Of a stretch of 64,000 bases of DNA, positions 1 to 64,000 are shown piece after piece. Under the pieces are notes generated by a model. That model worked only from the letters and a program-made list of their open reading frames with translations, was not told the origin of the DNA and did no database searches. Source of the stretch: an uncultured Bacilli bacterium. Lineage in GTDB: Bacteria; Bacillota_I; Bacilli_A; RF39; UBA660. The first letter of the stretch is position 1. Each line of letters begins with the position of its first letter. The stretch spans positions 887,692 through 951,691 of the forward strand of contig OZ007025.1 in assembly GCA_963931545.1 (NCBI GenBank). Direction: 5' to 3'. The translations under genes were made by a program, and so were the position numbers.

Positions 1-2
1 AT

Positions 3-215
3 TTAGTTTCTACGAATAAGAAATTAGTACACGATCAAGACGATTATTTTTTCCCAGAGCCAACCTTTTATAGAGTTAAAAAATTTGTAAATAATCACGC
101 AGAAATTATTGACGAATTACCTAAAAATATGACTTATAAAGAATATTTAAAATATAAAGAAAGCACTTATGAGAATAAAAAAGATATTGAAAAAGGCAGC
201 ATGGAATTGGGCTAA
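3..215 (+). CDS. C-terminal fragment of unknown protein, probably mobile-element cargo (ORF continues upstream of window)
   Basis: An open frame runs from the window edge to a TAA at 213-215. It sits directly upstream of the coupling-protein gene. No motif was recognised. Confidence 0.2.
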   Translation, partial: LVSTNKKLVHDQDDYFFPEPTFYRVKKFVNNHAEIIDELPKNMTYKEYLKYKESTYENKKDIEKGSMELG

Positions 216-313
216 ATTTTGGGGTACACATTACCGTATTTATTTGGCTGATAAAAAGAAAATAGCCACTATACTAGTGTATCATCATAAAATTTATATT
301 TTGGATTACAACA

Positions 314-2509
314 ATGATACTAGACAATAACCTGTCTTTTTTTTATGTCTTAATTTTATTTCTAGTAATAGGTGCAATAATATTTATAGTGTTAATACAG
401 CCTAGACTTAATCAAAGAAAAGTAAAAAATAAAAATGAGTATGGCTCATCAAAGTTTGCTACCAAAAAAGAAATTGCTAAAACGTTTAAAAAAGAAAATA
501 TTTATAATATCAAAGAAGCTGGCTTTCCTGTTTATTTTGAAAATAAAAATAATCAGTTTGAATATGTTTACTTTGATAATATAAGTCCTCATTGGCTTTT
601 AATTGGTAGTACTGGCTCTGGTAAATCAGCAACAGTTGTACTTTCAGAGTGTATAATGTTTGCTACTGCTAAAGAAAAAGAAAGCTTAATTATCACTGAT
701 CCTAAAGGCGAAATATTTTCTAAAACTTCTAGTATATTTAAAGATAATGGCTATGAAAATATTATTACTATTGATTTTAGGAATCCTCATTTATCTACGC
801 ATATAAATATTATGCAACCGATTATTGATGAGTGGAAAGTTCATTGTGTATATGAAGAAAAGTTATTTTATTCTATCTGTTATTTATTTCATATTTTACA
901 AATTGATTTTGAACAAATTATTATAAATGAACAATATAAAAATAATATTAAAGTAACTTATAAACTAGATGACTATATCATTGAGTATATTTTAAATAAC
1001 ATTGATGCTATCAAAGATAAACTAGAAAGCGAAGATTTTTTTGATTTATTAAAAGAAAAAGTTGATTATGAATACAAATCTATTAATAATTCGGAGCTTT
1101 TAAATTATATAAAGCAATATCAAAATCAAAGTTCTTCTAGTCAAGCTGAAGCTACTAGACTTATTAATAATTTAGCTGATTTAATATTCGCTGAAAAAGA
1201 AACAAAAGATCCGTTTTGGTTAAACTCATCTAAAAATCTTTTCAAAGGTATTGCTGGTATTTTTTTAGAAGATTACGAAAGTGGCTTGATACCAGAAAAT
1301 AAGATAAATGTTTCTAGTATTAAAAAGTTTCAAAACTCCTCTTTATTAAAAGAAAATCAAATCTATTTACAGAGAAACTTAAATACTAGAGATTATGGTA
1401 CTATTTCAAAAGATTATCTTACTTCTATTTTATCGGCGAGTGAAAATACATATAAATCAATTACAGCTGTCTTTGGCGAAAAAATGCAAATCTTTGATGA
1501 CCTTAATGTAGAAAACATTACTAGCTCTAGTGATTTTGAAATATCTTCTTTAGTTGATAAACCTAGTGTACTTTATATTATCGTTCCTGACGAGGATAAG
1601 AGCTATTACCAGCTCGTTACTATTATTGTAGGTATTCTTTATAAGGAACTAACTAAAATCGCTAATATGCCCCATAATAACGGAAAATTACCACGTAAAA
1701 TTGAGTGGATATTAGATGAGTTCGCAAACTGTCCACCGTTGAGTGATATTGAAACGATCGTATCTGTTGCTAGATCAAGAAATATGCGTTTTCAATTCTT
1801 TATTCAGTCTTTTGCTCAACTAGACCAAGTTTATGGGAAAGAATCATCTTCTATTATTCAAGATAATTCAGCACTTACATATCTAAAAACTAACAGTATT
1901 GACTGTGCCGATGTTATTAGTCGTAAACTTGGTAAATCCACTATTGAAACCCAGTCAATAAGCCAAAGTACTGACACCTTTAAAGTAGGTGCTAATAAGA
2001 CTACTTCTCTACTTGGTAGGGAACTTTTAACGGCTAATGAAATAATCGCTTTAAAATATAAAACTATTATTTTTCCAACCGTTTCTAATCCAATTTTTAG
2101 AGATACTTATTTATATAGTGATATATTTAAAAATTATCAATTTAATCCAATTACTAGACAAATAAAAATGATTAAGAAGAATACTCAAAATTATTATACT
2201 GTTGAACAAATGAGAGCTAACTATGAAAATCAAAATAATGACGAAGATAGTTCTGATGACAGTGATATTATGCCTATTGAAAATAATATATCTAATTTAT
2301 CTTTTGTTATATCCAATATTGAAGATATATTAAAAGTAAAAGCTAATAACAATAAAATAGTTTTAGATAGAAAGATTAATATGTATGAAGAAAACAAAAT
2401 ATTAGAACAACTACTACCTATGATTAATATAGAAATTAAGACTGTAAGTGAAAGTAATAAAACGATTATTACTTTTTTTGATGCTGAAAAGTATCGTTAT
2501 TATTTATAA
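314..2509 (+). CDS. Type IV secretion coupling protein (TraG/VirD4/TraD family ATPase) of a conjugative element
   Basis: The protein has an N-terminal TM helix, a Walker A motif (GSTGSGKS) and a large 731-aa soluble domain. It lies immediately upstream of an excisionase-like and an integrase gene. Confidence 0.6.
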   Translation: MILDNNLSFFYVLILFLVIGAIIFIVLIQPRLNQRKVKNKNEYGSSKFATKKEIAKTFKKENIYNIKEAGFPVYFENKNNQFEYVYFDNISPHWLLIGSTGSGKSATVVLSECIMFATAKEKESLIITDPKGEIFSKTSSIFKDNGYENIITIDFRNPHLSTHINIMQPIIDEWKVHCVYEEKLFYSICYLFHILQIDFEQIIINEQYKNNIKVTYKLDDYIIEYILNNIDAIKDKLESEDFFDLLKEKVDYEYKSINNSELLNYIKQYQNQSSSSQAEATRLINNLADLIFAEKETKDPFWLNSSKNLFKGIAGIFLEDYESGLIPENKINVSSIKKFQNSSLLKENQIYLQRNLNTRDYGTISKDYLTSILSASENTYKSITAVFGEKMQIFDDLNVENITSSSDFEISSLVDKPSVLYIIVPDEDKSYYQLVTIIVGILYKELTKIANMPHNNGKLPRKIEWILDEFANCPPLSDIETIVSVARSRNMRFQFFIQSFAQLDQVYGKESSSIIQDNSALTYLKTNSIDCADVISRKLGKSTIETQSISQSTDTFKVGANKTTSLLGRELLTANEIIALKYKTIIFPTVSNPIFRDTYLYSDIFKNYQFNPITRQIKMIKKNTQNYYTVEQMRANYENQNNDEDSSDDSDIMPIENNISNLSFVISNIEDILKVKANNNKIVLDRKINMYEENKILEQLLPMINIEIKTVSESNKTIITFFDAEKYRYYL

Positions 2510-2533
2510 AAAATGAAAGGAGGAATTACTTAT

Positions 2534-2830
2534 ATGCCTAATGATGAAGTTATTGATTATTTAAAAAATATTACTGTCTGCGAATTTATATCTTTAATGG
2601 CTAATAATGATAAAACTAAAAATACTTCTACGGTTTATACTACTGATGAATTATTAGAACACTATCCAATGTTTAGTAGATTTACTTTAAACAAAGCTAT
2701 TAAGGAGCAAAAATTACCATACTATCGTGAGGGACACAAAATGTATTTTGAAAAGAAATTAGTCGATCAATGGATTAATGAACATACTTCTACTTATACC
2801 AAGAGAAATAAAGATAAATATAGGCTATAA
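2534..2830 (+). CDS. Excisionase-like HTH DNA-binding protein (Xis/HTH_17-like)
   Basis: A small basic protein whose C-terminal half resembles excisionase-family HTH domains. An AAAGGAGG RBS sits 10 nt before the ATG at 2534 (the track ORF starts earlier, at 2513). The gene sits between the T4CP and integrase genes. Confidence 0.45.
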   Translation: MPNDEVIDYLKNITVCEFISLMANNDKTKNTSTVYTTDELLEHYPMFSRFTLNKAIKEQKLPYYREGHKMYFEKKLVDQWINEHTSTYTKRNKDKYRL

Positions 2831-2839
2831 GACAGAATT

Positions 2840-4120
2840 ATGAGTGAAACAAAGAAATATCCATATACAGTAGAGCCTAATATAATTAAATTAGCTCCAA
2901 ATTATTATAGAATATTGATAAAAAAAGGTAGTGGTAAAAATCAACAAGTATTTTCTGAATATGTATCAGGTAAAATTGGAGATGCTAGAGCTGTTAAAAG
3001 AAAGGGTTTTGCAGAGTTAGAAAATCAAAAAGCAAAAGAAAAGGATAAAGGAAAAATAACATTATTTGAATTTAGTAAAGAGTGGTTACAATTTTGTAGA
3101 GATACAGGATTAAGCCCTACAACTATAAATGGTTATAAAACTAGATTAAATAATTATATATTACCAGAACTAGGTGGCTATCCGTTAGAAAAAATAAATG
3201 CTTATGTTATTGATAAGCTATTTGTAGAATTAAAAAACCGTGATAAACAAACACCTAATTCAGATGGGGAAATAGAAAAATTATCCTCATCTTCTTTAAA
3301 TGGTGCATACCGAGTTTTAAGAAATTTATTAAACAGAGCTGTTATATGGGATTATATCGAATATAATCCTATTCATAAAGTAAAATGTCCATCAGCAAAA
3401 CCTCGTAAAGAAAAAGAAACTTATAATAAAGAAGAATTATTTACTACAATTAAGTTATTATTAGACTACAATAAAAAATATGGTGGTATGTTTATTATTG
3501 ACTGTTGTACTGGTTTAAGAAGATGCGAGTTAAATGGACTTCATATTGAAAAAACAAGAAAGCATGATAAAGATATAGAATTAGACGTTGAGTTTGTTAA
3601 TAAAGATGGTGAAAAATATATCGGTGGACTTGTGTTCGCTAGACACTCTGTTGTTTTTGACAAAGAGCTTAAAAAGGTTGTTGAAAGAGATATACCTAAA
3701 ACCGAAAAAGGAAAACGTGGTATTCCAATACCCCCTATATGTGTTGAAGCAATACGTGAGTGTATAAAATATCGTGAAAAAGAAATCCAGTTATTAAGAA
3801 ATAAATACGGTAAAGATTTAGAAATTGTCCCAAATTTATTTTTAGGAAAAACTGGAGGCTTAATGCACCCAGATACTTTGAGCCATAACTGGACTAAATT
3901 CAGAGAAAGAAATAAAGGGTTACTACCAAATAAAAATGTAACTCTTTATGGGTTACGTCATAGCTTTTGTACTTATATGAGAACTAATCCAGAAATTACT
4001 ATAAATGAAATCATGAATTTAATGGGACATACAGACGAAAAAACAACCGATAATTATACCCACTCAAATAGAGAAATTGGCGATAAAATTATTGGAATGT
4101 GGGACGGTTTAGAGCTTTAA
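2840..4120 (+). CDS. int: Tyrosine-type site-specific recombinase / phage-ICE integrase
   Basis: The C-terminal catalytic domain carries the expected R (GLRRCEL), HxxR (LRHSFCTYMR) and GHTD...NYTHS (catalytic Tyr) signatures. It also has an N-terminal SAM-like and arm-binding region. The gene lies next to a tRNA 3' fragment. Confidence 0.8.
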   Translation: MSETKKYPYTVEPNIIKLAPNYYRILIKKGSGKNQQVFSEYVSGKIGDARAVKRKGFAELENQKAKEKDKGKITLFEFSKEWLQFCRDTGLSPTTINGYKTRLNNYILPELGGYPLEKINAYVIDKLFVELKNRDKQTPNSDGEIEKLSSSSLNGAYRVLRNLLNRAVIWDYIEYNPIHKVKCPSAKPRKEKETYNKEELFTTIKLLLDYNKKYGGMFIIDCCTGLRRCELNGLHIEKTRKHDKDIELDVEFVNKDGEKYIGGLVFARHSVVFDKELKKVVERDIPKTEKGKRGIPIPPICVEAIRECIKYREKEIQLLRNKYGKDLEIVPNLFLGKTGGLMHPDTLSHNWTKFRERNKGLLPNKNVTLYGLRHSFCTYMRTNPEITINEIMNLMGHTDEKTTDNYTHSNREIGDKIIGMWDGLEL

Positions 4121-4182
4121 AATAAAGGGAATTAACTAAAGTTGATCAACTTTTTAGTTAGTTCCCACTTTTTTTGTTTTTT

Positions 4183-4215
4183 AGTACCCATTTTAGTACC
4201 CACTTTTGTTAAAAT
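4183..4215 (+). repeat. Two tandem direct repeats TTTTAGTACCCA(T/C), candidate integrase arm-type binding sites
   Basis: The direct repeats were read from the sequence between the integrase stop and the tRNA fragment. Confidence 0.3.
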
Positions 4216-4360
4216 GAGTTAAAATGATTAAAAATAATTGATAGTAATTTAAAATTAAATTATAATTAATTTGTTAATACAAATAAACGAAAAGTATTGT
4301 TTTTCCTGTGTTTATTGACTGTTTGTGTTTTATGGGTGTTAATAATAGTTGATAGGTATT

Positions 4361-4421
4361 TTGAAAACGCAGTTGACTTCTAAGGCGTGGGTCGTAGGTT
4401 CGAATCCTACTGGGGACGCCA
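4361..4421 (+). tRNA. 3' partial tRNA (anticodon loop through CCA), probable attR remnant
   Basis: The sequence TTGAAAA-CGCAG, a long variable region, the T-arm GTAGGTTCGAATCCTAC, the 3' acceptor strand TGGGGACG and CCA are all present. No complementary 5' acceptor strand (GTCCCCA) occurs upstream, so the gene is truncated at the anticodon loop. A UGA anticodon with a long variable arm suggests tRNA-Ser. Confidence 0.55.
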
Positions 4422-4433
4422 TTTTAGATAATT

Positions 4434-4462
4434 AAAGCCCTTGAATTGCAGGGCTTTTTTTA
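4434..4462 (+). terminator. Rho-independent terminator
   Basis: The hairpin AAAGCCC-ttgaattgca-GGGCTTT is followed by a T-run. Confidence 0.6.
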
Positions 4463-4544
4463 TATAAAAAAACAACTATGTATTAGCAAGTTAGTTGTTT
4501 TAGTATTATTACAATTAATGATAAGTATTGAAATTAATAAAATT

Positions 4545-5906
4545 CTACTTTATATATTTATTATTTTTTTGACAAATAATACCAATATTCCAATCATTTT
4601 CACCAAGATTATCTTTTAGATATGAAAATATATTTATTATTTTAAAATTATGTTTTTCTAATAGTTCGATTATATCTTCTATTTTGAAACAAAAAATTTG
4701 TTCTTTGATATTTATGGTTATATTTTTATTTTTATCTTGTATATGATAGGAATATTCTAAATCAAGAATGTTTTTTGAGTTTAATTTGGCATTTGATTTT
4801 CTTTTTATTGTAATTTCTTTATCGTTAACTTTTTTTTCTTGAGGTGATAGTCCTTGATGCATAATACCTTTTAAATTATAAAAATTAAAATAAAAATATC
4901 CATTTTCATTTAGTACTTGATATATATTTTTAATCATGTCTTTTACTTTTTCTTTTGTTAATTGGTAATCTATCACATGTGATAAGGCAATTACACAATC
5001 ATATTTCTTTTGTGGAATATTTTTGGTGATATCTAAACATTCATATAATATATCTTTGTTTTTACGTTTAGCATATTCTATCATATCTGGGCTTATATCT
5101 ATTCCTTCTATTTTTAAGTTATTTTCTTTTAGATATTTATCATGTTCTCCTGTACCACAGCCAACATCTAATATAGTTTTTATATTGTTTTCTTTTAAAA
5201 ATTTTAATAGTATATTTATTTCTTTTTTAAAATTGCTATTTTTTAAGAAAAATATATCATAGTAATTTACTAGTTTTCCTTGAAAAGATGATGTTTGAAT
5301 GTTATTTTCTTTATCTCTTTTCAGTTTTGAGTAAATACAGCCACAGTAATCTTGACGATATAGGCCAAATTCTTTGGATAGTTCAATACTTCTTTTATAT
5401 CCATTTTTCTTTTTAAAATCAGCATATAAGTATGTTGGTTTATACTCAAAATTTAAATTTTCTCCTATTTCATTTAACCAGTTACTATTTTTATAAGGAC
5501 TGATGGAAAGTGTTGTTGTAAAATAATCAAAATTGAGCTTTTGTGCTACTTGTGCGGTTTCTCTTAGTCTTAATTCATAACATTTGTAGCACCTTTTTCC
5601 TCTTTCTTTTTCTTCTTCTAATCCTTTTGACATGTCAAAAAATTCTTGCGGATTATATCTTCCATCTAGAACTTTGATATTGTTTTTTTGAAGTTTTTGG
5701 ACAAATGTTTTTATTTCGCTTAGTCTTTTTTGATATTCTTTTTTATCTGTTATATTAGGGTTATAATAAAAAATGGTAATATCAAAGTAGTCAGTTAGTC
5801 TTTCTAAAACAGCTGATGAACATGGTGCACAACAGGCATGCAATAGAAGTGATTTTTTTTCTGATAAGTTTTGTATTTGACGCTCCATCTCTAAATCGTA
5901 GTTCAT
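4545..5906 (-). CDS. queH: Epoxyqueuosine reductase QueH (DUF208) fused to a C-terminal class I SAM-dependent methyltransferase domain
   Basis: The N-terminal 200 aa carry the QueH Cys cluster (LLLHACCAPCS, CYKCYELR, DYCGC). The C-terminal 250 aa carry methyltransferase motif I (LDVGCGTGEH), the post-I motif (IEGIDIS) and motif II (YDCVIAL). Confidence 0.6.
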   Translation of the reverse strand: MNYDLEMERQIQNLSEKKSLLLHACCAPCSSAVLERLTDYFDITIFYYNPNITDKKEYQKRLSEIKTFVQKLQKNNIKVLDGRYNPQEFFDMSKGLEEEKERGKRCYKCYELRLRETAQVAQKLNFDYFTTTLSISPYKNSNWLNEIGENLNFEYKPTYLYADFKKKNGYKRSIELSKEFGLYRQDYCGCIYSKLKRDKENNIQTSSFQGKLVNYYDIFFLKNSNFKKEINILLKFLKENNIKTILDVGCGTGEHDKYLKENNLKIEGIDISPDMIEYAKRKNKDILYECLDITKNIPQKKYDCVIALSHVIDYQLTKEKVKDMIKNIYQVLNENGYFYFNFYNLKGIMHQGLSPQEKKVNDKEITIKRKSNAKLNSKNILDLEYSYHIQDKNKNITINIKEQIFCFKIEDIIELLEKHNFKIINIFSYLKDNLGENDWNIGIICQKNNKYIK

Positions 5907-6091
5907 TATCCCACCTCTTTCCCATTATACCATATTTTATATATATTTTACCTAGTAATGACTATAAGAGTTGGTATGAAATTTCAATATTTAATTATTT
6001 TATATTTTTTGTTAAATGAATTTTAGTAAATTATGATTTTTTCAAATAAATTTCACATAAATTGGTTATCCTATATTTGAGGGAGATGGAT

Positions 6092-7690
6092 ATGAAAAAA
6101 CATAAAAAGAAATTTTTGATAGGACTTTTAATTATTTTAGTTTTAGGCGGATTAGGATTTGGGGGGTATAAATATTATCAATATTATGATGATACAAAAT
6201 TAGAAAATAAAAATTGGATGAATAGACATATTGCTTTAGAAGAAAATGAAGAGGGAGTATATGAAGTAAATACTATTAACACTAATGAAGATATATCTAT
6301 TTTTAATTTGGTTTATCAAGATACTATTGAAAATAAAATTGAAAATTTAAAAGATGATGGTAATTATTCTTTAGAAAATCCTTTAATTATATATAATCCT
6401 TATGGTACAGCAAGTCAATCTTATTATGTATATTTAGGTAATAGTTATGATAATTTAAATTATACTATTAGTGTGGATGGATATGAGGATTATGAACATG
6501 ATTTAGGAGAAGATAATGAATATCAATTAATTGGATTTATTCCTGGAAAAACAAATACTTTGACTATAAGTTCAAATGGAGAAAGTGTAATAAAAGAAAT
6601 TACTACTCCTGATATTAAAGCAGATGTTGATTTAAAACTTGAAGAAACATCTTCAAGTGATGAGGATTTAACTGAAGGATTATATACTGTTTTAGGACAT
6701 GATAAAAATTATGAAGCTAATGTTTATCTATATGATAATAATGGTATTTTAAGAAATGAACTTATTTTAGATGATTATAGAGCTGATAGAATTATATTTG
6801 ATGATGGATATATGTATTACCCTTATGAAAGCCGTGGAATTATGAAAGTTAATTCTTTAGGTAAGATTGAAAAAATGTATGATTTAGGAAAATACAGAAT
6901 GCATCATGATATGATTTTAGATGGTAATAATTTAGTTATTTTAGTAGATGAGGTTGGCTCTGATACTAAAGAAGATGTCATTATTTCACTTAATCTTGAA
7001 AATGGAAAAATTGATAACATAATTGATATGAAAGATTTACTACCAGAATTATATGAAAAAGCTATTTTACCAGAGGATAACAAAACTTTAGATTGGTTAC
7101 ATTTAAATAGTTTAACTTTAAAAGATGATGATTTGATTTTAAGTTCAAGAGAACTTTCGACAATTATTTATTTATCTGATTATAAAAATAATCCTACTAT
7201 TAAATATTTGATTACAAATGAAAGTATGTTAGAAGGAACTAGTTATAAAGATTTACTTTATACTAAAAAAGGCAGTTTTATAGATAGTGCGGGACAACAT
7301 GCAATTACATATATGCCTTTAGATGATGATGAATATTATTTATATATGTTTAATAATAACTATGGCTCTATTGTTACAAGACCTGATTTAAATTGGGATA
7401 ATTATCCTGATGTTGGAAGTTATGAGGAAGGAGAAACATCTTATTTTTATAAATATAAAGTTAATGATGAAGATAAGACATATGAACTTGATGAGAGTTT
7501 AGAGATTCCTTATTCTAGTATTGTCAGCAGCGTGCAGATTTATGATGATAATTTAATTGTCGGTAGTGGTATGGATAATTCATTTGGCGAATATGATGAA
7601 GATGGAAATTTAATTAAACAGTTTACATATGGAGCTAAAAAGTATGCTTATAGAGTGTTTAAGTATTCATTTGATAATTGGTTTAATTAA
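6092..7690 (+). CDS. Membrane-anchored arylsulfotransferase (ASST)-family beta-propeller protein, paralog 1
   Basis: The protein has an N-terminal TM helix, an N-terminal NPYGT motif and an HHD motif. It is similar to the second copy at 46499-48229. A GAGGGAG RBS precedes the ATG at 6092. Confidence 0.4.
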   Translation: MKKHKKKFLIGLLIILVLGGLGFGGYKYYQYYDDTKLENKNWMNRHIALEENEEGVYEVNTINTNEDISIFNLVYQDTIENKIENLKDDGNYSLENPLIIYNPYGTASQSYYVYLGNSYDNLNYTISVDGYEDYEHDLGEDNEYQLIGFIPGKTNTLTISSNGESVIKEITTPDIKADVDLKLEETSSSDEDLTEGLYTVLGHDKNYEANVYLYDNNGILRNELILDDYRADRIIFDDGYMYYPYESRGIMKVNSLGKIEKMYDLGKYRMHHDMILDGNNLVILVDEVGSDTKEDVIISLNLENGKIDNIIDMKDLLPELYEKAILPEDNKTLDWLHLNSLTLKDDDLILSSRELSTIIYLSDYKNNPTIKYLITNESMLEGTSYKDLLYTKKGSFIDSAGQHAITYMPLDDDEYYLYMFNNNYGSIVTRPDLNWDNYPDVGSYEEGETSYFYKYKVNDEDKTYELDESLEIPYSSIVSSVQIYDDNLIVGSGMDNSFGEYDEDGNLIKQFTYGAKKYAYRVFKYSFDNWFN

Positions 7691-7724
7691 AAGATTTACG
7701 CAGAATTAACGTAAATCTTTTTTA
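7691..7724. terminator. Bidirectional rho-independent terminator
   Basis: The hairpin AAGATTTACG-cagaattaa-CGTAAATCTT is flanked by A- and T-runs between convergent genes. Confidence 0.5.
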
Positions 7725-8092
7725 TATATATTTATTTTTACTAGTTCTTGTTTTGATGTAATAGCTTCATAAAAATTTTCATATCTAAAATCATATTTAG
7801 TAGCTAAATTATTTGATTTTGTTAAATATACTGGGATATGTAACGTTATATATTTAAAATCATTTTGTAATGTTTTAAAAATCAATTCCATTATTTTGCT
7901 ATTTTCCATTATATCTGGTTTAATAATTCTTATCATTAGCCGATTATTTTCATTACTAAAAACCCAAAAATCATAGTTTAATTTATCATATATTCTATAA
8001 TAAATACAGTTTCCATTTTTAACCTCTTCGCCAACTAGTGTTTGTTTCATGTTCTTATCTAATTTGCTATAATTTAATTTTTCTATTTTCAT
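7706..8092 (-). CDS. Hypothetical protein, translationally coupled to topA (ATGA overlap)
   Basis: A 128-aa ORF whose start overlaps the topA stop by 4 nt. No motif was recognised. Confidence 0.3.
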   Translation of the reverse strand: MKIEKLNYSKLDKNMKQTLVGEEVKNGNCIYYRIYDKLNYDFWVFSNENNRLMIRIIKPDIMENSKIMELIFKTLQNDFKYITLHIPVYLTKSNNLATKYDFRYENFYEAITSKQELVKINIYKKDLR

Positions 8093-10122
8093 AAATCTTT
8101 TGTATAATCACATTTAGAACATTTGATAATGTTTTTCTTTTCTACTAACATCTCATTACAATTTGGACATTTTTCGCCAGTTGGTTTATCCCAATAAGCT
8201 GTTTTACATTTAGGATAGTTATTACAGCCATAAAAGGTTTTGCCTTTTCTAGTTTTCTTTTCTATTATTTTTCCATCACAGTTTGGACAGTCACAGATAA
8301 TTTGTTCTTCTTTTTTTTCTTGCTTTATGTATTTACATTCTGGGAAATTACTACAAGCAACAAATGAGCCATATTTACCTTTTCTAATAACTAATGGATG
8401 ACCACATTCTGGACACATCTCGCCTGTTTTTTCAGCTTCTTTTTTAGGTAATTTATCAAAAGCTTCTTTAACAGCTGGTTCAAATTCTTTATAAAAATCT
8501 TCTAAGACTTTATACCACACTTCTTTTCCTTCAGCAATTTTATCTAAATCTGTTTCCATATTAGCAGTATATTTAACGTTAATTAGATGACTAAAACATT
8601 CTTGAAGTTTATCGGTTACCTCAAAACCAATATCAGTTGGAACAAATTTGCGGTCTACTAGATTTACATATCCCCTATTTTTAATATTGTCAATTATTGT
8701 GGCATATGTACTAGGTCTACCAATACCTAATTCATCCATTTCTTTGATTAGTTTAGCTTCGGTATACCTAGCTGGTGGCTCTGTAAAGTGTTGTTCTTTA
8801 GTAATATCTTTTGAAACAATTATTTTTGAATTATATTCATCAAAAGGTGGCAAAATTGCATCTTTTGTATCTTCATAATCTTTATATATTTTTAAATAAC
8901 CATCAAAGATAATAACTTGACCTGTTGCTTTAAAGTTATAGTCATTGTTATTTAAAATAACGGTTGTTCCTTCTACTTTAGCAGGAGCCATAATACTAGC
9001 TAAAGCTCTATAATAAATTAATCTATATAATTTAAATTCGTCATCGGTTAAGTATGGTTTAACGCTTTCTGGAGTTCTTTCAATACTGGTTGGTCTGATA
9101 GCTTCGTGAGCATCTTGAACATTTTCGGTTTTTTTACTTATTTTGACTGGTCCAGTATATTCTTTGCCATATTTGTTTTCAATAAATTTATAGGTTTCAG
9201 CGATAAATTCATTAGATAATCTAATGGAATCTGTACGCATATAAGTGATTAAACCAACTGTTTCATGTGCTAAATCGATACCTTCATATAATTTTTGTGC
9301 AACACTCATGGTTTTTCTTGATGAAAATCTTAATTTATTTGATGCGGTTTGCTGCAAGGTACTTGTCGTAAAAGGTGGCTTTGATTGTTTGTTTTTTTGT
9401 TTTTTATCTACACTTTCAATTTCAAAAGCTTTAGTTAATTTATTTAAAATTTCATTCGCTTCATTTTCGGTTTTTATTTCTATTTTTTTATGATTTTGGG
9501 CAAATAAATCAGCTTGGAAATCCTGAAAATCAGCTTGAACTGTCCAATATTCTTCTGGATTAAAGGCTTTTATTTCTCTTTCTCTATCAACAATTAATTT
9601 TAAGGCAACGCTTTGAACTCTACCAGCAGATGAGCCATCAGTTTTAGACTGAATCAATTTACTTAATCTAAAACCAATTATTCTATCTAATATTCTTCTA
9701 GTTTCCTGACTATTTACTAAATCTTGGTCAATTTTGCCTTCATGTTTCATAGCTTCTAAGATAGCATTTTTTGTAATTTCGTTAAATGTTACTCTACTAT
9801 AAGGTTTATCTTTTAGGTCTAAACAATCATAAAGGTGCCAAGCGATAGCTTCCCCTTCTCTATCATGGTCGGTTGCAAGATATACTTTGTCAGCTTGTTT
9901 TGTTTCTTTTTTTAATTCATTTATAACACTTTTTTTACCTTTTATTGTTTTATAGTCAGGTTTAAAATGATTTTCAATATCTACTCCTAAACCATATTTA
10001 CCTTTGGTTGATAAATCTCTAATATGGCCTTTACTAGAAGATACAATATAATTATTACCTAAATATTTACTAATTGATTTTACTTTTGTGGGAGATTCCA
10101 CAATGACTAAACTTTTACCCAT
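8089..10122 (-). CDS. topA: DNA topoisomerase I with C-terminal zinc-ribbon repeats
   Basis: The N-terminus (VIVESPTKVKSISKYLG), the TOPRIM motif (TDHDREGEAIAWH) and three C-terminal CxxC...CxxC zinc ribbons identify it. Confidence 0.9.
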   Translation of the reverse strand: MGKSLVIVESPTKVKSISKYLGNNYIVSSSKGHIRDLSTKGKYGLGVDIENHFKPDYKTIKGKKSVINELKKETKQADKVYLATDHDREGEAIAWHLYDCLDLKDKPYSRVTFNEITKNAILEAMKHEGKIDQDLVNSQETRRILDRIIGFRLSKLIQSKTDGSSAGRVQSVALKLIVDREREIKAFNPEEYWTVQADFQDFQADLFAQNHKKIEIKTENEANEILNKLTKAFEIESVDKKQKNKQSKPPFTTSTLQQTASNKLRFSSRKTMSVAQKLYEGIDLAHETVGLITYMRTDSIRLSNEFIAETYKFIENKYGKEYTGPVKISKKTENVQDAHEAIRPTSIERTPESVKPYLTDDEFKLYRLIYYRALASIMAPAKVEGTTVILNNNDYNFKATGQVIIFDGYLKIYKDYEDTKDAILPPFDEYNSKIIVSKDITKEQHFTEPPARYTEAKLIKEMDELGIGRPSTYATIIDNIKNRGYVNLVDRKFVPTDIGFEVTDKLQECFSHLINVKYTANMETDLDKIAEGKEVWYKVLEDFYKEFEPAVKEAFDKLPKKEAEKTGEMCPECGHPLVIRKGKYGSFVACSNFPECKYIKQEKKEEQIICDCPNCDGKIIEKKTRKGKTFYGCNNYPKCKTAYWDKPTGEKCPNCNEMLVEKKNIIKCSKCDYTKDL

Positions 10123-10253
10123 TTGTTCACTTCCTTTTTGACTAATATAACTTATACACTAGTTTATGATGAATGTCAAATGTTTTATAATATATTAAAA
10201 TTTTATATTGTTTTTTTTTACTTGTTTGTTTACAATAATTTTAGAGGTGTTTT

Positions 10254-11177
10254 ATGACTGAAAAAGAAATAGAAATATTTGAGATGATTGATGCGGGCTG
10301 TAGTTTGAATGAAATATCTTATAAGTTATGGCTTAGTTCTAGACAAGTGCATCAAAAAATTATTAAGCTTAAAAATGAAGGATATTTTATTAGACCAATC
10401 TATTATGATGATGGAGAGATAAAATACGATTTTGAAGAAGATAATAGTAATCATACTATAAATATTAAATTGTGTAATGATTTTAAATTTAAGGCTTTGG
10501 TTATTTCAGATATTCACATAGGTAATACTTTGGAAAATTTAAGTTATTTATATAAGGCTTATGATTATGCGAGAGACCATGATATACATATTATTTTTAA
10601 TTGTGGAGATATAATTGATGGCTCTTTTACTAAAGGTACTCAAAATATTTTTAATATTGATGGACAAATAGATAAAGTGATTAATAACTATCCTCACGAT
10701 AATTATATTTTGAATTTCATTTGTTTTGGCAACCATGATTATTGTTCTAATAAATATGGGAGAGATATATCTTTAGCCCTTTCAAATAGTAGACAAGATT
10801 TAATAAGTGCGGGTTATGAGTTTTCTTTAATTAATGTTGAAAAAGACCAATTTGCCTTATATCATCCTATAAATGAAATGGGTTTTAAGTCAATTCCTAA
10901 TAAACTTATTTTAGAAGGACACCATCATAAAATGTTAGTTAAGATTAAACGAAATAATTATTTTATTAATGTACCATCTCTTAGCGATTTATGTTTTGGT
11001 AATCAAGAAAATCCTGGAATGTTAGAAATGGAATTATTATTTGGTGGTGGTTTTATTCATAATGCTTTTTTTAAACAAATTGGAGTAAAAAACAATTTTG
11101 AAGTTTATAGTGAATTTAATATAGAATTTTTTCTAAAACATGAAAAATTAGATGAAAAAAAGTTAATATTAAAATGA
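10254..11177 (+). CDS. Calcineurin-like metallophosphoesterase with N-terminal HTH domain
   Basis: Phosphoesterase motifs DIHIG, GDIIDG and GNHD follow a 60-aa helix-turn-helix-like N-terminus. Confidence 0.5.
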   Translation: MTEKEIEIFEMIDAGCSLNEISYKLWLSSRQVHQKIIKLKNEGYFIRPIYYDDGEIKYDFEEDNSNHTINIKLCNDFKFKALVISDIHIGNTLENLSYLYKAYDYARDHDIHIIFNCGDIIDGSFTKGTQNIFNIDGQIDKVINNYPHDNYILNFICFGNHDYCSNKYGRDISLALSNSRQDLISAGYEFSLINVEKDQFALYHPINEMGFKSIPNKLILEGHHHKMLVKIKRNNYFINVPSLSDLCFGNQENPGMLEMELLFGGGFIHNAFFKQIGVKNNFEVYSEFNIEFFLKHEKLDEKKLILK

Positions 11178-11187
11178 TTTAAAAATT

Positions 11188-12123
11188 TTAATATTTACCG
11201 CATTTACTTCCCCATGAGTCAACTAACTCATCATTTCTATATATTTTAAGAAGTTCACAGTTATTAGAACATCTATGACATTCAAAACCTTTAGTTATAA
11301 ATTTTAAATTTTGCATTTCTAATGAATATTCATTTCCGTTTTTATTTTTTTTAGCTAAAACAGCTATACCAATAGCTCCCATCAAATGACTATTTTCATC
11401 AACTATAATATCTTCTTTTAATATTTCTTTAAAATATTTAACTACTCCTTTGTTTTTGGAAACCCCACCTTGAAAAATAATTGGTGGGATTATTTTTTTA
11501 CCTTTACCAACATTATTTAAATAATTTAAAACGACACTTTTACAAAGTCCAGCAATTATATCTTCTTTAGGATAACCTACCCCAGCTTTATGAACTAAAT
11601 CGGATTCCGCAAATACTGTACATCTAGCAGCTATTTTTACAGGGTTTTTAGATTTTAAAGCATAATCTCCAAATTCTTCTACATTTATGCCGAGTCTTTT
11701 AGCTTGACTAGATAGAAATGAACCTGTTCCAGCCGCACATAAAGTATTCATGGCATAATTTGTTATTATTCCATTTTTTATCAAAATTATTTTAGAATCT
11801 TGACCACCAATTTCTAAAATAGTTCTAACATTAGGATAAAAGGTTAATGTTCCAATGGCATGTGCTGTTATTTCATTTTTTACAATATTAGCATTTAACA
11901 TTAAACCAATTAATTTTCTTGCACTTCCTGTTGTGCCAATACCTTTTACTTTATAATCTTTAGGTATTTTATCTTTTAAAATATTTAATAATTTTTTTAC
12001 AGCTTGAACGGGATTACCTTCAGTCCAAATATAACTAGAGGTTAAAATATTATTATCATTATCTATGATAACTCCTTTGGTTGAAATAGAACCAATATCA
12101 ACTCCTAAATAACATTCTTTCAT
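11188..12123 (-). CDS. BadF/BadG/BcrA/BcrD-type ATPase, CoA-substrate-specific enzyme activase (HgdC-like)
   Basis: The N-terminus has the activase signature (LGVDIGSISTKGVIIDNDNNIL), an ASKHA fold and C-terminal Cys residues. Confidence 0.6.
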   Translation of the reverse strand: MKECYLGVDIGSISTKGVIIDNDNNILTSSYIWTEGNPVQAVKKLLNILKDKIPKDYKVKGIGTTGSARKLIGLMLNANIVKNEITAHAIGTLTFYPNVRTILEIGGQDSKIILIKNGIITNYAMNTLCAAGTGSFLSSQAKRLGINVEEFGDYALKSKNPVKIAARCTVFAESDLVHKAGVGYPKEDIIAGLCKSVVLNYLNNVGKGKKIIPPIIFQGGVSKNKGVVKYFKEILKEDIIVDENSHLMGAIGIAVLAKKNKNGNEYSLEMQNLKFITKGFECHRCSNNCELLKIYRNDELVDSWGSKCGKY

Positions 12124-13181
12124 TTGTTTTTCCTCATTTCTAACATATCATAAAAAGCTTCTAATCTAGTTTTAATTCCCGTTTCTGAAGTGGTGGTATC
12201 AAAACTAAAAAATAAAACTGGTTTTTGATATGTACTTGCAATTTTATTAATTATAGGCATAGCTCCTATTTCAGGCGTACAGAAAGATGATTTAATATGA
12301 ATTATTCCATCGTAATCATTTTCACATAAGTATTTACATCTTGCGATATTATCAGAAGCATCAGCTCCCATATTATATTTAAAATATTCTTTAGCATATT
12401 TTTTGTATTTTTTAGTTTTTTTTGCTTTTTCGAATAACAAATAATGAACATTGGTAAACCTTTTAATTTCAATATGATGTTTAGCTAACTGTTTTTCTAA
12501 AAAATAGTTAGAAAATGGCTCCATTATAGTATATAACTCTCCTATTATTCCAATTTTAATCCTATTATCTGGTTTATGAATTTTTATTTTATGGAATTTA
12601 TTTAAATATTTTTTATATGTTGGTTTTAATTCTTTATATCTTTTAATATGAGAAAATTCTATAAGCATTTCTTTTTTTAGACTTTCAAAAGTACCTTTTT
12701 TTATCTCAAAACCTATATTTTCTCTAATATAATTATCTATCTCATCCATATATTTAACCATTTTAAATGTAATAAAACTATAATATAAAGCTTTTATTTT
12801 AGAGTATTTTGGATTTATAATTTTCAACAACTTATTTATCCTTTTAAATCTAGTAACTCCTTCTGTAACTAAATTAATTATGGTACATTCATAACCTAAA
12901 TCTTTAATAATTTTTTCTTGCACCTCTGCATAATAACCATATCTACATCCTCCACCCATTTGAATTAAAATATCGGCTTTTTCTTCTAAACATTCTATCA
13001 TTGTTCCTAAAGTATATTTAAATGGTGTACATACAAATTCTGGAGAATACTTAGTACCTATTTCTACTGTTTTATTAGTTATTTTAGGAGCTTTGATTAC
13101 TTTTACATTTGGAAATATATGTGAAAGTAAGTAATTTGCAGGAACATAATAATCGCCCATTTGTGGAAATGCTATTTTCAT
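12120..13181 (-). CDS. 2-hydroxyacyl-CoA dehydratase component-D-like (HGD-D/DUF2229) protein
   Basis: Family-level resemblance to HGD-D proteins. Start and stop overlap the neighbouring genes, indicating a coupled operon with the activase. Confidence 0.45.
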   Translation of the reverse strand: MKIAFPQMGDYYVPANYLLSHIFPNVKVIKAPKITNKTVEIGTKYSPEFVCTPFKYTLGTMIECLEEKADILIQMGGGCRYGYYAEVQEKIIKDLGYECTIINLVTEGVTRFKRINKLLKIINPKYSKIKALYYSFITFKMVKYMDEIDNYIRENIGFEIKKGTFESLKKEMLIEFSHIKRYKELKPTYKKYLNKFHKIKIHKPDNRIKIGIIGELYTIMEPFSNYFLEKQLAKHHIEIKRFTNVHYLLFEKAKKTKKYKKYAKEYFKYNMGADASDNIARCKYLCENDYDGIIHIKSSFCTPEIGAMPIINKIASTYQKPVLFFSFDTTTSETGIKTRLEAFYDMLEMRKNK

Positions 13182-14074
13182 TTAATCCCTCCAAGCATAT
13201 CTAGAAAACTTTCTAATCTAGTTTCTATTCCTGTAAAAGAAGATGTATCATCGATAACTAAATTTAAATAAGGAATGTTTATTTTTCTCATAGCAAGTTC
13301 ATTAGCTAAACTATCAGGGGCGCATGGAAATGAAGATATAAATATAACACCATCAATTTTATCTTTACAATATATGATAGAGCCTAAATTATCTTTACTA
13401 TATTTGAAATATAAATCTTTTGACAATTCTTTACTTAAATTATTAGTTATTTTGGAATCAAATTTATCTGAATAAATAAGGGTAACTTCATTTTTAATTA
13501 AATAATTTAAAATATCTTTACCAATCATTTCATCATATAAATTATAAGGATGGCTGATAATTAGTATTTTTAAATTTTTACTTTTTAATTTATTTAAATT
13601 AATAATATGATTCTTTTTAATTCTCTTTTTTTCTTTTATATAGGCATATTTATAAGCTTTTTTTATTTGATATTTATTTTTATTTAACTCTTTACCTATT
13701 TTATATAATCCTTTTTTTAATGTCTGATGTTTTTCTAAATCAATATTATAATTTAAAATCTTATTTTCAAATAAATTTTTAACAATATCATATACAGCCC
13801 AAAAATTAGTACATGTCTGATTATTATTTTTAAAATTACTAATTCTTGGAACTAATATATAATCACATTTATCTTTTAAGTATTCTATATGACCCAAATA
13901 TGTTTTTAAAGATAAACACATCTCATCGTTAGCAAGTTTTTCTCCTTTATCTATAATATCTTTGTTGGTGTTTGGACTTATTACATAAGTTATATTTAAA
14001 CTATCAAAAAAATCTTTCCAAAAATCACCATAGTAATAATAAAACAAACCACGCGGAATACCAATTTTGTTCAT
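13178..14074 (-). CDS. HGD-D/DUF2229-like protein, second subunit
   Basis: A paralogous architecture that overlaps the previous gene by 4 nt. Confidence 0.4.
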   Translation of the reverse strand: MNKIGIPRGLFYYYYGDFWKDFFDSLNITYVISPNTNKDIIDKGEKLANDEMCLSLKTYLGHIEYLKDKCDYILVPRISNFKNNNQTCTNFWAVYDIVKNLFENKILNYNIDLEKHQTLKKGLYKIGKELNKNKYQIKKAYKYAYIKEKKRIKKNHIINLNKLKSKNLKILIISHPYNLYDEMIGKDILNYLIKNEVTLIYSDKFDSKITNNLSKELSKDLYFKYSKDNLGSIIYCKDKIDGVIFISSFPCAPDSLANELAMRKINIPYLNLVIDDTSSFTGIETRLESFLDMLGGIK

Positions 14075-14162
14075 ATCATCACCATTAAAAATATATTAAG
14101 GACTTTTTATTTTTATGAATATTTTTTATAGAAATGTACATGATATTAAAGGAGGTAAACAT

Positions 14163-14321
14163 ATGAATCAAAAAATAAACTGTACAGTCTACGACTGCAA
14201 GTACTGTGATGCTTTAAAGGATAAATGCGAATTAAAACAAATTAAGGTAGCGTGCTGCAAAGCAGAAGATGAAAAAGAATCGACAATGTGTGATAATTAT
14301 GTCAAGACAGAGTTAAACTAA
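14163..14321 (+). CDS. DUF1540-family cysteine-rich small protein
   Basis: The paired CxxxC/CC motifs (CTVYDCKYCD ... CCKAEDE ... MCDNY) are typical of DUF1540. A GGAGGT RBS precedes the ATG at 14163. Confidence 0.5.
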   Translation: MNQKINCTVYDCKYCDALKDKCELKQIKVACCKAEDEKESTMCDNYVKTELN

Positions 14322-14401
14322 AAATTCATGAGAAATATTCTTATGTTTTTTTTGAATTAATTTCATTATCTGATATAATTATAAATGTGGGAGGCGTTTA
14401 T

Positions 14402-15649
14402 ATGCATATAAAATTACTTTCAAATTCTGAGTTTTTAGAGTTTGCGAAAATCTTTAAACCTGGTTCTATTTATCAAACACCTTATTATGCTTTTACAATG
14501 AATGAAGAAAATTATACAACTATGTTTGTAGGACTAATGGATGGCAATGTTTTAAAAGCTGCTAGTTTAATTTTAGTTTATAAGATAAATGGTTTTAAAT
14601 ATGCTCTCGCGCCTAGAGGTTTTTTAATCGATTATAATGATGATGATTTAGTTTCAAATTTTACTAAATTAATTAAAAAGTTTTTAGGTAAAAAGGATAT
14701 TGTAGCTATTAAAATTAATCCTATGATAGTTAGAAAAATATACAATAGTATTGGACATGCTATTACAAGTAATAGTATGTATGATGAAACGTTTAATAGA
14801 CTTAAAAAAATGGGATATTTTCATTTAGGATATAATAATTATTTTGAAGCTTTAAAACCAAGATTTGAAGCTTATATTAATCTAGATTTAGACTATGTAA
14901 AATTGTTTGGAAATATTGACAGAAGCTGCCGTAATAAAATAAGAAAAGCTGTTCGTGATGGAATTAAAGTATATCATGGTAATATAGAGGATTTAAAATA
15001 TTTATATGAACAAACTAAGGGAAAATATCCTAGGGGTCTTCAATATTATATGGATTTATATAATTTTTTTGGAAAAGACAATTTAATAGATTTTTATTAT
15101 AGTAAATTAGATACTACTGATTATTTAAAGTACACTCAAGGAAAATATAATGAATATTCTAAAAAAAGTACTGAACTTAGTAATAAATTGATTTCTCAAA
15201 AAGGTAATGCGGATAAAATAATTAGTGAAAAGTTAAATATTGATAAAATGGTGGTAAAATATCGTAATCAATTAGCTGAAGCTACTGAATATTTAAAAAA
15301 TTATCCTGAAGGTATTATAACTTCATCAGCTTTGGTTATTAAATGGCAAGATGAAGTATATTTTGCTATTGATGGTTATGATGAAAGATATAAAAGATTT
15401 GGAGCAAAGCAATTAATGATTTGGAAATTAATGGGAAGATATGCGAAACTTGGTTATAAAAAGTTACATTTAGGAGGCGTTTCTAATATTAATAAACCAA
15501 ACAACAAATACAAAGGATTAAATGAATTTAAGCTTAATTTTCATGCGAATGTTATTGAATATGCTGGAGATTTTGAATTGATTACTAATTCTCCTAGATA
15601 TTTTTTATATAAGAACTCTTTTGGAATTACAGGAATTTTAAAGAAATAG
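14402..15649 (+). CDS. FemAB-family peptidoglycan interpeptide-bridge aminoacyltransferase
   Basis: The size (about 415 aa), a central coiled-coil insertion and conserved FemAB-like N- and C-terminal blocks fit the family. A GGGAGG RBS precedes the ATG at 14402. Confidence 0.5.
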   Translation: MHIKLLSNSEFLEFAKIFKPGSIYQTPYYAFTMNEENYTTMFVGLMDGNVLKAASLILVYKINGFKYALAPRGFLIDYNDDDLVSNFTKLIKKFLGKKDIVAIKINPMIVRKIYNSIGHAITSNSMYDETFNRLKKMGYFHLGYNNYFEALKPRFEAYINLDLDYVKLFGNIDRSCRNKIRKAVRDGIKVYHGNIEDLKYLYEQTKGKYPRGLQYYMDLYNFFGKDNLIDFYYSKLDTTDYLKYTQGKYNEYSKKSTELSNKLISQKGNADKIISEKLNIDKMVVKYRNQLAEATEYLKNYPEGIITSSALVIKWQDEVYFAIDGYDERYKRFGAKQLMIWKLMGRYAKLGYKKLHLGGVSNINKPNNKYKGLNEFKLNFHANVIEYAGDFELITNSPRYFLYKNSFGITGILKK

Positions 15650-15664
15650 GTTTTAAGTATAATA

Positions 15665-15692
15665 AAAAGGATGGTTTCAATCATCCTTTTAT
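15665..15692. terminator. Bidirectional terminator
   Basis: The hairpin AAGGATG-gtttcaa-TCATCCTT plus a T-run lies between convergent genes. Confidence 0.55.
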
Positions 15693-15736
15693 TGTGTTAT
15701 TTGATTTTTATCTAGATAGATGAAAAACTATTGTTA

Positions 15737-16453
15737 TTATAATTCAACATTGTGATAAACTTGTTGAACATCTTCTACTTCATATAACATTTTAAGCATT
15801 TTTTCAAAGGTTTCTTTATCTTCGCCTTCTAGGGTTACTTTTTCTTTTGGGAGCATTGTTATTTCATCTAAATCAAATTCTAATTTAGGATTTTTAGATA
15901 ATAATGCTTCTTTTATTTTATTTAAATCATTTGGCATACCATATACAATCACTTCATCGTTTTCTGTTTCAATATCATTTACATCTAAACCATTTTCTAA
16001 AATGGCATCTAAGGCTTCTTCTTCAGATAATCCTTTAAAACTTACGATACATAAATGGTCATACATGTAACTTACACTACCTTGCGCACCCATTTTAACA
16101 TGACATTTATTAATAACTGCTCTTATACTACTAACTGACCTATTTACATTATCTGTTAAACAAGAGACAATAGCGGTTGAACCTGATGGTCCAAATATTT
16201 CATAGTTTACAGATGTATATGTTTCATCTGCTCCACTATTAACTTTTTCAATGGCTCTATTAATAATATCATTTGGAACTTGTTCTTTTTTAGCCTTTTC
16301 TACTAACCTTTTTAAAGTTGGATTTCCTTCTAATTCGGTACCTCCATTTTTAGCGGCTTGATATACTTCTCTAGCATACATTGAATATAATTTAGCTTTT
16401 GCCGCTCCAGTTTTTTGAATACTAGCTTTTCTTACTTCATATGCTCTTCCCAT
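15737..16453 (-). CDS. yebC: YebC/PmpR-family transcriptional regulator
   Basis: The N-terminal signature MGRAYEVRKASIQKTGAAKAK and the protein length (238 aa) fit the family. Confidence 0.8.
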   Translation of the reverse strand: MGRAYEVRKASIQKTGAAKAKLYSMYAREVYQAAKNGGTELEGNPTLKRLVEKAKKEQVPNDIINRAIEKVNSGADETYTSVNYEIFGPSGSTAIVSCLTDNVNRSVSSIRAVINKCHVKMGAQGSVSYMYDHLCIVSFKGLSEEEALDAILENGLDVNDIETENDEVIVYGMPNDLNKIKEALLSKNPKLEFDLDEITMLPKEKVTLEGEDKETFEKMLKMLYEVEDVQQVYHNVEL

Positions 16454-17121
16454 ATTAATCTTCCTTTCTGTGCTTTATTTAAGGCATCTTTGGCAGCCTT
16501 TTGTTCAGCGGATTTTTTACTATGTGATGTTCCTGTTCCATACACAATACCATCAATAATAACTTCAACGGTAAATTTTTTGTTATGTGATGGACCAGTT
16601 TCATTTACTAATTTATATTCTAAACTTTTTTTACCTGTTTGGACAAATTCTTGTAAAGCTGATTTATAATCATCAAAGAAATCAACTTCATGATTTTCGA
16701 TGATTGGAACAATATTTTTATAAAAAAATTCTTTAGTTTTTTCTAATCCTTGGTCTAAATATAATGCTCCTAAAAATGATTCAAATATATCTGAAACTAT
16801 TGTTTTGCGGTCTCTTCCTCCATTTTCTTCTTCTCCTTTACCTAGTTTTAGATAATGATTTAATCCTAATTTTATAGAATATTCATAGTTAGCAGTTTCA
16901 CAGACATAATGGGCTCTTATTTTAGTCATTTCTCCTTCGTTGTATTTATTAATTTTATAAAGGTAATCGCTCATTAATAATTCTAAAACTGCATCGCCTA
17001 AAAATTCTAACCTTTCATAACTTTTTACTCCATGTTCGTTTGAATAGGAGGTATGTGAAAAAGCGGTTTCATAAAGATTTAAATTGTTCGGTTTTATTTT
17101 TAATTTTTCTAATAGTTCCAT
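16432..17121 (-). CDS. rnc: Ribonuclease III
   Basis: The catalytic motif ERLEFLGDAVLEL and a C-terminal dsRBD identify it. Confidence 0.85.
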   Translation of the reverse strand: MELLEKLKIKPNNLNLYETAFSHTSYSNEHGVKSYERLEFLGDAVLELLMSDYLYKINKYNEGEMTKIRAHYVCETANYEYSIKLGLNHYLKLGKGEEENGGRDRKTIVSDIFESFLGALYLDQGLEKTKEFFYKNIVPIIENHEVDFFDDYKSALQEFVQTGKKSLEYKLVNETGPSHNKKFTVEVIIDGIVYGTGTSHSKKSAEQKAAKDALNKAQKGRLIWEEHMK

Positions 17122-17226
17122 TTAAAATCACCTTATATATTATATCATTTATTTTTTTACTTTAAAACCCTTTATAATACAAAATTAAAAGACTTACTTT
17201 TTTATAATAAGTCTTTTAACTTACTT

Positions 17227-18075
17227 TTATTTTTTTAATATTTTTTGATATTCTTCATTAATCATAGGCTGTATTTCAAACAAATCTTCTTCATTAAAGG
17301 AATTTCCTAAACCTATAATTTTAAATATTTCATCAGTTAATTTTTTTATGTTATTTTGATGTAATTCTATTCTTCTTTGGCAAATGTCTTTAACAGATTC
17401 TAAAAATAATAAATTGTTCTCATATTCTTGTTTAGTGTTTTCCTTTTCTTTAATATAGTCTTTTTTTAATATTTTTTCAAATTCATTTATTTGTTTTTGA
17501 GAAACATTAGGTTTAATTGTAAGGGTTACAATAGTCTTTTTATTTTGGTTAAGTATATTAATAATATCGTATACACATATTGACCCTAAAGAAATCAAAG
17601 ATAAAAAATATACTATTTTTAAATTTTGAAAATTCATGGCAATAAGTAATAAACAAAAGAGTGTTATCAATGTTTTTAAAAATAATGGTATAGCTTTGAT
17701 ATTATTAAATGTTGATTTTTTCTTTAATTTAAAAAATAATCTTAAATAATTTGCTTTATCTAGAGGCTCTGTATTAAACTTTTTACCATCAATTGTTAAT
17801 TCATTTATTTGTGTTCTTTCAGATATTGAGCCTTTAACTGAATATTTTCTTTTTTTTTGAAAATTTTGTACTATGTGTAGATTTTCTTTTAATTCTCTTT
17901 CTTTTTTACTTGGTTTTAATTCTTTTTGCATGTCATCTTCGCACATTTTTAATCTTCTTTTTATTCCTTCTATTGAATTTTTTTCTGCATTATAACGATT
18001 ATAAAATTTACGTAATTCTTTTAAATCTTCTATATCTAGACTTTGTAAGAAGGTTTGTTTTTCTTGCTTTTCCAT
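17227..18075 (-). CDS. Hypothetical coiled-coil membrane protein (two central TM helices)
   Basis: Assignment rests on hydrophobicity and coiled-coil composition only. Confidence 0.25.
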   Translation of the reverse strand: MEKQEKQTFLQSLDIEDLKELRKFYNRYNAEKNSIEGIKRRLKMCEDDMQKELKPSKKERELKENLHIVQNFQKKRKYSVKGSISERTQINELTIDGKKFNTEPLDKANYLRLFFKLKKKSTFNNIKAIPLFLKTLITLFCLLLIAMNFQNLKIVYFLSLISLGSICVYDIINILNQNKKTIVTLTIKPNVSQKQINEFEKILKKDYIKEKENTKQEYENNLLFLESVKDICQRRIELHQNNIKKLTDEIFKIIGLGNSFNEEDLFEIQPMINEEYQKILKK

Positions 18076-18191
18076 ATTTTCTTCCTTTCAATTTGTACTA
18101 TATATTACTTTTTATTTAATTACTTGTCAACCTTTTATTGAAATTGTTTTACATTTATCTATATTTTTAGTATAATTATTTAGGAGATTAT

Positions 18192-18425
18192 ATGAAAAAA
18201 TTTTTAATAAGTACAATTAAATTATATCAAAAAATACCTGGTCCTTGGCATAATTATTGTAGACATATTCCTACATGTTCTAATTATGCAATTGAAGCAA
18301 TTGAGATTTATGGCTCTTTCAAAGGTACAATTATGGCTTTTAAAAGAATTTTAAGATGTAATCCTTGGGGTACTTATGGATATGACCCAGTAATTAAGGA
18401 GGATAAATGTGAAAAAAATATTTAG
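18192..18425 (+). CDS. yidD: Membrane protein insertion efficiency factor YidD
   Basis: A 77-aa protein with the PTCSNYA motif and conserved Cys residues. Confidence 0.8.
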   Translation: MKKFLISTIKLYQKIPGPWHNYCRHIPTCSNYAIEAIEIYGSFKGTIMAFKRILRCNPWGTYGYDPVIKEDKCEKNI

Positions 18426-19275
18426 GATTTTATTTTTATTTATTTTCGTATTTTGTTTAACAGGTTGTTTGAAACATGATAATATGGAAGATATTACGAT
18501 TTATACGACTAATTACCCATCTGAATATATTACACAGAGATTATATGGGAAATTTAGCGATATTAAAAGTATTTATCCAAATGGTATTAATATAGAAAGT
18601 TATAAGTTGACAAATAAACAAATTGAAGATTATAGTAACGCTGATTTATTTATTTTTAATGGATTAAGTAATGAAAAAAAATATGTTGAAAAAATGAGAA
18701 AAAACAACAAAAATTTAAAAATCATAGATACTACTTTATCGATGGAATATACTAATGGTATTGAAGAATTATGGTTAGACCCATCTAATTTTCTAATGAT
18801 GGCGCAAAATATTAAAACAGGATTTGGAGAATATATTGATAGTTATTATTTAAATAATAAGATTGAAGATAATTATGAAGAATTAAAAATTGAAGCTTCT
18901 AATTTAGATGCCAAAATAAAAGATGTTATTTCTAATGGCAATAATAAAATAATTGTAACATCTAATAATTTATTTAAATATTTAGAAAAATATGGTTTAA
19001 CTGTTTATTCTTTAGATGAAAAGAATCATGATGTTAATGCTATATATAGACAAGTTGTTAATTTGATTAATAACGGTACTATAAAATACATATTTACAAT
19101 TGCTAATGAAAACAATAACTCTACTGTTCAAAAATTAATTGATAACACTACGGTAGAGGTGCAGGAGTGGAATAATCTTTCAAATCTAACTGAAACTCAA
19201 ATATTAGAAAAAGAAAATTATTTTACTATTATGAATTCTAATTTAGAATTATTAAAAAATGAATTATATAAATAG
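18409..19275 (+). CDS. Putative lipoprotein, solute-binding-protein-like (possibly TroA/ZnuA-like)
   Basis: A signal peptide with a lipobox (LTGC) and a weak resemblance (LDPSNF) to metal-binding SBPs. No permease gene is adjacent. Confidence 0.3.
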   Translation: MKKIFRILFLFIFVFCLTGCLKHDNMEDITIYTTNYPSEYITQRLYGKFSDIKSIYPNGINIESYKLTNKQIEDYSNADLFIFNGLSNEKKYVEKMRKNNKNLKIIDTTLSMEYTNGIEELWLDPSNFLMMAQNIKTGFGEYIDSYYLNNKIEDNYEELKIEASNLDAKIKDVISNGNNKIIVTSNNLFKYLEKYGLTVYSLDEKNHDVNAIYRQVVNLINNGTIKYIFTIANENNNSTVQKLIDNTTVEVQEWNNLSNLTETQILEKENYFTIMNSNLELLKNELYK

Positions 19276-19303
19276 CGAGTTCAATGGCTCGCTATTTTTT
19301 TTA
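19272..19303. terminator. Bidirectional terminator
   Basis: The hairpin AGCGAG-ttcaatgg-CTCGCT is followed by a T-run. Confidence 0.55.
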
Positions 19304-20471
19304 TTATCAATATTAAAGGAATTATTAATATACAAACAAGAATAATATTATCTTTAATAAAGCTAGTTAAACTAAATTTTAAATTTTGATTTAATGTAAT
19401 AATTTGAGTATCAATTATTTTATTTTTATAATATATTTTTAGTGTTCCTAATTTACTACCTTTTTTTTCAAAAGCGGATATTTCTTGTTTACCATCGTAT
19501 ACATACTTTATATCATTTTGATTATAATTGTTATTTAAATATTTTGTTATATTTTTTTCTGGATATAATTTTAATGTATTATTTTTTGTATATTTTACTT
19601 TTATTTCTTTAAAGGATTTATTTTTATTTACAATAAGGTGATTGCCATAATTTTGAATGAAATAATCATATATAATTTTGGCATCTTCAATATGATGGGG
19701 AGCTTTTTTATCATATGGTGCCCCTAATGTTACCAGCATGTAATTTACATTATTCTCTTTAGCAATTGTAGCTAAACAAAGACCTGCATTTGTTGTAGTT
19801 CCAGTTTTACCACCTAAAATATATGGAACTTCTATATCAAATTTTTTTGCATTATTATCAATGGTACTTTTAAAAGTTATTTTACCATCGGTAGATGTAT
19901 AGTTTTTTGTTGTTATTATTGTTCTAAAGTCTTTGTTTTTTAATGCCTCTTTAAATATTATTGAAACTTCTTTAGCAGTAGAATAATTTTTATCATCATC
20001 TAATCCAATAACTGTACTAAAGTGAGTGTTTTTTAATTTTAGCGATTTGGCTTTTTCATTCATTTTATTTATGAATTTTTGTTCACTCCCTGATATATTT
20101 CTAGCTAGAGCTTTGGCTGCATCGGCACCTGATGGTAGTAATAATCCATATAATAAATCTTTATATGTTACAACTTCTCCTTTAGTAAAGCCTGCTGTTA
20201 CAGCGTTAGCTTCAGCTAATCCTTTAAAATCTTCATTTTCCAATACAACTTGTTGATTCAAATCATCAACACTTTCTAAAGTAACTAATGCTGTCATTAT
20301 TTTTGTTAAACTAGCAATTGATTTTTGTTCATCAGCTTGTTTTTCATATAAAACTTCTCCGGTATCTAAATTATACAAAATTGCATTTTGTGATGAAATG
20401 TTTAAATCTAATGCGTTTGTTTTTCCTATAAATATAAGGAAAAGCAACATAAAACTTAATACTTTTTTCAT
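19281..20471 (-). CDS. dacA: D-alanyl-D-alanine carboxypeptidase (PBP5 family) with C-terminal membrane anchor
   Basis: The protein has a signal peptide, an SxxK motif (SIASLTK), a KTG motif (GGKTGTT) and a C-terminal hydrophobic helix. Confidence 0.75.
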   Translation of the reverse strand: MKKVLSFMLLFLIFIGKTNALDLNISSQNAILYNLDTGEVLYEKQADEQKSIASLTKIMTALVTLESVDDLNQQVVLENEDFKGLAEANAVTAGFTKGEVVTYKDLLYGLLLPSGADAAKALARNISGSEQKFINKMNEKAKSLKLKNTHFSTVIGLDDDKNYSTAKEVSIIFKEALKNKDFRTIITTKNYTSTDGKITFKSTIDNNAKKFDIEVPYILGGKTGTTTNAGLCLATIAKENNVNYMLVTLGAPYDKKAPHHIEDAKIIYDYFIQNYGNHLIVNKNKSFKEIKVKYTKNNTLKLYPEKNITKYLNNNYNQNDIKYVYDGKQEISAFEKKGSKLGTLKIYYKNKIIDTQIITLNQNLKFSLTSFIKDNIILVCILIIPLILIIKKIASH

Positions 20472-20582
20472 AATGTCCTCCGATATAATTATACATTGTA
20501 TATTGAAAAAAAAGAAGCATAAAATTACTTATATTATAATTAGGTATAGAAAAACTTAAAACAAGTTAAATTATTTTAAGTT

Positions 20583-23500
20583 TTATCCTCTATTAGTGTA
20601 TGAATAAGTTGTTCCTCTTAAAATCATTTCTAATGCATCTACTCCATATGGTTTACCATCGGTAGATAACATTTGAAATCCTAAATAGTAATTTCCTTTT
20701 AATGATGATATATTTAAATTGAAATTTCTACTTTCTCCATCGGCAATCGTACTACTACTAATTTGATTACTCTGTGCATGTACCCATGCATTTTGACCAG
20801 CACTTTGTGGTATAACAGCTAATATATTTGTTCCTGTTCCCCAAGGAGATGCATGATGCATTGGTATATATCTAACATATAATGTACTATAATCTGTTAA
20901 ATCAAATAAATTTTGTGATGTTAACTGACTTCTGACAGGACGAGTGTCTGTATGAGCCATAGTTAAATAATACTTATGTGAAGTAGCCCATACTGGATGT
21001 TTATCAATTTCTGCTTGTGAAGCATATACATTCCAAGTAGGTGCCCAAGCATTTGTATCATATCTACTTAACCAAGCCGTAGATGAATCTGTAACATCTA
21101 ATTTAAATACCGTATAATCACTTTTTCGCCAACTAGGATAAATAATTGCAGAACTATTGCAACCACCCATAGTTCCTATTTTTACTGTTGTACCACTACT
21201 TATGGTATGTGTACTATTACCACATACTACTGTTGCTCCTGCATATGAAAATCCACTAGATGGTGATGTTGTAAATGTAATGTTTTCTCCATTTATTGAT
21301 TTATTTTTTGATAATTTTATACTTCCGCCTCTTACTGTACCTACTGATATTGATGTTATTCCACTAACTGTATAACTACTACTCATTGTTCCATTTTCAT
21401 CAGTTACTTTGGCTTCTATATTTCCATTTTTATCAAAATTTACATCTACTATATTTGAGGTTACTTCTACTATTTCTCCATTATCTTTTTGATATGTACA
21501 TGTTCTTGTAGAGCCACATCCTGATGGATATACTACAGTAACTGTCTTTCCATCACTTTTTATAGTTTCTCTAAACGATATATTTCCTGGATTTTCATAG
21601 GAATATGTTTGACATAGTAATCTCGCATAATTTATATTACAAGAATTATCTTTTCCATTTGTCAATATTTCTTGGATTGCAAAATAATAGTCGCCACTTA
21701 ATTTTGTTATATCACTTGTTATACTTTTTCCATTTGTTGCATTTGTACCAGCCATACTAACCTCTACCGATGTTGATAAATTTTAAGCCAATCATTTTTA
21801 GTTTTTGTTGGTCCTATAAACATTACTCCACCATTGGTACACCAAGCCATTATTTGATATGACTTGTAATTATCTACATTTATTGTTCTTGAAGTTGATA
21901 TTTGATTTCTAGAAGCTCCTTGTGTATGTTGAATATTCGCGTAATATTTATTACCTCCTGAATCAGCACTTGTCGTATAATCCAAAAATGTTCCTTTTAA
22001 TCCATCATATTTAGTAAACTCCCATGGGATGCTTGCAGGAGTACTATTCAAATAGAAAAGATTATAATCATTACATTTCCATGATGGGTATACTATTGCT
22101 GAAGCACAATTTTTATCAGCTATTGAAAATGTTTTAGTACTTGCTCCTATTTTATATTTTGTTCCATTTTGACAAATTATTGTTGACCCTTGATATTTAA
22201 ATGTACTATCTGGAGTATCTGTAATACTTATTACTTCATCATCTATTGCTACTTCTTTTGATAGACTTATACTTCCTCCTTTTATATCTCCTGCTTGTAA
22301 TTTTGTTATTCCTGTTACATTATAAGAATTGTTTACACTATTTGTTCCATCTGTTACTGTTGCTATTACACTTCCATTCATTGTAAATGATACATTTGCT
22401 TTTGTACTATTTACTTCTACTACTGTTTCACTATCTTTTTGATAGGTACATGTTAATGTGCTTCCACATCCAGATGGATATGTTATAGTAACTGTTTTTC
22501 CTTCATTATTTGCACTTTCACTAAAGGTTGGTGCTACTAAACTAGTTGTTTTTACTTCTTTTGTTTCTGTTGTTGTTTTACCACTTTTTGATGTTACTCT
22601 AACTTCTACTGTATAACTTGTTCCTTGATTTAGATTTGTAAAATTATGAGTGGTACTAGTATTGCCATCTATCCAATTTCCACCATTTATTCTATATTCA
22701 TATTTAGTTATTCCACTATCAGCTTGGGCATTTGATACTACGGTTATACTATTGGTTGTACTTGTAGTTGATATGCTTAAACTTATATTATCTACTTTAA
22801 CTTTTGAAGTTAGTGTTGTATTACTACTAACTGTATATTTATTATTTGGATTTCCTACTTTAGAACTTCCACTATACCATCCATCTATTATATAGCCTTT
22901 ATTAGGGGTTATGGTTGGTAAGGTTATTTCACATTCTGTTTCTCTATTATATATTGTACATATATCACTATTTTTTCCTATACTTTCTATATTGCTTCCT
23001 TTGTTATAGGTTACTTTTATTTCTTTTTTATAGATAGCATACAAGGTACTTGTTCCGACCGGCATTTGATATTCTGTTAGTCCTACTAAGGCATCTTTAT
23101 CGGTATTTCAGCCTACAAATGTCCATCCATTTTTGTAGGCTTTAATATTTAAATCTACTTTACTTCCACTTGTTAGATATTCTCCTTCACTATCGGTTCT
23201 TTCTCCTCCATTTGTTTTATAATCATAGGTTAATAGATATGTACTTGGGGCTTCTGGGTCTTTATTTTCTTGAGTATATTCAAATTCTATTTCTACTTCA
23301 CTTGAAGTTGGCTCTCCATCATAGTTTGGATTATATTCTATTTTTACATGAACTAATTTACTTTTTCCATGTTCTAAGACTTCTCCTTTGGTATATCCTG
23401 AGAAGGTTATTATTACCGCTTCACTATTTGAGTTTTGGGTATTTGTTAATATATCATTTAGTTTAGCATCTAAGGTCCCTCTATTTTCTATGGTTACATC

Positions 23501-23760
23501 ATATTCCATGGCATCGCCTTTTTTATACAAATCGGCTTCCATTGAGGCTGTTAAGGTGGTCCATGATGGTTTTACTGTATTTTTGGCACTTCCTGTTGGA
23601 GTTCCATCTGTAACATTAGTTATTCTTATATCCCAGTTACTAGTTACTTTTGAAGTTCCTGATATCTTTAATTCGGTATTAAATGCGGCATAGCCTATAA
23701 CCATACATAATAGTACTCTTATTAAGCTTAATATTATTATATTTCTTTTTTTTCCCTCTA
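20583..23760 (-). pseudogene. Large surface protein gene (SipW/TasA-type signal, Fn3-like module, two tandem 250-aa modules), disrupted copy A
   Basis: By comparison with the 97%-identical copy B, this gene is split into three ORFs (23108-23704, 21764-23065, 20583-21755). The causes are a frameshift in an A8 tract at 23746-23753, a TGG-to-TGA change at 23108-23110 and a +1 frameshift near 21757. Confidence 0.55.
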
Positions 23761-23885
23761 TGCATATTATTCACCAATTATATTATACCCCCCCATGAAA
23801 ATTTCAAGTTTTTTAATACAAAAGTAAAAAAAGAAACAAGGTTTTACACTTATTTCTTTATTTGGGGGTGGTGGGGGTATTTATT
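22695..23885. repeat. 1.2 kb direct repeat (copy A) shared with 35633-36840, 12.9 kb apart
   Basis: The near-identical DNA covers the 5' part of the surface-protein gene plus 180 bp of upstream region. A second shorter shared block is 20761-20855 versus 35518-35610. Confidence 0.8.
23788..23868 (-). promoter_or_regulatory. Promoter region of surface-protein copy A with a homopolymeric tract (C7 on + strand, G7 on coding strand) abutting TATAAT, plus the G-rich motif GGGGGTGGTGGGGG
   Basis: On the coding strand the sequence reads TTGAAA-ttttcat-G7-TATAAT, about 25 nt before the ATG. A G-rich block lies at 23855-23868. Confidence 0.35.
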
Positions 23886-24009
23886 AATATTGAGGGAAAA
23901 GTATATATAATATAAATGTTTTTTATACATATTTTTGATATTACATTACCTATAAATAAAATCACATATATAACAAATTCATATTTTAGCATTTTAAATA
24001 TCTATTTAC

Positions 24010-25290
24010 TTATTCTTTAAATTCAAATTCATAATCCATTATTTTGATGGTATCTCCTTCTTTAGCCCCTAATTCTCTTAATTCATCATCAATTCCCATT
24101 TTTCTTAATTTATTTGAAAATCTTAGTATTGCTTCTTCTGTATCTAATCTACTCATAATTAATAATTTTTCTATTTCTTTACCACTTATTATCCAAGTAT
24201 CATTTTCTTTTGTTATTTTATATGGTTTTTCTTCTTTAAATTTATAAATGACATGACTTTCAAATTTTTCATCTTCGTATAAATTTTCTTTAGGGATTTC
24301 ATCCAACATATCGGCTAATTTTAGAAGAATCTTTTCAATTCCATTACCATTTATAGCAGACATTTCATATATTTCTTTATTTACTTTTTCTTTGAATTTC
24401 TTTAAGTTTTCTTTTGATAATGGCATATCCATTTTATTAGCAATTATTATTTGAGGTTTTTTTATTAAAGATTTATCAAAATTTTCTAATTCTTTATTAA
24501 TGGTTATGTAATCATTATATGGGTCATTTGTATATCCACTCATATCAATTATATGGGCAATAACCCTAGTTCTTTGAGTATGTTTTAAAAATTTATCACC
24601 TAATCCATGTCCTAAAGAAGCACCTTCGATTAATCCTGGTAGGTCTGCTACTACGAAACTTCTATTATCTGATGTTTTTACAACACCTAAATTTGGTTTT
24701 AAAGTAGTAAATGGATAATCAGCAATTTTAGGTTTAGAAGCTGATATTTTAGATATAAAGGTTGATTTTCCAACACTTGGCATACCAACTAATCCTACAT
24801 CAGCTATTAATTTTAATTCGATTTTAACTTTTCTTCTTTCTCCTGGTTCACCGTTTTCAGCATAATTGGGTGCGGGATTGGATTGAGTGGCAAAAGCGAT
24901 ATTTCCTCTACCACCTCGGCCACCTTTAGCAATTACATATTGTTCATTATTTTTTGTTAAATCAGCGATAATTAATCCTGTATCAAAATCTGTAACAACT
25001 GTTCCTGCGGGAACTGGAATTATTATATCTTCAGCATTTTTTCCATGCATTCCTTTTCCCATTCCGTTTTCGCCTTTATACCCTTTAATTATTTTTTTAT
25101 ATTTAAAATCTATCAAAGTGTTTAACCCTGTATCTACTTTAAATATAATATCTGAGCCTTTGCCACCATTACCACCAAATGGACCACCCATGGCTACATA
25201 TTTTTCTCTCCTAAAAGCTAAACAACCGTTACCACCACTACCAGCAATCAATTCAACTACGGCTTCATCTATAAACATAATATCACTCAT
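24010..25290 (-). CDS. obg: GTPase Obg/CgtA
   Basis: The Obg fold (MFIDEAVVELIAGSGGNGCLAFRREKY), G motifs (GMPSVGKST) and a C-terminal OCT domain identify it. The true start is probably the ATG at 25278. Confidence 0.9.
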   Translation of the reverse strand: MSDIMFIDEAVVELIAGSGGNGCLAFRREKYVAMGGPFGGNGGKGSDIIFKVDTGLNTLIDFKYKKIIKGYKGENGMGKGMHGKNAEDIIIPVPAGTVVTDFDTGLIIADLTKNNEQYVIAKGGRGGRGNIAFATQSNPAPNYAENGEPGERRKVKIELKLIADVGLVGMPSVGKSTFISKISASKPKIADYPFTTLKPNLGVVKTSDNRSFVVADLPGLIEGASLGHGLGDKFLKHTQRTRVIAHIIDMSGYTNDPYNDYITINKELENFDKSLIKKPQIIIANKMDMPLSKENLKKFKEKVNKEIYEMSAINGNGIEKILLKLADMLDEIPKENLYEDEKFESHVIYKFKEEKPYKITKENDTWIISGKEIEKLLIMSRLDTEEAILRFSNKLRKMGIDDELRELGAKEGDTIKIMDYEFEFKE

Positions 25291-25361
25291 TTCTTAAGAA
25301 TATTATACATCATTATTCTCAAAGTTCAAAGTGTGTTTTAGTTCATTATAAAAAGGATTAA

Positions 25362-25829
25362 TTAATAATCCCATTTAACTATTGCATTTTTAGCTCCCCA
25401 TGGACTTTTATTTATTTGATTAGGTGGTGTTTGAATATAAAATGTTATACCATCATTTTCATTAAATGAAGTAGAATCTATTTCTACGATGTTAGATTTT
25501 ATAGTAATATTTATTATTTTTTTATTGTTAAACGCATTAGGTCCTATGGCATCTATGGTTTGACCATTTAAACTTTCTGGAATAAAAACTGTTTTATCAC
25601 ATGTATCACTATAGTTAGTTATTGTTAAATTATTTCTACTATTTGTTTCTACGGTAAAACATGTTGGGTTTGTAGTTAGTGTTTGAACATCGTTTAAAAC
25701 ACTTTCTTTTATTTTATCATTAGCTAGTTTTCTATTTCCTAAAATGGATACCGTTTCTAAAACTAATATTAAAAATAAAGATAAAATTCCATATAATAAA
25801 GCTGATGTTATAAAACCTTTATTGTTCAT
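25362..25829 (-). CDS. Small exported protein with a prepilin-like N-terminus and BspA-type leucine-rich repeats
   Basis: The N-terminus MNNKGFITSALLYGILSLFLIL is a class III signal-like sequence that lacks Glu at +5. The C-terminal repeats (FIPESLNGQTIDAIGPNAFNN..ITI) are LRR_5-like. Confidence 0.3.
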   Translation of the reverse strand: MNNKGFITSALLYGILSLFLILVLETVSILGNRKLANDKIKESVLNDVQTLTTNPTCFTVETNSRNNLTITNYSDTCDKTVFIPESLNGQTIDAIGPNAFNNKKIINITIKSNIVEIDSTSFNENDGITFYIQTPPNQINKSPWGAKNAIVKWDY

Positions 25830-26085
25830 TTTGCCATCCCCAATTCTGTTTAAATTATACCTTATTTATATTTTTTATACAAGGTGTTGGGTTTATATTA
25901 TAATTGTTTAGTGATTTATTTAATAAATTATAATAGGTGGTATTATGCGAAATTTTTGGTGTGGTCGTGGCAAATGGTCAATTATTTGTTTAATTAGTAT
26001 GATTATTTTATTTTATCAGATTTTAATTACAATATTTATTGTATCTAGATTTAATGTGTTTTTAATATTTGTTTTTATGATTTTA

Positions 26086-26988
26086 TTATTCTGCTCTATT
26101 TTTAGACTCTTTTGGTAAAATAAGCATTTCTGTTTTGTAGATTTTATCTATCATTTTACTTATTTTTTTACAATTTATATATTCGGAATCATCAAAATTA
26201 ACAAGGTCGATTTGTGATATTAAAATAAATAATAATTCTTTTTCTTCTTTTAAAAGAGGATAAATATTTTCATATTCATTTAATATTGTTTTAAAATCAA
26301 ATTCTAATGCATGATTTTGATAAAGTTTATATAAATCAAAAATGGGACTACCAATTTTAGATTTATCCCAACTAACTAAATACGATGTATCAGATTCTAA
26401 AAAATGTTCTAATTTTAAATTGTTATGAAGAACAACCCTTCGTTCTTTTCTTTTTTCTTTAATGTTTTCGTGCCAATAATCTAATCTTTTTTTATTTTCA
26501 CTTATAGTATCATATATTTTTGTAATATTTCTAGCTAATAACAATTCACTTGGACTCATATATACTTTAGATTCAATTATAGTTATTAAATCGGTATAGT
26601 ATATATATAAATAATTTAAGTTATTATCTAAATCTTCATATATTTTTTCATAATAATCTAAGTCAATTTCTTTATAATGAGTGGTTTTGCTATGTAATAA
26701 AGCTACTAATTTTATTAAATCTAAAATTTTTTGTTCTTTTGGAATATTTAAATCTTCAATATAATTAGTAAGTTGATATGATTCATCTTGATTATTTAAA
26801 AAAAAAGGTAAATAATCAAAACTGCGAGATTTTAAGTAATTTAAAATTTGCGGGTTTATCTTACCTTCTTTATATATATATTTTCCTTTATTTGTATTTA
26901 TTACAATTGTTTTACCTTTCTTTTTATATTCTCTAGCAATAATACCTTTACTTTTTAAAATTTGATTAATTTTCATAATTTGGAACAA
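26086..26988 (-). CDS. CotS/YsxE-family spore-coat kinase-like protein
   Basis: The phosphotransferase-fold motif VLHNNLKLEHFL is a degenerate form of HGDLxxxN. The gene sits directly downstream of a LysM SpoVID-like gene, matching the B. subtilis spoVID-ysxE arrangement. Confidence 0.45.
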   Translation of the reverse strand: MFQIMKINQILKSKGIIAREYKKKGKTIVINTNKGKYIYKEGKINPQILNYLKSRSFDYLPFFLNNQDESYQLTNYIEDLNIPKEQKILDLIKLVALLHSKTTHYKEIDLDYYEKIYEDLDNNLNYLYIYYTDLITIIESKVYMSPSELLLARNITKIYDTISENKKRLDYWHENIKEKRKERRVVLHNNLKLEHFLESDTSYLVSWDKSKIGSPIFDLYKLYQNHALEFDFKTILNEYENIYPLLKEEKELLFILISQIDLVNFDDSEYINCKKISKMIDKIYKTEMLILPKESKNRAE

Positions 26989-27571
26989 TTAATTTATCGC
27001 CTATTTTAAGATCATTTAAATCATTATAAGCTTCTAATTCTTCTTTATTTATTTCATATTTTTGAAGAATTGAATCAATAGTATCATTTTCTGTAACAAC
27101 ATGTACTTTATAGACTGAATACCTTTCATTTTCATCAAAACTATCAAAGAGATTTTTTGTATCTATATTTTGATTATTTTCTATATCTGCTTCTTCACGT
27201 TCATCTAATATTTCTATTTTTTCTTCTGGCAAAACGACTATCTCTTTTTCTTCTAAGTTGTCTAAAGAAACTTCTATATTAATTGAAAGTATTTCATTAT
27301 TAATGACTTCATAATAAAAATCATTGATATCCACTATTACATTATTTGTATTATATTTTTTATCAATACTAATATCAAATGGCAATTTATATTCGAATGA
27401 ATCAACATTCAAACTAGCTTCAGTCATTTTATAAGTTCCACTAATAATAAATTCACCTGAAACCAAATTATCTTCTTTTAGCGCTAGAGTATGCTCTAAT
27501 GATATACTATTAATTTCAAAGATATTGTTATTAAAATCAATATCTTTTTTAAATGGCACTATTTTTTTCAT
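26966..27571 (-). CDS. SpoVID/SipL-like protein (SPOCS-like N-terminal domain plus C-terminal LysM)
   Basis: A C-terminal LysM domain (DTIDSILQKYEINKEELEAYNDLNDLKIGDKLIVP) follows an N-terminal region resembling the SpoVID N-domain. The gene is coupled to the CotS-like gene. Confidence 0.4.
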   Translation of the reverse strand: MKKIVPFKKDIDFNNNIFEINSISLEHTLALKEDNLVSGEFIISGTYKMTEASLNVDSFEYKLPFDISIDKKYNTNNVIVDINDFYYEVINNEILSINIEVSLDNLEEKEIVVLPEEKIEILDEREEADIENNQNIDTKNLFDSFDENERYSVYKVHVVTENDTIDSILQKYEINKEELEAYNDLNDLKIGDKLIVPNYEN

Positions 27572-27612
27572 GTTTATCTCCTCCTATATAAATATATGAC
27601 TTATTAATTTTT

Positions 27613-28206
27613 TTAGAATAAATTTTCATAAATTGAACTTGCATTATCAAAATTTGCTTTATTCCATATATTTTCAATGTAATTATTTCGTTCATTTTTA
27701 TATTTTAAATAATATGAATGTTCCCAAAGGTCGATGTTAAATAGTGGTATAAGATTATATGAAAGTGGTGTTTCTTGATTTGGTAAATTGATTATTGTTA
27801 GGTTACCATTGTTATCGGCGACTAAAAAAGTATAACCTGAACCAACTAAATTTTTAGATTTATTTATAAAAGTTTGTTTAAAATTTGTAAAATTTCCATA
27901 ATCATGGTTTATTTTATTTAAAAGTTTACCTTTTGGTAAGGATGGTGTATCGCTTAAACTTTGCCAATATAAATCATGATTTAATATTCCACCTGCATTA
28001 TATAATATTTGTCCTCTATTTTGTATTTGAAATTCATTTATTCTTTTGGGAATTTGATTTAAAGGTATTTTGTAATCTTTAATATAATTGTTTAAATTTT
28101 CAGCATATTTTTGATGATGTTTATTATAGTGAATATTTACTGTTTGTTCATCGATTACTGGTTCTAAAGCATCATAATCATATGGTAATTTTATTGTTTG
28201 ATACAT
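27613..28206 (-). CDS. sodA: Superoxide dismutase (Fe/Mn)
   Basis: The metal-ligand context LPYDYDALEP and the motifs HHQKY and DLWEHSYY identify it. Confidence 0.9.
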   Translation of the reverse strand: MYQTIKLPYDYDALEPVIDEQTVNIHYNKHHQKYAENLNNYIKDYKIPLNQIPKRINEFQIQNRGQILYNAGGILNHDLYWQSLSDTPSLPKGKLLNKINHDYGNFTNFKQTFINKSKNLVGSGYTFLVADNNGNLTIINLPNQETPLSYNLIPLFNIDLWEHSYYLKYKNERNNYIENIWNKANFDNASSIYENLF

Positions 28207-28260
28207 TATTTCGCCTCCATTTAATTATATGAAAAAAAGAAGAACATATTAATCTTCTTT

Positions 28261-30786
28261 TTAGTTATTACCAAAATCATCTAGAAAATCATCAATTGTT
28301 AAGATTTGTTTATCTATTTTTTCTAAAGAAATTTCTTTCTTAGGTTTATCAATTTCTGTATTTTCTGCACCATTTTCTAAATCTTTAGAGGTCAGTAAAT
28401 CTGCACTTACAAATACTTTTTTTACCTTATCTTTAGTGATAGTTGAACCCGTTTGATATCTATCACAAATTGGAAATTCTGATGATTTATGGTAGGTTAT
28501 TTTATCAGTTAAAATACCTATTTCTTTTTTATGATTAAGAATTAAAGCTGAGACTAATTTATATGGATTTGTTTTAACATCTCTTATTGCAAGTAATCCT
28601 TTACGGGCTCTTGTCATAACATCAAATTCGTTTATTTTAACTCTTTTTCCCGTTCCTTTGTCGGTAACAAATAAAACATATTCGGCGGTTGCATTAAATG
28701 AGTTTCCACTAATAACATAATCATCTTTTAAGTTAATTGCTTTAACTCCACTACCTCTTAGACCAGTTAATGGAATTTCATCGGTTTTATATCTTAAAGC
28801 TAATCCATTATGAGTGGTTACTAATACTTCTTCTTTTTCTTTAACGACTGATACAACTTTATCTTTTGGTTTTAATTTCATTAAGTTGACAGGTTTAGTA
28901 TATCTTTGAACTTTTAAATCTTTAATGTTTGTTCTTTTAACCATACCATTTTTAGTAAATGAAATGAAATTTACATTTTCTTTAAAGTCTTTAGTTAAGA
29001 ATGAAGCAATAATATCTTCATCACTACTTATTTTAATGATATTACTGATGTGTTTACCTAAATCTTTCCATTTTAAATCAGGTAATTCATAAACAGGAAC
29101 GTAAAGGAAGTTTCCAAGTGATGTAAATAGTAGTAAAGTGTCCATGGTATTAGCTTCATAGATAGCTGTTTTAAAGTCTTTATCTTTTAAACCTGTTTCA
29201 TCACTATTAGAAGCTGAATAACTTCTTAAGGATACTCTTTTTACATAACCTTCATTAGTTAAAACAACTATGCATTCTTCTTTTGGAATTAATGAGGATG
29301 TGTCTATTTTAATTTCAGTTACTTCGTCTTTTATCTCTGTTTTTCTAGGTGTAGCATATTCTTTTTTAATCATTTTTAGTTCTGTTTTCATAACATGTTT
29401 TAAAGCTTCTTCGTTTTCTAAAATCTGAGTCCAGATAGCTATTTCTTTTTTCTTTTCTTCTAATTCATTTTCTAATTCCGTGACATCGGTATTGGTTAAT
29501 TTATATAATTGTAAATTTACAATGGCTTCAGCTTGGGGTTTTGTAAAATCAAATTCGGTTTGCAAGTTTTCGATAGCATTGGCTTTATTTTTAGAAGCTC
29601 TAATAACTTTAATTACTTCGTCTAATATAGATAAAGCTTTGATTAAGCCTTCTAAAATGTGCATTCTAGCTTTGGCTACTTTTAAATCAAATTCGGTTCT
29701 TCTGGTAATTACTTCTTTTTGATGAGCAATATAGGCATCTAATATTTCTAAAATGCCTAATACCATTGGTCTTCTATTTACAATAGCTACCATATTATAG
29801 TTATAAGAAATCATCATATCGGTATTTTTAAGTAAGTAATTTATGATTAATTCTTCGTTAGCATCTTTTTTTAAATCAATAGCTATTTGAAGCCCATTTC
29901 TATCGGTTTCATCTCTAATTTCAGATATTCCTTCTATCTTTTTTTCAATTCTAATTTCGTCTATTTTTTTTACTAATGAGGCTTTATTTACTTCATAAGG
30001 TATTTCGGTTATAATTATTTGTCTTTTAGATTTAGGACCTGTTATTTCATATTTACATCTAACATTTATTTTCCCTTTACCAGTAGTAAAAGCATCTTTG
30101 ATTCCTTTTAAACCTTCGGCAACTCCACCTGTCGGAAAGTCTGGTCCTTTGACAATGTCTAAGATACTATCTAACCTACAGTTTGGACTATCAATGCGTT
30201 TAATAGTTGCATCGATTATTTCTCCTAGATTATGTGGTGGTATGTTTGTAGCATATCCAGCTGATATACCTGTCGCACCATTTACTAATAAATTGGGAAA
30301 TCTAGCTGGTAAAACGGTTGGCTCTAATAAAGTATCATCATAGTTTAAACTCATTAAAACTGTATCTTTATTGATATCTTTTAAAAGTTCGCCTGCTACT
30401 TTTGTTAGTCTTGCTTCGGTGTAACGCATGGCTGCGGCACCATCGCCATCCATAGAGCCATTATTACCCTGCATTTCAACATAACATAGGTTGTTTTTCC
30501 ACCACTGACTCATTCTAACTAGAGCATCATAGATACTAGAGTCGCCATGTGGGTGGTAGTAACCCATGATGTTTCCAACAGCTTTAGCTGATTTTTTTGT
30601 TGGTTTATCATAGGTATTACCATCTTTATACATTCCATATAGTATTCTTCTTTGAACTGGTTTTAAGCCATCTCTAACATCTGGTAAAGCTCTATCTTGA
30701 ATAATTGCTTTGGCATATCTACTAAAGCTATCGCCCATGATGTATTCTAGTGAGTAATCATATATTCTCTTTACTGCTTCTTCCAA
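28261..30786 (-). CDS. parC: DNA topoisomerase IV subunit A
   Basis: The sequence IIQDRALPDVRDGLKPVQRRILY is ParC-type (VQRR rather than the GyrA VHRR). The gene is 841 aa and lies downstream of a ParE-like gene. Confidence 0.8.
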   Translation of the reverse strand: MEEAVKRIYDYSLEYIMGDSFSRYAKAIIQDRALPDVRDGLKPVQRRILYGMYKDGNTYDKPTKKSAKAVGNIMGYYHPHGDSSIYDALVRMSQWWKNNLCYVEMQGNNGSMDGDGAAAMRYTEARLTKVAGELLKDINKDTVLMSLNYDDTLLEPTVLPARFPNLLVNGATGISAGYATNIPPHNLGEIIDATIKRIDSPNCRLDSILDIVKGPDFPTGGVAEGLKGIKDAFTTGKGKINVRCKYEITGPKSKRQIIITEIPYEVNKASLVKKIDEIRIEKKIEGISEIRDETDRNGLQIAIDLKKDANEELIINYLLKNTDMMISYNYNMVAIVNRRPMVLGILEILDAYIAHQKEVITRRTEFDLKVAKARMHILEGLIKALSILDEVIKVIRASKNKANAIENLQTEFDFTKPQAEAIVNLQLYKLTNTDVTELENELEEKKKEIAIWTQILENEEALKHVMKTELKMIKKEYATPRKTEIKDEVTEIKIDTSSLIPKEECIVVLTNEGYVKRVSLRSYSASNSDETGLKDKDFKTAIYEANTMDTLLLFTSLGNFLYVPVYELPDLKWKDLGKHISNIIKISSDEDIIASFLTKDFKENVNFISFTKNGMVKRTNIKDLKVQRYTKPVNLMKLKPKDKVVSVVKEKEEVLVTTHNGLALRYKTDEIPLTGLRGSGVKAINLKDDYVISGNSFNATAEYVLFVTDKGTGKRVKINEFDVMTRARKGLLAIRDVKTNPYKLVSALILNHKKEIGILTDKITYHKSSEFPICDRYQTGSTITKDKVKKVFVSADLLTSKDLENGAENTEIDKPKKEISLEKIDKQILTIDDFLDDFGNN

Positions 30787-30796
30787 TTTTGTTCAC

Positions 30797-32704
30797 CTAC
30801 TTTGCATAATTATCTTCTAAGGTAAATTCGATATTTTCTTCTATCCATTTTTTTCTTGGCTCAACGTTATCGCCCATTAAAACACTAACCCTTCTTTCAG
30901 CTAGGGCTGCGTCGGTTAGATTTACTTTGATGAGACTTCTTTTTTTAGGGTCCATGGTTGTTTCCCATAGTTGTTCGGCGTTCATTTCTCCTAATCCTTT
31001 ATATCTTTGTTTTTCTAATTTTATTTTGTTATTTTTTCTAATTTCTTCGGCCCCTTCATCATCCCAGGCATAGCCATATATTTTGTTGCCATTTTTTAAA
31101 GCATATAAAGGAGGCATAGCTATGTATAGGTGTCCATTTTCAATTAATGGTTTCATAAATCGATAGAAAAACGTTAATAGTAATATGGCAATATGAGCTC
31201 CATCATCATCGGCATCGGTCATGATTATTACTTTATCATAGTTACAGTCTTCTATTTTAAAGTCACTACCTATTCCTGCACCAATTGTTTGAATCATGGT
31301 ATTTATTTCATTGTTAGCTAAAACATCGGTTAGTGAGGCTTTTTCGGTATTTATTACTTTACCTCTTAAAGGTAAAATAGCTTGGAATTTTCTATCTCTA
31401 CCTTGTTTAGCTGAGCCACCAGCTGAATCTCCTTCGACTAAGAATAATTCATTTATTTTGGAATTTTTGGTTTGGGCTGGGGTAAATTTATCACTGATTG
31501 ATTTTTCTTTTCTATTTTTTCCTTTACCATTTCTAGCTTCGTCTCTAGCTTTTCTAGCTGCTTCTCTAACTTGCTTTGATTTAACCATTTTTTCTAGTAT
31601 TTTAGTAGCTATTTCTTTATTTTCTTCTAGGAAGAATTGTAAATGTTCTGTCGTAATACTATCGGTTACTGTTCTAGCTATTGGAGAGCCTAATTTTCCT
31701 TTGGTTTGACCTTCGAACTGTAATAATTTTTCTGGTATTTGCAGACTTATGATAGCGGTTAGTCCTTCTCTTGTATCTGGTCCTTCGAAATTTTTATCTT
31801 TTTGTTTTAAATAACCATTATTTCTTGCATAATCATTAAACACTCTAGTTAAAGCAGTTTTGAAACCAACTTCATGTGTACCACCATCTGATGTTTTAAC
31901 GTTGTTGACAAATGAGATTATATTTTCCGAATAACTTTCAGTATATTGAAAAGCTATTTCGACATTGATACCATCTTTTTCTCCTTTGAAATCAAATGGT
32001 TTATGAAGTACTTTTTTATCTGTATTTAAATATTCGGCAAAAGCGTTTAAACCTTTTTCATAATGATAAGATTCTTTTCTATCCGTATTTTCATCATATA
32101 TTTCAATAGTTAAATTTTTAAGTAAGAAAGCACTTTCTTGCATTCTTTCGCATATGGTAGAAAAAGAAAAAGTGGTATTTTGAAATATTTCATCATCTGG
32201 CATGAATCTAACTTTGACACCAGTTTTATTTGTCTTACCTATTTTTGTTAATTTTTTATCTAAATGTCCTCCATTTTTAAAACTAATAAAGTATTCAGCT
32301 CCATCTCTTTTGATATTGACTTCCATCCATTTACTTAAAGCATTAACAACAGAAGCTCCAACACCATGAAGTCCACCAGATACTTTATAGCCTGATGTTT
32401 CAAATTTACCTCCAGCGTGCAGAACGGTATAGATAACTTCTGGGGTTGATTTACCACTTTCATGCATTCCTACTGGTATTCCTCTACCAGAATCTTCTAC
32501 ACTAATACTTCCATCTTTATGCATGGTTATATTTATTTTATTACCATAACCGTTTATAGCTTCATCAATACTATTATCGACAATTTCCCATACTAGGTGG
32601 TGAAGCCCTCTTTTATCTGTTGAGCCAATATACATTCCTGGTCTTTTTCTAACAGCTTCTAATCCTTCTAATATTTTTATTGAGTGTTCATCATATTTTG
32701 CCAT
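30797..32704 (-). CDS. parE: DNA topoisomerase IV subunit B
   Basis: The sequence LEGLEAVRKRPGMYIGSTDKRGLHHLVWEIVDNSIDEA is present. The 635-aa length and parE-parC gene order fit. Confidence 0.8.
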   Translation of the reverse strand: MAKYDEHSIKILEGLEAVRKRPGMYIGSTDKRGLHHLVWEIVDNSIDEAINGYGNKINITMHKDGSISVEDSGRGIPVGMHESGKSTPEVIYTVLHAGGKFETSGYKVSGGLHGVGASVVNALSKWMEVNIKRDGAEYFISFKNGGHLDKKLTKIGKTNKTGVKVRFMPDDEIFQNTTFSFSTICERMQESAFLLKNLTIEIYDENTDRKESYHYEKGLNAFAEYLNTDKKVLHKPFDFKGEKDGINVEIAFQYTESYSENIISFVNNVKTSDGGTHEVGFKTALTRVFNDYARNNGYLKQKDKNFEGPDTREGLTAIISLQIPEKLLQFEGQTKGKLGSPIARTVTDSITTEHLQFFLEENKEIATKILEKMVKSKQVREAARKARDEARNGKGKNRKEKSISDKFTPAQTKNSKINELFLVEGDSAGGSAKQGRDRKFQAILPLRGKVINTEKASLTDVLANNEINTMIQTIGAGIGSDFKIEDCNYDKVIIMTDADDDGAHIAILLLTFFYRFMKPLIENGHLYIAMPPLYALKNGNKIYGYAWDDEGAEEIRKNNKIKLEKQRYKGLGEMNAEQLWETTMDPKKRSLIKVNLTDAALAERRVSVLMGDNVEPRKKWIEENIEFTLEDNYAK

Positions 32705-33151
32705 GTTATCACCTTATAGAATTATAACAGAAAAATCCTTAAAAAACAAATGAAAATGTCAAGTTATGTGAAGTAATTTTTTATAAAAAGAAACTTATGT
32801 TCTTGTTTTTTTGACTAAGATTTAACTTCTTGAAAAAAATTAGTTTTTTGTTATTGTATATGTAGATAAGATTTTCTCATATAATAAAAAGGAATGTTCA
32901 ATAGTGCTTAGTTGAATGTGCTAATATGGTTGACACTTAAATCAAACAATTGCTTAGATTAGGTGCTTTTTTCTATTTTAAATAATATAATAAGTAGAAG
33001 GGATATTATGGCGTAAAGAGCTTTTTCTCTTTTGGTCATAAGCATCACCTCCAATTCTTATCAATGAATTGGCACACTCAACTTATCAAACGTTCCTTAT
33101 ATATAAGTATAACAAACGCGACACTTATTAAAATAATTTTATAACTTTTTG

Positions 33152-33997
33152 TTATTCTTTTAAAAGTTCTTCTAATGATTTAATATTATATCCCTTAGAG
33201 GTTATATAATTTAATATGACTTCTATTTGGCTATTTAATTCACTGTTTGCATCTAAAGATATTATTGAACCTGGTAATATTTGTTTTTTTATGTTTAAAT
33301 ATGGTTTATTTTTAATTATTATTTGAGGCATGATAGTTATTGAATTTTGAATAGAACATATTTTCAATATTTTTTTATTTGGTTTTTCGGTATAACAGTA
33401 GTTATATATTTGTGGACCTATATTAGTTATAATTGTTTTCATCCAGATAAAATCACTATCTTCATAATCTTCATTATTACTTAAATTACCTATGGTATGA
33501 CCATTTTGAACTAATTTTATGATTTGATTATGATGTTTTTCCAAATATTTACTTTCAATAAAGAAAGTTGCTTTGACTTTTTTTACTTCTAATAGTTTAA
33601 TAATGTTTGTTATGTCATTATTATTACCTACTTTAAAAAGTAAGGTTACATCCATTTTAGTATTGTTACCATTAATTACATATTTATCTTTATTTTTATC
33701 TAAAGTGTTTTCTACTTTTAAAGGCTTATAAACCAATAATTTATCATTAAAATAACCAATCTTACTCATAGCTTCATAACTTTTATTTACATCTACTTCT
33801 TTACCATTTATTCCTGGGATTATAGTATCTTCATTAATTATTGGTTCAATGGCATTTTCTTTATAACCGTCTTTTTTACTTTTAATTTCGGTAAGTAATG
33901 TATCAGTTAGTTTAGCTGTTGTTCCTACTTTTTCAGTATATATAAAGCTACCCACCATAAGGGTTAGTATACCAACCATTTGAAAGAATTTTTTCAT
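33152..33997 (-). CDS. Polysaccharide deacetylase (NodB-homology) with N-terminal membrane anchor
   Basis: A NodB-like block (VTLLFKVGNNN...ATFFIES...NGHTIGNLS) and an N-terminal TM helix are present. Confidence 0.55.
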   Translation of the reverse strand: MKKFFQMVGILTLMVGSFIYTEKVGTTAKLTDTLLTEIKSKKDGYKENAIEPIINEDTIIPGINGKEVDVNKSYEAMSKIGYFNDKLLVYKPLKVENTLDKNKDKYVINGNNTKMDVTLLFKVGNNNDITNIIKLLEVKKVKATFFIESKYLEKHHNQIIKLVQNGHTIGNLSNNEDYEDSDFIWMKTIITNIGPQIYNYCYTEKPNKKILKICSIQNSITIMPQIIIKNKPYLNIKKQILPGSIISLDANSELNSQIEVILNYITSKGYNIKSLEELLKE

Positions 33998-34099
33998 ATG
34001 CTCACCTATGAAATTATATGATTGTATTTTAGCTATATTCTTTGAATATTTTCACAGTTAAGCGATTTTATCATATTATACTGTGAAGGGGGTAATTAT

Positions 34100-34324
34100 A
34101 TGAATGGACAGTTTTATGACTATAGGCAACCTATGCGCCCTAACGGTCCACGTCCAGGAAGGCCTGGTAGACCACCTGGTGGGCCTAACCAAGGCGGATT
34201 TTTAGGCCCATTTATTTTAGGGGGAATTACTGGAGGACTTATTTCTCCATTATTCTGGGGTAATAACCGACCTATATATTATCCTTATTATCCACCATAC
34301 GGTCCTTATCCATATTGGCGCTAA
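34100..34324 (+). CDS. Small Pro/Gly/Tyr-rich protein with central hydrophobic segment
   Basis: A GC-rich 225-bp ORF in an AT-rich genome. It has an RBS-like GAAGGGGG and an extremely biased composition (PGRPGRPPGGPNQGG...YYPYYPPYGPYPYW). Confidence 0.35.
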   Translation: MNGQFYDYRQPMRPNGPRPGRPGRPPGGPNQGGFLGPFILGGITGGLISPLFWGNNRPIYYPYYPPYGPYPYWR

Positions 34325-34335
34325 AGAAAAAGTCT

Positions 34336-35316
34336 CTAATTTGAGGCTTTTTCAATATATTCTTTAGTTACTATATTTAAATCTTTAATTAAAGAAAATA
34401 TTTCTTCTTCATTTTGTAATCTCGTACCACTTGCGAACATATGCCCTCCACCGCCATGATTAGCTACAACTTCATTTATAATTGGTCCTCTTGATCTTAC
34501 TGATATCCTAAAAGAGCCTAATTCTTTATCTTCGGTGGCTGTTACCCAAACTAACATTTCATTTATATGATTAAAACTATTTATCATATTTCCAGGTGTA
34601 GCTGCATCGACATTATATTCTTTTAATGTTTCATCATGAATTATTAAATAGCCAACTTTATTTTCAGTTATTTGATAATTTAATGACATGTAACCTTGAA
34701 ATTTTATTTCTTTATATGGCCTTATATATAATTCATTATATATTTTTGTGATGTCTATATTAGTTTCTTTTAATAATCTACTTACAATATCAAAAGTTTT
34801 AGCATTAGTATAAGAAAACATAAATCTATTTGTATCAGCAATTAATCCTAAATATAGTTTTTCTCCAGCTTCTTTGGTTATTTTTAAATGGGTTTTAAAG
34901 GCTAATTCTAAAACCATTTGTGAAGCGCTTGTTGATTTATCATCTATCCACTCTAAAGAACACATTGTTTCAACATATGGATGATGGTCTATTTTAATAG
35001 AATTTTTTATTCTTCTTGGGTCGATACCATCTACCCTTCTATGGTCTGGTGTATCTGTTACAATTAATAAAGTATTTTCAATATCTTCTGGCAATTTATC
35101 TAATTCACCAATATATTTAAATTTAGCTGCTGGAGAACCTATAACATACACTTTTTTATTTGGAAAATTATCATTTATTATTTGTTTTAAACCTAAAGTA
35201 CTTCCTAATGCATCTGGGTCTGGTCCCACATGTCTAGCTATAATTATAGTTTCAGCTTTTTTTATTTTCTTATATATTTGTTTATGAATATTTGATTTAA
35301 ATAACATTTTAATCAC
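34336..35316 (-). CDS. nrnA: DHH/DHHA1 phosphoesterase NrnA (nanoRNase / pAp phosphatase)
   Basis: DHH motifs (IIIARHVGPDPDALGS, DHH) and the DHHA1 motif GGGGH are present. Confidence 0.75.
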   Translation of the reverse strand: MIKMLFKSNIHKQIYKKIKKAETIIIARHVGPDPDALGSTLGLKQIINDNFPNKKVYVIGSPAAKFKYIGELDKLPEDIENTLLIVTDTPDHRRVDGIDPRRIKNSIKIDHHPYVETMCSLEWIDDKSTSASQMVLELAFKTHLKITKEAGEKLYLGLIADTNRFMFSYTNAKTFDIVSRLLKETNIDITKIYNELYIRPYKEIKFQGYMSLNYQITENKVGYLIIHDETLKEYNVDAATPGNMINSFNHINEMLVWVTATEDKELGSFRISVRSRGPIINEVVANHGGGGHMFASGTRLQNEEEIFSLIKDLNIVTKEYIEKASN

Positions 35317-35399
35317 TCTTTCTTTTATGATTATAACACATTTGATTTTTATACAAAAGAGATGTCAAGAAAATTAATTACTATTTCTTGACATCCTTT

Positions 35400-36720
35400 T
35401 AAAATTAAATACCTCTATTATAATATGAATAGGTCGTGCCACCTCTAAGCGCTATTTGTGTAAAGTCGACTCCATATGGTCTTCCACTTGTTGCTAACAT
35501 CTGAACTTGTAGTAGCACTAACTTGATTGCTCTGTCCCTGTACCCATGCATTTTGACCAGCACTTTGTGGTATAACGGCTAATATATTTGTTCCTGTTCC
35601 GCCAGATATACTTGTGTGTTTCATTATCTATACTATATTCATATTTAGTTATTCCACTATCAGCTTGGGCATTTGATACTACGGTTATACTATTGGTTGT
35701 ACTTGTAGTTGATATGCTTAAACTTATATTATCTACTTTAACTTTTGAAGTTAGTGTTGTATTACTACTAACTGTATATTTATCATCTGGATTTCCTACT
35801 TTAGAACTTCCACTATACCATCCATCTATTATATAGCCTTTATTAGGGGTTATGGTTGGTAAGGTTATTTCACATTCTGTTTCTCTATTATAAATAGTAC
35901 ATGTTTCATTATTTTTTCCTATACTTTCTATATTACTTCCTTTGTTATAGGTTACTTTTATTTCTTTTTTATAGATAGCATATAAGGTACTTGTTCCGAC
36001 TGGCATTTGATATTCTGTTAGTCCTACTAAGGCATCTTTATCGGTATTCCAGCCTACAAATGTCCAGCCATTTTTGTAGGCTTTAATATTTAAATCTACT
36101 TTACTTCCACTTGTTAGATATTCTCCTTCACTATCGGTTCTTTCTCCTCCATTTGTTTTATAATCATAGGTTAATAGATATGTACTTGGGGCTTCTGGGT
36201 CTTTATTTTCTTGAGTATATTCAAATTCTATTTCTACTTCACTTGAAGTTGGCTCTCCTTCATAGTTTGGATTATATTCTATTTTTACATGAACTAATTT
36301 ACTTTTTCCATGTTCTAAGACTTCTCCTTTGGTATATCCTGAGAAGGTTATTATTACCGCTTCACTATTTGAGTTTTGGGTATTTGTTAATATATCATTT
36401 AGTTTAGCATCTAAGGTCCCTCTATTTTCTATGGTTACATCACATTCCATGGCATCGCCTTTTTCATACAAATCGGCTTCCATTGAGGCTGTTAAGGTGG
36501 TCCATGATGGTTTTACTGTATTTTTGGCACTTCCTGTTGGAGTTCCATCTGTGACATTAGTTATTCTTATATCCCAGTTACTAGTTACTTTTGAAGTTCC
36601 TGAGATTTTTAATTCGGTATTAAATGTGGCATAGCCTACCACCATACATAGTAGTATTCCTACTAAACTTAATATTATTATATTTCTTTTCTTTTTCCCT
36701 CTATGCATATTATTCACCAA
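35400..36720 (-). pseudogene. Truncated/internally deleted paralog (copy B) of the surface-protein gene
   Basis: The 5' 1.1 kb is 97% identical to copy A. After the equivalent of A position 22695 the sequence jumps to a block matching A 20855-20761 and then to a diverged 3' end. This deletes about 1.8 kb and leaves a short out-of-frame tail. Confidence 0.5.
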
Positions 36721-36840
36721 TTATATTATACTCCCCCCCCCCCACCATGAAAATTTCAAGTTTTTTTAATACAAAAGTAAAAAAAGAAACAAGGTTTTAC
36801 ACTTATTTCTTTATTTGGGGGTGGCGGGGGTATTTATTTT
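35633..36840. repeat. 1.2 kb direct repeat (copy B) of 22695-23885
   Basis: See the copy A repeat entry. Confidence 0.8.
36733..36830 (-). promoter_or_regulatory. Promoter region of copy B with homopolymeric tract C11 (G11 on coding strand) next to TATAAT, plus the G-rich motif GGGGGTGGCGGGGG
   Basis: On the coding strand the sequence reads TTGAAA-ttttcatggt-G11-ag-TATAAT. A G-rich block lies at 36817-36830. The tract length differs from copy A (11 versus 7). Confidence 0.35.
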
Positions 36841-36872
36841 ATATGAAAAAAAGATATTCTAAATGAAATCCT

Positions 36873-37154
36873 TTATTTTCTATGATACATTGTACGAATT
36901 AATATTTTTCTATTATTATTTAAATTATCTAATCTTAACTTTGTGCATTGTAATGAGGTAATACCTGCTGTTTCAATAATCATACCAGCACAAAAGAATG
37001 CTGAATCAGCATTTAATACTCCATGAGTTATAGCAATAGCACCAGCGAAAATGGTAAATTTTTCTGCTAATTGTTTTATATTTTCGTTAGCTATTTCATC
37101 TTCCTCTCTTAAAATGTCATTAACTATTAATTCGTTTTTTTTATTAAATTTCAT
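36873..37154 (-). CDS. Small hypothetical protein, translationally coupled to trmK
   Basis: The ORF has its own AAAGGAGGA RBS and an ATG overlapping the trmK stop (ATGAAATTTAA). The 93-aa product has a hydrophobic C-terminal half. Confidence 0.3.
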   Translation of the reverse strand: MKFNKKNELIVNDILREEDEIANENIKQLAEKFTIFAGAIAITHGVLNADSAFFCAGMIIETAGITSLQCTKLRLDNLNNNRKILIRTMYHRK

Positions 37155-37608
37155 ATTGTCCTCCTTTATTTTTAGCATATATAATATTATATGTTTTTCC
37201 ATCTTCTATAAAAACTTCTTTATAAATGTAATAATTTTTTGTTTTTAAAAATTCTTTTAATAAATCAATGTTAGTATGGCTTGATAGTATTAAATCATTA
37301 GTTATATCCATGTTTAATATTTTTATTATACTATGAGTACCCATACCGCTTATAACAATTATTTCATCTTTTAATTGTATGTTTTCCAATCCATTATTAG
37401 TTATAGCTTGAATATTTGCTTTATATTTTTCGGCATTTGTTTTGGCTGTTTTTGTACAGAATGGAGATTTGTCTATGGCTAAGCAGTGACAATTTTTATA
37501 TTTATTTAAATAGATGTCTAAAAAGGCGTGGTCTGAGCCAACGTCTATTATATTACTATTTTCATTTATTAAATCACAAATAGCTTGCAACCTTTTAGAT
37601 AACTTCAT
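37144..37608 (-). CDS. trmK: tRNA (adenine22-N1)-methyltransferase TrmK, short form lacking the C-terminal coiled-coil
   Basis: The sequence LSKRLQAICDLINENSNIIDVGSDHAFLDIYL matches the TrmK/YqfN N-terminus. The position directly downstream of rpoD matches B. subtilis. Confidence 0.7.
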   Translation of the reverse strand: MKLSKRLQAICDLINENSNIIDVGSDHAFLDIYLNKYKNCHCLAIDKSPFCTKTAKTNAEKYKANIQAITNNGLENIQLKDEIIVISGMGTHSIIKILNMDITNDLILSSHTNIDLLKEFLKTKNYYIYKEVFIEDGKTYNIIYAKNKGGQYEI

Positions 37609-38682
37609 TTAATCCCCTAGATAATCTTTTAACTTTCTACTTCTTGATGGATGTCTTAATTTTCTTAGTGCTTTAGCTTCTATTTGTCTTATACGTTCAC
37701 GGGTTACTCCAAATAATTGTCCAACTTCTTCTAAAGTCCTAGGTCTACCATCTTCTAAACCAAATCTAAGTCTAATGACTTTTTCTTCTCTTTCAGTTAG
37801 CGTTAATAAAACTTCTGATATTTCATCTTTTAAAAGTTCATTTACAGCAAAATCTTCTGGACTCATGTTGGTTTCATCTGGAATAAAATCGCCTAAGTGC
37901 GAATCATCTTCTTCGCCAATTGGAATTTCTAAGCTAACTGGTTCTTGTGAAATTTTATAAATATCTCTAATTTTTTCAACACTTGTACCCATTTTCTTAG
38001 AAAGTTCTTCTTCGGTTGGCTCTCTATTTAATTCTAAGGTTAATTGTCTTTCTACTCTAGCTAATTTATTTATTGTTTCAACCATATGAACTGGTACTCT
38101 GATTGTTCTTGCTTGGTCGGCAATAGCTCTGGTGATAGCTTGTCTAATCCACCATGTAGCATATGTTGAAAATTTATATCCTTTAGTTACATCAAATTTT
38201 TCTACAGCTTTCATTAATCCGATGTTACCTTCTTGAATTAAATCTAGAAATAACATTCCTCTACCAACATATCTTTTAGCAATACTGACAACTAGACGTA
38301 GGTTTGCTTCAGCTAGAGTTGCTTTGGCTTGTTCATCACCTTCGGCTATTCTATCAGCTAATTCTAATTCTTCTTCAGTTGTAAGTAATTTTATTTGACC
38401 AATTTCTTTTAAATACATTCTAACTGGGTCGTTGATTGTTAAATCTTTGGTTAATAATTCATTACTAACACCACTTGGGTCTTCATCATCTTCTTCATTT
38501 TCTGAAACAACTTTAATATCATTTTCACTTAATGTGTTGTATAAATCATCTAATGAATCAGCATCTAGTTCTAAATTTTTTAATTTTTCTGCCAATTCTT
38601 CATAGGTAATACTTCCCTTTTTTTTACCTAGTTCAATCAACTCTTTTTTTCTTTGTTCAAAAGTTTTAATTTCTTCAAACAT
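37609..38682 (-). CDS. rpoD: RNA polymerase primary sigma factor
   Basis: Regions 1.2 to 4 are present, with [18 protein letters not shown] (region 2) and a C-terminal region 4.2 HTH. The gene lies downstream of dnaG. Confidence 0.9.
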
Positions 38683-40405
38683 TTATAACACTCCTTTTTA
38701 ATCCGACAATTTCCTCTGCTATTTTAGCTTTATCTAATGGGTCTGTCAAGTTTTTCATTTTATTTGTAAGTCTTTTTATTTCTTCTTTGACATTATAATC
38801 TTTGATTACATTAATATAATCTTCAATTTCTTCTAAAGTATAAGTTTCTTTTGTATTATTTTTGTTTATTTTATTTATGGTTTCCATTAACTCTTGGTCG
38901 CATTCTATATAATCTATGAAGTCTGCTTCATTTATAAAACCAAAATTTTTATAGAAATTACTTATTTCTCTAGCAAGCATTCTATATTCTTTATTTGGAA
39001 TATAGGTTACTTTATTATTATACATAGTAATAACATCTGAGCTTTTAAGCATATAATATACTAAAGCACTTTCAGCTTGTTCATATTTATTTATAGTTAC
39101 TTTTGATTCTACTTGTTTTGGTTTTATAGGTTTTATTTCTTTTTTTTCTAGGTGTTTTCTAATAAGATTTTCATCGATATTCATTTCAGTAGCTACTTTT
39201 TTAATTGTTAAATCTTTTAAGATATCATCTTCTATTTTATTTAGTTCCACTATTAATTCACTAATATATTTAGCTTGGTCAACACTACTATTTAAATCTT
39301 TTCCTGTTTTAAGATATGACAATTTGAAATCCATGATGTTTATTGGATTATCTATCTTTTTTTGAAAAGCTTCTTTACCATATTTTTGAATATATTCATC
39401 GGGGTCTAAATTATCTTCTAATCTAATAACTTTTGGAGTTACACCTATTTTTAATAGTTCATTTGAACACGACATGGTAGCTTTAGCTCCTGCTTCATCT
39501 CCATCGAAGCAAAGAATTACATCTTTACCCATTCTTTTTATTAAATGAGCTTGGACATCAGTTACGGCGGTACCCATAGTAGCAACTACATTTTTAATAC
39601 CAATAGTGTAAGCTCTGATGACATCCATGAAGCCTTCCATAATAATGATTTGATTTTTTCTTCTTGCAGGGTCTTTTGCGCGATGGTAATTATATAATAG
39701 TTCTCCTTTTTTAAATATTTCGGTTTCAACTGTATTAAAGTATTTTGAATTATCTTGTCTATTATAGATTCTACCACTATATGCTACAGGATTGCCATCT
39801 AAATCATAAAGTGGAAACATTATTCTTTCATAAAATAAATCATAATAATTATAATTATTTTTTCCAACTAAACCGCTTTTTAAGACATCTTCTACTTTAA
39901 ATTTTTTCGTAAGAATTTTAGATAAGGTGTCTTTTTTTAAAGCTAGACCTATTTGAAATTCTTTTATTACATCTTCACTTATATTTCTTTTATATAAATA
40001 TTCTCTAGCTTCTTTACCATTTGCTGTATTTAAATTATTTATATAAAATTTTAAGCTTAAATCATATATTTGATGTAATTCAGTATGATTCTTTTTTTTA
40101 TGAACGATTCCAATATTTACAGCTACACCGCCTAAATCAGCTACTTTTTTGACTGCTTCCATAAATGAAATATTTTCATAATCCATAATAAATTTAAAAA
40201 CAGTTCCTGTCGCACCACACGAGAAACATTTATAAATTTGTCTAGATGGACTTACACTCATCGATGGATTGGTATCATCATGAAATGGGCATACTCCAAA
40301 ATAATTTTTTCCTTTTGGAGTAAGTGGTATATAAGAGGAGATGACATCAACTATGTTGACACTGTTTCTTATTTCGTTTATTTTTTCTTGACTAAGTGTA
40401 CTCAT
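38675..40405 (-). CDS. dnaG: DNA primase
   Basis: A zinc-binding domain ([13 protein letters not shown]...CFSCGATG) and a TOPRIM domain (EGFMDV, DGDEAG) are present. Confidence 0.9.
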
Positions 40406-40533
40406 AACTTTCCCCTCCTATATATAAATATACGATTTTTTTTGCCCATTTCCTTTTTTTTCTGTCAAAAAAATGAAAAAATGTATAATTTTTTTCACTT
40501 TTACATATAATAATTTTAAAAAGAGGCGATTTT

Positions 40534-41067
40534 ATGACTCTAAAAAAGATTAAAACTGTCAGTGTTTTTGGAATATTTAGTTTATGTTTTTTAACGCATT
40601 TTTTATATAATTGGTTTCCAAATACTTTATTTAGTATATTTTTCCCAGTTAATGAAAGTATTTGGGAACATATGAAAATGATTAGTTCTAGTATTTTAAT
40701 TTGGAGTGTTTTAGAATTCTTTTTATATAAAAGATTTAAAATAAATCATAATAATTTTGTTTTAAGTATGTTTTTGGATAGTTTTTTTTCTATTATCATT
40801 TTTTTAATTATATATTTGCCTATTTATCATTTTACAGGCTCTATATTTATACTTAATATCATAGTCTTATTTATAAGTATATATTTTGTGAATGTGGTTA
40901 GTTATTATATTTTAAGTTTACGGCCTTTACATTTGGAAAGTTTAGGAATTATTGGAATTATATTAATATATATTATATTTGGTATTTTAACCTATAATCC
41001 ACCTTTTAATGATTTGTTTTTTGATAAATTAGAAAATAAATATGGTATAAATATCTATGAACTTTGA
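40534..41067 (+). CDS. Hypothetical polytopic membrane protein
   Basis: The protein has five or six predicted hydrophobic helices. No motif was recognised. Confidence 0.3.
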   Translation: MTLKKIKTVSVFGIFSLCFLTHFLYNWFPNTLFSIFFPVNESIWEHMKMISSSILIWSVLEFFLYKRFKINHNNFVLSMFLDSFFSIIIFLIIYLPIYHFTGSIFILNIIVLFISIYFVNVVSYYILSLRPLHLESLGIIGIILIYIIFGILTYNPPFNDLFFDKLENKYGINIYEL

Positions 41068-41402
41068 TTAAAGATACTAGATATTTTTTTGTGGTAGTTT
41101 AATTGTTCGGCAGCTGTTAAATAAGCTTCTTCTTTAGTACATATTGTATAAATAATATCTCCTGGGATATAGACTTTATAACCACCATCTTTATTTAGTC
41201 CAATTTTGTTTTGAGTAAGTAATTCTTCAACATATGGAGTATTTTCATCCCCTACTTTGATGACAATGTTATTTAATTTTAATGATTTATATGGAGCTAT
41301 TTTAAATAAGTGAAGTTTATAGGAGGATTTTTGTTTATTCTTTCTAGATTCTATTTCCAATAGTTCAATTGGAATAGTTGCATATTGTGTTTTTTTTGTC
41401 AT
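41055..41402 (-). CDS. Hypothetical protein
   Basis: A 115-aa ORF called on coding potential only. Confidence 0.25.
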   Translation of the reverse strand: MTKKTQYATIPIELLEIESRKNKQKSSYKLHLFKIAPYKSLKLNNIVIKVGDENTPYVEELLTQNKIGLNKDGGYKVYIPGDIIYTICTKEEAYLTAAEQLNYHKKISSIFNQSS

Positions 41403-41520
41403 GTTACATTCCTCCGTTTTCTGAATAGTTATTATATACAGGTTATTTTATTTGTCAATTGGTTTCACATGAATTTCCAAAAAATGTTATTTTAAAAGCC
41501 CAGATTTTATCTGAGCTATC

Positions 41521-41546
41521 TATATAAAACGCTAACGCATTAGCGG
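41521..41546 (-). terminator. Terminator of comEC (overlaps its stop codon)
   Basis: The hairpin CGCTAA-tgcg-TTAGCG is followed by UUUUAUAUA on the minus strand. Confidence 0.4.
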
Positions 41547-43606
41547 GCCGTTTTGATGGTTAGGTCATTTAAATTTATTTTGACCGCGCCATCTTCTTTG
41601 GTAACCAAAATTTTGCTTTGTTTTAATTTTTTTAAAGTTTCACGGTGGGGGTGACCATATACATTATTTTTTCCAGCTGAAATTAAAGATATCTTAGGAG
41701 ATACTACTTGAATAAATTCATTAGAAGAACTGGTATTAGAACCATGATGTCCTACTTTTAATATATCCATTTTAGGCAAATTATATGTATTTAATAAATA
41801 CTTTTCACTTTTACTTGAAGCATCTCCCATTAATAATATATTCCTATTTTCTATTTTTGAATAAATAATAAGACTATCATCATTTTCATTATGAGTATTT
41901 AACCCATTTAAAAAATTAAAGCTGATGTTTTTTATTTTAATGGTTCCTTCTGAAATATTTGTGATTTTTCCTTTAAATGTTTTTGTAATTTTATTTTCTA
42001 AACTATTGTTTTCTTCATTTAAAATTATATGCTTTACTTTGAAATTTTTGATTAAATTTAAAGTCATTCCTGCGTGGTCAAAATCTCCATGAGTAAGAAT
42101 AAGACAATCAAGTTCATCTATTCCTAATGATTTCATATAAGGAATGGTTATATTACTTGCAATATCATAAGGTTTTCTATCATTATAAGGTTTTTCTCCA
42201 CCTGTATCAATTAATATATTACCTCCATTATGTTTTAGTTTTAATAAGAAAGAATCTCCTTGTCCAACATCAAGCATAGTTAAAGATGAAATGGGATTTA
42301 AACAATTTATGTTATGGTAAATCATTAATAATATAAATAATAAGATAATATAATTTTTTTCTTTTTGCCATTTATATAAAATTATAATTATAACTATATA
42401 AAATAATATAAATAAAAAGATATTTAGATGACCTAATGTTAAATTAAAAAAGTTAATTGATGAAATTTTTAATGAAGCATTTTCCATAATGGTCACTAAA
42501 TTTAAAAAGATATTATCTAATGGTTTAAAGATAAAGGTTATTAAAGATAGTGGATAAATGACAAATGTCATTAGTGGTACAAAATATAAATTTATTAAAG
42601 GAGAGAGTAAATTTAGAGTAAAAAAATTATTGATAATTATTGGAGCGGATGAAAAAAAAGCAATTAATGAAATTACAAATGTTTTAGAAAAGTAATTATT
42701 ATATCTATTTATAATGTTTTTAAAAATAAGTAAAAAAAAGGAAACTGTAAACGAAAGAATAAAACCTAAACTATAAATATAATATGGATTTATCATTAAT
42801 AGTATACTCATTGTTATGATAAGTAATGATATATTACTAATTTTTATTTCAAATTGTTTTTTTAAAGTTAGAATAATAAAAAAGGCAGTTGCTCTTAATA
42901 TTGATGCGCCAAAATTAGTTAAGAAAAGGTAAAAAAGTAAAAATAATATGCATATTAAGTAGGAGATATTTTTAGAAAATATTTTATTTAAAATAAAGAG
43001 TAAAGTGGCTGCTAGTAAAGTTACTTGAGCTCCTGATATTGCTAGAAGATGGGTTATACCATTTATTTGATAACTATTTTTTACATCATCATTAATATCA
43101 TTAGTATTTCCTAAAATTAAAGCATTTAGATAGCCTTTAGAATTGTAATTTTGAATATGATTATTTAATAAATTTTTAATTTTATAAATAAAAGGAATTT
43201 TTTTATCTATTATTTTGATATTATCTGCATTAAATATATAGTTTATTTTTAAAGATTTTAAATAGTTTTTATAATTAAACAAACAAAAATTAGTATTTTC
43301 ATTTGGCTCGTTCATTTTACCATTTGCTTCTATTTCTTCTCCTAATTTACATTTAAAATTATCATAATAATTTATTAATACATTTTCTTTTCCTTTAATT
43401 TTAATAATAGTTTTATCTTCTTGATTTTCACATTCATAAACATATCCTTTAATATATTTATCATTTAAATTATAATTGCTTGATGGGTTATTTATATAAA
43501 AAACAATATAAATTAAAGAGATTAAAATGACAAATATAGTAAATGGATTAGACTGTAATATTGTCTTTAATTTTTTCATAAATACTGTCGCCAATTCCTG
43601 GAACAT
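41540..43606 (-). CDS. comEC: DNA internalisation competence protein ComEC/Rec2
   Basis: A polytopic competence domain is followed by a C-terminal metallo-beta-lactamase domain (LTMLDVGQGDSFLL, HGDFDHAG, VGHHGS). Confidence 0.85.
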   Translation of the reverse strand: MFQELATVFMKKLKTILQSNPFTIFVILISLIYIVFYINNPSSNYNLNDKYIKGYVYECENQEDKTIIKIKGKENVLINYYDNFKCKLGEEIEANGKMNEPNENTNFCLFNYKNYLKSLKINYIFNADNIKIIDKKIPFIYKIKNLLNNHIQNYNSKGYLNALILGNTNDINDDVKNSYQINGITHLLAISGAQVTLLAATLLFILNKIFSKNISYLICILFLLFYLFLTNFGASILRATAFFIILTLKKQFEIKISNISLLIITMSILLMINPYYIYSLGFILSFTVSFFLLIFKNIINRYNNYFSKTFVISLIAFFSSAPIIINNFFTLNLLSPLINLYFVPLMTFVIYPLSLITFIFKPLDNIFLNLVTIMENASLKISSINFFNLTLGHLNIFLFILFYIVIIIILYKWQKEKNYIILLFILLMIYHNINCLNPISSLTMLDVGQGDSFLLKLKHNGGNILIDTGGEKPYNDRKPYDIASNITIPYMKSLGIDELDCLILTHGDFDHAGMTLNLIKNFKVKHIILNEENNSLENKITKTFKGKITNISEGTIKIKNISFNFLNGLNTHNENDDSLIIYSKIENRNILLMGDASSKSEKYLLNTYNLPKMDILKVGHHGSNTSSSNEFIQVVSPKISLISAGKNNVYGHPHRETLKKLKQSKILVTKEDGAVKINLNDLTIKTAR

Positions 43607-44258
43607 TTTTTATATCTTCTATGGTTTTAAATTTGCCATTTTGATTTCTATATTCAATAATTGCTTTAGCTTTTGCTTCGCCAATACCATTTAGAGTTTG
43701 TAAAGCTGTTTCATCAGATGTATTGATATTTATTTTATCTATAATAGTGTCTTTATCTTTAGAAGTTTCTTCTTCTAATTTGGCTTTTTCATCTTCTTCG
43801 GTCACACACACATCGTTACATGGTGGACAAACTATTTGATTTTCTTTTTTCATTTCTTGAATTTCTGTTTTAGAATAAACTATTATAACCATTTCATCTT
43901 CTAATTTTTTACTTAAGTTAATATTGCTGGTATCACTGTTTTTAGTTAGACCACCAGCTTTATCGATAGCTTTCATAACAGTATCATCAGATGTAAGTTC
44001 GTAAACACCAGGAGTGTTTACCTCTCCTTTGATATCAACAATTACTTTATTTATTTCTGTTTTTTCTTCTTTTTTACTAATATCTTCTACTTTATTTGAT
44101 GTTTCTTTTACATTTTGTGATTCTTGAATACTATATGTATCAAAGATAATATAACCAGTAAAAATCAAAAATATTAAAATGAAAAATTTTCCTTTATGTC
44201 TTTTTAAAAATGTCATATGCACCTCTTTTCTAGAAAAAAACTTTCTATATATTAACAT
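43548..44258 (-). CDS. comEA: Competence protein ComEA (TM anchor, SLBB domain, tandem helix-hairpin-helix)
   Basis: A C-terminal HhH pair (LNGIGEAKAKAIIEYR...VPGIGDSIYEKI) and an SLBB-like block (VIVDIKGEVNTPGVYEL) are present. The likely true start is the ATG at 44219 (MTFLKRH...). Confidence 0.75.
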   Translation of the reverse strand: MLIYRKFFSRKEVHMTFLKRHKGKFFILIFLIFTGYIIFDTYSIQESQNVKETSNKVEDISKKEEKTEINKVIVDIKGEVNTPGVYELTSDDTVMKAIDKAGGLTKNSDTSNINLSKKLEDEMVIIVYSKTEIQEMKKENQIVCPPCNDVCVTEEDEKAKLEEETSKDKDTIIDKININTSDETALQTLNGIGEAKAKAIIEYRNQNGKFKTIEDIKNVPGIGDSIYEKIKDNITV

Positions 44259-44314
44259 ACGACAAAAACTTTTAATTTCCTTTTATTGTTTTTCATTTTA
44301 AGAAAAAAATTCCA

Positions 44315-45487
44315 TTATTTAGGAATTTTTATCTTTTTGTTTTTGGTTTCAATGGCTATTCTTTGAACAATTGCTAGAGAAGCGATTAGTGATAGAACAA
44401 AACTACCTCCATAACTTAAGAATGGTAAAGGTACTCCAGTTAATGGAATTATACCAAACATACCACCTAGATTGATAAATATATGAACAAATATATAACT
44501 AAGTATTCCAACACATATATATCTTCCTCTTAAGGTCGATGCTTTAGAACCAATAACAGCTATTCTATATAATACGATTCCATATAATATGAAAATAAAT
44601 ATTGTTCTATATATTCCATATTCTTCAGCTATAATGGCAAAAGCCGAATCGGTATGAGGCTCTGGAATATACGAATATTTTTGTTTACTTTTTCCTATAC
44701 CAAGTCCCCACAATCCACCGTCATTTATGGCAATATAACTATTACAAACTTGATATCCTCCTTTTTCATAATTACCACAGGGGTCTAAAAAGGAAGTAAA
44801 CCTACTAATTCTAGCTTCATTTAAAATATATCCTTGTTTTAAATATATAACAAGTAAGGCTAAAGCTCCTATACCTATCATTAAAATAATGGTTTTTATT
44901 TTATCTATTTTTAATATTGGACTAGATATAAACATCATAAAAATGATAAATAGAACAATTAATAAAGTTCCATAGTCTTTTTGTAAAATAATTATAGCAG
45001 GAATAATCATAGCAATTAAAATCATTGTTCCAATTGTATCATAATGTTTAATATTCAATGTTCTTAATTTACGATAATTTTTTTCAAACATTAAAGCTAA
45101 CAAGGCAATAATTATTGGTTTTGAAAATTCACTAGGTTGAAGTTTGATAAATTTTAAATCTATCCAGTTTTTTGAGCCTGATAATTCTTCAAATGTTAAA
45201 GCCCATAAATTTAAAGCTATTACGGCGATAAACAGAACGGGAACGATAACTTTATAATATTTTGTGTCTGTTCTTATAATTATAAAACCGCCAATTAATC
45301 CAAGTATTATAAAAATAAGCTGTCTATAAAAATAATAATAAATAGAAACATCATAATTAACAACGGCAGCTCTTGAAGATGCGGTAACAATATTTAAAAG
45401 GCCAAAAATAAACAAAGCCATAGATGCTATTAATAATGGTTTATCTAAGTCTTTTAACAATTTACCAAGAGGTATTTTTTTGTTCAT
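44315..45487 (-). CDS. SEDS-family peptidoglycan glycosyltransferase (FtsW/RodA/SpoVE)
   Basis: A 10-TM architecture with conserved SEDS blocks (PSEFSKP, GGSF) is present. Confidence 0.8.
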   Translation of the reverse strand: MNKKIPLGKLLKDLDKPLLIASMALFIFGLLNIVTASSRAAVVNYDVSIYYYFYRQLIFIILGLIGGFIIIRTDTKYYKVIVPVLFIAVIALNLWALTFEELSGSKNWIDLKFIKLQPSEFSKPIIIALLALMFEKNYRKLRTLNIKHYDTIGTMILIAMIIPAIIILQKDYGTLLIVLFIIFMMFISSPILKIDKIKTIILMIGIGALALLVIYLKQGYILNEARISRFTSFLDPCGNYEKGGYQVCNSYIAINDGGLWGLGIGKSKQKYSYIPEPHTDSAFAIIAEEYGIYRTIFIFILYGIVLYRIAVIGSKASTLRGRYICVGILSYIFVHIFINLGGMFGIIPLTGVPLPFLSYGGSFVLSLIASLAIVQRIAIETKNKKIKIPK

Positions 45488-45625
45488 GTTTCGCCTCCTA
45501 TCCTTTTATATCATAGCATATTATGTAATTTTTTACTAGATTTGAAAATTAAAATATAAAATTAGGTGTTTTTAATATACGGTTTTTTACTTTATCATAG
45601 ACTATATTAGAATAGGAGGTATTAT

Positions 45626-45784
45626 ATGTATTACTATGGTGGGTATCAAGGTTATGGCTGTGGCAACCCATGTGGTGGTTATGGCTATGGCGGAGGATAC
45701 GGAACAGGTTATGGTGCAGCTATTGTACTAGTTTTATTTATTTTACTTGTAATAATTATCGGAGCAAGAGCTTGGAATAATTAA
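45626..45784 (+). CDS. YjcZ-like tiny transmembrane protein (Gly/Tyr-rich N-terminus plus one TM helix), 52 aa, absent from the ORF track
   Basis: A GGAGGT RBS lies 8 nt before the ATG. The product MYYYGGYQGYGCGNPCGGYGYGGGYGTGYGAAIVLVLFILLVIIIGARAWNN resembles the Bacillus-type tiny-TM family. Confidence 0.45.
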   Translation: MYYYGGYQGYGCGNPCGGYGYGGGYGTGYGAAIVLVLFILLVIIIGARAWNN

Positions 45785-45909
45785 TATATAAAGAAGAACT
45801 TTATTATATGGTTCTTCTTTTATTTTTATATGTTCAGTTTGACATTTTGTATATATAAAGTTATAATACGTATGCTTTTAGAAGATAAATTATTTTTTTT
45901 ATTATAAAT

Positions 45910-46488
45910 ATGATAAAATATAGTATGGAGGTAATGTTTATGTTTAAGCCTTTAAAAATATTAGATGAAAAACACAAGATTTTAAGACAAAAAAGTAAAG
46001 AGGTTAAGTTGCCTTTATCTAAAAAAGATAAAGAAACGATAGAACATATAATTAAACATTTAAAGTATAGTCAAATAGAAAAATATGCAGAAAAATATAA
46101 TTTAAGACCTGGGATGGGACTTGCTTTTCCACAACTTGGAGAACTTAAACGAATTATTGTTTTAGTTTATGAATATGAAGAAGGAAAGTTTCAAAATTAT
46201 GTTATTGTTAATCCTAAGATTATTAGTCATTCAGAAGAAATGGTTGCTTTGGAAACTGGTGAAGGATGTTTAAGTGTCAATAGAGAGGTTGAAGGACATG
46301 TTCCTAGATATGCAAGGATTACAATTACTGGTTATAGTCCTGATGGAGAGAAAATAACTATTAGGGCTCGTGAGGATTTATCTGTTGCTTTCCAGCACGA
46401 GGTTGACCATTTAGATGGTATTTTGTTTTTTGATAAAATTGATAAGAAAAAACCTTTCTTGAACGAAAATGAAATAAGATTGATTTAA
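45910..46488 (+). CDS. def: Peptide deformylase
   Basis: The motifs GLAFPQLG, EGCLS and HEVDHLDG are present. The true start is probably the internal ATG (MFMFKPLK at 45931, or MFKPLK at 45937). Confidence 0.85.
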   Translation: MIKYSMEVMFMFKPLKILDEKHKILRQKSKEVKLPLSKKDKETIEHIIKHLKYSQIEKYAEKYNLRPGMGLAFPQLGELKRIIVLVYEYEEGKFQNYVIVNPKIISHSEEMVALETGEGCLSVNREVEGHVPRYARITITGYSPDGEKITIRAREDLSVAFQHEVDHLDGILFFDKIDKKKPFLNENEIRLI

Positions 46489-46498
46489 GGAGGAAAAT

Positions 46499-48229
46499 AT
46501 GAAAAAAATTATTGCAAAATATATACTTTTAATTGTTATAACATTTGCTATTTCTATTTATATATACGAGTATGTTATGTCTAATAAACCAATTGATACA
46601 GAAGAAGATATACTTTATTTACAGTCACAAACTCAAAGTCAATATTTAAGTAATACTAATTACACAATTGATAAGCCTAACGTTATTTTAAATCCTTATG
46701 GTAATTCGCCACTTACGGCTTTAATTGTATTTCAAACCAAAGATTTAACAACAGCTACGGTTACTATTAAAGGAAAAGATGGTGCGGATGATATAAAACA
46801 CACCTTTACCCCTACTAAGATTCATATTTTACCAATTTATGGACTTTATGCAGGATATGATAATAAAGTTATAATTGAAGTTAGTGGAATAACTAAAGAG
46901 ATTACTATTACAACAGCTCAACTTCCTGACAATTTTTCTAAGGTAACTGATTTATCTAATGATAATTTTGATACTGATGAGTTTTATTTTACAACACCTG
47001 AAGAAATTGGTTATACTGCGGCCTATGACAAAAATGGCGAGGTCAGATGGTATTTGGTTGGCGATTATAAATGGGATATTCAAAGACTTAATAATGGGCA
47101 TATTTTACTTAGTAGTGATAAAATCTTAAAGAAAAATTATAGTATTGGTTTAATTGAAATGGATTTACTTGGTAAGATTTATTATGAATATGCTATTCCT
47201 GGAGGATATCATCACGATGTTTATGAACTAAATAATGGAAACTTACTACTAGCTTCTAATAAGTATGAAAGAGATACTACTGAAGATTTGGCAATTGAAA
47301 TTGATAGAGCAACAGGAACTATTGTTAAAGAAATAGACCTTTATAAGATATTACCTGGAAGTAAAAAAAATAATTGGTTTGGTATGAATTCAATTAATTA
47401 TGATATTAATACTAATTCTATTACTATTTCTGGATATAATGGTAATATGATTGTTAATTTAGATTATACTACTTTGGATATAAACTGGATTATAGCTGAT
47501 GAAAATAAAGTAGATAATGATTATAAGCAATATTTATTAAAATCTAATGGACACATTGATTATCCTAATAACCCTGAATCTGTTAATTTATTAAGTAACA
47601 ATAGAATGGTGTTTGTTAGTAAGGTTGGTAGTAAAAAACACTTACTCACTTATAAAATAGATTATACTAATAGAACTGTTTCAGAACTGGATGATTACAA
47701 ACTTTCTAATAATGATGAAACTTATTTGGAAATTTTGGGAGATAATGACTTTGTTATTACCCAAGGTCATACATTAATGGAAATTCAAAATGGTAAAAAA
47801 GTCATTAGTATGAATGTTAATTCAACTTTATATAATACTAAAAAAATGAGTTTATATGCGAATGATATATATACTGGTGTACAAGGGGTTAGACTTGGAA
47901 GTTTAGGAGAGTCTATTACAACGAAAAATCATATTCTTTTAGGTGCTAAGAACGATGATAGTATTTTGGATAAATACAATATCACTCTTTATAAGGATGT
48001 GTTTGGTCTAAAGGTTAAAGGAACTTTTAAAGAAAGTGATGAAGTACAAATTATATTAGATAATGTTTTAGATAAAAAAACATATGATTTTTTAATTCCT
48101 ACTGATTCTGATAAAAAAATTACCACTTCGCGTTATATTAGTGAAGATGGTATTAAAGGGAAATATTATATTTACTTAAGGATTAATGGTACTATTTATA
48201 AGTTAAAAAAATATGTTATTTTCTATTAA
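46499..48229 (+). CDS. Membrane-anchored ASST-family beta-propeller protein, paralog 2
   Basis: An N-terminal TM helix, the motifs NPYGNSPLTAL and GYHHDVYELNNGNLLLAS, and paralogy with 6092-7690 support the call. Confidence 0.4.
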   Translation: MKKIIAKYILLIVITFAISIYIYEYVMSNKPIDTEEDILYLQSQTQSQYLSNTNYTIDKPNVILNPYGNSPLTALIVFQTKDLTTATVTIKGKDGADDIKHTFTPTKIHILPIYGLYAGYDNKVIIEVSGITKEITITTAQLPDNFSKVTDLSNDNFDTDEFYFTTPEEIGYTAAYDKNGEVRWYLVGDYKWDIQRLNNGHILLSSDKILKKNYSIGLIEMDLLGKIYYEYAIPGGYHHDVYELNNGNLLLASNKYERDTTEDLAIEIDRATGTIVKEIDLYKILPGSKKNNWFGMNSINYDINTNSITISGYNGNMIVNLDYTTLDINWIIADENKVDNDYKQYLLKSNGHIDYPNNPESVNLLSNNRMVFVSKVGSKKHLLTYKIDYTNRTVSELDDYKLSNNDETYLEILGDNDFVITQGHTLMEIQNGKKVISMNVNSTLYNTKKMSLYANDIYTGVQGVRLGSLGESITTKNHILLGAKNDDSILDKYNITLYKDVFGLKVKGTFKESDEVQIILDNVLDKKTYDFLIPTDSDKKITTSRYISEDGIKGKYYIYLRINGTIYKLKKYVIFY

Positions 48230-48253
48230 AAGAACGCTTTATTTGAGCGTTTT

Positions 48254-48670
48254 TTATATACTATTTTCATCATAACCTTTTGTTTGATAATTATTACCAC
48301 ATTTTAAATATGGTTTGTATGATATTAAAACTCCATCTTGGATAAATTCAACATATCCTTGACATTCTATATCATCGTTATTTGGGTCAGTTATTTTATC
48401 TAAATATTTTTTTTCTTTTAGCATTGAATAACTTAACGACCAAACCTCTTTATCATTTATATTTCCTGAATAGGTATCATTTTGATATCTTTCAGCGGCT
48501 TTTTCTAATTTTTTTTCTAAATCTTGGTAGGTTACTTTTTCTGTTTCTGGCTCATTATTTGAAGTATTAGGAAAAATACTTTGATATAATGACATTATGA
48601 TTATCATGGCAATAAAGATAACGGCAATTATTATAATAAATTCTTTTAAACCAAATCCTCTTTGATTCAT
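48254..48670 (-). CDS. Prepilin-type (type IV pilin / competence pseudopilin-like) protein
   Basis: The N-terminus MNQRG-FGLKEFIIIIAVIFIAMIII has Gly at -1 and Glu at +5 followed by a hydrophobic helix. Confidence 0.4.
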   Translation of the reverse strand: MNQRGFGLKEFIIIIAVIFIAMIIIMSLYQSIFPNTSNNEPETEKVTYQDLEKKLEKAAERYQNDTYSGNINDKEVWSLSYSMLKEKKYLDKITDPNNDDIECQGYVEFIQDGVLISYKPYLKCGNNYQTKGYDENSI

Positions 48671-49326
48671 ATTCTTTTACCTTTCATTTTTTCTAAATTA
48701 AATCTATATAATGTACCTGGTCTTCCACTACCTTTTGATGTTTTAAAACCAGTATCAATAACTAATTCTTGATTAACGTATTTTTTATGAAAGTTTCGCC
48801 TATCTATTGGTTTTCCTAAGACATTTTCATAAAAATTTTGTAATTCTGGTAAAGTGAAATCACTTGGGAAAAAAGCTAATAGCATGTCATTATAGTTGGC
48901 AATTATTTTATTTTTAACTTCCTTAGTAACTACTTCAATAATGTTAGCATGGTCAAAACCTAACTTAGGTAGTTCTTCAACATCAAACCATGCAACTTCT
49001 TTATTATCCTGTTTTATATCGGTTAATGTTTTATCAGTTATAGCAATAAATGAAATACCAATTATTCTATTGTTTGGGTCTCTATTTAAATCGCTGAAGA
49101 CTTTACTTTGAAACATATATGTTTCATCTAGGTTTGTCATACTTTTATATATTTTATGTGCATTTTCTTCTATTGTTGTTTGTGTATCTAATGGAGCACT
49201 TGGTAAGGTCCAATAACCTTTATATGGTTCATCTTGTTTTTTCTTTAAGTAGATTTTTAGCTTTCCTTCATCTACTGAATAAATAAGTAATAACGTTTCT
49301 AATAAGTTATAATAGGAATTTTCCAT
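48667..49326 (-). CDS. Nudix-like domain protein with C-terminal winged-HTH (NrtR-like regulator)
   Basis: An N-terminal Nudix-fold-like region and a C-terminal block (DRRNFHKKY...GRPGTLYRF) typical of NrtR-family wHTH are present. The overlapping stop/start suggests an operon with the pilin-like gene. Confidence 0.35.
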   Translation of the reverse strand: MENSYYNLLETLLLIYSVDEGKLKIYLKKKQDEPYKGYWTLPSAPLDTQTTIEENAHKIYKSMTNLDETYMFQSKVFSDLNRDPNNRIIGISFIAITDKTLTDIKQDNKEVAWFDVEELPKLGFDHANIIEVVTKEVKNKIIANYNDMLLAFFPSDFTLPELQNFYENVLGKPIDRRNFHKKYVNQELVIDTGFKTSKGSGRPGTLYRFNLEKMKGKRI

Positions 49327-49383
49327 AAAATCACCCTTTGCGTAAAAATTTACGCATTATTATATACCGAGTTTTAATAATTG

Positions 49384-49881
49384 TCAATTTCTTGTATTTT
49401 GGATTTTATCATATGTGATTGCAAGTGCATATTTAAAATTATCATTAGCTTCTATATCCATCATTAAATCATTATATTTTTCATTTTCGATTGGGTATGA
49501 AAAAATACATAAATCTTTTGGTTTTGATTTCTTTTTTGTTCTTAATATTGTTTCTATTTGGGCTATATCGGAAGTTATAATATCATATTTATCTGTTCCT
49601 TTATATTTTAAAACGGTTTTTATCATCAAAAATGTTATTACACTATGGTTAAATTCTTTTCTAAAATATTCATCTAATAGTTTAAACTGAGTTCTATAAT
49701 CATTATAATTACTTATAAACGAATAATCTTTGTTATATATCATCATAATTAATTTTACTAAGTCATATTTTTGATAATTATATTTATCTTTAGTATATTT
49801 TATTGCATCATCTAAAATATCATAAACTGGGTTTAAAAATTCTAATTTTAACCTTTGATTCAATACATCTTCACTTGTCAT
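49384..49881 (-). CDS. Hypothetical protein
   Basis: The ORF was called on coding potential only. Confidence 0.2.
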   Translation of the reverse strand: MTSEDVLNQRLKLEFLNPVYDILDDAIKYTKDKYNYQKYDLVKLIMMIYNKDYSFISNYNDYRTQFKLLDEYFRKEFNHSVITFLMIKTVLKYKGTDKYDIITSDIAQIETILRTKKKSKPKDLCIFSYPIENEKYNDLMMDIEANDNFKYALAITYDKIQNTRN

Positions 49882-50095
49882 ATTTTTCCCCTTTTCTATT
49901 ATTAATATTATAACAAATTTTAGGTATGAAAAAAAGAGCTTTCAGCCCTTAATTGGTTACACTAATTAATTTATAATTAAGTACATTTATACTACTTTAA
50001 TATATTTTTTTAGTATAATATTTTTTATTGTTTACTATATGCGATGTATTTCATAAATGATATTTATTAAATAGCATTATAATTTAAAGCGTTTT

Positions 50096-51523
50096 TTAAT
50101 TTATTTTAATTGATTTCATTGTATTTTCATTTGCTATTATTGCTATGTTTGCTTCATTTAATTTAGAATAATTATATATTTTATTTTCTTTTAAATTATC
50201 AATAAATTCGTTATATCTATTTTTTTCATAATTATTACTATAATCATAATTTAAGGATATGTAGTTATAGTTTTTTTCACAAGTATTATTATAAGTACAA
50301 GTATCATCAGAAAAAACATATTCTGATTCATTATATATATCAATGATTGTATCATCTTTATGGTAAGTAATTTTAAGTATTAATTCATTATCTTTCATGG
50401 TATTGTCTATTTTTTTAGTAATATTTCCGTTTAAAGTGCTATTTATATAATATGGATTATCTGAAGTAAAATTTTTTGTTATAATTTCTTTTTTATATGA
50501 TGGTGCTTCATTAATATACTCGATATTTGTTACCATATCAATAAAGAAAAGCGCTCCAAATACAGTTATTATTAAGCCTACAAAAAATGGAATTATAGTT
50601 GTTTTTCCTTTAGAAAATGTTAAATTAAATATAATAATAGTAAACCATATAAATAATAATGATATACCTAACATCAATAAAGTTAAACCTAGTAAATTGA
50701 TACCTTTTATCCAATAAAATATAGAAAGTATTAGACCTAATGAAGAAAAAATATCAATACAAAATAATGGCAACAAAATAAATATAATTACCCATATTTT
50801 TAAGATTAATAAGAATACGGAGCCAATGGTGGGACCAGTCCTTTGAATTATTTTAACTTCCTTAGCTTTTGTTTCATCTTTTTTTAAATTATGAATACCA
50901 TTTTGCTTATCTATTTTATCTTTTGATTCTAATGTTTTATTTTCCTTTTTAAAATATTGTTTAAATAAATTTATAATTATCAAGAATCCTATACTTAAAT
51001 AAAGAGCGATAAAAAGGATAAAGATAATTATTTTTATTATAAAGCTAAATGGCTCAAAGAATGTTTCAGCCAAAGAAAATCCTATACTTCCTATAAATCT
51101 TAAAGGAATAGTTATTATAGCTAAAATAATTAATGTGAAAAATATTTTGATTATTATTTCAAAGGCAAGATTTAAATTCATTTCGGCATCATTATCTTTA
51201 ATGTTATCTGCAAATTCTCGTGTCATATCAGCTAATTTATTCGCACCTTTTTTTATTAATCTTTCTCCTTCTTCAGTAAACTTACTTAAATTTCCTTCTT
51301 TGTGATTATAGTCTGGGTCTATTTTATAAGCATCTAATATACCGCTTACTAATTCATCTATATTTCCAAAATCTTCTACTGCTTCTTCTTCTGTTTGTCC
51401 ATGTTTTACTTTTTCTTCAATGGTAGCTTTGTATTCATCGATAATATCTTTTCTTTCTTTTTCATTTAATATTGCCAGTGCTTTTTCTAATTTGTTTAAA
51501 AATTCTTTTTTATTCATCAACAA
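50096..51523 (-). CDS. DUF1700/HAAS-domain membrane protein (PadR-associated sensor)
   Basis: The N-terminal HAAS-like helix bundle (FLNKLEKALAILNEKERKDIIDEYKATIEE...GQTEEEAVEDFG) is followed by multiple TM helices. The gene overlaps padR. Confidence 0.5.
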   Translation of the reverse strand: MLMNKKEFLNKLEKALAILNEKERKDIIDEYKATIEEKVKHGQTEEEAVEDFGNIDELVSGILDAYKIDPDYNHKEGNLSKFTEEGERLIKKGANKLADMTREFADNIKDNDAEMNLNLAFEIIIKIFFTLIILAIITIPLRFIGSIGFSLAETFFEPFSFIIKIIIFILFIALYLSIGFLIIINLFKQYFKKENKTLESKDKIDKQNGIHNLKKDETKAKEVKIIQRTGPTIGSVFLLILKIWVIIFILLPLFCIDIFSSLGLILSIFYWIKGINLLGLTLLMLGISLLFIWFTIIIFNLTFSKGKTTIIPFFVGLIITVFGALFFIDMVTNIEYINEAPSYKKEIITKNFTSDNPYYINSTLNGNITKKIDNTMKDNELILKITYHKDDTIIDIYNESEYVFSDDTCTYNNTCEKNYNYISLNYDYSNNYEKNRYNEFIDNLKENKIYNYSKLNEANIAIIANENTMKSIKIN

Positions 51524-51834
51524 TCACTCTTTCTAATAAATTCATTAACCGAATCACTAAATTCTTGCCATGCTTTTTTTAATTCTTTTAGTCTACTTTT
51601 ACCTAATACTGTTATTTTATAATATTTTCTAGATGGTCCTTCGGTAGATTCTTGCATATATGTTTCAAAATAATTTTCATTAGTCAGTCTTTTAAGTAAT
51701 GGATAAATTGTTCCTTCATTTACATCAACTACCTTAGAAACTTCAAGTACTAATTCATAACCATACATATCTTTTTTATTTACAGATACTAAAACAATAA
51801 GTTCTAAAACGCCTTTTTTAAATTGTGAGTTCAT
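51517..51834 (-). CDS. PadR-family transcriptional regulator
   Basis: The sequence VLELIVLVSVNKKDMYGYELVLEV...GTIYPLLKRL is a PadR wHTH. Confidence 0.75.
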   Translation of the reverse strand: MNSQFKKGVLELIVLVSVNKKDMYGYELVLEVSKVVDVNEGTIYPLLKRLTNENYFETYMQESTEGPSRKYYKITVLGKSRLKELKKAWQEFSDSVNEFIRKSDC

Positions 51835-51984
51835 AAATCACCTCTTTATTGACATTATATTCCAACTACTTTGCATTGTCAAGTACTAAATTATAAAAGG
51901 TAGTTAGGCATTTGTCAACTAATGGTATTTTTATTGAAAATAGTTTATATTTGTAGTATACTTATTTTAATAGGAGGCCATAAG

Positions 51985-52554
51985 ATGAACGATAAAATGA
52001 ATAATTTTGGTCAGGATGACCATATGTCTGATGTTAATCCAGAAGTAAAAACTAGTCAAAATTTAGAAGCTATTGAAAGATTGTTTGAAGAATGGGATGA
52101 TGATAGAACTACTTCTGATGATATGGGTTATGTGACAAGTGATTCTAGTGTGAGTGAGCCATATTCTAATAGTTCATTTTATGAAGAACTATTACACGAT
52201 AAGAAAAGATATGATACTGGGTTAAAAGATTCTACTAATTCAAATCAAACTAATTATAGTGCGGAAAGTAATGATGAGTTAGATAAAACTAGAGAAATTG
52301 ACAGTGTTGATTTAGCTGAATTAAAAGCTATCCAAGCAGAACTTCATAGAATATATGATGAAGATACAAAGCCTGATTTAGAAAGTAATTCTCCTAGTCA
52401 AAGTAAAGGAAAATCTTTAACTAAAGCCACTAAACAAGGTATTGCTTTTTCTAACGGAAGTTTAACTAGAACATTTTTAGATTGTGTGGTTTTATGTTTT
52501 GTTACTGCTTCTATGGGATTTGTCTTTTTAATGAATATAATAAATCATATATAA
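51985..52554 (+). CDS. Hypothetical acidic protein with C-terminal TM helix
   Basis: A TAGGAGG RBS precedes the ATG at 51985. The product is low-complexity and acidic with a C-terminal hydrophobic segment. Confidence 0.25.
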   Translation: MNDKMNNFGQDDHMSDVNPEVKTSQNLEAIERLFEEWDDDRTTSDDMGYVTSDSSVSEPYSNSSFYEELLHDKKRYDTGLKDSTNSNQTNYSAESNDELDKTREIDSVDLAELKAIQAELHRIYDEDTKPDLESNSPSQSKGKSLTKATKQGIAFSNGSLTRTFLDCVVLCFVTASMGFVFLMNIINHI

Positions 52555-52626
52555 ATTAAGGATTATTCCTTAGTTTTTTTTGTATTATAATTTTTTTATC
52601 ACATATAATTTTATTAGAGGTGTGAT

Positions 52627-53319
52627 ATGTTTGATTTTTTGAAGAAACTATTTAAAGATTTTTATCTTTTTACAGCTTCTTATTCTAATAATGTTTTTCC
52701 TGACCCACTTTCTAAGGAAGATGAAGAAAAATATATTAAATTAGCCAATATGGGAGATATGGAAGCAAGAAATAAACTTATAGAACATAATTTAAGATTG
52801 GTTGCTCATATTGTGAAAAAATATGACCATGGGTCTGATATGTCTGATGATTTAATTAGTATTGGGACTATTGGTTTAATTAAAGGGGTTGATAGCTATT
52901 CTTTTAAATATAAAACTAGACTTACTACTTACTGTGCGAGATGCATTGAAAATGAGATTTTAATGTTTTTTAGGTCAGATAAGAAAAATAATAAAAATAT
53001 AAGTATAGATGAGCCTATTGGTTTTGATAAAGAAGGAAATGCAATTACTTTTTTAGATATTTTGAAAACCGATAAACCTGATTTTGCTTTAGATATACAT
53101 ATACAAAATAATGTGAAATTATTAAAAAAATATTTTAATGTTTTGACTGATAGAGAAAAAGAAATTATTATTAAAAGATATGGTTTAGATGGTAAAGATG
53201 AGATAACTCAAAAGGAAATTGCGAAAGAAATGGGTATTTCTAGAAGTTATGTTTCTAGAATTGAAAAAAGGGCATTAACTAAGATGCTTAGGGAATTTAT
53301 TAAAAATAAAAATAGTTAA
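52627..53319 (+). CDS. sigK: Sporulation sigma factor SigK (pro-sigma-K with N-terminal pro-sequence), uninterrupted
   Basis: The sequence NNVFPDPLSKEDEEKYIKLANMGDMEARNKLIEHNLRLVAHIVKKY is near-identical to B. subtilis SigK. Region 4 (ISRSYVSRIEKRALTKM) is also present. Confidence 0.8.
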   Translation: MFDFLKKLFKDFYLFTASYSNNVFPDPLSKEDEEKYIKLANMGDMEARNKLIEHNLRLVAHIVKKYDHGSDMSDDLISIGTIGLIKGVDSYSFKYKTRLTTYCARCIENEILMFFRSDKKNNKNISIDEPIGFDKEGNAITFLDILKTDKPDFALDIHIQNNVKLLKKYFNVLTDREKEIIIKRYGLDGKDEITQKEIAKEMGISRSYVSRIEKRALTKMLREFIKNKNS

Positions 53320-53322
53320 TTT

Positions 53323-53350
53323 CTCAAAACTGTGTCTAGACACAGTTTTA
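53323..53350. terminator. Bidirectional terminator (palindrome CTGTGTCTAGACACAG flanked by A- and T-runs)
   Basis: The palindrome lies between the convergent sigK and ileS genes. Confidence 0.55.
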
Positions 53351-53409
53351 AGAAATAGAAAAAACTAGTTTAATGATGTGAATCCCATTTGGAAGACATC
53401 AAATAAAAA

Positions 53410-56139
53410 CTAGTTTTCTTCATTTATAATTTCATGGCATCTTGGGCATAGATGATCTGTTAAGTCAATTTCATTAAAGTAATTCCAGCATCTTTCACAC
53501 CTTTCGCCATCAAATTTTTGAACTTTAACTTCACAGTATTCATATTTTGGAAGTTCATCTGGGGTTAAGATAACATCTGATACAATGAATAATTGTTTTA
53601 ATTTTGTTAAAATTGGTTTTAATGTTTCTTTATCTTCGTCGCGTAAATTTAAGAATACTTTAGCTTCTAAAGATTTACCGATTATTTTTTCGTTTCTTGC
53701 TTCTTCTAAGGCTTTATAAACATCATTTTTAATTTCAAAGAATAATTCGAATATTTCCTTTGTTTCTACTTCATCTTTATATGGTTTTACTTCTGGGAAG
53801 TTTTCTAGATGAACACTCTTTTCTTTTTTACCTGGAAGTAATTTATAAACTTCTTCTGATGTATAAGGTAAAATTGGAGCCATTAATTTAATTAATGAAG
53901 TTAAGATTTCATATAAAACGGTTTGAACACTTCTTCTTTCATCACTATCATATTTTTCAATATATAAAATATCTTTAGTATAATCTAAGTAGAAATTAGA
54001 TAATGAATTGACATAATTATTAATTAATTTATAAATTTCATCAAAGTTATAATTATCGTATTCTTTGATTACTTTTTCAATGATATCATTTAATTCTAAT
54101 AACATATATTTATCAGATATAGGTAATTTATCATAAGGTATTTTATCTTTATCTGGATTAAAGTCAAATAAGTTACCCAACATAAATCTATATGTATTTC
54201 TTATTTTTCTATATGATTCTTTAACTCCAGCTAATAGTTCATCACTAAATCTAACATCTTCAGTATAGTCAACGCTGGCTACCCATAGTCTTAAGATATC
54301 CGCACCTTGTTTACCAACAACATCCATTGGTCTTACAATATTACCAATGCTTTTACTCATTTTAAAGCCTTTACCATCTAAGACAAAACCTGCGGAAACT
54401 AATTCTTTATAAGGACTATGACCACTATAAGCCATACTACAAATTAATGATGAATTAAACCAACCACGGTATTGGTCTGAGCCTTCTAAGTAAACATCAG
54501 CTGGATAAGGTAATTTTCTTTCTAATAAGGTTCCAGCCCAAGATGTTCCTGAGTCAAACCAAACATCCATGATATCTGTTTCTTTAGTAAAGTTACCATT
54601 TGGGCTAGCTGGATTAGTATATCCTTTTGGAAGTAATTCTTTAGCGTCTTTTTCAAACCAAATGTTTGAGCCATATTTTCTAAATAATGAAGCTACATGC
54701 ATCATGACATTGTAATCAACAATAGCTGAGCCATCTTCATTATAGAAGATTGGAATTGGTACACCCCAAGCTCTTTGCCTTGAAATACACCAGTCTCCCC
54801 TATCTTTAATCATGTTATATATTCTAGTTTTACCCCAGTCTGTATGGAATTTAACATTGGTATCTAATTCTTTTAAAATTTCATCTCTTATTTTATCTAC
54901 ACTACAAAACCATTGTTTGGTAGCTCTAAAGATGATTGGTTTTTTTGTTCGCCAGTCATGAGGATATGAGTGAGTTATTTTCTTTAATTTTAATAAATAA
55001 CCGTTTTCTTTTAACCATTCTGGAATTTTTTTATTAGCTTCTTCAACTGTTAATCCTACAAACATTCCAGATTCTTCATTTAAAACACCGTTATCATTTA
55101 CTCCATTTACCATACCTAAGTTGTATTTTTTTCCAACGTTGAAATCATCTTCACCATATGAAGGAGCGGTATGAACTAAACCTGTTCCAGTATCTAAAGT
55201 TACATGGTCTGCAGTTACAACTGGGGATGTTCTATCCATAAATGGATGTTTATAGATAACATTTTCTAAATCTTTTCCTTTAAAGGTTGATAATACTTCA
55301 TAGTTTTCAAATTCAAATTCTTTCATTAAGTCTTCTAATAGATTACTTGCGACAATATAGTTATTATCATCTACTTTTACTTTAGAATATTCAAATTCTG
55401 GGCCAGCACAGACACCCATATTTCCAGGTAAGGTCCAAGGTGTTGTTGTCCAAATGACTAATTTATCTCCTTTATCTACATAATCATTTCCTTCTACAAT
55501 AGTAAAGGCAACGTATATTGATGGATCAGTTTTATCTTTATATTCGATTTCAGCTTCAGCTAGTGCGGTTTCACTACTTGGAGACCAATAAACTGGTTTT
55601 AGTCCTTGGAATATTAAACTTTTTTCAGCCATTTTAGCAAATACTTCAATTTGTCTTGCTTCATATTCTGGATTTAAGGTTATATATGGGTTATCCCAAT
55701 CGGCTATAACATTTAGTCTTTTGAAGTCTTCCATTTGGGTTTCTACTTGTTTTAAGGCATATTCTTTACAGTATTCTCTAAATTCGGCAATGGACATTTT
55801 TTTTCTATCTACACCACTATTGGTAACAGCTTGTTCGATAGGGAGTCCATGAGTATCCCAACCTGGAATATATTCTACATAGTAGCCTTCCATCATTTTA
55901 GAACGGTTGATAAAATCTTTTAATATTTTATTTAATGAATGACCTAGATGAATATTACCATTCGCATAAGGTGGTCCGTCGTGTAAGATGAATGGTTTAT
56001 TGTTTTTATTTTTGTTTTTGATTAGATTATATAAATCCATTTCATCCCATTCTTTACGTTGTTTAACTTCATTTTCTGCTAAGTTGCCCCTCATTTTAAA
56101 TTCTGTTTTTGGCATTAATAATGTATCTTTATAATCCAT
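53410..56139 (-). CDS. ileS: Isoleucyl-tRNA synthetase
   Basis: The HIGH motif (NGNIHLGH), the KMSKS motif and a C-terminal zinc finger (CERC...CPRCH) are present. The gene is 909 aa. Confidence 0.95.
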   Translation of the reverse strand: MDYKDTLLMPKTEFKMRGNLAENEVKQRKEWDEMDLYNLIKNKNKNNKPFILHDGPPYANGNIHLGHSLNKILKDFINRSKMMEGYYVEYIPGWDTHGLPIEQAVTNSGVDRKKMSIAEFREYCKEYALKQVETQMEDFKRLNVIADWDNPYITLNPEYEARQIEVFAKMAEKSLIFQGLKPVYWSPSSETALAEAEIEYKDKTDPSIYVAFTIVEGNDYVDKGDKLVIWTTTPWTLPGNMGVCAGPEFEYSKVKVDDNNYIVASNLLEDLMKEFEFENYEVLSTFKGKDLENVIYKHPFMDRTSPVVTADHVTLDTGTGLVHTAPSYGEDDFNVGKKYNLGMVNGVNDNGVLNEESGMFVGLTVEEANKKIPEWLKENGYLLKLKKITHSYPHDWRTKKPIIFRATKQWFCSVDKIRDEILKELDTNVKFHTDWGKTRIYNMIKDRGDWCISRQRAWGVPIPIFYNEDGSAIVDYNVMMHVASLFRKYGSNIWFEKDAKELLPKGYTNPASPNGNFTKETDIMDVWFDSGTSWAGTLLERKLPYPADVYLEGSDQYRGWFNSSLICSMAYSGHSPYKELVSAGFVLDGKGFKMSKSIGNIVRPMDVVGKQGADILRLWVASVDYTEDVRFSDELLAGVKESYRKIRNTYRFMLGNLFDFNPDKDKIPYDKLPISDKYMLLELNDIIEKVIKEYDNYNFDEIYKLINNYVNSLSNFYLDYTKDILYIEKYDSDERRSVQTVLYEILTSLIKLMAPILPYTSEEVYKLLPGKKEKSVHLENFPEVKPYKDEVETKEIFELFFEIKNDVYKALEEARNEKIIGKSLEAKVFLNLRDEDKETLKPILTKLKQLFIVSDVILTPDELPKYEYCEVKVQKFDGERCERCWNYFNEIDLTDHLCPRCHEIINEEN

Positions 56140-56153
56140 AAATTATATCTCCT

Positions 56154-57338
56154 TTATTTTTTAATTCCTTTTGTTCCATTATATTCACTTAATATATTAG
56201 ATGTAAAACTTGATGTTTTACGCATTTCATTTTTATAATCTTTGATAGCTGATTTAATTAATTCATCAGTTAAGGTTTTATAGTCTTTTCCTTTTGGTTT
56301 ATATAGATAAAATGCGAGTGAGCCTGGTATTGTATTTGGCTCATTAACGTATATTTCATTTGTTTCTTTATTTACTAGATAATCTATTCGGCAAACACCT
56401 TTTAAATTTAATACTCTAAATACTTTTTTAGATATTTCATATATTTGATTTGTCATTTCTTCTGATATTTTAGCGGGGATATCAAATTCGCTTGTCGACA
56501 TAGAAGAAGGCATTTTAGAATTTTTCATACCTTTTCCTTTTGAGGCTCCTAGATATTTATCTTCAAAGGTTAAAAGTTCATGTTTCATTTTCATTTCGGC
56601 AATGAAACTAGTTTCCATATATTCATAGTTACCACAGACAGCACAGTTTAATTCTTGTAAGTTGGGAATCATTTGTTCAATAATGATTTTCTTTTCATAT
56701 TCTAAAGCTTCTTCTATCGCTTTGATTAATTCTTCTTTATTATGGGCGGTACTTATTCCAATAGTACTTCCTAAGTTTGCGGGTTTGACAATTACAGGAT
56801 AGTTTAAGCTTTCTACTTTTTCTATTATTTCATCTTTATTCATATTATATTCAAAGTCGTAAAACCAAATATATTTTGGTGTTTTAATATTATTGGCTTC
56901 TAAAACTTGTTTTAATACGACTTTATCTTGTCCTAAAGCGGCACCTAGTACTGATGGACCAACAACTGGCAAACCTAATGTTTCTAAATATCCAGCTAAA
57001 GAGCCATCTTCTACTCCTTTACCATGAACTATCGGAAAAGCGACATCTATGGTATTAACATTTCTACCAAATAATCCTTTTATTTTTTGTAGGATAATCT
57101 CGTTACCTTTTCGACAAATAGTTATTTCTTTGACAAATTTTTTCATGTTATCAAAGTATTTATATGTATCCATATCTCTTAAAGCCGCCCCTGTATAAAA
57201 GTGTCTATCTTTACTGATATAGATAGGTATAATTTCATATTTTTCCTCATCAATATTTTCCATAGCTTGCAGTGCTGAAATGATACTTACTTCGTGTTCA
57301 ACTGAATCTCCACCAAAAATAACTCCAACTTTAATCAT
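56154..57338 (-). CDS. ddl: D-alanine--D-alanine ligase (ATP-grasp), long form with internal insertion
   Basis: The N-terminal sequence MIKVGVIFGGDSVEHEVSIISA and an ATP-grasp core are present. A roughly 40-aa insertion (KMKHELLTFEDKYLGASKGKGMKNSKMPSS) is also present. Confidence 0.7.
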   Translation of the reverse strand: MIKVGVIFGGDSVEHEVSIISALQAMENIDEEKYEIIPIYISKDRHFYTGAALRDMDTYKYFDNMKKFVKEITICRKGNEIILQKIKGLFGRNVNTIDVAFPIVHGKGVEDGSLAGYLETLGLPVVGPSVLGAALGQDKVVLKQVLEANNIKTPKYIWFYDFEYNMNKDEIIEKVESLNYPVIVKPANLGSTIGISTAHNKEELIKAIEEALEYEKKIIIEQMIPNLQELNCAVCGNYEYMETSFIAEMKMKHELLTFEDKYLGASKGKGMKNSKMPSSMSTSEFDIPAKISEEMTNQIYEISKKVFRVLNLKGVCRIDYLVNKETNEIYVNEPNTIPGSLAFYLYKPKGKDYKTLTDELIKSAIKDYKNEMRKTSSFTSNILSEYNGTKGIKK

Positions 57339-57343
57339 TTAAA

Positions 57344-58942
57344 TCACTCCTTTTCGTTAAATATGTCTGGTAAATCATTTTCTAATAAGACATATGTTTC
57401 ATTTTCTTTTAATGTTTGAATTAATGGGAAAGCTTTTAAAACATCATTTATAATGTGAATTTTATTTTCATCATAATGTTTTTCTTTTAAGCCTTCATAT
57501 ATTGGTTTTGTTTTTTCTGCACCGACTAATATTACTTCGTCGGCACTATCAGCAATTTGTGTTCCAAATATTTTATTTTTTTCATATTCTTCATTACCTA
57601 ACTCAATCATACCTGGGGTTACTACTATATGTTTTCCAGGCATCATTTTTAAAACATCTAAAGCCATTTTAGCTCCTGTTGGATTTGAGTTATAGGCATC
57701 ATCAATTATATTTATATCGCCATTTTTCTTTAATTCTAGGCGGTGTTCAACAGGTTTTACTTTGGCAACTCCAGCTTTTAACTGTTCTATATTCATGCCA
57801 AATTCTATGCCTAAGGCAATGGCGGCTAGAATATTATACACGTTAGCGTATCCCAATAGTTTTGTTTCAAATTTATAAGGTTTATCATCATTTTTAAAAT
57901 AAACATCAAAGGTTGTTCCTTTAGGACTTAGAGTTATGTTTTTAGCTATGACGTCAGCATCTAAACTATCTATACCTATCCATTTTATTTTACAGTTATT
58001 TTTTATTTTATAATTTCTTTGCCACTCATCATCTTTATTTAATATACCTATTCCATCACTTGGTAAAGATTCGATTAGTTCAAATTTTGTTTTTTGAATG
58101 TTTTCCCTTGAACCAAAGGTGGCAAGATGAGCAACACCTATTTTAGTGATTATACCGTATTTCGGATGAACTAAATCACATAATTCTTTAATATCTCCTT
58201 CTTGGCAAGCACCCATTTCTGCTATAAAGACATCAGTGAATTTATCTAGATAATTATTTATGGTAATCATTAGACCAAATGGGGTGTTGAAATTTTTAGG
58301 GGTTGGCATGGAATTATATTTAATATTCAAAATATCATTTAAAATATTTTTACTACTTGTTTTACCATAACTGCCTGTAATACCAACTACTTTTAAGGTT
58401 TTCATGCTTTTTATTTTATTTATAGCTTTTCTTTTAAAATAATAACCGACTAATGATTCAACTGGGGTATTTATTAATAGAGCCACTAAAATATATAGGT
58501 TATTTAAATATGCAATTAGACCTAAGATTAAATAAAAGTAAATTATATTTGTCTCATCTACAAATAAGCTCATAATGATGATTGGAATTAGATGTGTTAA
58601 GATGTTTGTAAATGTTAGTCTTTTTACTCTAGCTGTATATTTAAGAGGTAGTTTGTTTTGAGATTTTTTTCTTTCTAATAATAAGTTTACAGTTAATATT
58701 AGATATAGTACGTTAAAACATAACATTAATAATATTAAGTTATCATAAAAAATAAATATGCTTAGGACTATAAATAATATACTATAATCTTTGAAAGCTT
58801 TTTTAGGATTTTTCTTTAGCCATTTTAGATATGTTTTTTTTCTATTATATTTATTTTGCTGAAGCATGTGCATAGAATCTTGGCTTTTTAAAAATGTATA
58901 AATAAAATAGATAATAACTGTTATTAAAAATATTTTAGTCAT
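57344..58942 (-). CDS. murF: UDP-MurNAc-tripeptide--D-Ala-D-Ala ligase MurF with N-terminal multi-TM extension
   Basis: The Mur ligase P-loop (GITGSYGKTSSKNIL) sits at residue 190. It is preceded by about 170 aa carrying four or five hydrophobic helices. Confidence 0.7.
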   Translation of the reverse strand: MTKIFLITVIIYFIYTFLKSQDSMHMLQQNKYNRKKTYLKWLKKNPKKAFKDYSILFIVLSIFIFYDNLILLMLCFNVLYLILTVNLLLERKKSQNKLPLKYTARVKRLTFTNILTHLIPIIIMSLFVDETNIIYFYLILGLIAYLNNLYILVALLINTPVESLVGYYFKRKAINKIKSMKTLKVVGITGSYGKTSSKNILNDILNIKYNSMPTPKNFNTPFGLMITINNYLDKFTDVFIAEMGACQEGDIKELCDLVHPKYGIITKIGVAHLATFGSRENIQKTKFELIESLPSDGIGILNKDDEWQRNYKIKNNCKIKWIGIDSLDADVIAKNITLSPKGTTFDVYFKNDDKPYKFETKLLGYANVYNILAAIALGIEFGMNIEQLKAGVAKVKPVEHRLELKKNGDINIIDDAYNSNPTGAKMALDVLKMMPGKHIVVTPGMIELGNEEYEKNKIFGTQIADSADEVILVGAEKTKPIYEGLKEKHYDENKIHIINDVLKAFPLIQTLKENETYVLLENDLPDIFNEKE

Positions 58943-58943
58943 G

Positions 58944-59684
58944 TTAATTCTCCTTTATAAAATTTTTAATGATAGAATTGGTTTGGCCTAATCTTTCTAG
59001 ATAAGCATAATGAGTACATCCTTCATAAGGAATTACAGCTGAATCTTTGATTAATGTTTCTAATTCGTAGGCATCAGCGATTGGGACTGCGGCATCATTA
59101 GTTCCCCATATAATTATAGTTGGACAGGTTATTTTTTTTACGTTTTCGGTTATGTCAGTATTTACATGTTTTACTAATATATCTCGCATCATTGGGGAGG
59201 CTTTTCTATAATCTTCTGAGCCCATATGTTTTTTCATGGTTTCAGCTAGTTTATTTAAACCTGGCATAGTTTTTAATTTTTTTAAAGCTCTTACTTTTAA
59301 ACTGTTTGGATTTTTCTTGACTTTAAATGGGCTTCCAAACAAGATTAATTTTTTTACTTTATACATGCTTGCATATAACAAACTTATTTTACCGCCAAAT
59401 GAATGACCAATTAATATAGGATTTTCTATATTTAATGAGGTTAATAATTCGTGAATCATTTGGACAAAATCGGTTAATAACCATACTTCTTTAGGCTCTT
59501 CACTTTGTCCATGACCAGGTAGGTCAATTATTATAACATCATTATCAGTTAAGCTATCGCCGACTGGTTTCATCATTTGGATGTTTTGACCCCAGCCGTG
59601 TAACAAAACAACTGTTTGATTATTTATATTTCCATATCTAATATAATTTATATTAATATCTTTATATTTAAACATTTCTTTCAC
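58944..59684 (-). CDS. Alpha/beta-fold hydrolase
   Basis: The HGWGQN oxyanion region and the GHSFGG nucleophile elbow are present. The likely start is the ATG at 59666 (MFKYKD, preceded by an AGAAGGTGA RBS). Confidence 0.6.
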   Translation of the reverse strand: MKEMFKYKDININYIRYGNINNQTVVLLHGWGQNIQMMKPVGDSLTDNDVIIIDLPGHGQSEEPKEVWLLTDFVQMIHELLTSLNIENPILIGHSFGGKISLLYASMYKVKKLILFGSPFKVKKNPNSLKVRALKKLKTMPGLNKLAETMKKHMGSEDYRKASPMMRDILVKHVNTDITENVKKITCPTIIIWGTNDAAVPIADAYELETLIKDSAVIPYEGCTHYAYLERLGQTNSIIKNFIKEN

Positions 59685-59699
59685 CTTCTTTTTATTATA

Positions 59700-59935
59700 A
59701 CATACATACCATATTTCAACAATAAAAAAACGTCCTTAGTTAAGGACGAGTTTTCCCGCGGTACCACCTTATTTTATTTTTTAAATACTCTCAATAACTA
59801 TAACGCGTTACCGTTCTTATCTACTTTATTCAAAAAGAAACATCAAGAGTGATTTATATATTAAAATCGTTATTAGTTTCCACCATTCACTAACTCTCTT
59901 TAAACTTTTTTAATATACGCTCTCTATCATATGTT
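59700..59935 (-). promoter_or_regulatory. T-box riboswitch leader (candidate Ile specifier AUC-A) with terminator/antiterminator
   Basis: On the minus strand the T-box sequence AAUAAGGUGGUACCGCGGG is followed by the terminator CGUCCUUA-acu-AAGGACG plus U7. Upstream are an AGAGA/GUGA stem I region and a candidate specifier AAAUCAC. Confidence 0.7.
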
Positions 59936-59936
59936 T

Positions 59937-60416
59937 TTATATATCTAATTTGTCTATATCATTAATTATATCTAATTGTGATTCAATGATGCTTTTAAGT
60001 CTACGTTTTAAAACATTAATATTTCTTTTAGTCATTTCAGCATCATTTTCTATTTTTTCAGCTTTGATTAATGCATCATTTACTATTCTACTAGCGTTTT
60101 TCTTCGCATCATCTAAGATTATTTCGCTTTCATGATGAGCGGCTATTTTTAATTGGTCTGAGGTTTTTTGGGCCATGATTATGGCTCTATTTAAAGTGTT
60201 TTCCATGCGTTCATATTGTTCTAATTTTTCTTTTAGTGCGGTTGTTTCTTCTAATTTTAATTTTAATTTTCTGATTTCATCATTTTTATCGACAATTAGT
60301 TTATTTTTCGCATCTATATCGGCTATCATTTTTTCTACTCTTTTGATAACCTGATCTAAAAAGTTATTTACTTCATCTGGATCATAACCACGCATGACTC
60401 TTGTAAATTTTTCCAT
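59937..60416 (-). CDS. divIVA: DivIVA-domain cell-division protein
   Basis: The sequence FTRVMRGYDPDEVNNFLDQV and a coiled-coil are present. The gene lies downstream of sepF, with conserved synteny. Confidence 0.6.
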   Translation of the reverse strand: MEKFTRVMRGYDPDEVNNFLDQVIKRVEKMIADIDAKNKLIVDKNDEIRKLKLKLEETTALKEKLEQYERMENTLNRAIIMAQKTSDQLKIAAHHESEIILDDAKKNASRIVNDALIKAEKIENDAEMTKRNINVLKRRLKSIIESQLDIINDIDKLDI

Positions 60417-60456
60417 ATACTCGACCTCACCTCGGCGATATACGCCCTATATTCTT

Positions 60457-60861
60457 TTACCACTCTATATCTATATTATTATTATCATGAATACCTTTGC
60501 CTTCGGTATCGTTTGTTATTTTTCCTTGAACACTAACGTTATTTGGTGTACATAAGAAGATTCCTCCACCTATTTTTTGTAAATCTCCACCTATCGCATA
60601 TATTGTTCCACTTAGAAAATCAACTATTCTTTTAGCTTGTTCAGGGGTAACCCTTTTTAAGTTGACAACTACGGTATTTCTTTTCTTTAAATGGTCAGCT
60701 ATTTGCTGGGACTCAGAATAAGCTCTAGGCTCAAGCAATATCATTTTTGCTCCGCCTTCTTCAGTTAATGCTTCTTCTGCTTTTAAATCATAATATTGAT
60801 CGTTTGATGGTGCAGCAAAGACATCTTCTTCTTCACCCATGATTTTCTTTATCAAACCCAT
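60457..60861 (-). CDS. sepF: Cell division protein SepF
   Basis: The sequence [27 protein letters not shown]...[29 protein letters not shown] is the SepF core. Confidence 0.7.
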
Positions 60862-61045
60862 ATTTATCCTCCTTAGTGTGTGAATATATTCACTTTGCTA
60901 TACTTAATTTTATCATAGATTTTGGAAAAAGAAAATGCTTTTTGCTTATACTTTTATTATTTTGTGTAAAGTAAGACATATATACGACTTATTTATTCAA
61001 TTTTTGATTTATTTTGATATAATTATTTTAAAGGAAGTTTGATTT

Positions 61046-62320
61046 ATGATTAAAAAGTGTCAGAAAAAAAGGAGAAGTTTTAAATTTTTTATAGTTTTAT
61101 TGATTATAACTATCCTAATTTTATTATTTACTTTTATATATAAAGAAAGATTTCTAGATAAGGTTGATTATAGTCAAAAAGGTAATATTACTTATTATGA
61201 TATTTATGGTATTCATATGAATTTTGAAGGTAATTTTAAATTATCTGGATATAGTAATCCTAAACTAGTCTTAACTGATGGGATTAAGGAAATGATTATA
61301 AATTGGGATTTGGATAAACATGATGATGAATATAGTTTTAAAACTAGCGAGTATATTAATGATGGGATTAATTTAGAAAGACTTAATACTGGAACATATT
61401 ATTTATTGATTAAAGTTAGTAATGATGATGAAGATATTTATTTTCCTTTAGTAAATAAGACAGAATATAAGGATTTAGAGTATTACACTTTAACTGGTGC
61501 TGATAAGAAAATTGATATTATCTGGGATAAATATCTAGAAAATGAGATTTTAAAGTTTGATATTAAAAACACTAAATTGCCAGATGATGTTTATGATATT
61601 ACTATCGACCCTGGTCATGATGGAAGTGATGCAGGTATGATAGTATGTGCGAATGGAGATGTTCCTAATTATTTGGGAGAATGTTCAAACAGTAAGGCTT
61701 ATAAAGAATCTGATTTAAATTTTACAGTTTCTAAGGCTTTAAAGGATGAGTTAGAAAAACTAGGTTATAAGGTAAAATTGACTAGAGATAGTAAAAATTC
61801 TAAGTTACCTACTTATGGTAAAATGGGAAGTGGTACTACAGCTAATACAGTTAAATCTAAGTTCAATTTAGCTCTTCATCATAATTCTTCTAATGTGCCT
61901 GGTGGCATGAGCAGTACTTATGGTTTAGAAGTTTATGTAGCTGGTAATAGTAAGTTTGATTTAGCTAAGTCTTTTGTTAAGAACATAACTAAAAAGGCTA
62001 ATATCAGTACATCTACTAAAGAAGAATTTAAAACAGAAGATGGGATTTATCAGAGATTTTCTGATGATGGAATTACGCCTTACTATTATATGATTAGAGA
62101 AGTTGGAGGCATAGCGACTCATGCTTATGTTGATGGAAGTAATACTAAATATGATGCGAATCCTTATTATAATTCCAATAATACAGCTGAGAGTTATTTA
62201 CTTGAACTAGGATATATTGATAATGTTAAAGAACTTAAAAATATAATAGATAATCCGAATGATTATGCGAAAGGAATTGCTTTAGGTTTGAATGAATATT
62301 TAAAAAATACCAGTGATTAA
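61046..62320 (+). CDS. N-acetylmuramoyl-L-alanine amidase (Amidase_3) with N-terminal TM anchor and extra N-terminal domain
   Basis: The Amidase_3 signatures (IDPGHDGSDAG, LHHNSS, LELGYIDN) are in the C-terminal half. Confidence 0.65.
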   Translation: MIKKCQKKRRSFKFFIVLLIITILILLFTFIYKERFLDKVDYSQKGNITYYDIYGIHMNFEGNFKLSGYSNPKLVLTDGIKEMIINWDLDKHDDEYSFKTSEYINDGINLERLNTGTYYLLIKVSNDDEDIYFPLVNKTEYKDLEYYTLTGADKKIDIIWDKYLENEILKFDIKNTKLPDDVYDITIDPGHDGSDAGMIVCANGDVPNYLGECSNSKAYKESDLNFTVSKALKDELEKLGYKVKLTRDSKNSKLPTYGKMGSGTTANTVKSKFNLALHHNSSNVPGGMSSTYGLEVYVAGNSKFDLAKSFVKNITKKANISTSTKEEFKTEDGIYQRFSDDGITPYYYMIREVGGIATHAYVDGSNTKYDANPYYNSNNTAESYLLELGYIDNVKELKNIIDNPNDYAKGIALGLNEYLKNTSD

Positions 62321-63069
62321 TTCTGGTATTTTTTTACTAAGGTTTTGTTAGTTTTATTTTTTCTATGATTTAATAAGGCAAAAACTGGTGCGACAAACAA
62401 TCCATGAATTAGTTTTTTAGTAGTGATGGCTGCTAGAGCAATGCCAAAAAGGATAGAAGATGTAAAAGTACTAAAGATAGCAACTAACTTCGATTTTTTC
62501 TTTTGCAATTTATATTTGGGTTTATTATTTATATTAGTATTTTTCACTTGGTTTTTTATTTGGAGTTGTTTATTAGTTTTTTTATGTTTTTCTACTTTTT
62601 GTTTAGTATTTGGTTTTTCTTTTTTTATTTCTGTTTTTGATTTTATTATTATTTTTTGTTTTTCTTTATGTTGAATTAGAGGTTTAATTATTTTTTCAAC
62701 TTTAAGTTTTTTTGTTTGTTTGGATGCATTAATGATTATTTTAGTTCTTTTAGGAATATTAGGTGTGATTACGACAATTTTACCAAATAGTGTTTTTTGT
62801 TCACTAATAGATATAGTATTTATCTTATTTACTTTTTTACCTATTATAGTATTAGCTACTCCACCTGATGAATTTTCTGTTAATAAATCTAATAATTTTT
62901 TATTTAATATTAATACTAAAATATCATATGAATTTCTTTCATATTCAATATGATATTTTATAAAACTGGTTTTTTTAGATGTTTTGGAAATGGTTAAGCT
63001 TCTTTCTTTAATGTTTATGTTTGATTTAAAAATTAATTTTTGAAAGTTTATTTTGACTAGTTTTATCAT
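62317..63069 (-). CDS. Hypothetical Lys-rich protein with C-terminal TM helix
   Basis: Assignment rests on composition only. Confidence 0.2.
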   Translation of the reverse strand: MIKLVKINFQKLIFKSNINIKERSLTISKTSKKTSFIKYHIEYERNSYDILVLILNKKLLDLLTENSSGGVANTIIGKKVNKINTISISEQKTLFGKIVVITPNIPKRTKIIINASKQTKKLKVEKIIKPLIQHKEKQKIIIKSKTEIKKEKPNTKQKVEKHKKTNKQLQIKNQVKNTNINNKPKYKLQKKKSKLVAIFSTFTSSILFGIALAAITTKKLIHGLFVAPVFALLNHRKNKTNKTLVKKYQN

Positions 63070-63087
63070 AAGTTTTCTCCATTTAAA

Positions 63088-64000
63088 TTAAAATTTTGTT
63101 TTTTCATTTAAATAGTTTTCTAATTCATCTACTTTAACTACATCTTGTTTCATGGTATCTCTATTTCTAACTGTAACGGTATTATTATTAATGGTATCAT
63201 CATCAACGGTTATACAAAAAGGCGTTCCTGCAATATCCTGTCTTCGATATCTTTTACCAATATTTCCTGTTTCATCATAAGTTATCATAAATGTTTTAGA
63301 TAATTTATTATATATTTCTAAAGCTTTATCTTTATGATGTTTTTTGACAAGTGGTAGAATAGCGGCTTTATAAGGAGCTAGGAAAGGATGGAAATGCATG
63401 ACCTCTCTAGTAGTGCCATCTTCTAGCGTTTCTTCTTCATAGGCGTTACACAATATAGCTAAAGCAAGACGGTCTGCTCCTACACTTGATTCGACAATGG
63501 TTGGTAATATTTTTTCATTAGTATCTGGGTCTAGATATCTCATTTGATTTCCAGAATATTCTTCATGTCTTGATAAGTCATAAGTTCCTCTATGATGAGT
63601 TCCCCAAAGTTCATCAAAGCCAAATGGAAATCTATATTGAATATCACATGCGGCTTTACAGTAAAAGACTAATTTTTCATGGTCTTTAAATCTGATATCT
63701 TCTTTTTTGATACCTAAATCTATTAAGAAATTCCAAGCTTTTTGTTTATAATTTTCATAAAAATTCATTGAATCTTCTTCTTTACAGAAAAGTTGGTGCT
63801 CCATCTGTTCAAATTCAACTGTTCTAAAGGTAAAGTTTCCTGGGGTAATTTCATTTCTAAAGGCTTTACCTATTTGACCTATTCCAAATGGAAGTTTAGC
63901 TCTCATAGATTTTTGAACGTTTAAGAAATTGACAAATTCTCCTTGAGCGGTTTCTCCTCTTAAATATACTTTTGATGAATCATCTTTGATAACTCCCCTA
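63088..64000 (-). CDS. glyQS: Glycyl-tRNA synthetase, alpha2 (GlyQS) type; C-terminal portion (gene continues past window end)
   Basis: The class II motif 3 region (GIGQIGKAFRNEITPGNFTFRTVEFEQMEHQLFC) and an anticodon-binding domain are present. The reading frame is open to position 64000. Confidence 0.85.
   Translation of the reverse strand, partial: RGVIKDDSSKVYLRGETAQGEFVNFLNVQKSMRAKLPFGIGQIGKAFRNEITPGNFTFRTVEFEQMEHQLFCKEEDSMNFYENYKQKAWNFLIDLGIKKEDIRFKDHEKLVFYCKAACDIQYRFPFGFDELWGTHHRGTYDLSRHEEYSGNQMRYLDPDTNEKILPTIVESSVGADRLALAILCNAYEEETLEDGTTREVMHFHPFLAPYKAAILPLVKKHHKDKALEIYNKLSKTFMITYDETGNIGKRYRRQDIAGTPFCITVDDDTINNNTVTVRNRDTMKQDVVKVDELENYLNEKTKF

Follow-up and report, generated by a model that had tools for sequence, protein, structure and literature searches.

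Promoter homopolymers drive phase variation in diverse bacteria, as exemplified by the poly-A tracts of the vlp genes in Mycoplasma hyorhinis and by the poly-C/G tracts of Neisseria and Bordetella. In silent-cassette systems, such as pilE/pilS of Neisseria, vlsE of Borrelia and msp2 of Anaplasma, the donors are promoterless copies devoid of a start codon that harbor alternative variable regions, and there is one expression site, into which segments are converted in one direction within a population. Dispersed repeats of several other kinds, namely rrn operons, IS elements and tuf genes, mediate chromosomal rearrangement. The closest analogue of the locus described here comes from Helicobacter pylori, in which the adhesin paralogs of the bab (babA/babB/babC) and sab groups are described, in passages of two studies, as residing in several chromosomal loci and possessing conserved end regions; depending on the strain, these loci are occupied or empty (PMC4552749; PMC2715451). 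According to the same passages, intragenomic gene conversion yields chimeras in which the 5' region has moved between loci, and simple repeats, located in the 5' coding region in the case of bab and in both the promoter and the coding region in the case of sabA, are responsible for on/off switching (PMC4552749; PMC2715451).

The window analyzed here, a stretch of 64,000 nucleotides, contains two copies, A and B, of a sequence segment belonging to a family of surface-protein genes, with a block of housekeeping genes between them. The reading that we favor, and that we consider probable as a whole, takes both A and B to be members of this family: B is a decayed gene of the type represented by the paralog P0006, A is a separate, inactive member, the 5' modules of the two have apparently been subject to gene conversion, and the repeats that they form are likely recombinogenic.

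The repeat pair and the gene family

The source of the window is a small, sporulating, uncultured gut bacterium of the Bacilli, represented by a metagenome-assembled genome (MAG) of about 1.3 Mb. The relatives are gut MAGs of 1.3-1.5 Mb annotated as 'uncultured Bacilli bacterium', and the window includes sporulation and cell-wall genes (SpoVID-N/LysM, DacB). A public HiFi contig (ENA ERZ21549425 s1497.ctg001804l) is identical (100%) to the window. The GC content of 26.6% initially led us to guess genetic code 4, the code of Mollicutes; this was rejected given that ordinary genes end at TGA and that the extensions obtained with code 4 are short, spurious tails, so that code 11, in which TGA is a stop codon, applies.

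A blastn comparison combined with a repeat search aligned positions 35626-36838 (copy B) with 22685-23885 (copy A) at 96.5% identity over 1213 nt. The two segments are direct repeats on the same strand, offset by 12,941-12,953 nt (~12.94 kb). In copy B, the promoter and the upstream region are both retained, as is the coding sequence over 1,087 nt (from the ATG at 36708 to 35622); B then jumps to a sequence that resembles the end of copy A. Two weaker blastn matches are detectable past this break, one of 88% between B 35498-35600 and A 20738-20840, and the other of 70% between B 35412-35505 and A 20587-20677. A previous, sequence-only reading of the locus had described direct repeats of more than 1.2 kb around essential genes, and a copy B that keeps the promoter and the 5' 1.1 kb of the gene, and the alignment and the length of the retained coding sequence bear out both statements. 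The jump that it noticed is real as well but had been placed at 35633, ~10 nt away from the actual junction between 35622 and 35621. As for the bracketed genes, which it listed as obg, sodA, parC, parE and nrnA, the assignments of obg, parC and parE hold with scores above the respective cut-offs and an Fe/Mn superoxide dismutase is present, but the last gene is only NrnA-like (Table 1).

Table 1. Coordinates of the two copies, their parts and the genes between them (window numbering; all features are on the reverse strand)
Feature	Position	Strand	Remark
Copy A variable part	20550-22684	-	FN3, then modules 1 and 2, terminator
Copy A terminator	20550-20584	-	
Copy A module 2	~20586-21578	-	
Copy A module 1	~21579-22528	-	
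Copy A conserved 5' module ('H')	22685-23885	-	
Copy A ATG	23763-23765	-	
Copy A TATAAT	23782-23787	-	
Copy A poly-G (G7)	23788-23794	-	
Copy A TTGAAA	23802-23807	-	
Copy A hairpin	23830-23859	-	
Copy A C-tract	23864-23878	-	
Spacer between obg and copy A	23886-24009	-	weak resemblance to the 5' end of the type II rubredoxin-domain gene located after obg
Bracketed housekeeping block	24010-35316	-	
obg	24010-25278	-	587 bits, above NCBIfam cut-off
155-aa protein	25362-25829	-	
CotS-like protein	26086-26988	-	
SpoVID-N/LysM protein	26966-27571	-	
sod, Fe/Mn superoxide dismutase	27613-28206	-	
parC	28261-30786	-	NCBIfam parC_Gpos 996 bits, above cut-off
parE	30797-32704	-	NCBIfam parE_Gpos 991 bits, above cut-off
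Polysaccharide deacetylase	33152-33997	-	
nrnA-like (DHH/DHHA1)	34336-35307	-	below NrnA cut-off
Copy B, whole: P0006-type family pseudogene	35361-36838	-	from start of 5' module to its own terminator
P0006-type terminator hairpin	35361-35395	-	-17.9 kcal/mol, z -6.5; adjoins nrnA in both genome types
P0006-type C-terminal domain remnant	35405-35621	-	original stop codon 35405-35407
Deletion junction 1 (35622/35621)	35621-35625	-	AATG microhomology at 35622-35625
Copy B conserved 5' module ('H')	35622-36838	-	
Copy B ATG	36706-36708	-	
Copy B TATAAT	36725-36730	-	
Copy B interrupted poly-G	36731-36746	-	
Copy B TTGAAA	36754-36759	-	
Copy B hairpin	36783-36812	-	
Copy B C-tract	36817-36831	-	

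A protein search retrieved 372 relatives that have the first ~330 residues in common and then diverge, their C-terminal ends consisting of FN3 followed by 317-aa modules, a ricin lectin, LRR/DUF285 or other sequences. At the DNA level, the paralogs within the species are united by a 5' module of ~1.2 kb with sharp boundaries. The module begins with AATAA(A)yACCCC(A/G)CCACCCCC (a C5RCCAC5 tract), which is followed by an A/T-rich hairpin with a T-run, TTGAAA (-35), TTTTCAT, a poly-G tract, the sequence TATAATATAAT that includes the TATAAT box, and the ATGCAT start. Its coding part specifies an MHRGKKKR signal-anchor, an N-terminal domain and two InlB B-repeats, and in copy B extends into the first FN3 codons; the motif 'GYA(T/A)FN' may be akin to SipW/TasA-type signal peptides. 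The InlB B-repeat is recognized by the Pfam model PF09479 (Flg_new / List_Bact_rpt) with 36.3 bits in B and 29.2 bits in A, against a cut-off of 27, and the NCBIfam match to TIGR02543 is slightly under the cut-off of that model. When the hairpin was sought across the window as a general repeated element, only the copies in A and B were found.

The length of the poly-G tract ranges from 7 to 17 nt across loci and strains: it is G7 in copy A (four assemblies), GGTG11AG in copy B of the window, GGTG12AG in copy B of the independent assembly L008, and 12-15 nt in other strains and paralogs. L008 is the same as the window over 12,144 nt save for one G in this tract, and the difference between G11 and G12 could in principle be a homopolymer assembly error. 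The feature is conserved in other species, where family genes are preceded by G7-G13, located between a -35-like element and the -10 box in L041, L045, L046 and L056. A conserved homopolymer of variable length in this position is what would be expected of a hypermutable tract in a phase-variable surface gene, and poly-G in the promoter spacer has the architecture of a slipped-strand phase switch, suggesting an on/off role. The spacers measured from TTGAAA in the two copies are 14 and 23 nt, neither of which fits a simple ON state; in a promoter scan, an alternative -35 box could be placed 17 nt upstream in copy B, and ON and OFF spacers did not separate.

Decay of copies B and A

The 3' remnant of copy B is orthologous to a P0006-type gene (740 aa, intact in L017) that adjoins nrnA in related genomes. 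Positions 35506-32849 of the window align with L017 12059-14728 at 95% identity over ~2.7 kb, including the downstream flank to nrnA, and in an alignment with L017, L005 and L007, the tail of B tracks the 3' end of P0006 and its flank nearly base for base, compared to 70-88% identity with A. At the first junction, nucleotide ~1024 of the P0006-type gene is joined to nucleotide ~1873, which amounts to an 848-nt deletion with a shift of the frame. The junction bases, ...GAATATAGTATAGATAATG followed by AAACACACAAG..., connect FN3 sequence of the P0006/P0002 type to P0006 nucleotide ~1873, and AATG is all that the two sides have in common. A second deletion, of 71 nt, between 35507 and 35506, is specific to the window; these 71 nt are retained in L005 and L007. 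The open reading frame that starts with MHRG encompasses 396 aa, in contrast to the 740 aa of the intact orthologue in L017, and ~215 nt of the variable C-terminal part are left, out of frame.

The strains L005-L007, with flanks that are 99.2-99.9% identical to those in the window, carry a different deletion, with endpoints at nucleotide ~590 of the 5' module and, within the module, at 'ATVYPSWKR'; a 51-nt duplication is present in addition in L005. Neither deletion allele of B can be derived from the other, and hence a full-length gene existed recently and has been decaying independently in each strain. With its frame disrupted relative to an intact orthologue and with lesions that arose independently in close relatives, copy B is a pseudogene in decay, derived from the family member native to the position upstream of nrnA, not a deleted copy of A. 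An illegitimate 848-nt deletion at AATG removed FN3 and most of the single module and shifted the frame, and the 71-nt deletion came later.

Copy B might still be functional, encoding a truncated secreted protein of 396 aa, which could act, for instance, as a decoy or as a shortened adhesin, under the control of the poly-G tract: the frame is open over these 396 codons from MHRG, the promoter elements are intact, and the 5' module is 96-100% identical to those of intact paralogs. We nevertheless regard this as unlikely. The last 35 residues are out-of-frame junk, conversion from intact paralogs explains the high identity, and in close strains the protein ends at 207-224 aa as a result of the other deletion, accompanied in one of them by the duplication; because the truncation differs among close strains, there is no conserved B product.

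Copy A is a separate member of the family, with FN3 and two modules, and is likewise inactive in this strain. Its internal tandem modules repeat every 950 nt (about 317 aa) and are 67% identical at the nucleotide level and about 35% at the amino acid level. The first of the lesions in A is the loss of 2 nt immediately behind the start codon, where A8 (23746-23753) is found instead of A5GA4, leaving 28 codons open from MHRG compared to 1055 aa for P0002. The second is a change of TGG to TGA at 23108-23110, which is a nonsense codon given that TGA is a stop under code 11, and the third is the loss of one nucleotide, a C present in L001, at 21785. The strain L001, 99.75% identical, has the first lesion only; the TGA and the absence of this C are peculiar to the window. 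In principle, the lesions of copy A could include homopolymer assembly errors; however, neither the change to TGA nor the loss of the C lies in a homopolymer. The spacer that separates A from obg can be matched by eye to the rubredoxin-domain gene over its first ~35 nt and yields a single 39-nt blastn match (87%; E 2.5e-4) to the 3' rubredoxin motif, a weak similarity which suggests that this spacer is a deletion scar with a possible rbr remnant.

The sequence-only reading had derived B from A, as an internally deleted copy that lost about 1.8 kb by recombination between repeat modules of 250 aa and that would serve as a reservoir for antigenic variation. An origin of this kind, in which B arose by duplication of A, lost 1.8 kb between the tandem modules of A and now acts as a silent donor cassette or an amplification anchor, seems quite unlikely to us. 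It is compatible with the matches, at 88% and 70%, of the tail of B to the end of module 2 of A, with the arrangement of the copies as 1.2-kb direct repeats, and with the evidence of sequence exchange among paralogs presented below. However, the tail and flank of B follow P0006 (~95%), as opposed to the 70-88% identity to A, and at the junction, the bases (AGTATAGATAATG) agree with the P0006/P0002 type and not with the A type. The left breakpoint maps to the start of FN3 (B 35622 ~ A 22685), 94 nt before module 1 (22528) and thus outside the modules, the right one maps near the end of the last module, and the homology at the junction amounts to the 4-nt AATG at non-equivalent positions, at odds with recombination between modules. 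Sister strains, moreover, carry a different deletion. The figure of ~1.8 kb holds solely with respect to A; relative to the true parent, 848 nt and 71 nt were lost, and the period of the modules is about 317 aa instead of 250 aa.

Copy B has a full promoter, a ribosome-binding site and a start codon, in common with A and the intact paralogs, which is contrary to what is seen in silent cassettes; it carries no alternative variable region and, having kept the conserved part of the gene only, could donate nothing but conserved sequence. Because it possesses its own promoter and start codon, consists of conserved sequence and is eroding, B does not fit the role of an antigenic-variation reservoir. 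What stands of the earlier proposal in this respect is the conversion between copies, to which concerted evolution and mosaic patches attest. As for an assembly artefact, that is, a second copy or block created by a mis-join or a strain-chimeric consensus at the repeat, many short-read contigs of related MAGs do end inside the 5' module, but such an error is highly improbable here given that the trmK-B-nrnA join is present both in the HiFi contig and in L005-L007, three short-read assemblies obtained independently from other samples, the obg-A-dacB join recurs in L001, L013 and L015, and the unique junction sequence in B is beyond what a mis-join could create.

Sequence exchange and relocation of the housekeeping block

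Within a genome, the 5' modules are 97.5% (A and B) or 98.2% (P0002 and P0006) identical, compared to 93.7-94.4% between genome types, whichever loci are compared. Among the quartet-informative sites, 51 group the modules by genome, whereas the two groupings by locus are supported by 0 and 2 sites. A third paralog, at the ychF-rpsF locus, has genome-specific amino acid signatures in common with the other two over the first ~220 residues, such that the signature sites are common to three paralogs inside each genome type. Over 14.6 kb, 37 positions distinguish the window from L001, and 26 of these fall within the 3.3-kb copy A, where they cluster at 23042-23126 and 21396-21549; at the differing sites within the 5' module, one allele matches another paralog, with the exceptions of 23108 (nonsense) and 23060. 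These patterns indicate that the 5' modules evolve in concert, the 96.5% identity of A and B being apparently maintained by gene conversion among paralogs, and they support the view that repeats of the A/B type exchange sequence and recombine on an evolutionary timescale. The mechanism is presumably homologous recombination of the RecA type.

Comparison of related genomes reveals two arrangements of the locus. Type I, found in the window, L003 and L005-L007, has the order dnaG-sigA-trmK-93aa-[copy B]-nrnA...obg-[copy A]-dacB-znuA. In type II, the corresponding genes are distributed over two loci. The first (L004/L012) is sigA-trmK-93aa-[P0002]-dacB, with one intact gene of 1034/1055 aa (1055 aa from MHRG), and the second, ~110 kb away (L017-L020), is mutL-aat-p378-[P0006]-nrnA...obg-rbr-fdx-[P0051]-mraZ, in which P0006 is intact (740 aa) and P0051 encodes an LRR protein of 1079 aa. 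Type II is documented by three independent long-read assemblies, which speak against the possibility that the contigs with a single gene between trmK and dacB are collapsed assemblies.

The trmK-[single gene]-dacB order is precisely what a crossover joining the 5' module of B to that of A would be predicted to produce, and the excised unit, composed of the 3' part of B and the housekeeping block, sits in type II between two family genes, P0006 and P0051. The predicted recombinant junction thus exists and the intervening DNA is found relocated, as expected of repeat-mediated rearrangement. Examination of related genomes for copy-number or mosaic variation, which had been suggested as a check on the sequence-only reading, brought to light both a single-copy locus, in type II, and mosaic patches.

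At the mutL...mraZ site, the genome of the window has the order mutL-p378-mTERF-[926-aa ricin-type family gene]-mraZ and the outgroup species has p378-[family gene]-mraZ. The block is absent in both cases, and therefore the arrangement in the window is probably ancestral; the direction of the move is read from one complete outgroup genome and contig fragments. In the outgroup, the gene at the trmK locus, for which the ancestral downstream neighbour was sought, is followed by a two-component system. We also considered, and rejected, a clean reciprocal product at mutL...mraZ: the block is absent from this site in the genome of the window, but the family gene there either has a ricin C-terminal end or is missing, and mTERF differs. 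Between the two types, this site is distinguished by a partial deletion of mTERF, by the C-terminal end (ricin, none or LRR) and by the loss of rbr-fdx, and these differences imply several events, not a single clean one. No type I orthologue of P0051 closer than 73% was present among the hits.

We propose that the homology of the 5' modules may provide the substrate for such larger rearrangements. In the sister type, recombination between the modules of B and A would have left a single intact gene, in a hybrid position between trmK and dacB, and the nrnA-obg block, together with the B-type 3' part, would have been inserted, ~110 kb away, within the 5' module of a further gene of the family.

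Comparison with described systems and implications

The locus does not bring to light a new mechanism; known kinds of processes are met in an uncultured lineage of Bacilli. Similarly to the bab and sab genes of H. pylori, the family occupies multiple loci, some occupied and some empty, and combines conserved ends, conversion and repeat tracts in the 5' region or promoter. Unlike bab and sab, it encodes a secreted protein with InlB B-repeats, of the type found in Gram-positive bacteria, instead of an outer-membrane protein; conservation is limited to the 5' end, the tract consists of poly-G located in the promoter spacer, and the repeats bracket, and have apparently relocated, 12.9 kb of essential genes. 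The long homopolymer between the -35 and -10 elements, the length of which varies among paralogs and strains, is reminiscent of vlp and of the Neisseria and Bordetella switches; unlike in those switches, the spacers observed in the family span 14-24 nt, with few at the 17-18 nt optimum, and the tract is often interrupted by A or T.

With the pilS, vls and msp2 cassettes, copy B has in common that it is truncated, that it shows long homology to a fuller copy and that segmental conversion is in evidence. In contrast to these cassettes, it is a decaying gene that has a promoter and a start codon of its own and is devoid of the variable region, and there is no single expression site. Finally, ~1-kb homologous repeats at synteny breakpoints, with the deletion/translocation product seen in a sister lineage, are characteristic of rearrangements between rrn operons, IS elements or tuf genes, the distinction being that the repeats here are the 5' modules of surface-protein genes of the contingency type.

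A more radical interpretation would make the 5' module a discrete, portable cassette for expression and recombination that moves by a dedicated insertion/excision mechanism, as opposed to ordinary homologous recombination; we deem this improbable. The observations on which such a reading of the cassette boundaries draws are the sharp start at the C-tract, the 37-nt hairpin repeats and the complementarity of the C-tract and the G-tract. One entire family gene in the genome of the window lies between direct 37-nt repeats of the hairpin, and in sister strains the same site is 'empty', with a single hairpin in place (L061 versus L062-66). If this interpretation were true, the cassettes would constitute a new kind of system that shuffles surface-protein genes and, occasionally, housekeeping blocks around a minimal genome of gut Bacilli.

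The present analysis corrects the reading of the locus in that both copies are dead genes and the short one is the remnant of a different paralog. It also documents a family of surface proteins in which the promoter and the N-terminal module appear to evolve in concert, the poly-G tract is variable and the genes are located at synteny breakpoints, one of which moved parC, parE and obg by about 110 kb. For the annotation of these MAGs, it is of practical use that family genes break assemblies and that gene callers choose an internal start codon. More generally, the locus is a natural example of how repeats formed by contingency genes reshape the order of essential genes.

Upstream elements of the surface-protein gene family

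The 5' module shared by the members of this family invariably begins with a C-tract, C5RCCAC5, followed by a hairpin of 30-37 nt, and pairing of the single-stranded C-tract with the G-tract further downstream is predicted at -36.6 kcal/mol (z -3.1). The latter is a poly-G tract in the family promoter, flanked by the TTGAAA box on one side and the TATAAT box on the other; the GC content of the genome is 26.6%. The tract is 12-17 nt long in other strains and in paralogs, and family genes of other species carry comparable tracts; in one assembly, a single extra G in the tract is the sole difference from the window over 12 kb. One strain (contig L005) contains a 51-nt tandem duplication in the 5' module of copy B (about 12395-12500), with AATAGAATATAATCCAAACTATGAAGGAGAGCCAACTTCAAATGAAGTAGA present twice.

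Features of the two copies and of the mutL...mraZ locus (window coordinates unless a contig is named)
Feature	Position	State	Occurrence
C-tract and hairpin, copy A	23830-23878		
C-tract and hairpin, copy B	36783-36831		
Poly-G, copy A	23788-23794	G7	
Poly-G, copy B	36731-36746	GGTG11AG	
2-nt deletion, copy A	23746-23753	yields A8 tract directly after start codon	window and L001 (strain 99.75% identical to it)
Nonsense change, copy A	23108-23110	TGG to TGA	window's strain only
1-nt deletion, copy A	21785		window's strain only
Hairpin repeats around ricin-type gene	L061 6450-6479 and 9347-9376		window's genome
Single hairpin, gene-less site	L062 9348-9377		sister strain

Coding state of copy A

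Copy A is itself inactivated, by a 2-nt deletion, a nonsense change and a 1-nt deletion. Gene callers pick an internal ATG (MVIGYAAFN...) as its start, with the loss of the signal-anchor, so that the inactivation is hidden in the annotation. A spacer of 124 nt (23886-24009) separates obg from copy A; it is weakly similar to the 5' end of the rubredoxin-domain gene located after obg in genomes of the other type, and may be the scar left by the loss of the rbr-fdx gene pair.

Family genes at synteny breakpoints

Family genes lie at synteny breakpoints in related contigs (L004/L012, L017-L020, L021, L025 and L026) and in L061, the mutL...mraZ locus of the window's own genome. The downstream neighbour of the family gene at the trmK locus is nrnA in type I genomes, dacB in type II genomes and a two-component system in the outgroup OZ007038.1. 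In the window's genome, the mutL...mraZ locus holds a ricin-type family gene of 926 aa with direct repeats of the hairpin on both sides; in five sister strains, the same site holds a single hairpin and the family gene is absent. The p378-mraZ interval at this locus contains a ricin-type gene, nothing, or the entire housekeeping block together with an LRR-type gene.

Neighbouring genes and sporulation

TrmK (36873-37608 region, minus strand) is short, 154 aa that cover just 1-140 of the 205-position Pfam model, and its gene is overlapped in another frame by a 93-109-aa ORF without a family match, an arrangement kept in all related contigs. Between obg and the spore-coat-like genes lies a gene (25362-25829, minus strand) for a 155-aa protein whose hydrophobic N-terminus (MNNKGFITSALLYGILSLF...) is prepilin-like and which weakly matches BspA-type LRR_5. 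Some related MAGs carry the label 'Tenericutes'. The SpoVID-N/LysM and CotS-like (APH-fold) genes at 26086-27571 (minus strand), along with dacB and a polysaccharide deacetylase gene, indicate a sporulating lineage, although the genome is small (~1.3 Mb) and AT-rich.

Follow-up and report, generated by a model that had tools for sequence, protein, structure and literature searches.

In Bacillus subtilis and Staphylococcus aureus the order divIVA, isoleucine T-box leader, ileS has long been known (Grundy et al. 1997, as cited in PMC2494555), and control of ileS by a T-box is a feature that at least 29 of 34 Firmicutes share (PMC2494555). The unit described here is a variation on that already known arrangement. 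It was found in what is referred to below as the window, the whole 64 kb stretch of DNA from an uncultured gut bacterium that was analysed, and it shares with the ileS leaders of B. subtilis and S. aureus the leader family, the AUC specifier, the position immediately after divIVA and the antiterminator/terminator logic. In contrast to them, however, 3.6 kb of cell-wall genes with what appears to be a promoter of their own stand between leader and ileS, and, with the leader beginning right at the stop codon of divIVA, no intergenic promoter space is left.

In Bacillus and Staphylococcus ddl is paired with murF, apart from that portion of the division and cell-wall cluster in which murE-mraY lie, and the two genes presumably have a housekeeping role and a constitutive promoter. 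The genes for Ddl and MurF are likewise paired away from murE-mraY in the present case, but the order is hyd-murF-ddl with an alpha/beta hydrolase as the constant first gene, MurF has a helical, hydrophobic N-terminus of ~180 aa, and the Ddl is set apart by an insertion in the omega loop and by a tail rich in Gly and Lys. Is there precedent for a T-box that has to do with the wall? A single such link to peptidoglycan synthesis has been described, that of S. aureus glyS, whose leader responds to tRNA-Gly of the proteinogenic as well as of the cell-wall kind (PMC4574755, PMC12256121). There the connection is via a tRNA pool shared with the Fem transferases and the regulated gene is only the synthetase, whereas here genes for cell-wall enzymes are physically within the T-box unit and no use of tRNA-Ile in wall synthesis is known.

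The locus and its isoleucine T-box

The minus-strand order is sepF, divIVA, T-box, hyd, murF, ddl, ileS (Table 1). A preliminary description of this DNA had placed sepF and divIVA upstream of the leader and ileS downstream, with the three intervening genes spaced 1–14 bp up to ileS, and the Pfam, NCBIfam and Rfam matches bear this out, the gaps being 1 nt (hyd/murF), 5 nt (murF/ddl) and 14 nt (ddl/ileS). The hyd start codon is ATG 59675, which AAGGTGA precedes, rather than GTG 59684. The stop codon of divIVA, TAA (59939–59937), overlaps the first position of the T-box model, and divIVA and leader abut in this way in 7 orthologous loci also. In a terminator scan of the minus strand the only terminator-like sites were that of the T-box and one after ileS, with none found between hyd and the end of ileS. 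No tRNA gene was found in the 64 kb window.

Table 1. Features of the unit and its surroundings, in order of transcription (positions are those of the window)
Feature	Position	Strand	Basis or detail
sepF	60457..60861	-	Pfam SepF, E 1.5e-29
divIVA	59937..60416	-	Pfam DivIVA, E 8e-28
T-box leader (Ile)	59739..59939	-	RF00230
Specifier codon AUC (Ile)	59851..59853	-	cmscan alignment, Stem I fold
Antiterminator 7-nt bulge UGGUACC	59760..59766	-	Sequence and antiterminator fold
T-box intrinsic terminator, 7-bp stem CGUCCUU/AAGGACG and U7	59724..59748	-	Terminator scan, fold
P_hyd (putative promoter), TTGTTG-17-TGtTATAAT	59694..59722	-	Sequence and conservation
Alpha/beta-fold hydrolase (hyd), 243 aa, cassette gene 1	58944..59675	-	Pfam Abhydrolase_1/6, Hydrolase_4
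MurF-like Mur ligase, 532 aa	57344..58942	-	Pfam Mur_ligase_M and Mur_ligase_C only
Ddl, D-alanine--D-alanine ligase, 394 aa	56154..57338	-	NF002528, TIGR01205, Pfam N and C domains
Candidate internal promoter TTTACA-18-TATAAT, 3' end of ddl	56178..56207	-	11/12 match
ileS, type 1 IleRS, 909 aa, last gene of unit	53410..56139	-	TIGR00392
Operon-closing intrinsic terminator	53319..53356	-	17-bp stem, then T-rich tail

Judged by its sequence and predicted folding, the leader is a genuine isoleucine T-box of the transcriptional class, for which tRNA-dependent antitermination is predicted. That a T-box with an isoleucine specifier is present had been proposed beforehand, with an RF00230 scan and a fold of stem I named as the checks; the scan detects it over the full model (1–219) at 111.8 bits, E 7e-24, against a gathering score of 93, as the sole Rfam match in the 64 kb window, and the specifier is AUC. 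Orthologous leaders score 98.6–112.5 bits. Directly 3' of the specifier there is a conserved purine, A at 59850, and the 3' strand of the specifier loop, R-R-A-U-C-A, is invariant in 7/7 orthologous leaders. Compensatory changes, some of them in Stem I, are seen at 12 of the 48 consensus pairs in a comparison of 7 lineages, and the T-box is, by these comparisons, under continued purifying selection. In the fold the antiterminator bulge is flanked by the helices UAAGG/CCUUA and GCGGG/CUCGU. The terminator, previously put at 59724–59754, agrees with a stem at 59748–59731 followed by a U-tract at 59730–59724 (fold −13.1 kcal/mol), and since its CCUUA pairs either with UAAGG in the antiterminator or within CGUCCUU/AAGGACG in the terminator, the two structures are mutually exclusive. 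The gene that matches the specified amino acid is ileS, last of the unit and 3.6 kb downstream of the leader, and the simplest explanation for retention of the T-box under selection is that read-through must pass over the intervening genes to reach it.

A cassette between leader and ileS

Of 80 species-level loci about 60 have the conserved hyd-murF-ddl triad, and what flanks it differs greatly from locus to locus; in terms of species, it is at unrelated positions in about 60 others. On a related metagenome contig (L087), which can be taken as the outgroup as its IleRS is 71–74% identical to all the others, the order is divIVA, T-box (8477–8673) and then ileS at 8702 with no genes between, identical to that of B. 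subtilis and S. aureus. With the direct arrangement in that contig and the triad independent elsewhere, comparison of the loci indicates that hyd-murF-ddl is a self-contained cassette, secondarily inserted between the ileS leader and ileS; insertion of the three genes is what the preliminary description had surmised. Some strains have an M14-like peptidase gene within the cassette, in Aquibacillus kalidii a gene for a VanX-like M15 dipeptidase follows it, and one MAG has two copies (L026 and L038).

What do the cassette genes encode? The identities earlier assigned to the first and third hold. The hydrolase has Pfam matches, though it reached no cut-off among the NCBIfam profiles; its best PDB matches are generic lipases and esterases, and it is linked to murF-ddl in about 60 loci. 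Ddl passes both relevant cut-offs (NF002528, 288 bits against 262; TIGR01205, 253.6 against 245.65), has S. aureus Ddl as its best PDB match (2i80, E 9e-50) and keeps the omega-loop Lys-Tyr, its 'FEDKY' aligning with 'YKSKY' of the S. aureus enzyme; in the strain of the window its Lys/Gly-rich tail is truncated. The downstream synthetase scores 987.6 bits with TIGR00392 (cut-off 621.4). For the second gene the name MurF stands only in part. All the top NCBIfam, PDB and Foldseek matches are MurF (best PDB match 1gg4, E 2.4e-35, residues 181–477) and the central (GxxGKT) and C-terminal domains are present, but the TIGR01143 score, 240.5 bits, is below the cut-off of 288.6, and that match covers profile positions 73–401 only, corresponding to residues 182–518. 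The canonical N-terminal alpha/beta domain, which holds UDP, is absent, with no match to the Pfam Mur_ligase N-terminal domain, and the first ~180 residues match no MurF N-terminal domain. In the AF2 model (pLDDT 82.6) residues 1–180 are all-helical, and hydropathy gives 4–5 hydrophobic segments there, so a membrane-like helical domain is predicted to replace the canonical one. The ligase is by sequence closest to MurF, with addition of D-Ala-D-Ala to UDP-MurNAc-tripeptide its putative reaction, and its gene adjoins ddl in about 60 loci and murE in 5.

The odd N-terminus, the sub-threshold TIGR01143 score, the dipeptidase and peptidase genes that accompany some cassettes and the double copy in one MAG would all suit an accessory module for peptidoglycan remodelling or resistance, one that alters the stem-peptide terminus or handles lipid-linked or recycled muropeptides, instead of the housekeeping D-Ala-D-Ala branch. 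Nevertheless this is rather unlikely: the 80 species-level loci come from small genomes (about 1.3–1.5 Mb), and most of them have the cassette; it adjoins murE in 5 loci; in L060 mraY comes straight after murE and there is no other murF, which is the situation in Bacilli, where murF pairs with ddl; and the Ddl has both the profile scores and the omega-loop residues of a D-Ala-D-Ala ligase.

A probable promoter that came with the cassette

It had been supposed that the tight packing leaves no room for internal promoters or terminators. For terminators between hyd and the end of ileS that is right, but a promoter-like sequence, P_hyd (59722–59694), occupies the 48 nt that separate the T-box U-tract from the hyd start codon, and the leader terminator is thus not followed by a promoter-free stretch up to the regulated genes. 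Its −35, TTGTTG (59722–59717), and extended −10, TGtTATAAT (59702–59694), are 17 nt apart and its 3' end is 18 nt upstream of the hyd ATG, with a predicted leader of only about 12–14 nt that begins at the Shine-Dalgarno sequence. All six cassette-bearing lineages (that of the window, L007, L008, L009, L010 and L088) have TGnTATAAT ~27 nt before the hyd ATG, and the extended −10 is also kept in L089. Except in L010, a TTG −35 lies 17–18 nt upstream of the extended −10 in these lineages, while the distance from terminator to promoter is anywhere between about 20 and 50 nt and the surrounding spacer sequence varies too. Among species-level loci generally, strict TGNTATAAT precedes hyd in 36/62 and a relaxed form of the motif in 50/62; the strict form precedes murF in 1/76 and ddl in 0/69, and occurs in 0.65% of background windows. 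With a GC content of 29% in the region, a generic promoter scan gives about as many matches as chance would (58, with 54 expected) and missed P_hyd because its −35 matches at only 3/6 positions. From motif and conservation, we infer that P_hyd is the cassette's own promoter.

Two relatives are natural variants. L008 has no T-box: a strong plain terminator after divIVA (z −4.98) is followed by P_hyd and hyd-murF-ddl-ileS, with 28 nt separating cassette and ileS, and, bar any promoter hidden in coding sequence, the essential ileS has no recognisable promoter other than P_hyd. L089 has T-box, TTGTTT-17-TGTTATAAT and ileS, the cassette being absent, and its IleRS is 90.9% identical to that of cassette-bearing L009. 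Read by comparison, L008 is a lineage that lost the T-box and kept P_hyd, and L089 one that lost the cassette and kept T-box and promoter.

These variants bear on the proposal that MurF and Ddl are gated by uncharged tRNA-Ile, with the T-box as sole entry point, hyd, murF, ddl and ileS being on only when that tRNA is uncharged and D-Ala-D-Ala thereby tied to isoleucine charging. The terminator-free packing at 1, 5 and 14 nt fits it, as does selection for the T-box in 6 lineages after the insertion, and in a second clade an isoleucine T-box is followed by type-2 ileS and then by the cassette. It is highly unlikely all the same, and the claim is not sustained: a conserved extended −10 promoter separates the terminator from hyd, placed as it is ahead of hyd in the majority of other lineages, L008 has the same operon behind a terminator that belongs to no T-box, the T-box unit of L089 has dropped the cassette, and, as MurF and Ddl are required for any growth, strict gating by starvation would be self-defeating.

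Could ileS instead be driven separately? The best promoter-like match in the region, at 11/12, is the candidate within ddl, 39 nt upstream of the ileS ATG, and its TATAAT is in all five ileS-linked species. If it were the main source of ileS mRNA, the cassette would form a unit apart from ileS, and the T-box would be a leftover whose effect falls mostly on the cassette. However, though conserved in relatives, the site is within conserved coding sequence, ...SFTSNILSEYNG... (SEYNG / SNYNG), 3 unlinked Ddl genes with Y-N at this place also contain TATAAT, and in strains with the extra M14-like gene the site is 1.4 kb from ileS. A vestigial T-box would, moreover, be unlikely to show compensation at 12 pairs and a specifier without variation, and we regard this origin for most ileS expression as quite improbable.

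A probable two-input operon

The reading that we consider probable is that insertion created an operon with two inputs, constitutive P_hyd and additive T-box read-through. The ancestor would have had the usual sepF-divIVA-[Ile T-box]-ileS of Bacilli, and at the base of the CAG-822 / Candidatus Coprosoma clade (order RF39) the cassette, with alpha/beta hydrolase, membrane-type MurF, Ddl and its own extended −10 promoter, would have entered after the T-box terminator and ahead of the ribosome-binding site of ileS. It would be the counterpart, in this lineage, of the Bacillus ddl-murF unit. P_hyd would fire whatever the state of tRNA charging, to give a hyd-murF-ddl-ileS transcript ending at 53356–53319. 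Transcription from sepF-divIVA, or from a putative promoter inside divIVA, would meet the T-box and, with charged tRNA-Ile, stop at 59748–59724; the anticodon GAU of uncharged tRNA-Ile would pair with AUC and its 3' NCCA end with UGGU of the bulge, permitting the antiterminator to form, and the resulting read-through would add to transcription of the operon. Thus ileS would retain its T-box response above a constitutive floor, with murF and ddl as passengers, boosted rather than gated. The sequences themselves show the make-up of the T-box, the insertion, the promoter motif and how it is conserved, the lack of terminators and the natural variants; that P_hyd is active, that the genes are co-transcribed and how much the T-box contributes are deduced here rather than observed. 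Given the conserved P_hyd, L008 without T-box and L089 without cassette, most likely murF and ddl are expressed constitutively, with T-box read-through additional. The coupling of isoleucine to the cell wall is then at most an additive boost, and it looks evolutionarily labile, incidental rather than designed.

Might the association with isoleucine sensing yet be functional? The cassette is downstream of an isoleucine T-box in two arrangements, that of the CAG-822 clade and that of L040, L067 and L051, where the same-strand order is T-box, (nudix), type-2 ileS, hyd-murF-ddl. These three have the same cassette with its own TGnTATAAT promoter after an Ile (AUC-A) T-box, but ileS is first and of the long, MupA/MupB-like type (1031–1043 aa), and L040 has a weak terminator-like hairpin after ileS. 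That T-box read-through deliberately raises the capacity of the D-Ala-D-Ala branch while tRNA-Ile is uncharged, with the cassette an undescribed membrane-associated form of precursor synthesis, is nonetheless something of a long shot. If it were true, RF39-type gut Bacilli would carry out at the membrane the steps that conclude the cytoplasmic part of peptidoglycan precursor synthesis.

For the cell wall of uncultured RF39 gut Bacilli, a genome survey described an m-DAP peptidoglycan pathway 'with steps missing' (PMC10868615). A membrane-type MurF could plausibly be missed by automated annotation, as it scores below the NCBI curated cut-off of TIGR01143. For T-box biology the loci constitute a natural series in which a leader has been parted from its gene by an insertion: the leader may be retained, with compensatory helix changes, while the inserted promoter provides a floor of constitutive expression; in one lineage the leader was discarded, and in another the insert was discarded but its new promoter kept. 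The series also cautions that a gene downstream of a riboswitch is not necessarily regulated by it.

Layout of the locus and its T-box

What had been read from this AT-rich locus (G+C 29%) was largely correct, and both the gene order and the tight 1-14 nt spacing proposed in the preliminary description are borne out by open reading frames with Pfam and NCBIfam matches. The gaps in hyd-murF-ddl-ileS are 1, 5 and 14 nt, the start of the alpha/beta hydrolase gene, hyd, being placed at ATG 59675, behind AAGGTGA, rather than at the listed GTG 59684. On the minus strand, the terminator scan gave terminator-like sites only in the T-box and 3′ of ileS.

Features of the sepF-ileS region, in window coordinates
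Feature	Position	Strand	Basis
sepF	60457-60861	minus	ORF, Pfam/NCBIfam
divIVA	59937-60416	minus	ORF, Pfam/NCBIfam
T-box leader	59739-59939	minus	Rfam, 111.8 bits, full-length
T-box terminator	stem 59748-59731, U7 59730-59724	minus	terminator scan
Putative promoter P_hyd	TTGTTG 59722-59717, 17 nt, TGtTATAAT 59702-59694	minus	read from sequence
hyd (alpha/beta hydrolase)	58944-59675	minus	ORF, Pfam/NCBIfam
murF (Mur ligase)	57344-58942	minus	ORF, Pfam/NCBIfam
ddl (Ddl)	56154-57338	minus	ORF, Pfam/NCBIfam
ileS	53410-56139	minus	ORF, Pfam/NCBIfam
Long terminator-like hairpin 3′ of ileS	53356-53319	minus	terminator scan

The anticipated T-box was detected by Rfam above the gathering score of 93, and is the sole Rfam family in the 64 kb window. 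In the Stem I fold the 3′ strand of the specifier loop is A-A-A-U-C-A and, since R-R-A-U-C-A occupies these six positions in all seven leaders aligned (those of the window and of the comparison loci L007, L009, L010, L087, L088 and L089), the specifier is AUC (59853-59851) with a purine, A, next, so that the isoleucine assignment first made stands. RNAalifold on the seven orthologous leaders gave 48 pairs, 12 of them with compensatory double changes. In the 3′ part of the leader, UAAGG/CCUUA and GCGGG/CUCGU helices flank a 7-nt bulge, UGGUACC (59766-59760), and in the fold CCUUA is a shared strand, belonging to the antiterminator helix or, alternatively, to the terminator hairpin. Every sequence-level defining feature of a transcriptional Ile T-box is present.

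From where is the leader transcribed? It starts at the divIVA stop codon (window 59937-59939, with equivalents in the six other aligned loci), and as this is so in every lineage there is no intergenic space for a leader promoter; such a promoter would have to be inside divIVA, or else the leader would be a 3′ extension of the sepF-divIVA transcript, and co-transcription with sepF-divIVA is equally possible. No promoter feeding the T-box was found in the aligned last 120 nt of divIVA from eight lineages, which hold just weak -35/-10 candidates, all within coding sequence. A second T-box sequence motif (GGTGGNACCGCG) lies upstream of glyS in L001 (~4230-4440), just past the high-coordinate end of the window, in which the 3′ part of glyS is at 63088-63906; there appear to be two aaRS T-boxes within 5 kb at the locus, that of glyS being judged from the sequence motif.

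A putative promoter that travels with the cassette

The supposition that there was no room for a promoter is contradicted by the TTGTTG-17-TGtTATAAT found in the 48 nt that separate the T-box U-tract from the hyd ATG, its last nucleotide 18 nt before that ATG, and conserved in relatives. Among L007, L008, L009, L010, L088 and L089 the extended -10 does not vary and, L010 excepted, a TTG -35 precedes it by 17-18 nt, while the stretch from terminator to promoter differs between these relatives in content and is anything from about 20 to 50 nt long. At 36 of 62 species-level loci a strict motif, TGNTATAAT, is present 13-50 nt upstream of the hyd start (50/62 have a relaxed motif upstream of hyd), compared with 1/76 loci for the same interval before murF, 0/69 before ddl and 0.65% of background windows. 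Because of this enrichment before hyd across loci, and near-absence before murF, before ddl and in background, the hyd-murF-ddl cassette would have its own putative promoter wherever it is located, kept after landing behind the T-box terminator.

Within the 3′-terminal part of ddl the sequence at 56207-56178 resembles a promoter (11/12 match) and could be an additional candidate promoter for ileS; its TATAAT is found wherever Ddl encodes Tyr-Asn there, which makes its conservation inseparable from coding constraint. A generic sigma-70 scan was at chance level (58 matches vs 54.3 expected) and was counted neither for nor against.

Insertion and natural variants

Many gut-metagenome contigs, up to 1.36-1.54 Mb in length, encode proteins identical to those of the window. 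Among named genomes a Candidatus Coprosoma MAG is nearest, its MurF being 88% identical, and DivIVA shares 89% identity with its counterpart in 'Firmicutes bacterium CAG:822'; GTDB places Ca. Coprosoma in the genus CAG-822 and family CAG-822 of order RF39 (PMC8035907). Of the 80 species-level loci mapped by tblastn as having a relative of the Mur ligase, about 60 have hyd-murF-ddl as a conserved triad, Aquibacillus kalidii and Firmicutes bacterium ZOR0006 among them, with flanks that are highly variable between loci. The order sepF-divIVA-...-hyd-murF-ddl-ileS is confined to the closest relatives, L001-L010 and L088, the last recovered via DivIVA. At L087 divIVA, the T-box (8477-8673) and ileS (8702) are consecutive with nothing between, the terminator U-tract leading directly into the ileS ribosome-binding site. 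Kinship was taken from the IleRS identity matrix, the bootstraps of a quick NJ tree being judged unreliable, and as the L087 IleRS is the most distant (71-74% identity to all others, compared with 77-91% among those), L087 is taken as the outgroup and the T-box-cassette-ileS arrangement is, to judge from these comparisons, a derived insertion. The outgroup and the independent triad bear out the initial claim of three genes inserted before ileS.

Two loci depart from this arrangement. In L008, whose MurF is 80% identical to that of the window, Rfam detects no T-box and ileS has no recognisable riboswitch; within 1170-1300 a strong plain terminator after divIVA (GCGTCC-A7-GGACG-T5; -13 kcal/mol, z -4.98) is followed by TTGCTT-18-TGCTATAAT and hyd-murF-ddl, with ileS 28 nt past ddl, and here the putative P_hyd would be the sole recognisable promoter for the essential ileS, barring promoters hidden in coding sequence. 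L089 has the window's wider synteny (glyS, sepF, divIVA, ileS, a divergent sigma factor and an AraR-like gene) and an IleRS 90.9% identical to that of the cassette-bearing L009; without a cassette, its T-box (8479-8678) is followed by TTGTTT-17-TGTTATAAT, nearly identical to the L009 promoter, and ileS is 50 nt on. The simplest history is one insertion, with one branch losing the leader and another losing or relocating the cassette genes, the promoter remaining. Given these two variants, the T-box/cell-wall linkage is evolutionarily labile.

The region has other variation. The T-box-linked operon of L088 has two extra small genes (11072-12145; 279 and 68 aa, no family match) between murF and ddl. 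Between ddl and ileS, L001 (12798-14207), L003, L004 and L005 have a gene of 469-474 aa with a weak Peptidase_M14 match, a strain polymorphism within the species which is absent from the window strain, L002 and L006; the deletion junction, at window ~56140-56165, is between A-runs and changes the Ddl C-terminus from ...GFKKGVK to ...GIKK. In L012, from an uncultured gut 'Bacillales' MAG, a full-length OLE RNA (RF01071, 437 bits; 1890-2505) lies ~5 kb upstream of the cassette.

The cassette proteins

Ddl scores above two curated D-Ala-D-Ala ligase cut-offs, its nearest match is S. aureus Ddl, and its omega-loop Lys-Tyr is kept, followed by an insertion of ~16 residues. A Van-type D-Ala-D-Lac or D-Ala-D-Ser ligase is disfavoured by those cut-offs, by the Lys-Tyr and by Van models scoring far below cut-off. 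In the cassette family (window 56154-56200; L007-L086) Ddl has a conserved Gly/Lys-rich C-terminal tail, ...SFxxNIL..GxKGxKGxKGK, and the ~16-residue insertion is shared as well; the tail could be a membrane- or partner-binding element matching the membrane-type MurF.

The Mur ligase is MurF-like across residues 181-518, and MurF is its top match in NCBIfam, PDB and Foldseek alike, though it is below the TIGR01143 cut-off and the canonical UDP-binding N-terminal domain is absent. Residues 1-180 (window 58403-58942, minus strand) have 4-5 hydrophobic TM-like segments, modelled as long helices in an all-helical region (pLDDT about 85-93), and a conserved MLQQNKYN motif. As a query this region gave 293 clusters at 50% identity, where it is always N-terminal, in full-length proteins of 515-541 aa; no description of it was found in the literature, the query for membrane-anchored MurF being swamped by the muscle protein MuRF. 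In other lineages murF adjoins murE. At L060 mraY is directly 3′ of murE with no other murF, as in Bacilli, where murF is paired with ddl. Because of the MurF-like matches, the murE neighbourhood and the L060 pattern, the cassette ligase is quite probably the lineage's MurF. Profile and PDB matches identify the hydrolase as an alpha/beta-fold enzyme of generic kind and assign it no specific role.

The Aquibacillus kalidii locus (L085, 7222-12829) belongs to a conventional Bacillaceae genome, and the genes next after its cassette encode a VanX-like Peptidase_M15 D-Ala-D-Ala dipeptidase and a 385-aa protein of unassigned family; this is a hint that the cassette may have an accessory, van-like function in that genome.

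A proposed two-input transcription unit

In Firmicutes the usual order has ileS 3′ of divIVA and under T-box control. One survey, which lists no cell-wall targets, reports ileS T-boxes for at least 29 of 34 Firmicutes (PMC2494555). Literature searches found no published report of a T-box linked to murF or ddl, and there are no murF or ddl entries in the supplement of PMC10868615. The one described T-box/cell-wall connection is that of S. aureus glyS, whose leader responds to cell-wall tRNA-Gly (PMC4574755); there the link is via the tRNA pool, whereas in the window locus it is via operon content.

Is cell-wall precursor synthesis then gated by isoleucine charging, as was proposed at the outset? 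With the P_hyd motif downstream of the terminator and the linkage labile, that part of the proposal is unsupported. A second arrangement of cassette and Ile sensing occurs in L040 (3265-10807), L067 (3986-10213) and L051 (2430-10792). An Ile (AUC-A) T-box comes first, as seen in all three sequences, the Rfam scan covering L040, and is followed in L040 only by a Nudix gene; ileS encodes a long type-2 (MupA/MupB-like) IleRS of 1031-1043 aa. From ileS to the cassette there are 115-195 nt, containing TGnTATAAT, in L040 and L067, whereas in L051 two more ORFs, of 277 and 239 aa, intervene. Because of this second T-box-ileS-cassette arrangement a functional Ile/cell-wall link is suggested, but it is improbable.

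We conclude that the transcription unit probably has two inputs. From P_hyd, hyd-murF-ddl-ileS would be transcribed irrespective of tRNA charging. Transcription from upstream would stop within the leader as long as tRNA-Ile is charged; with uncharged tRNA-Ile, read-through would add to transcription of the operon. That the leader is under continued selection implies that T-box read-through would matter. Its obvious beneficiary is ileS and, as read-through to ileS must cross the cassette, co-transcription is supported, by inference, with murF and ddl probably being passengers.
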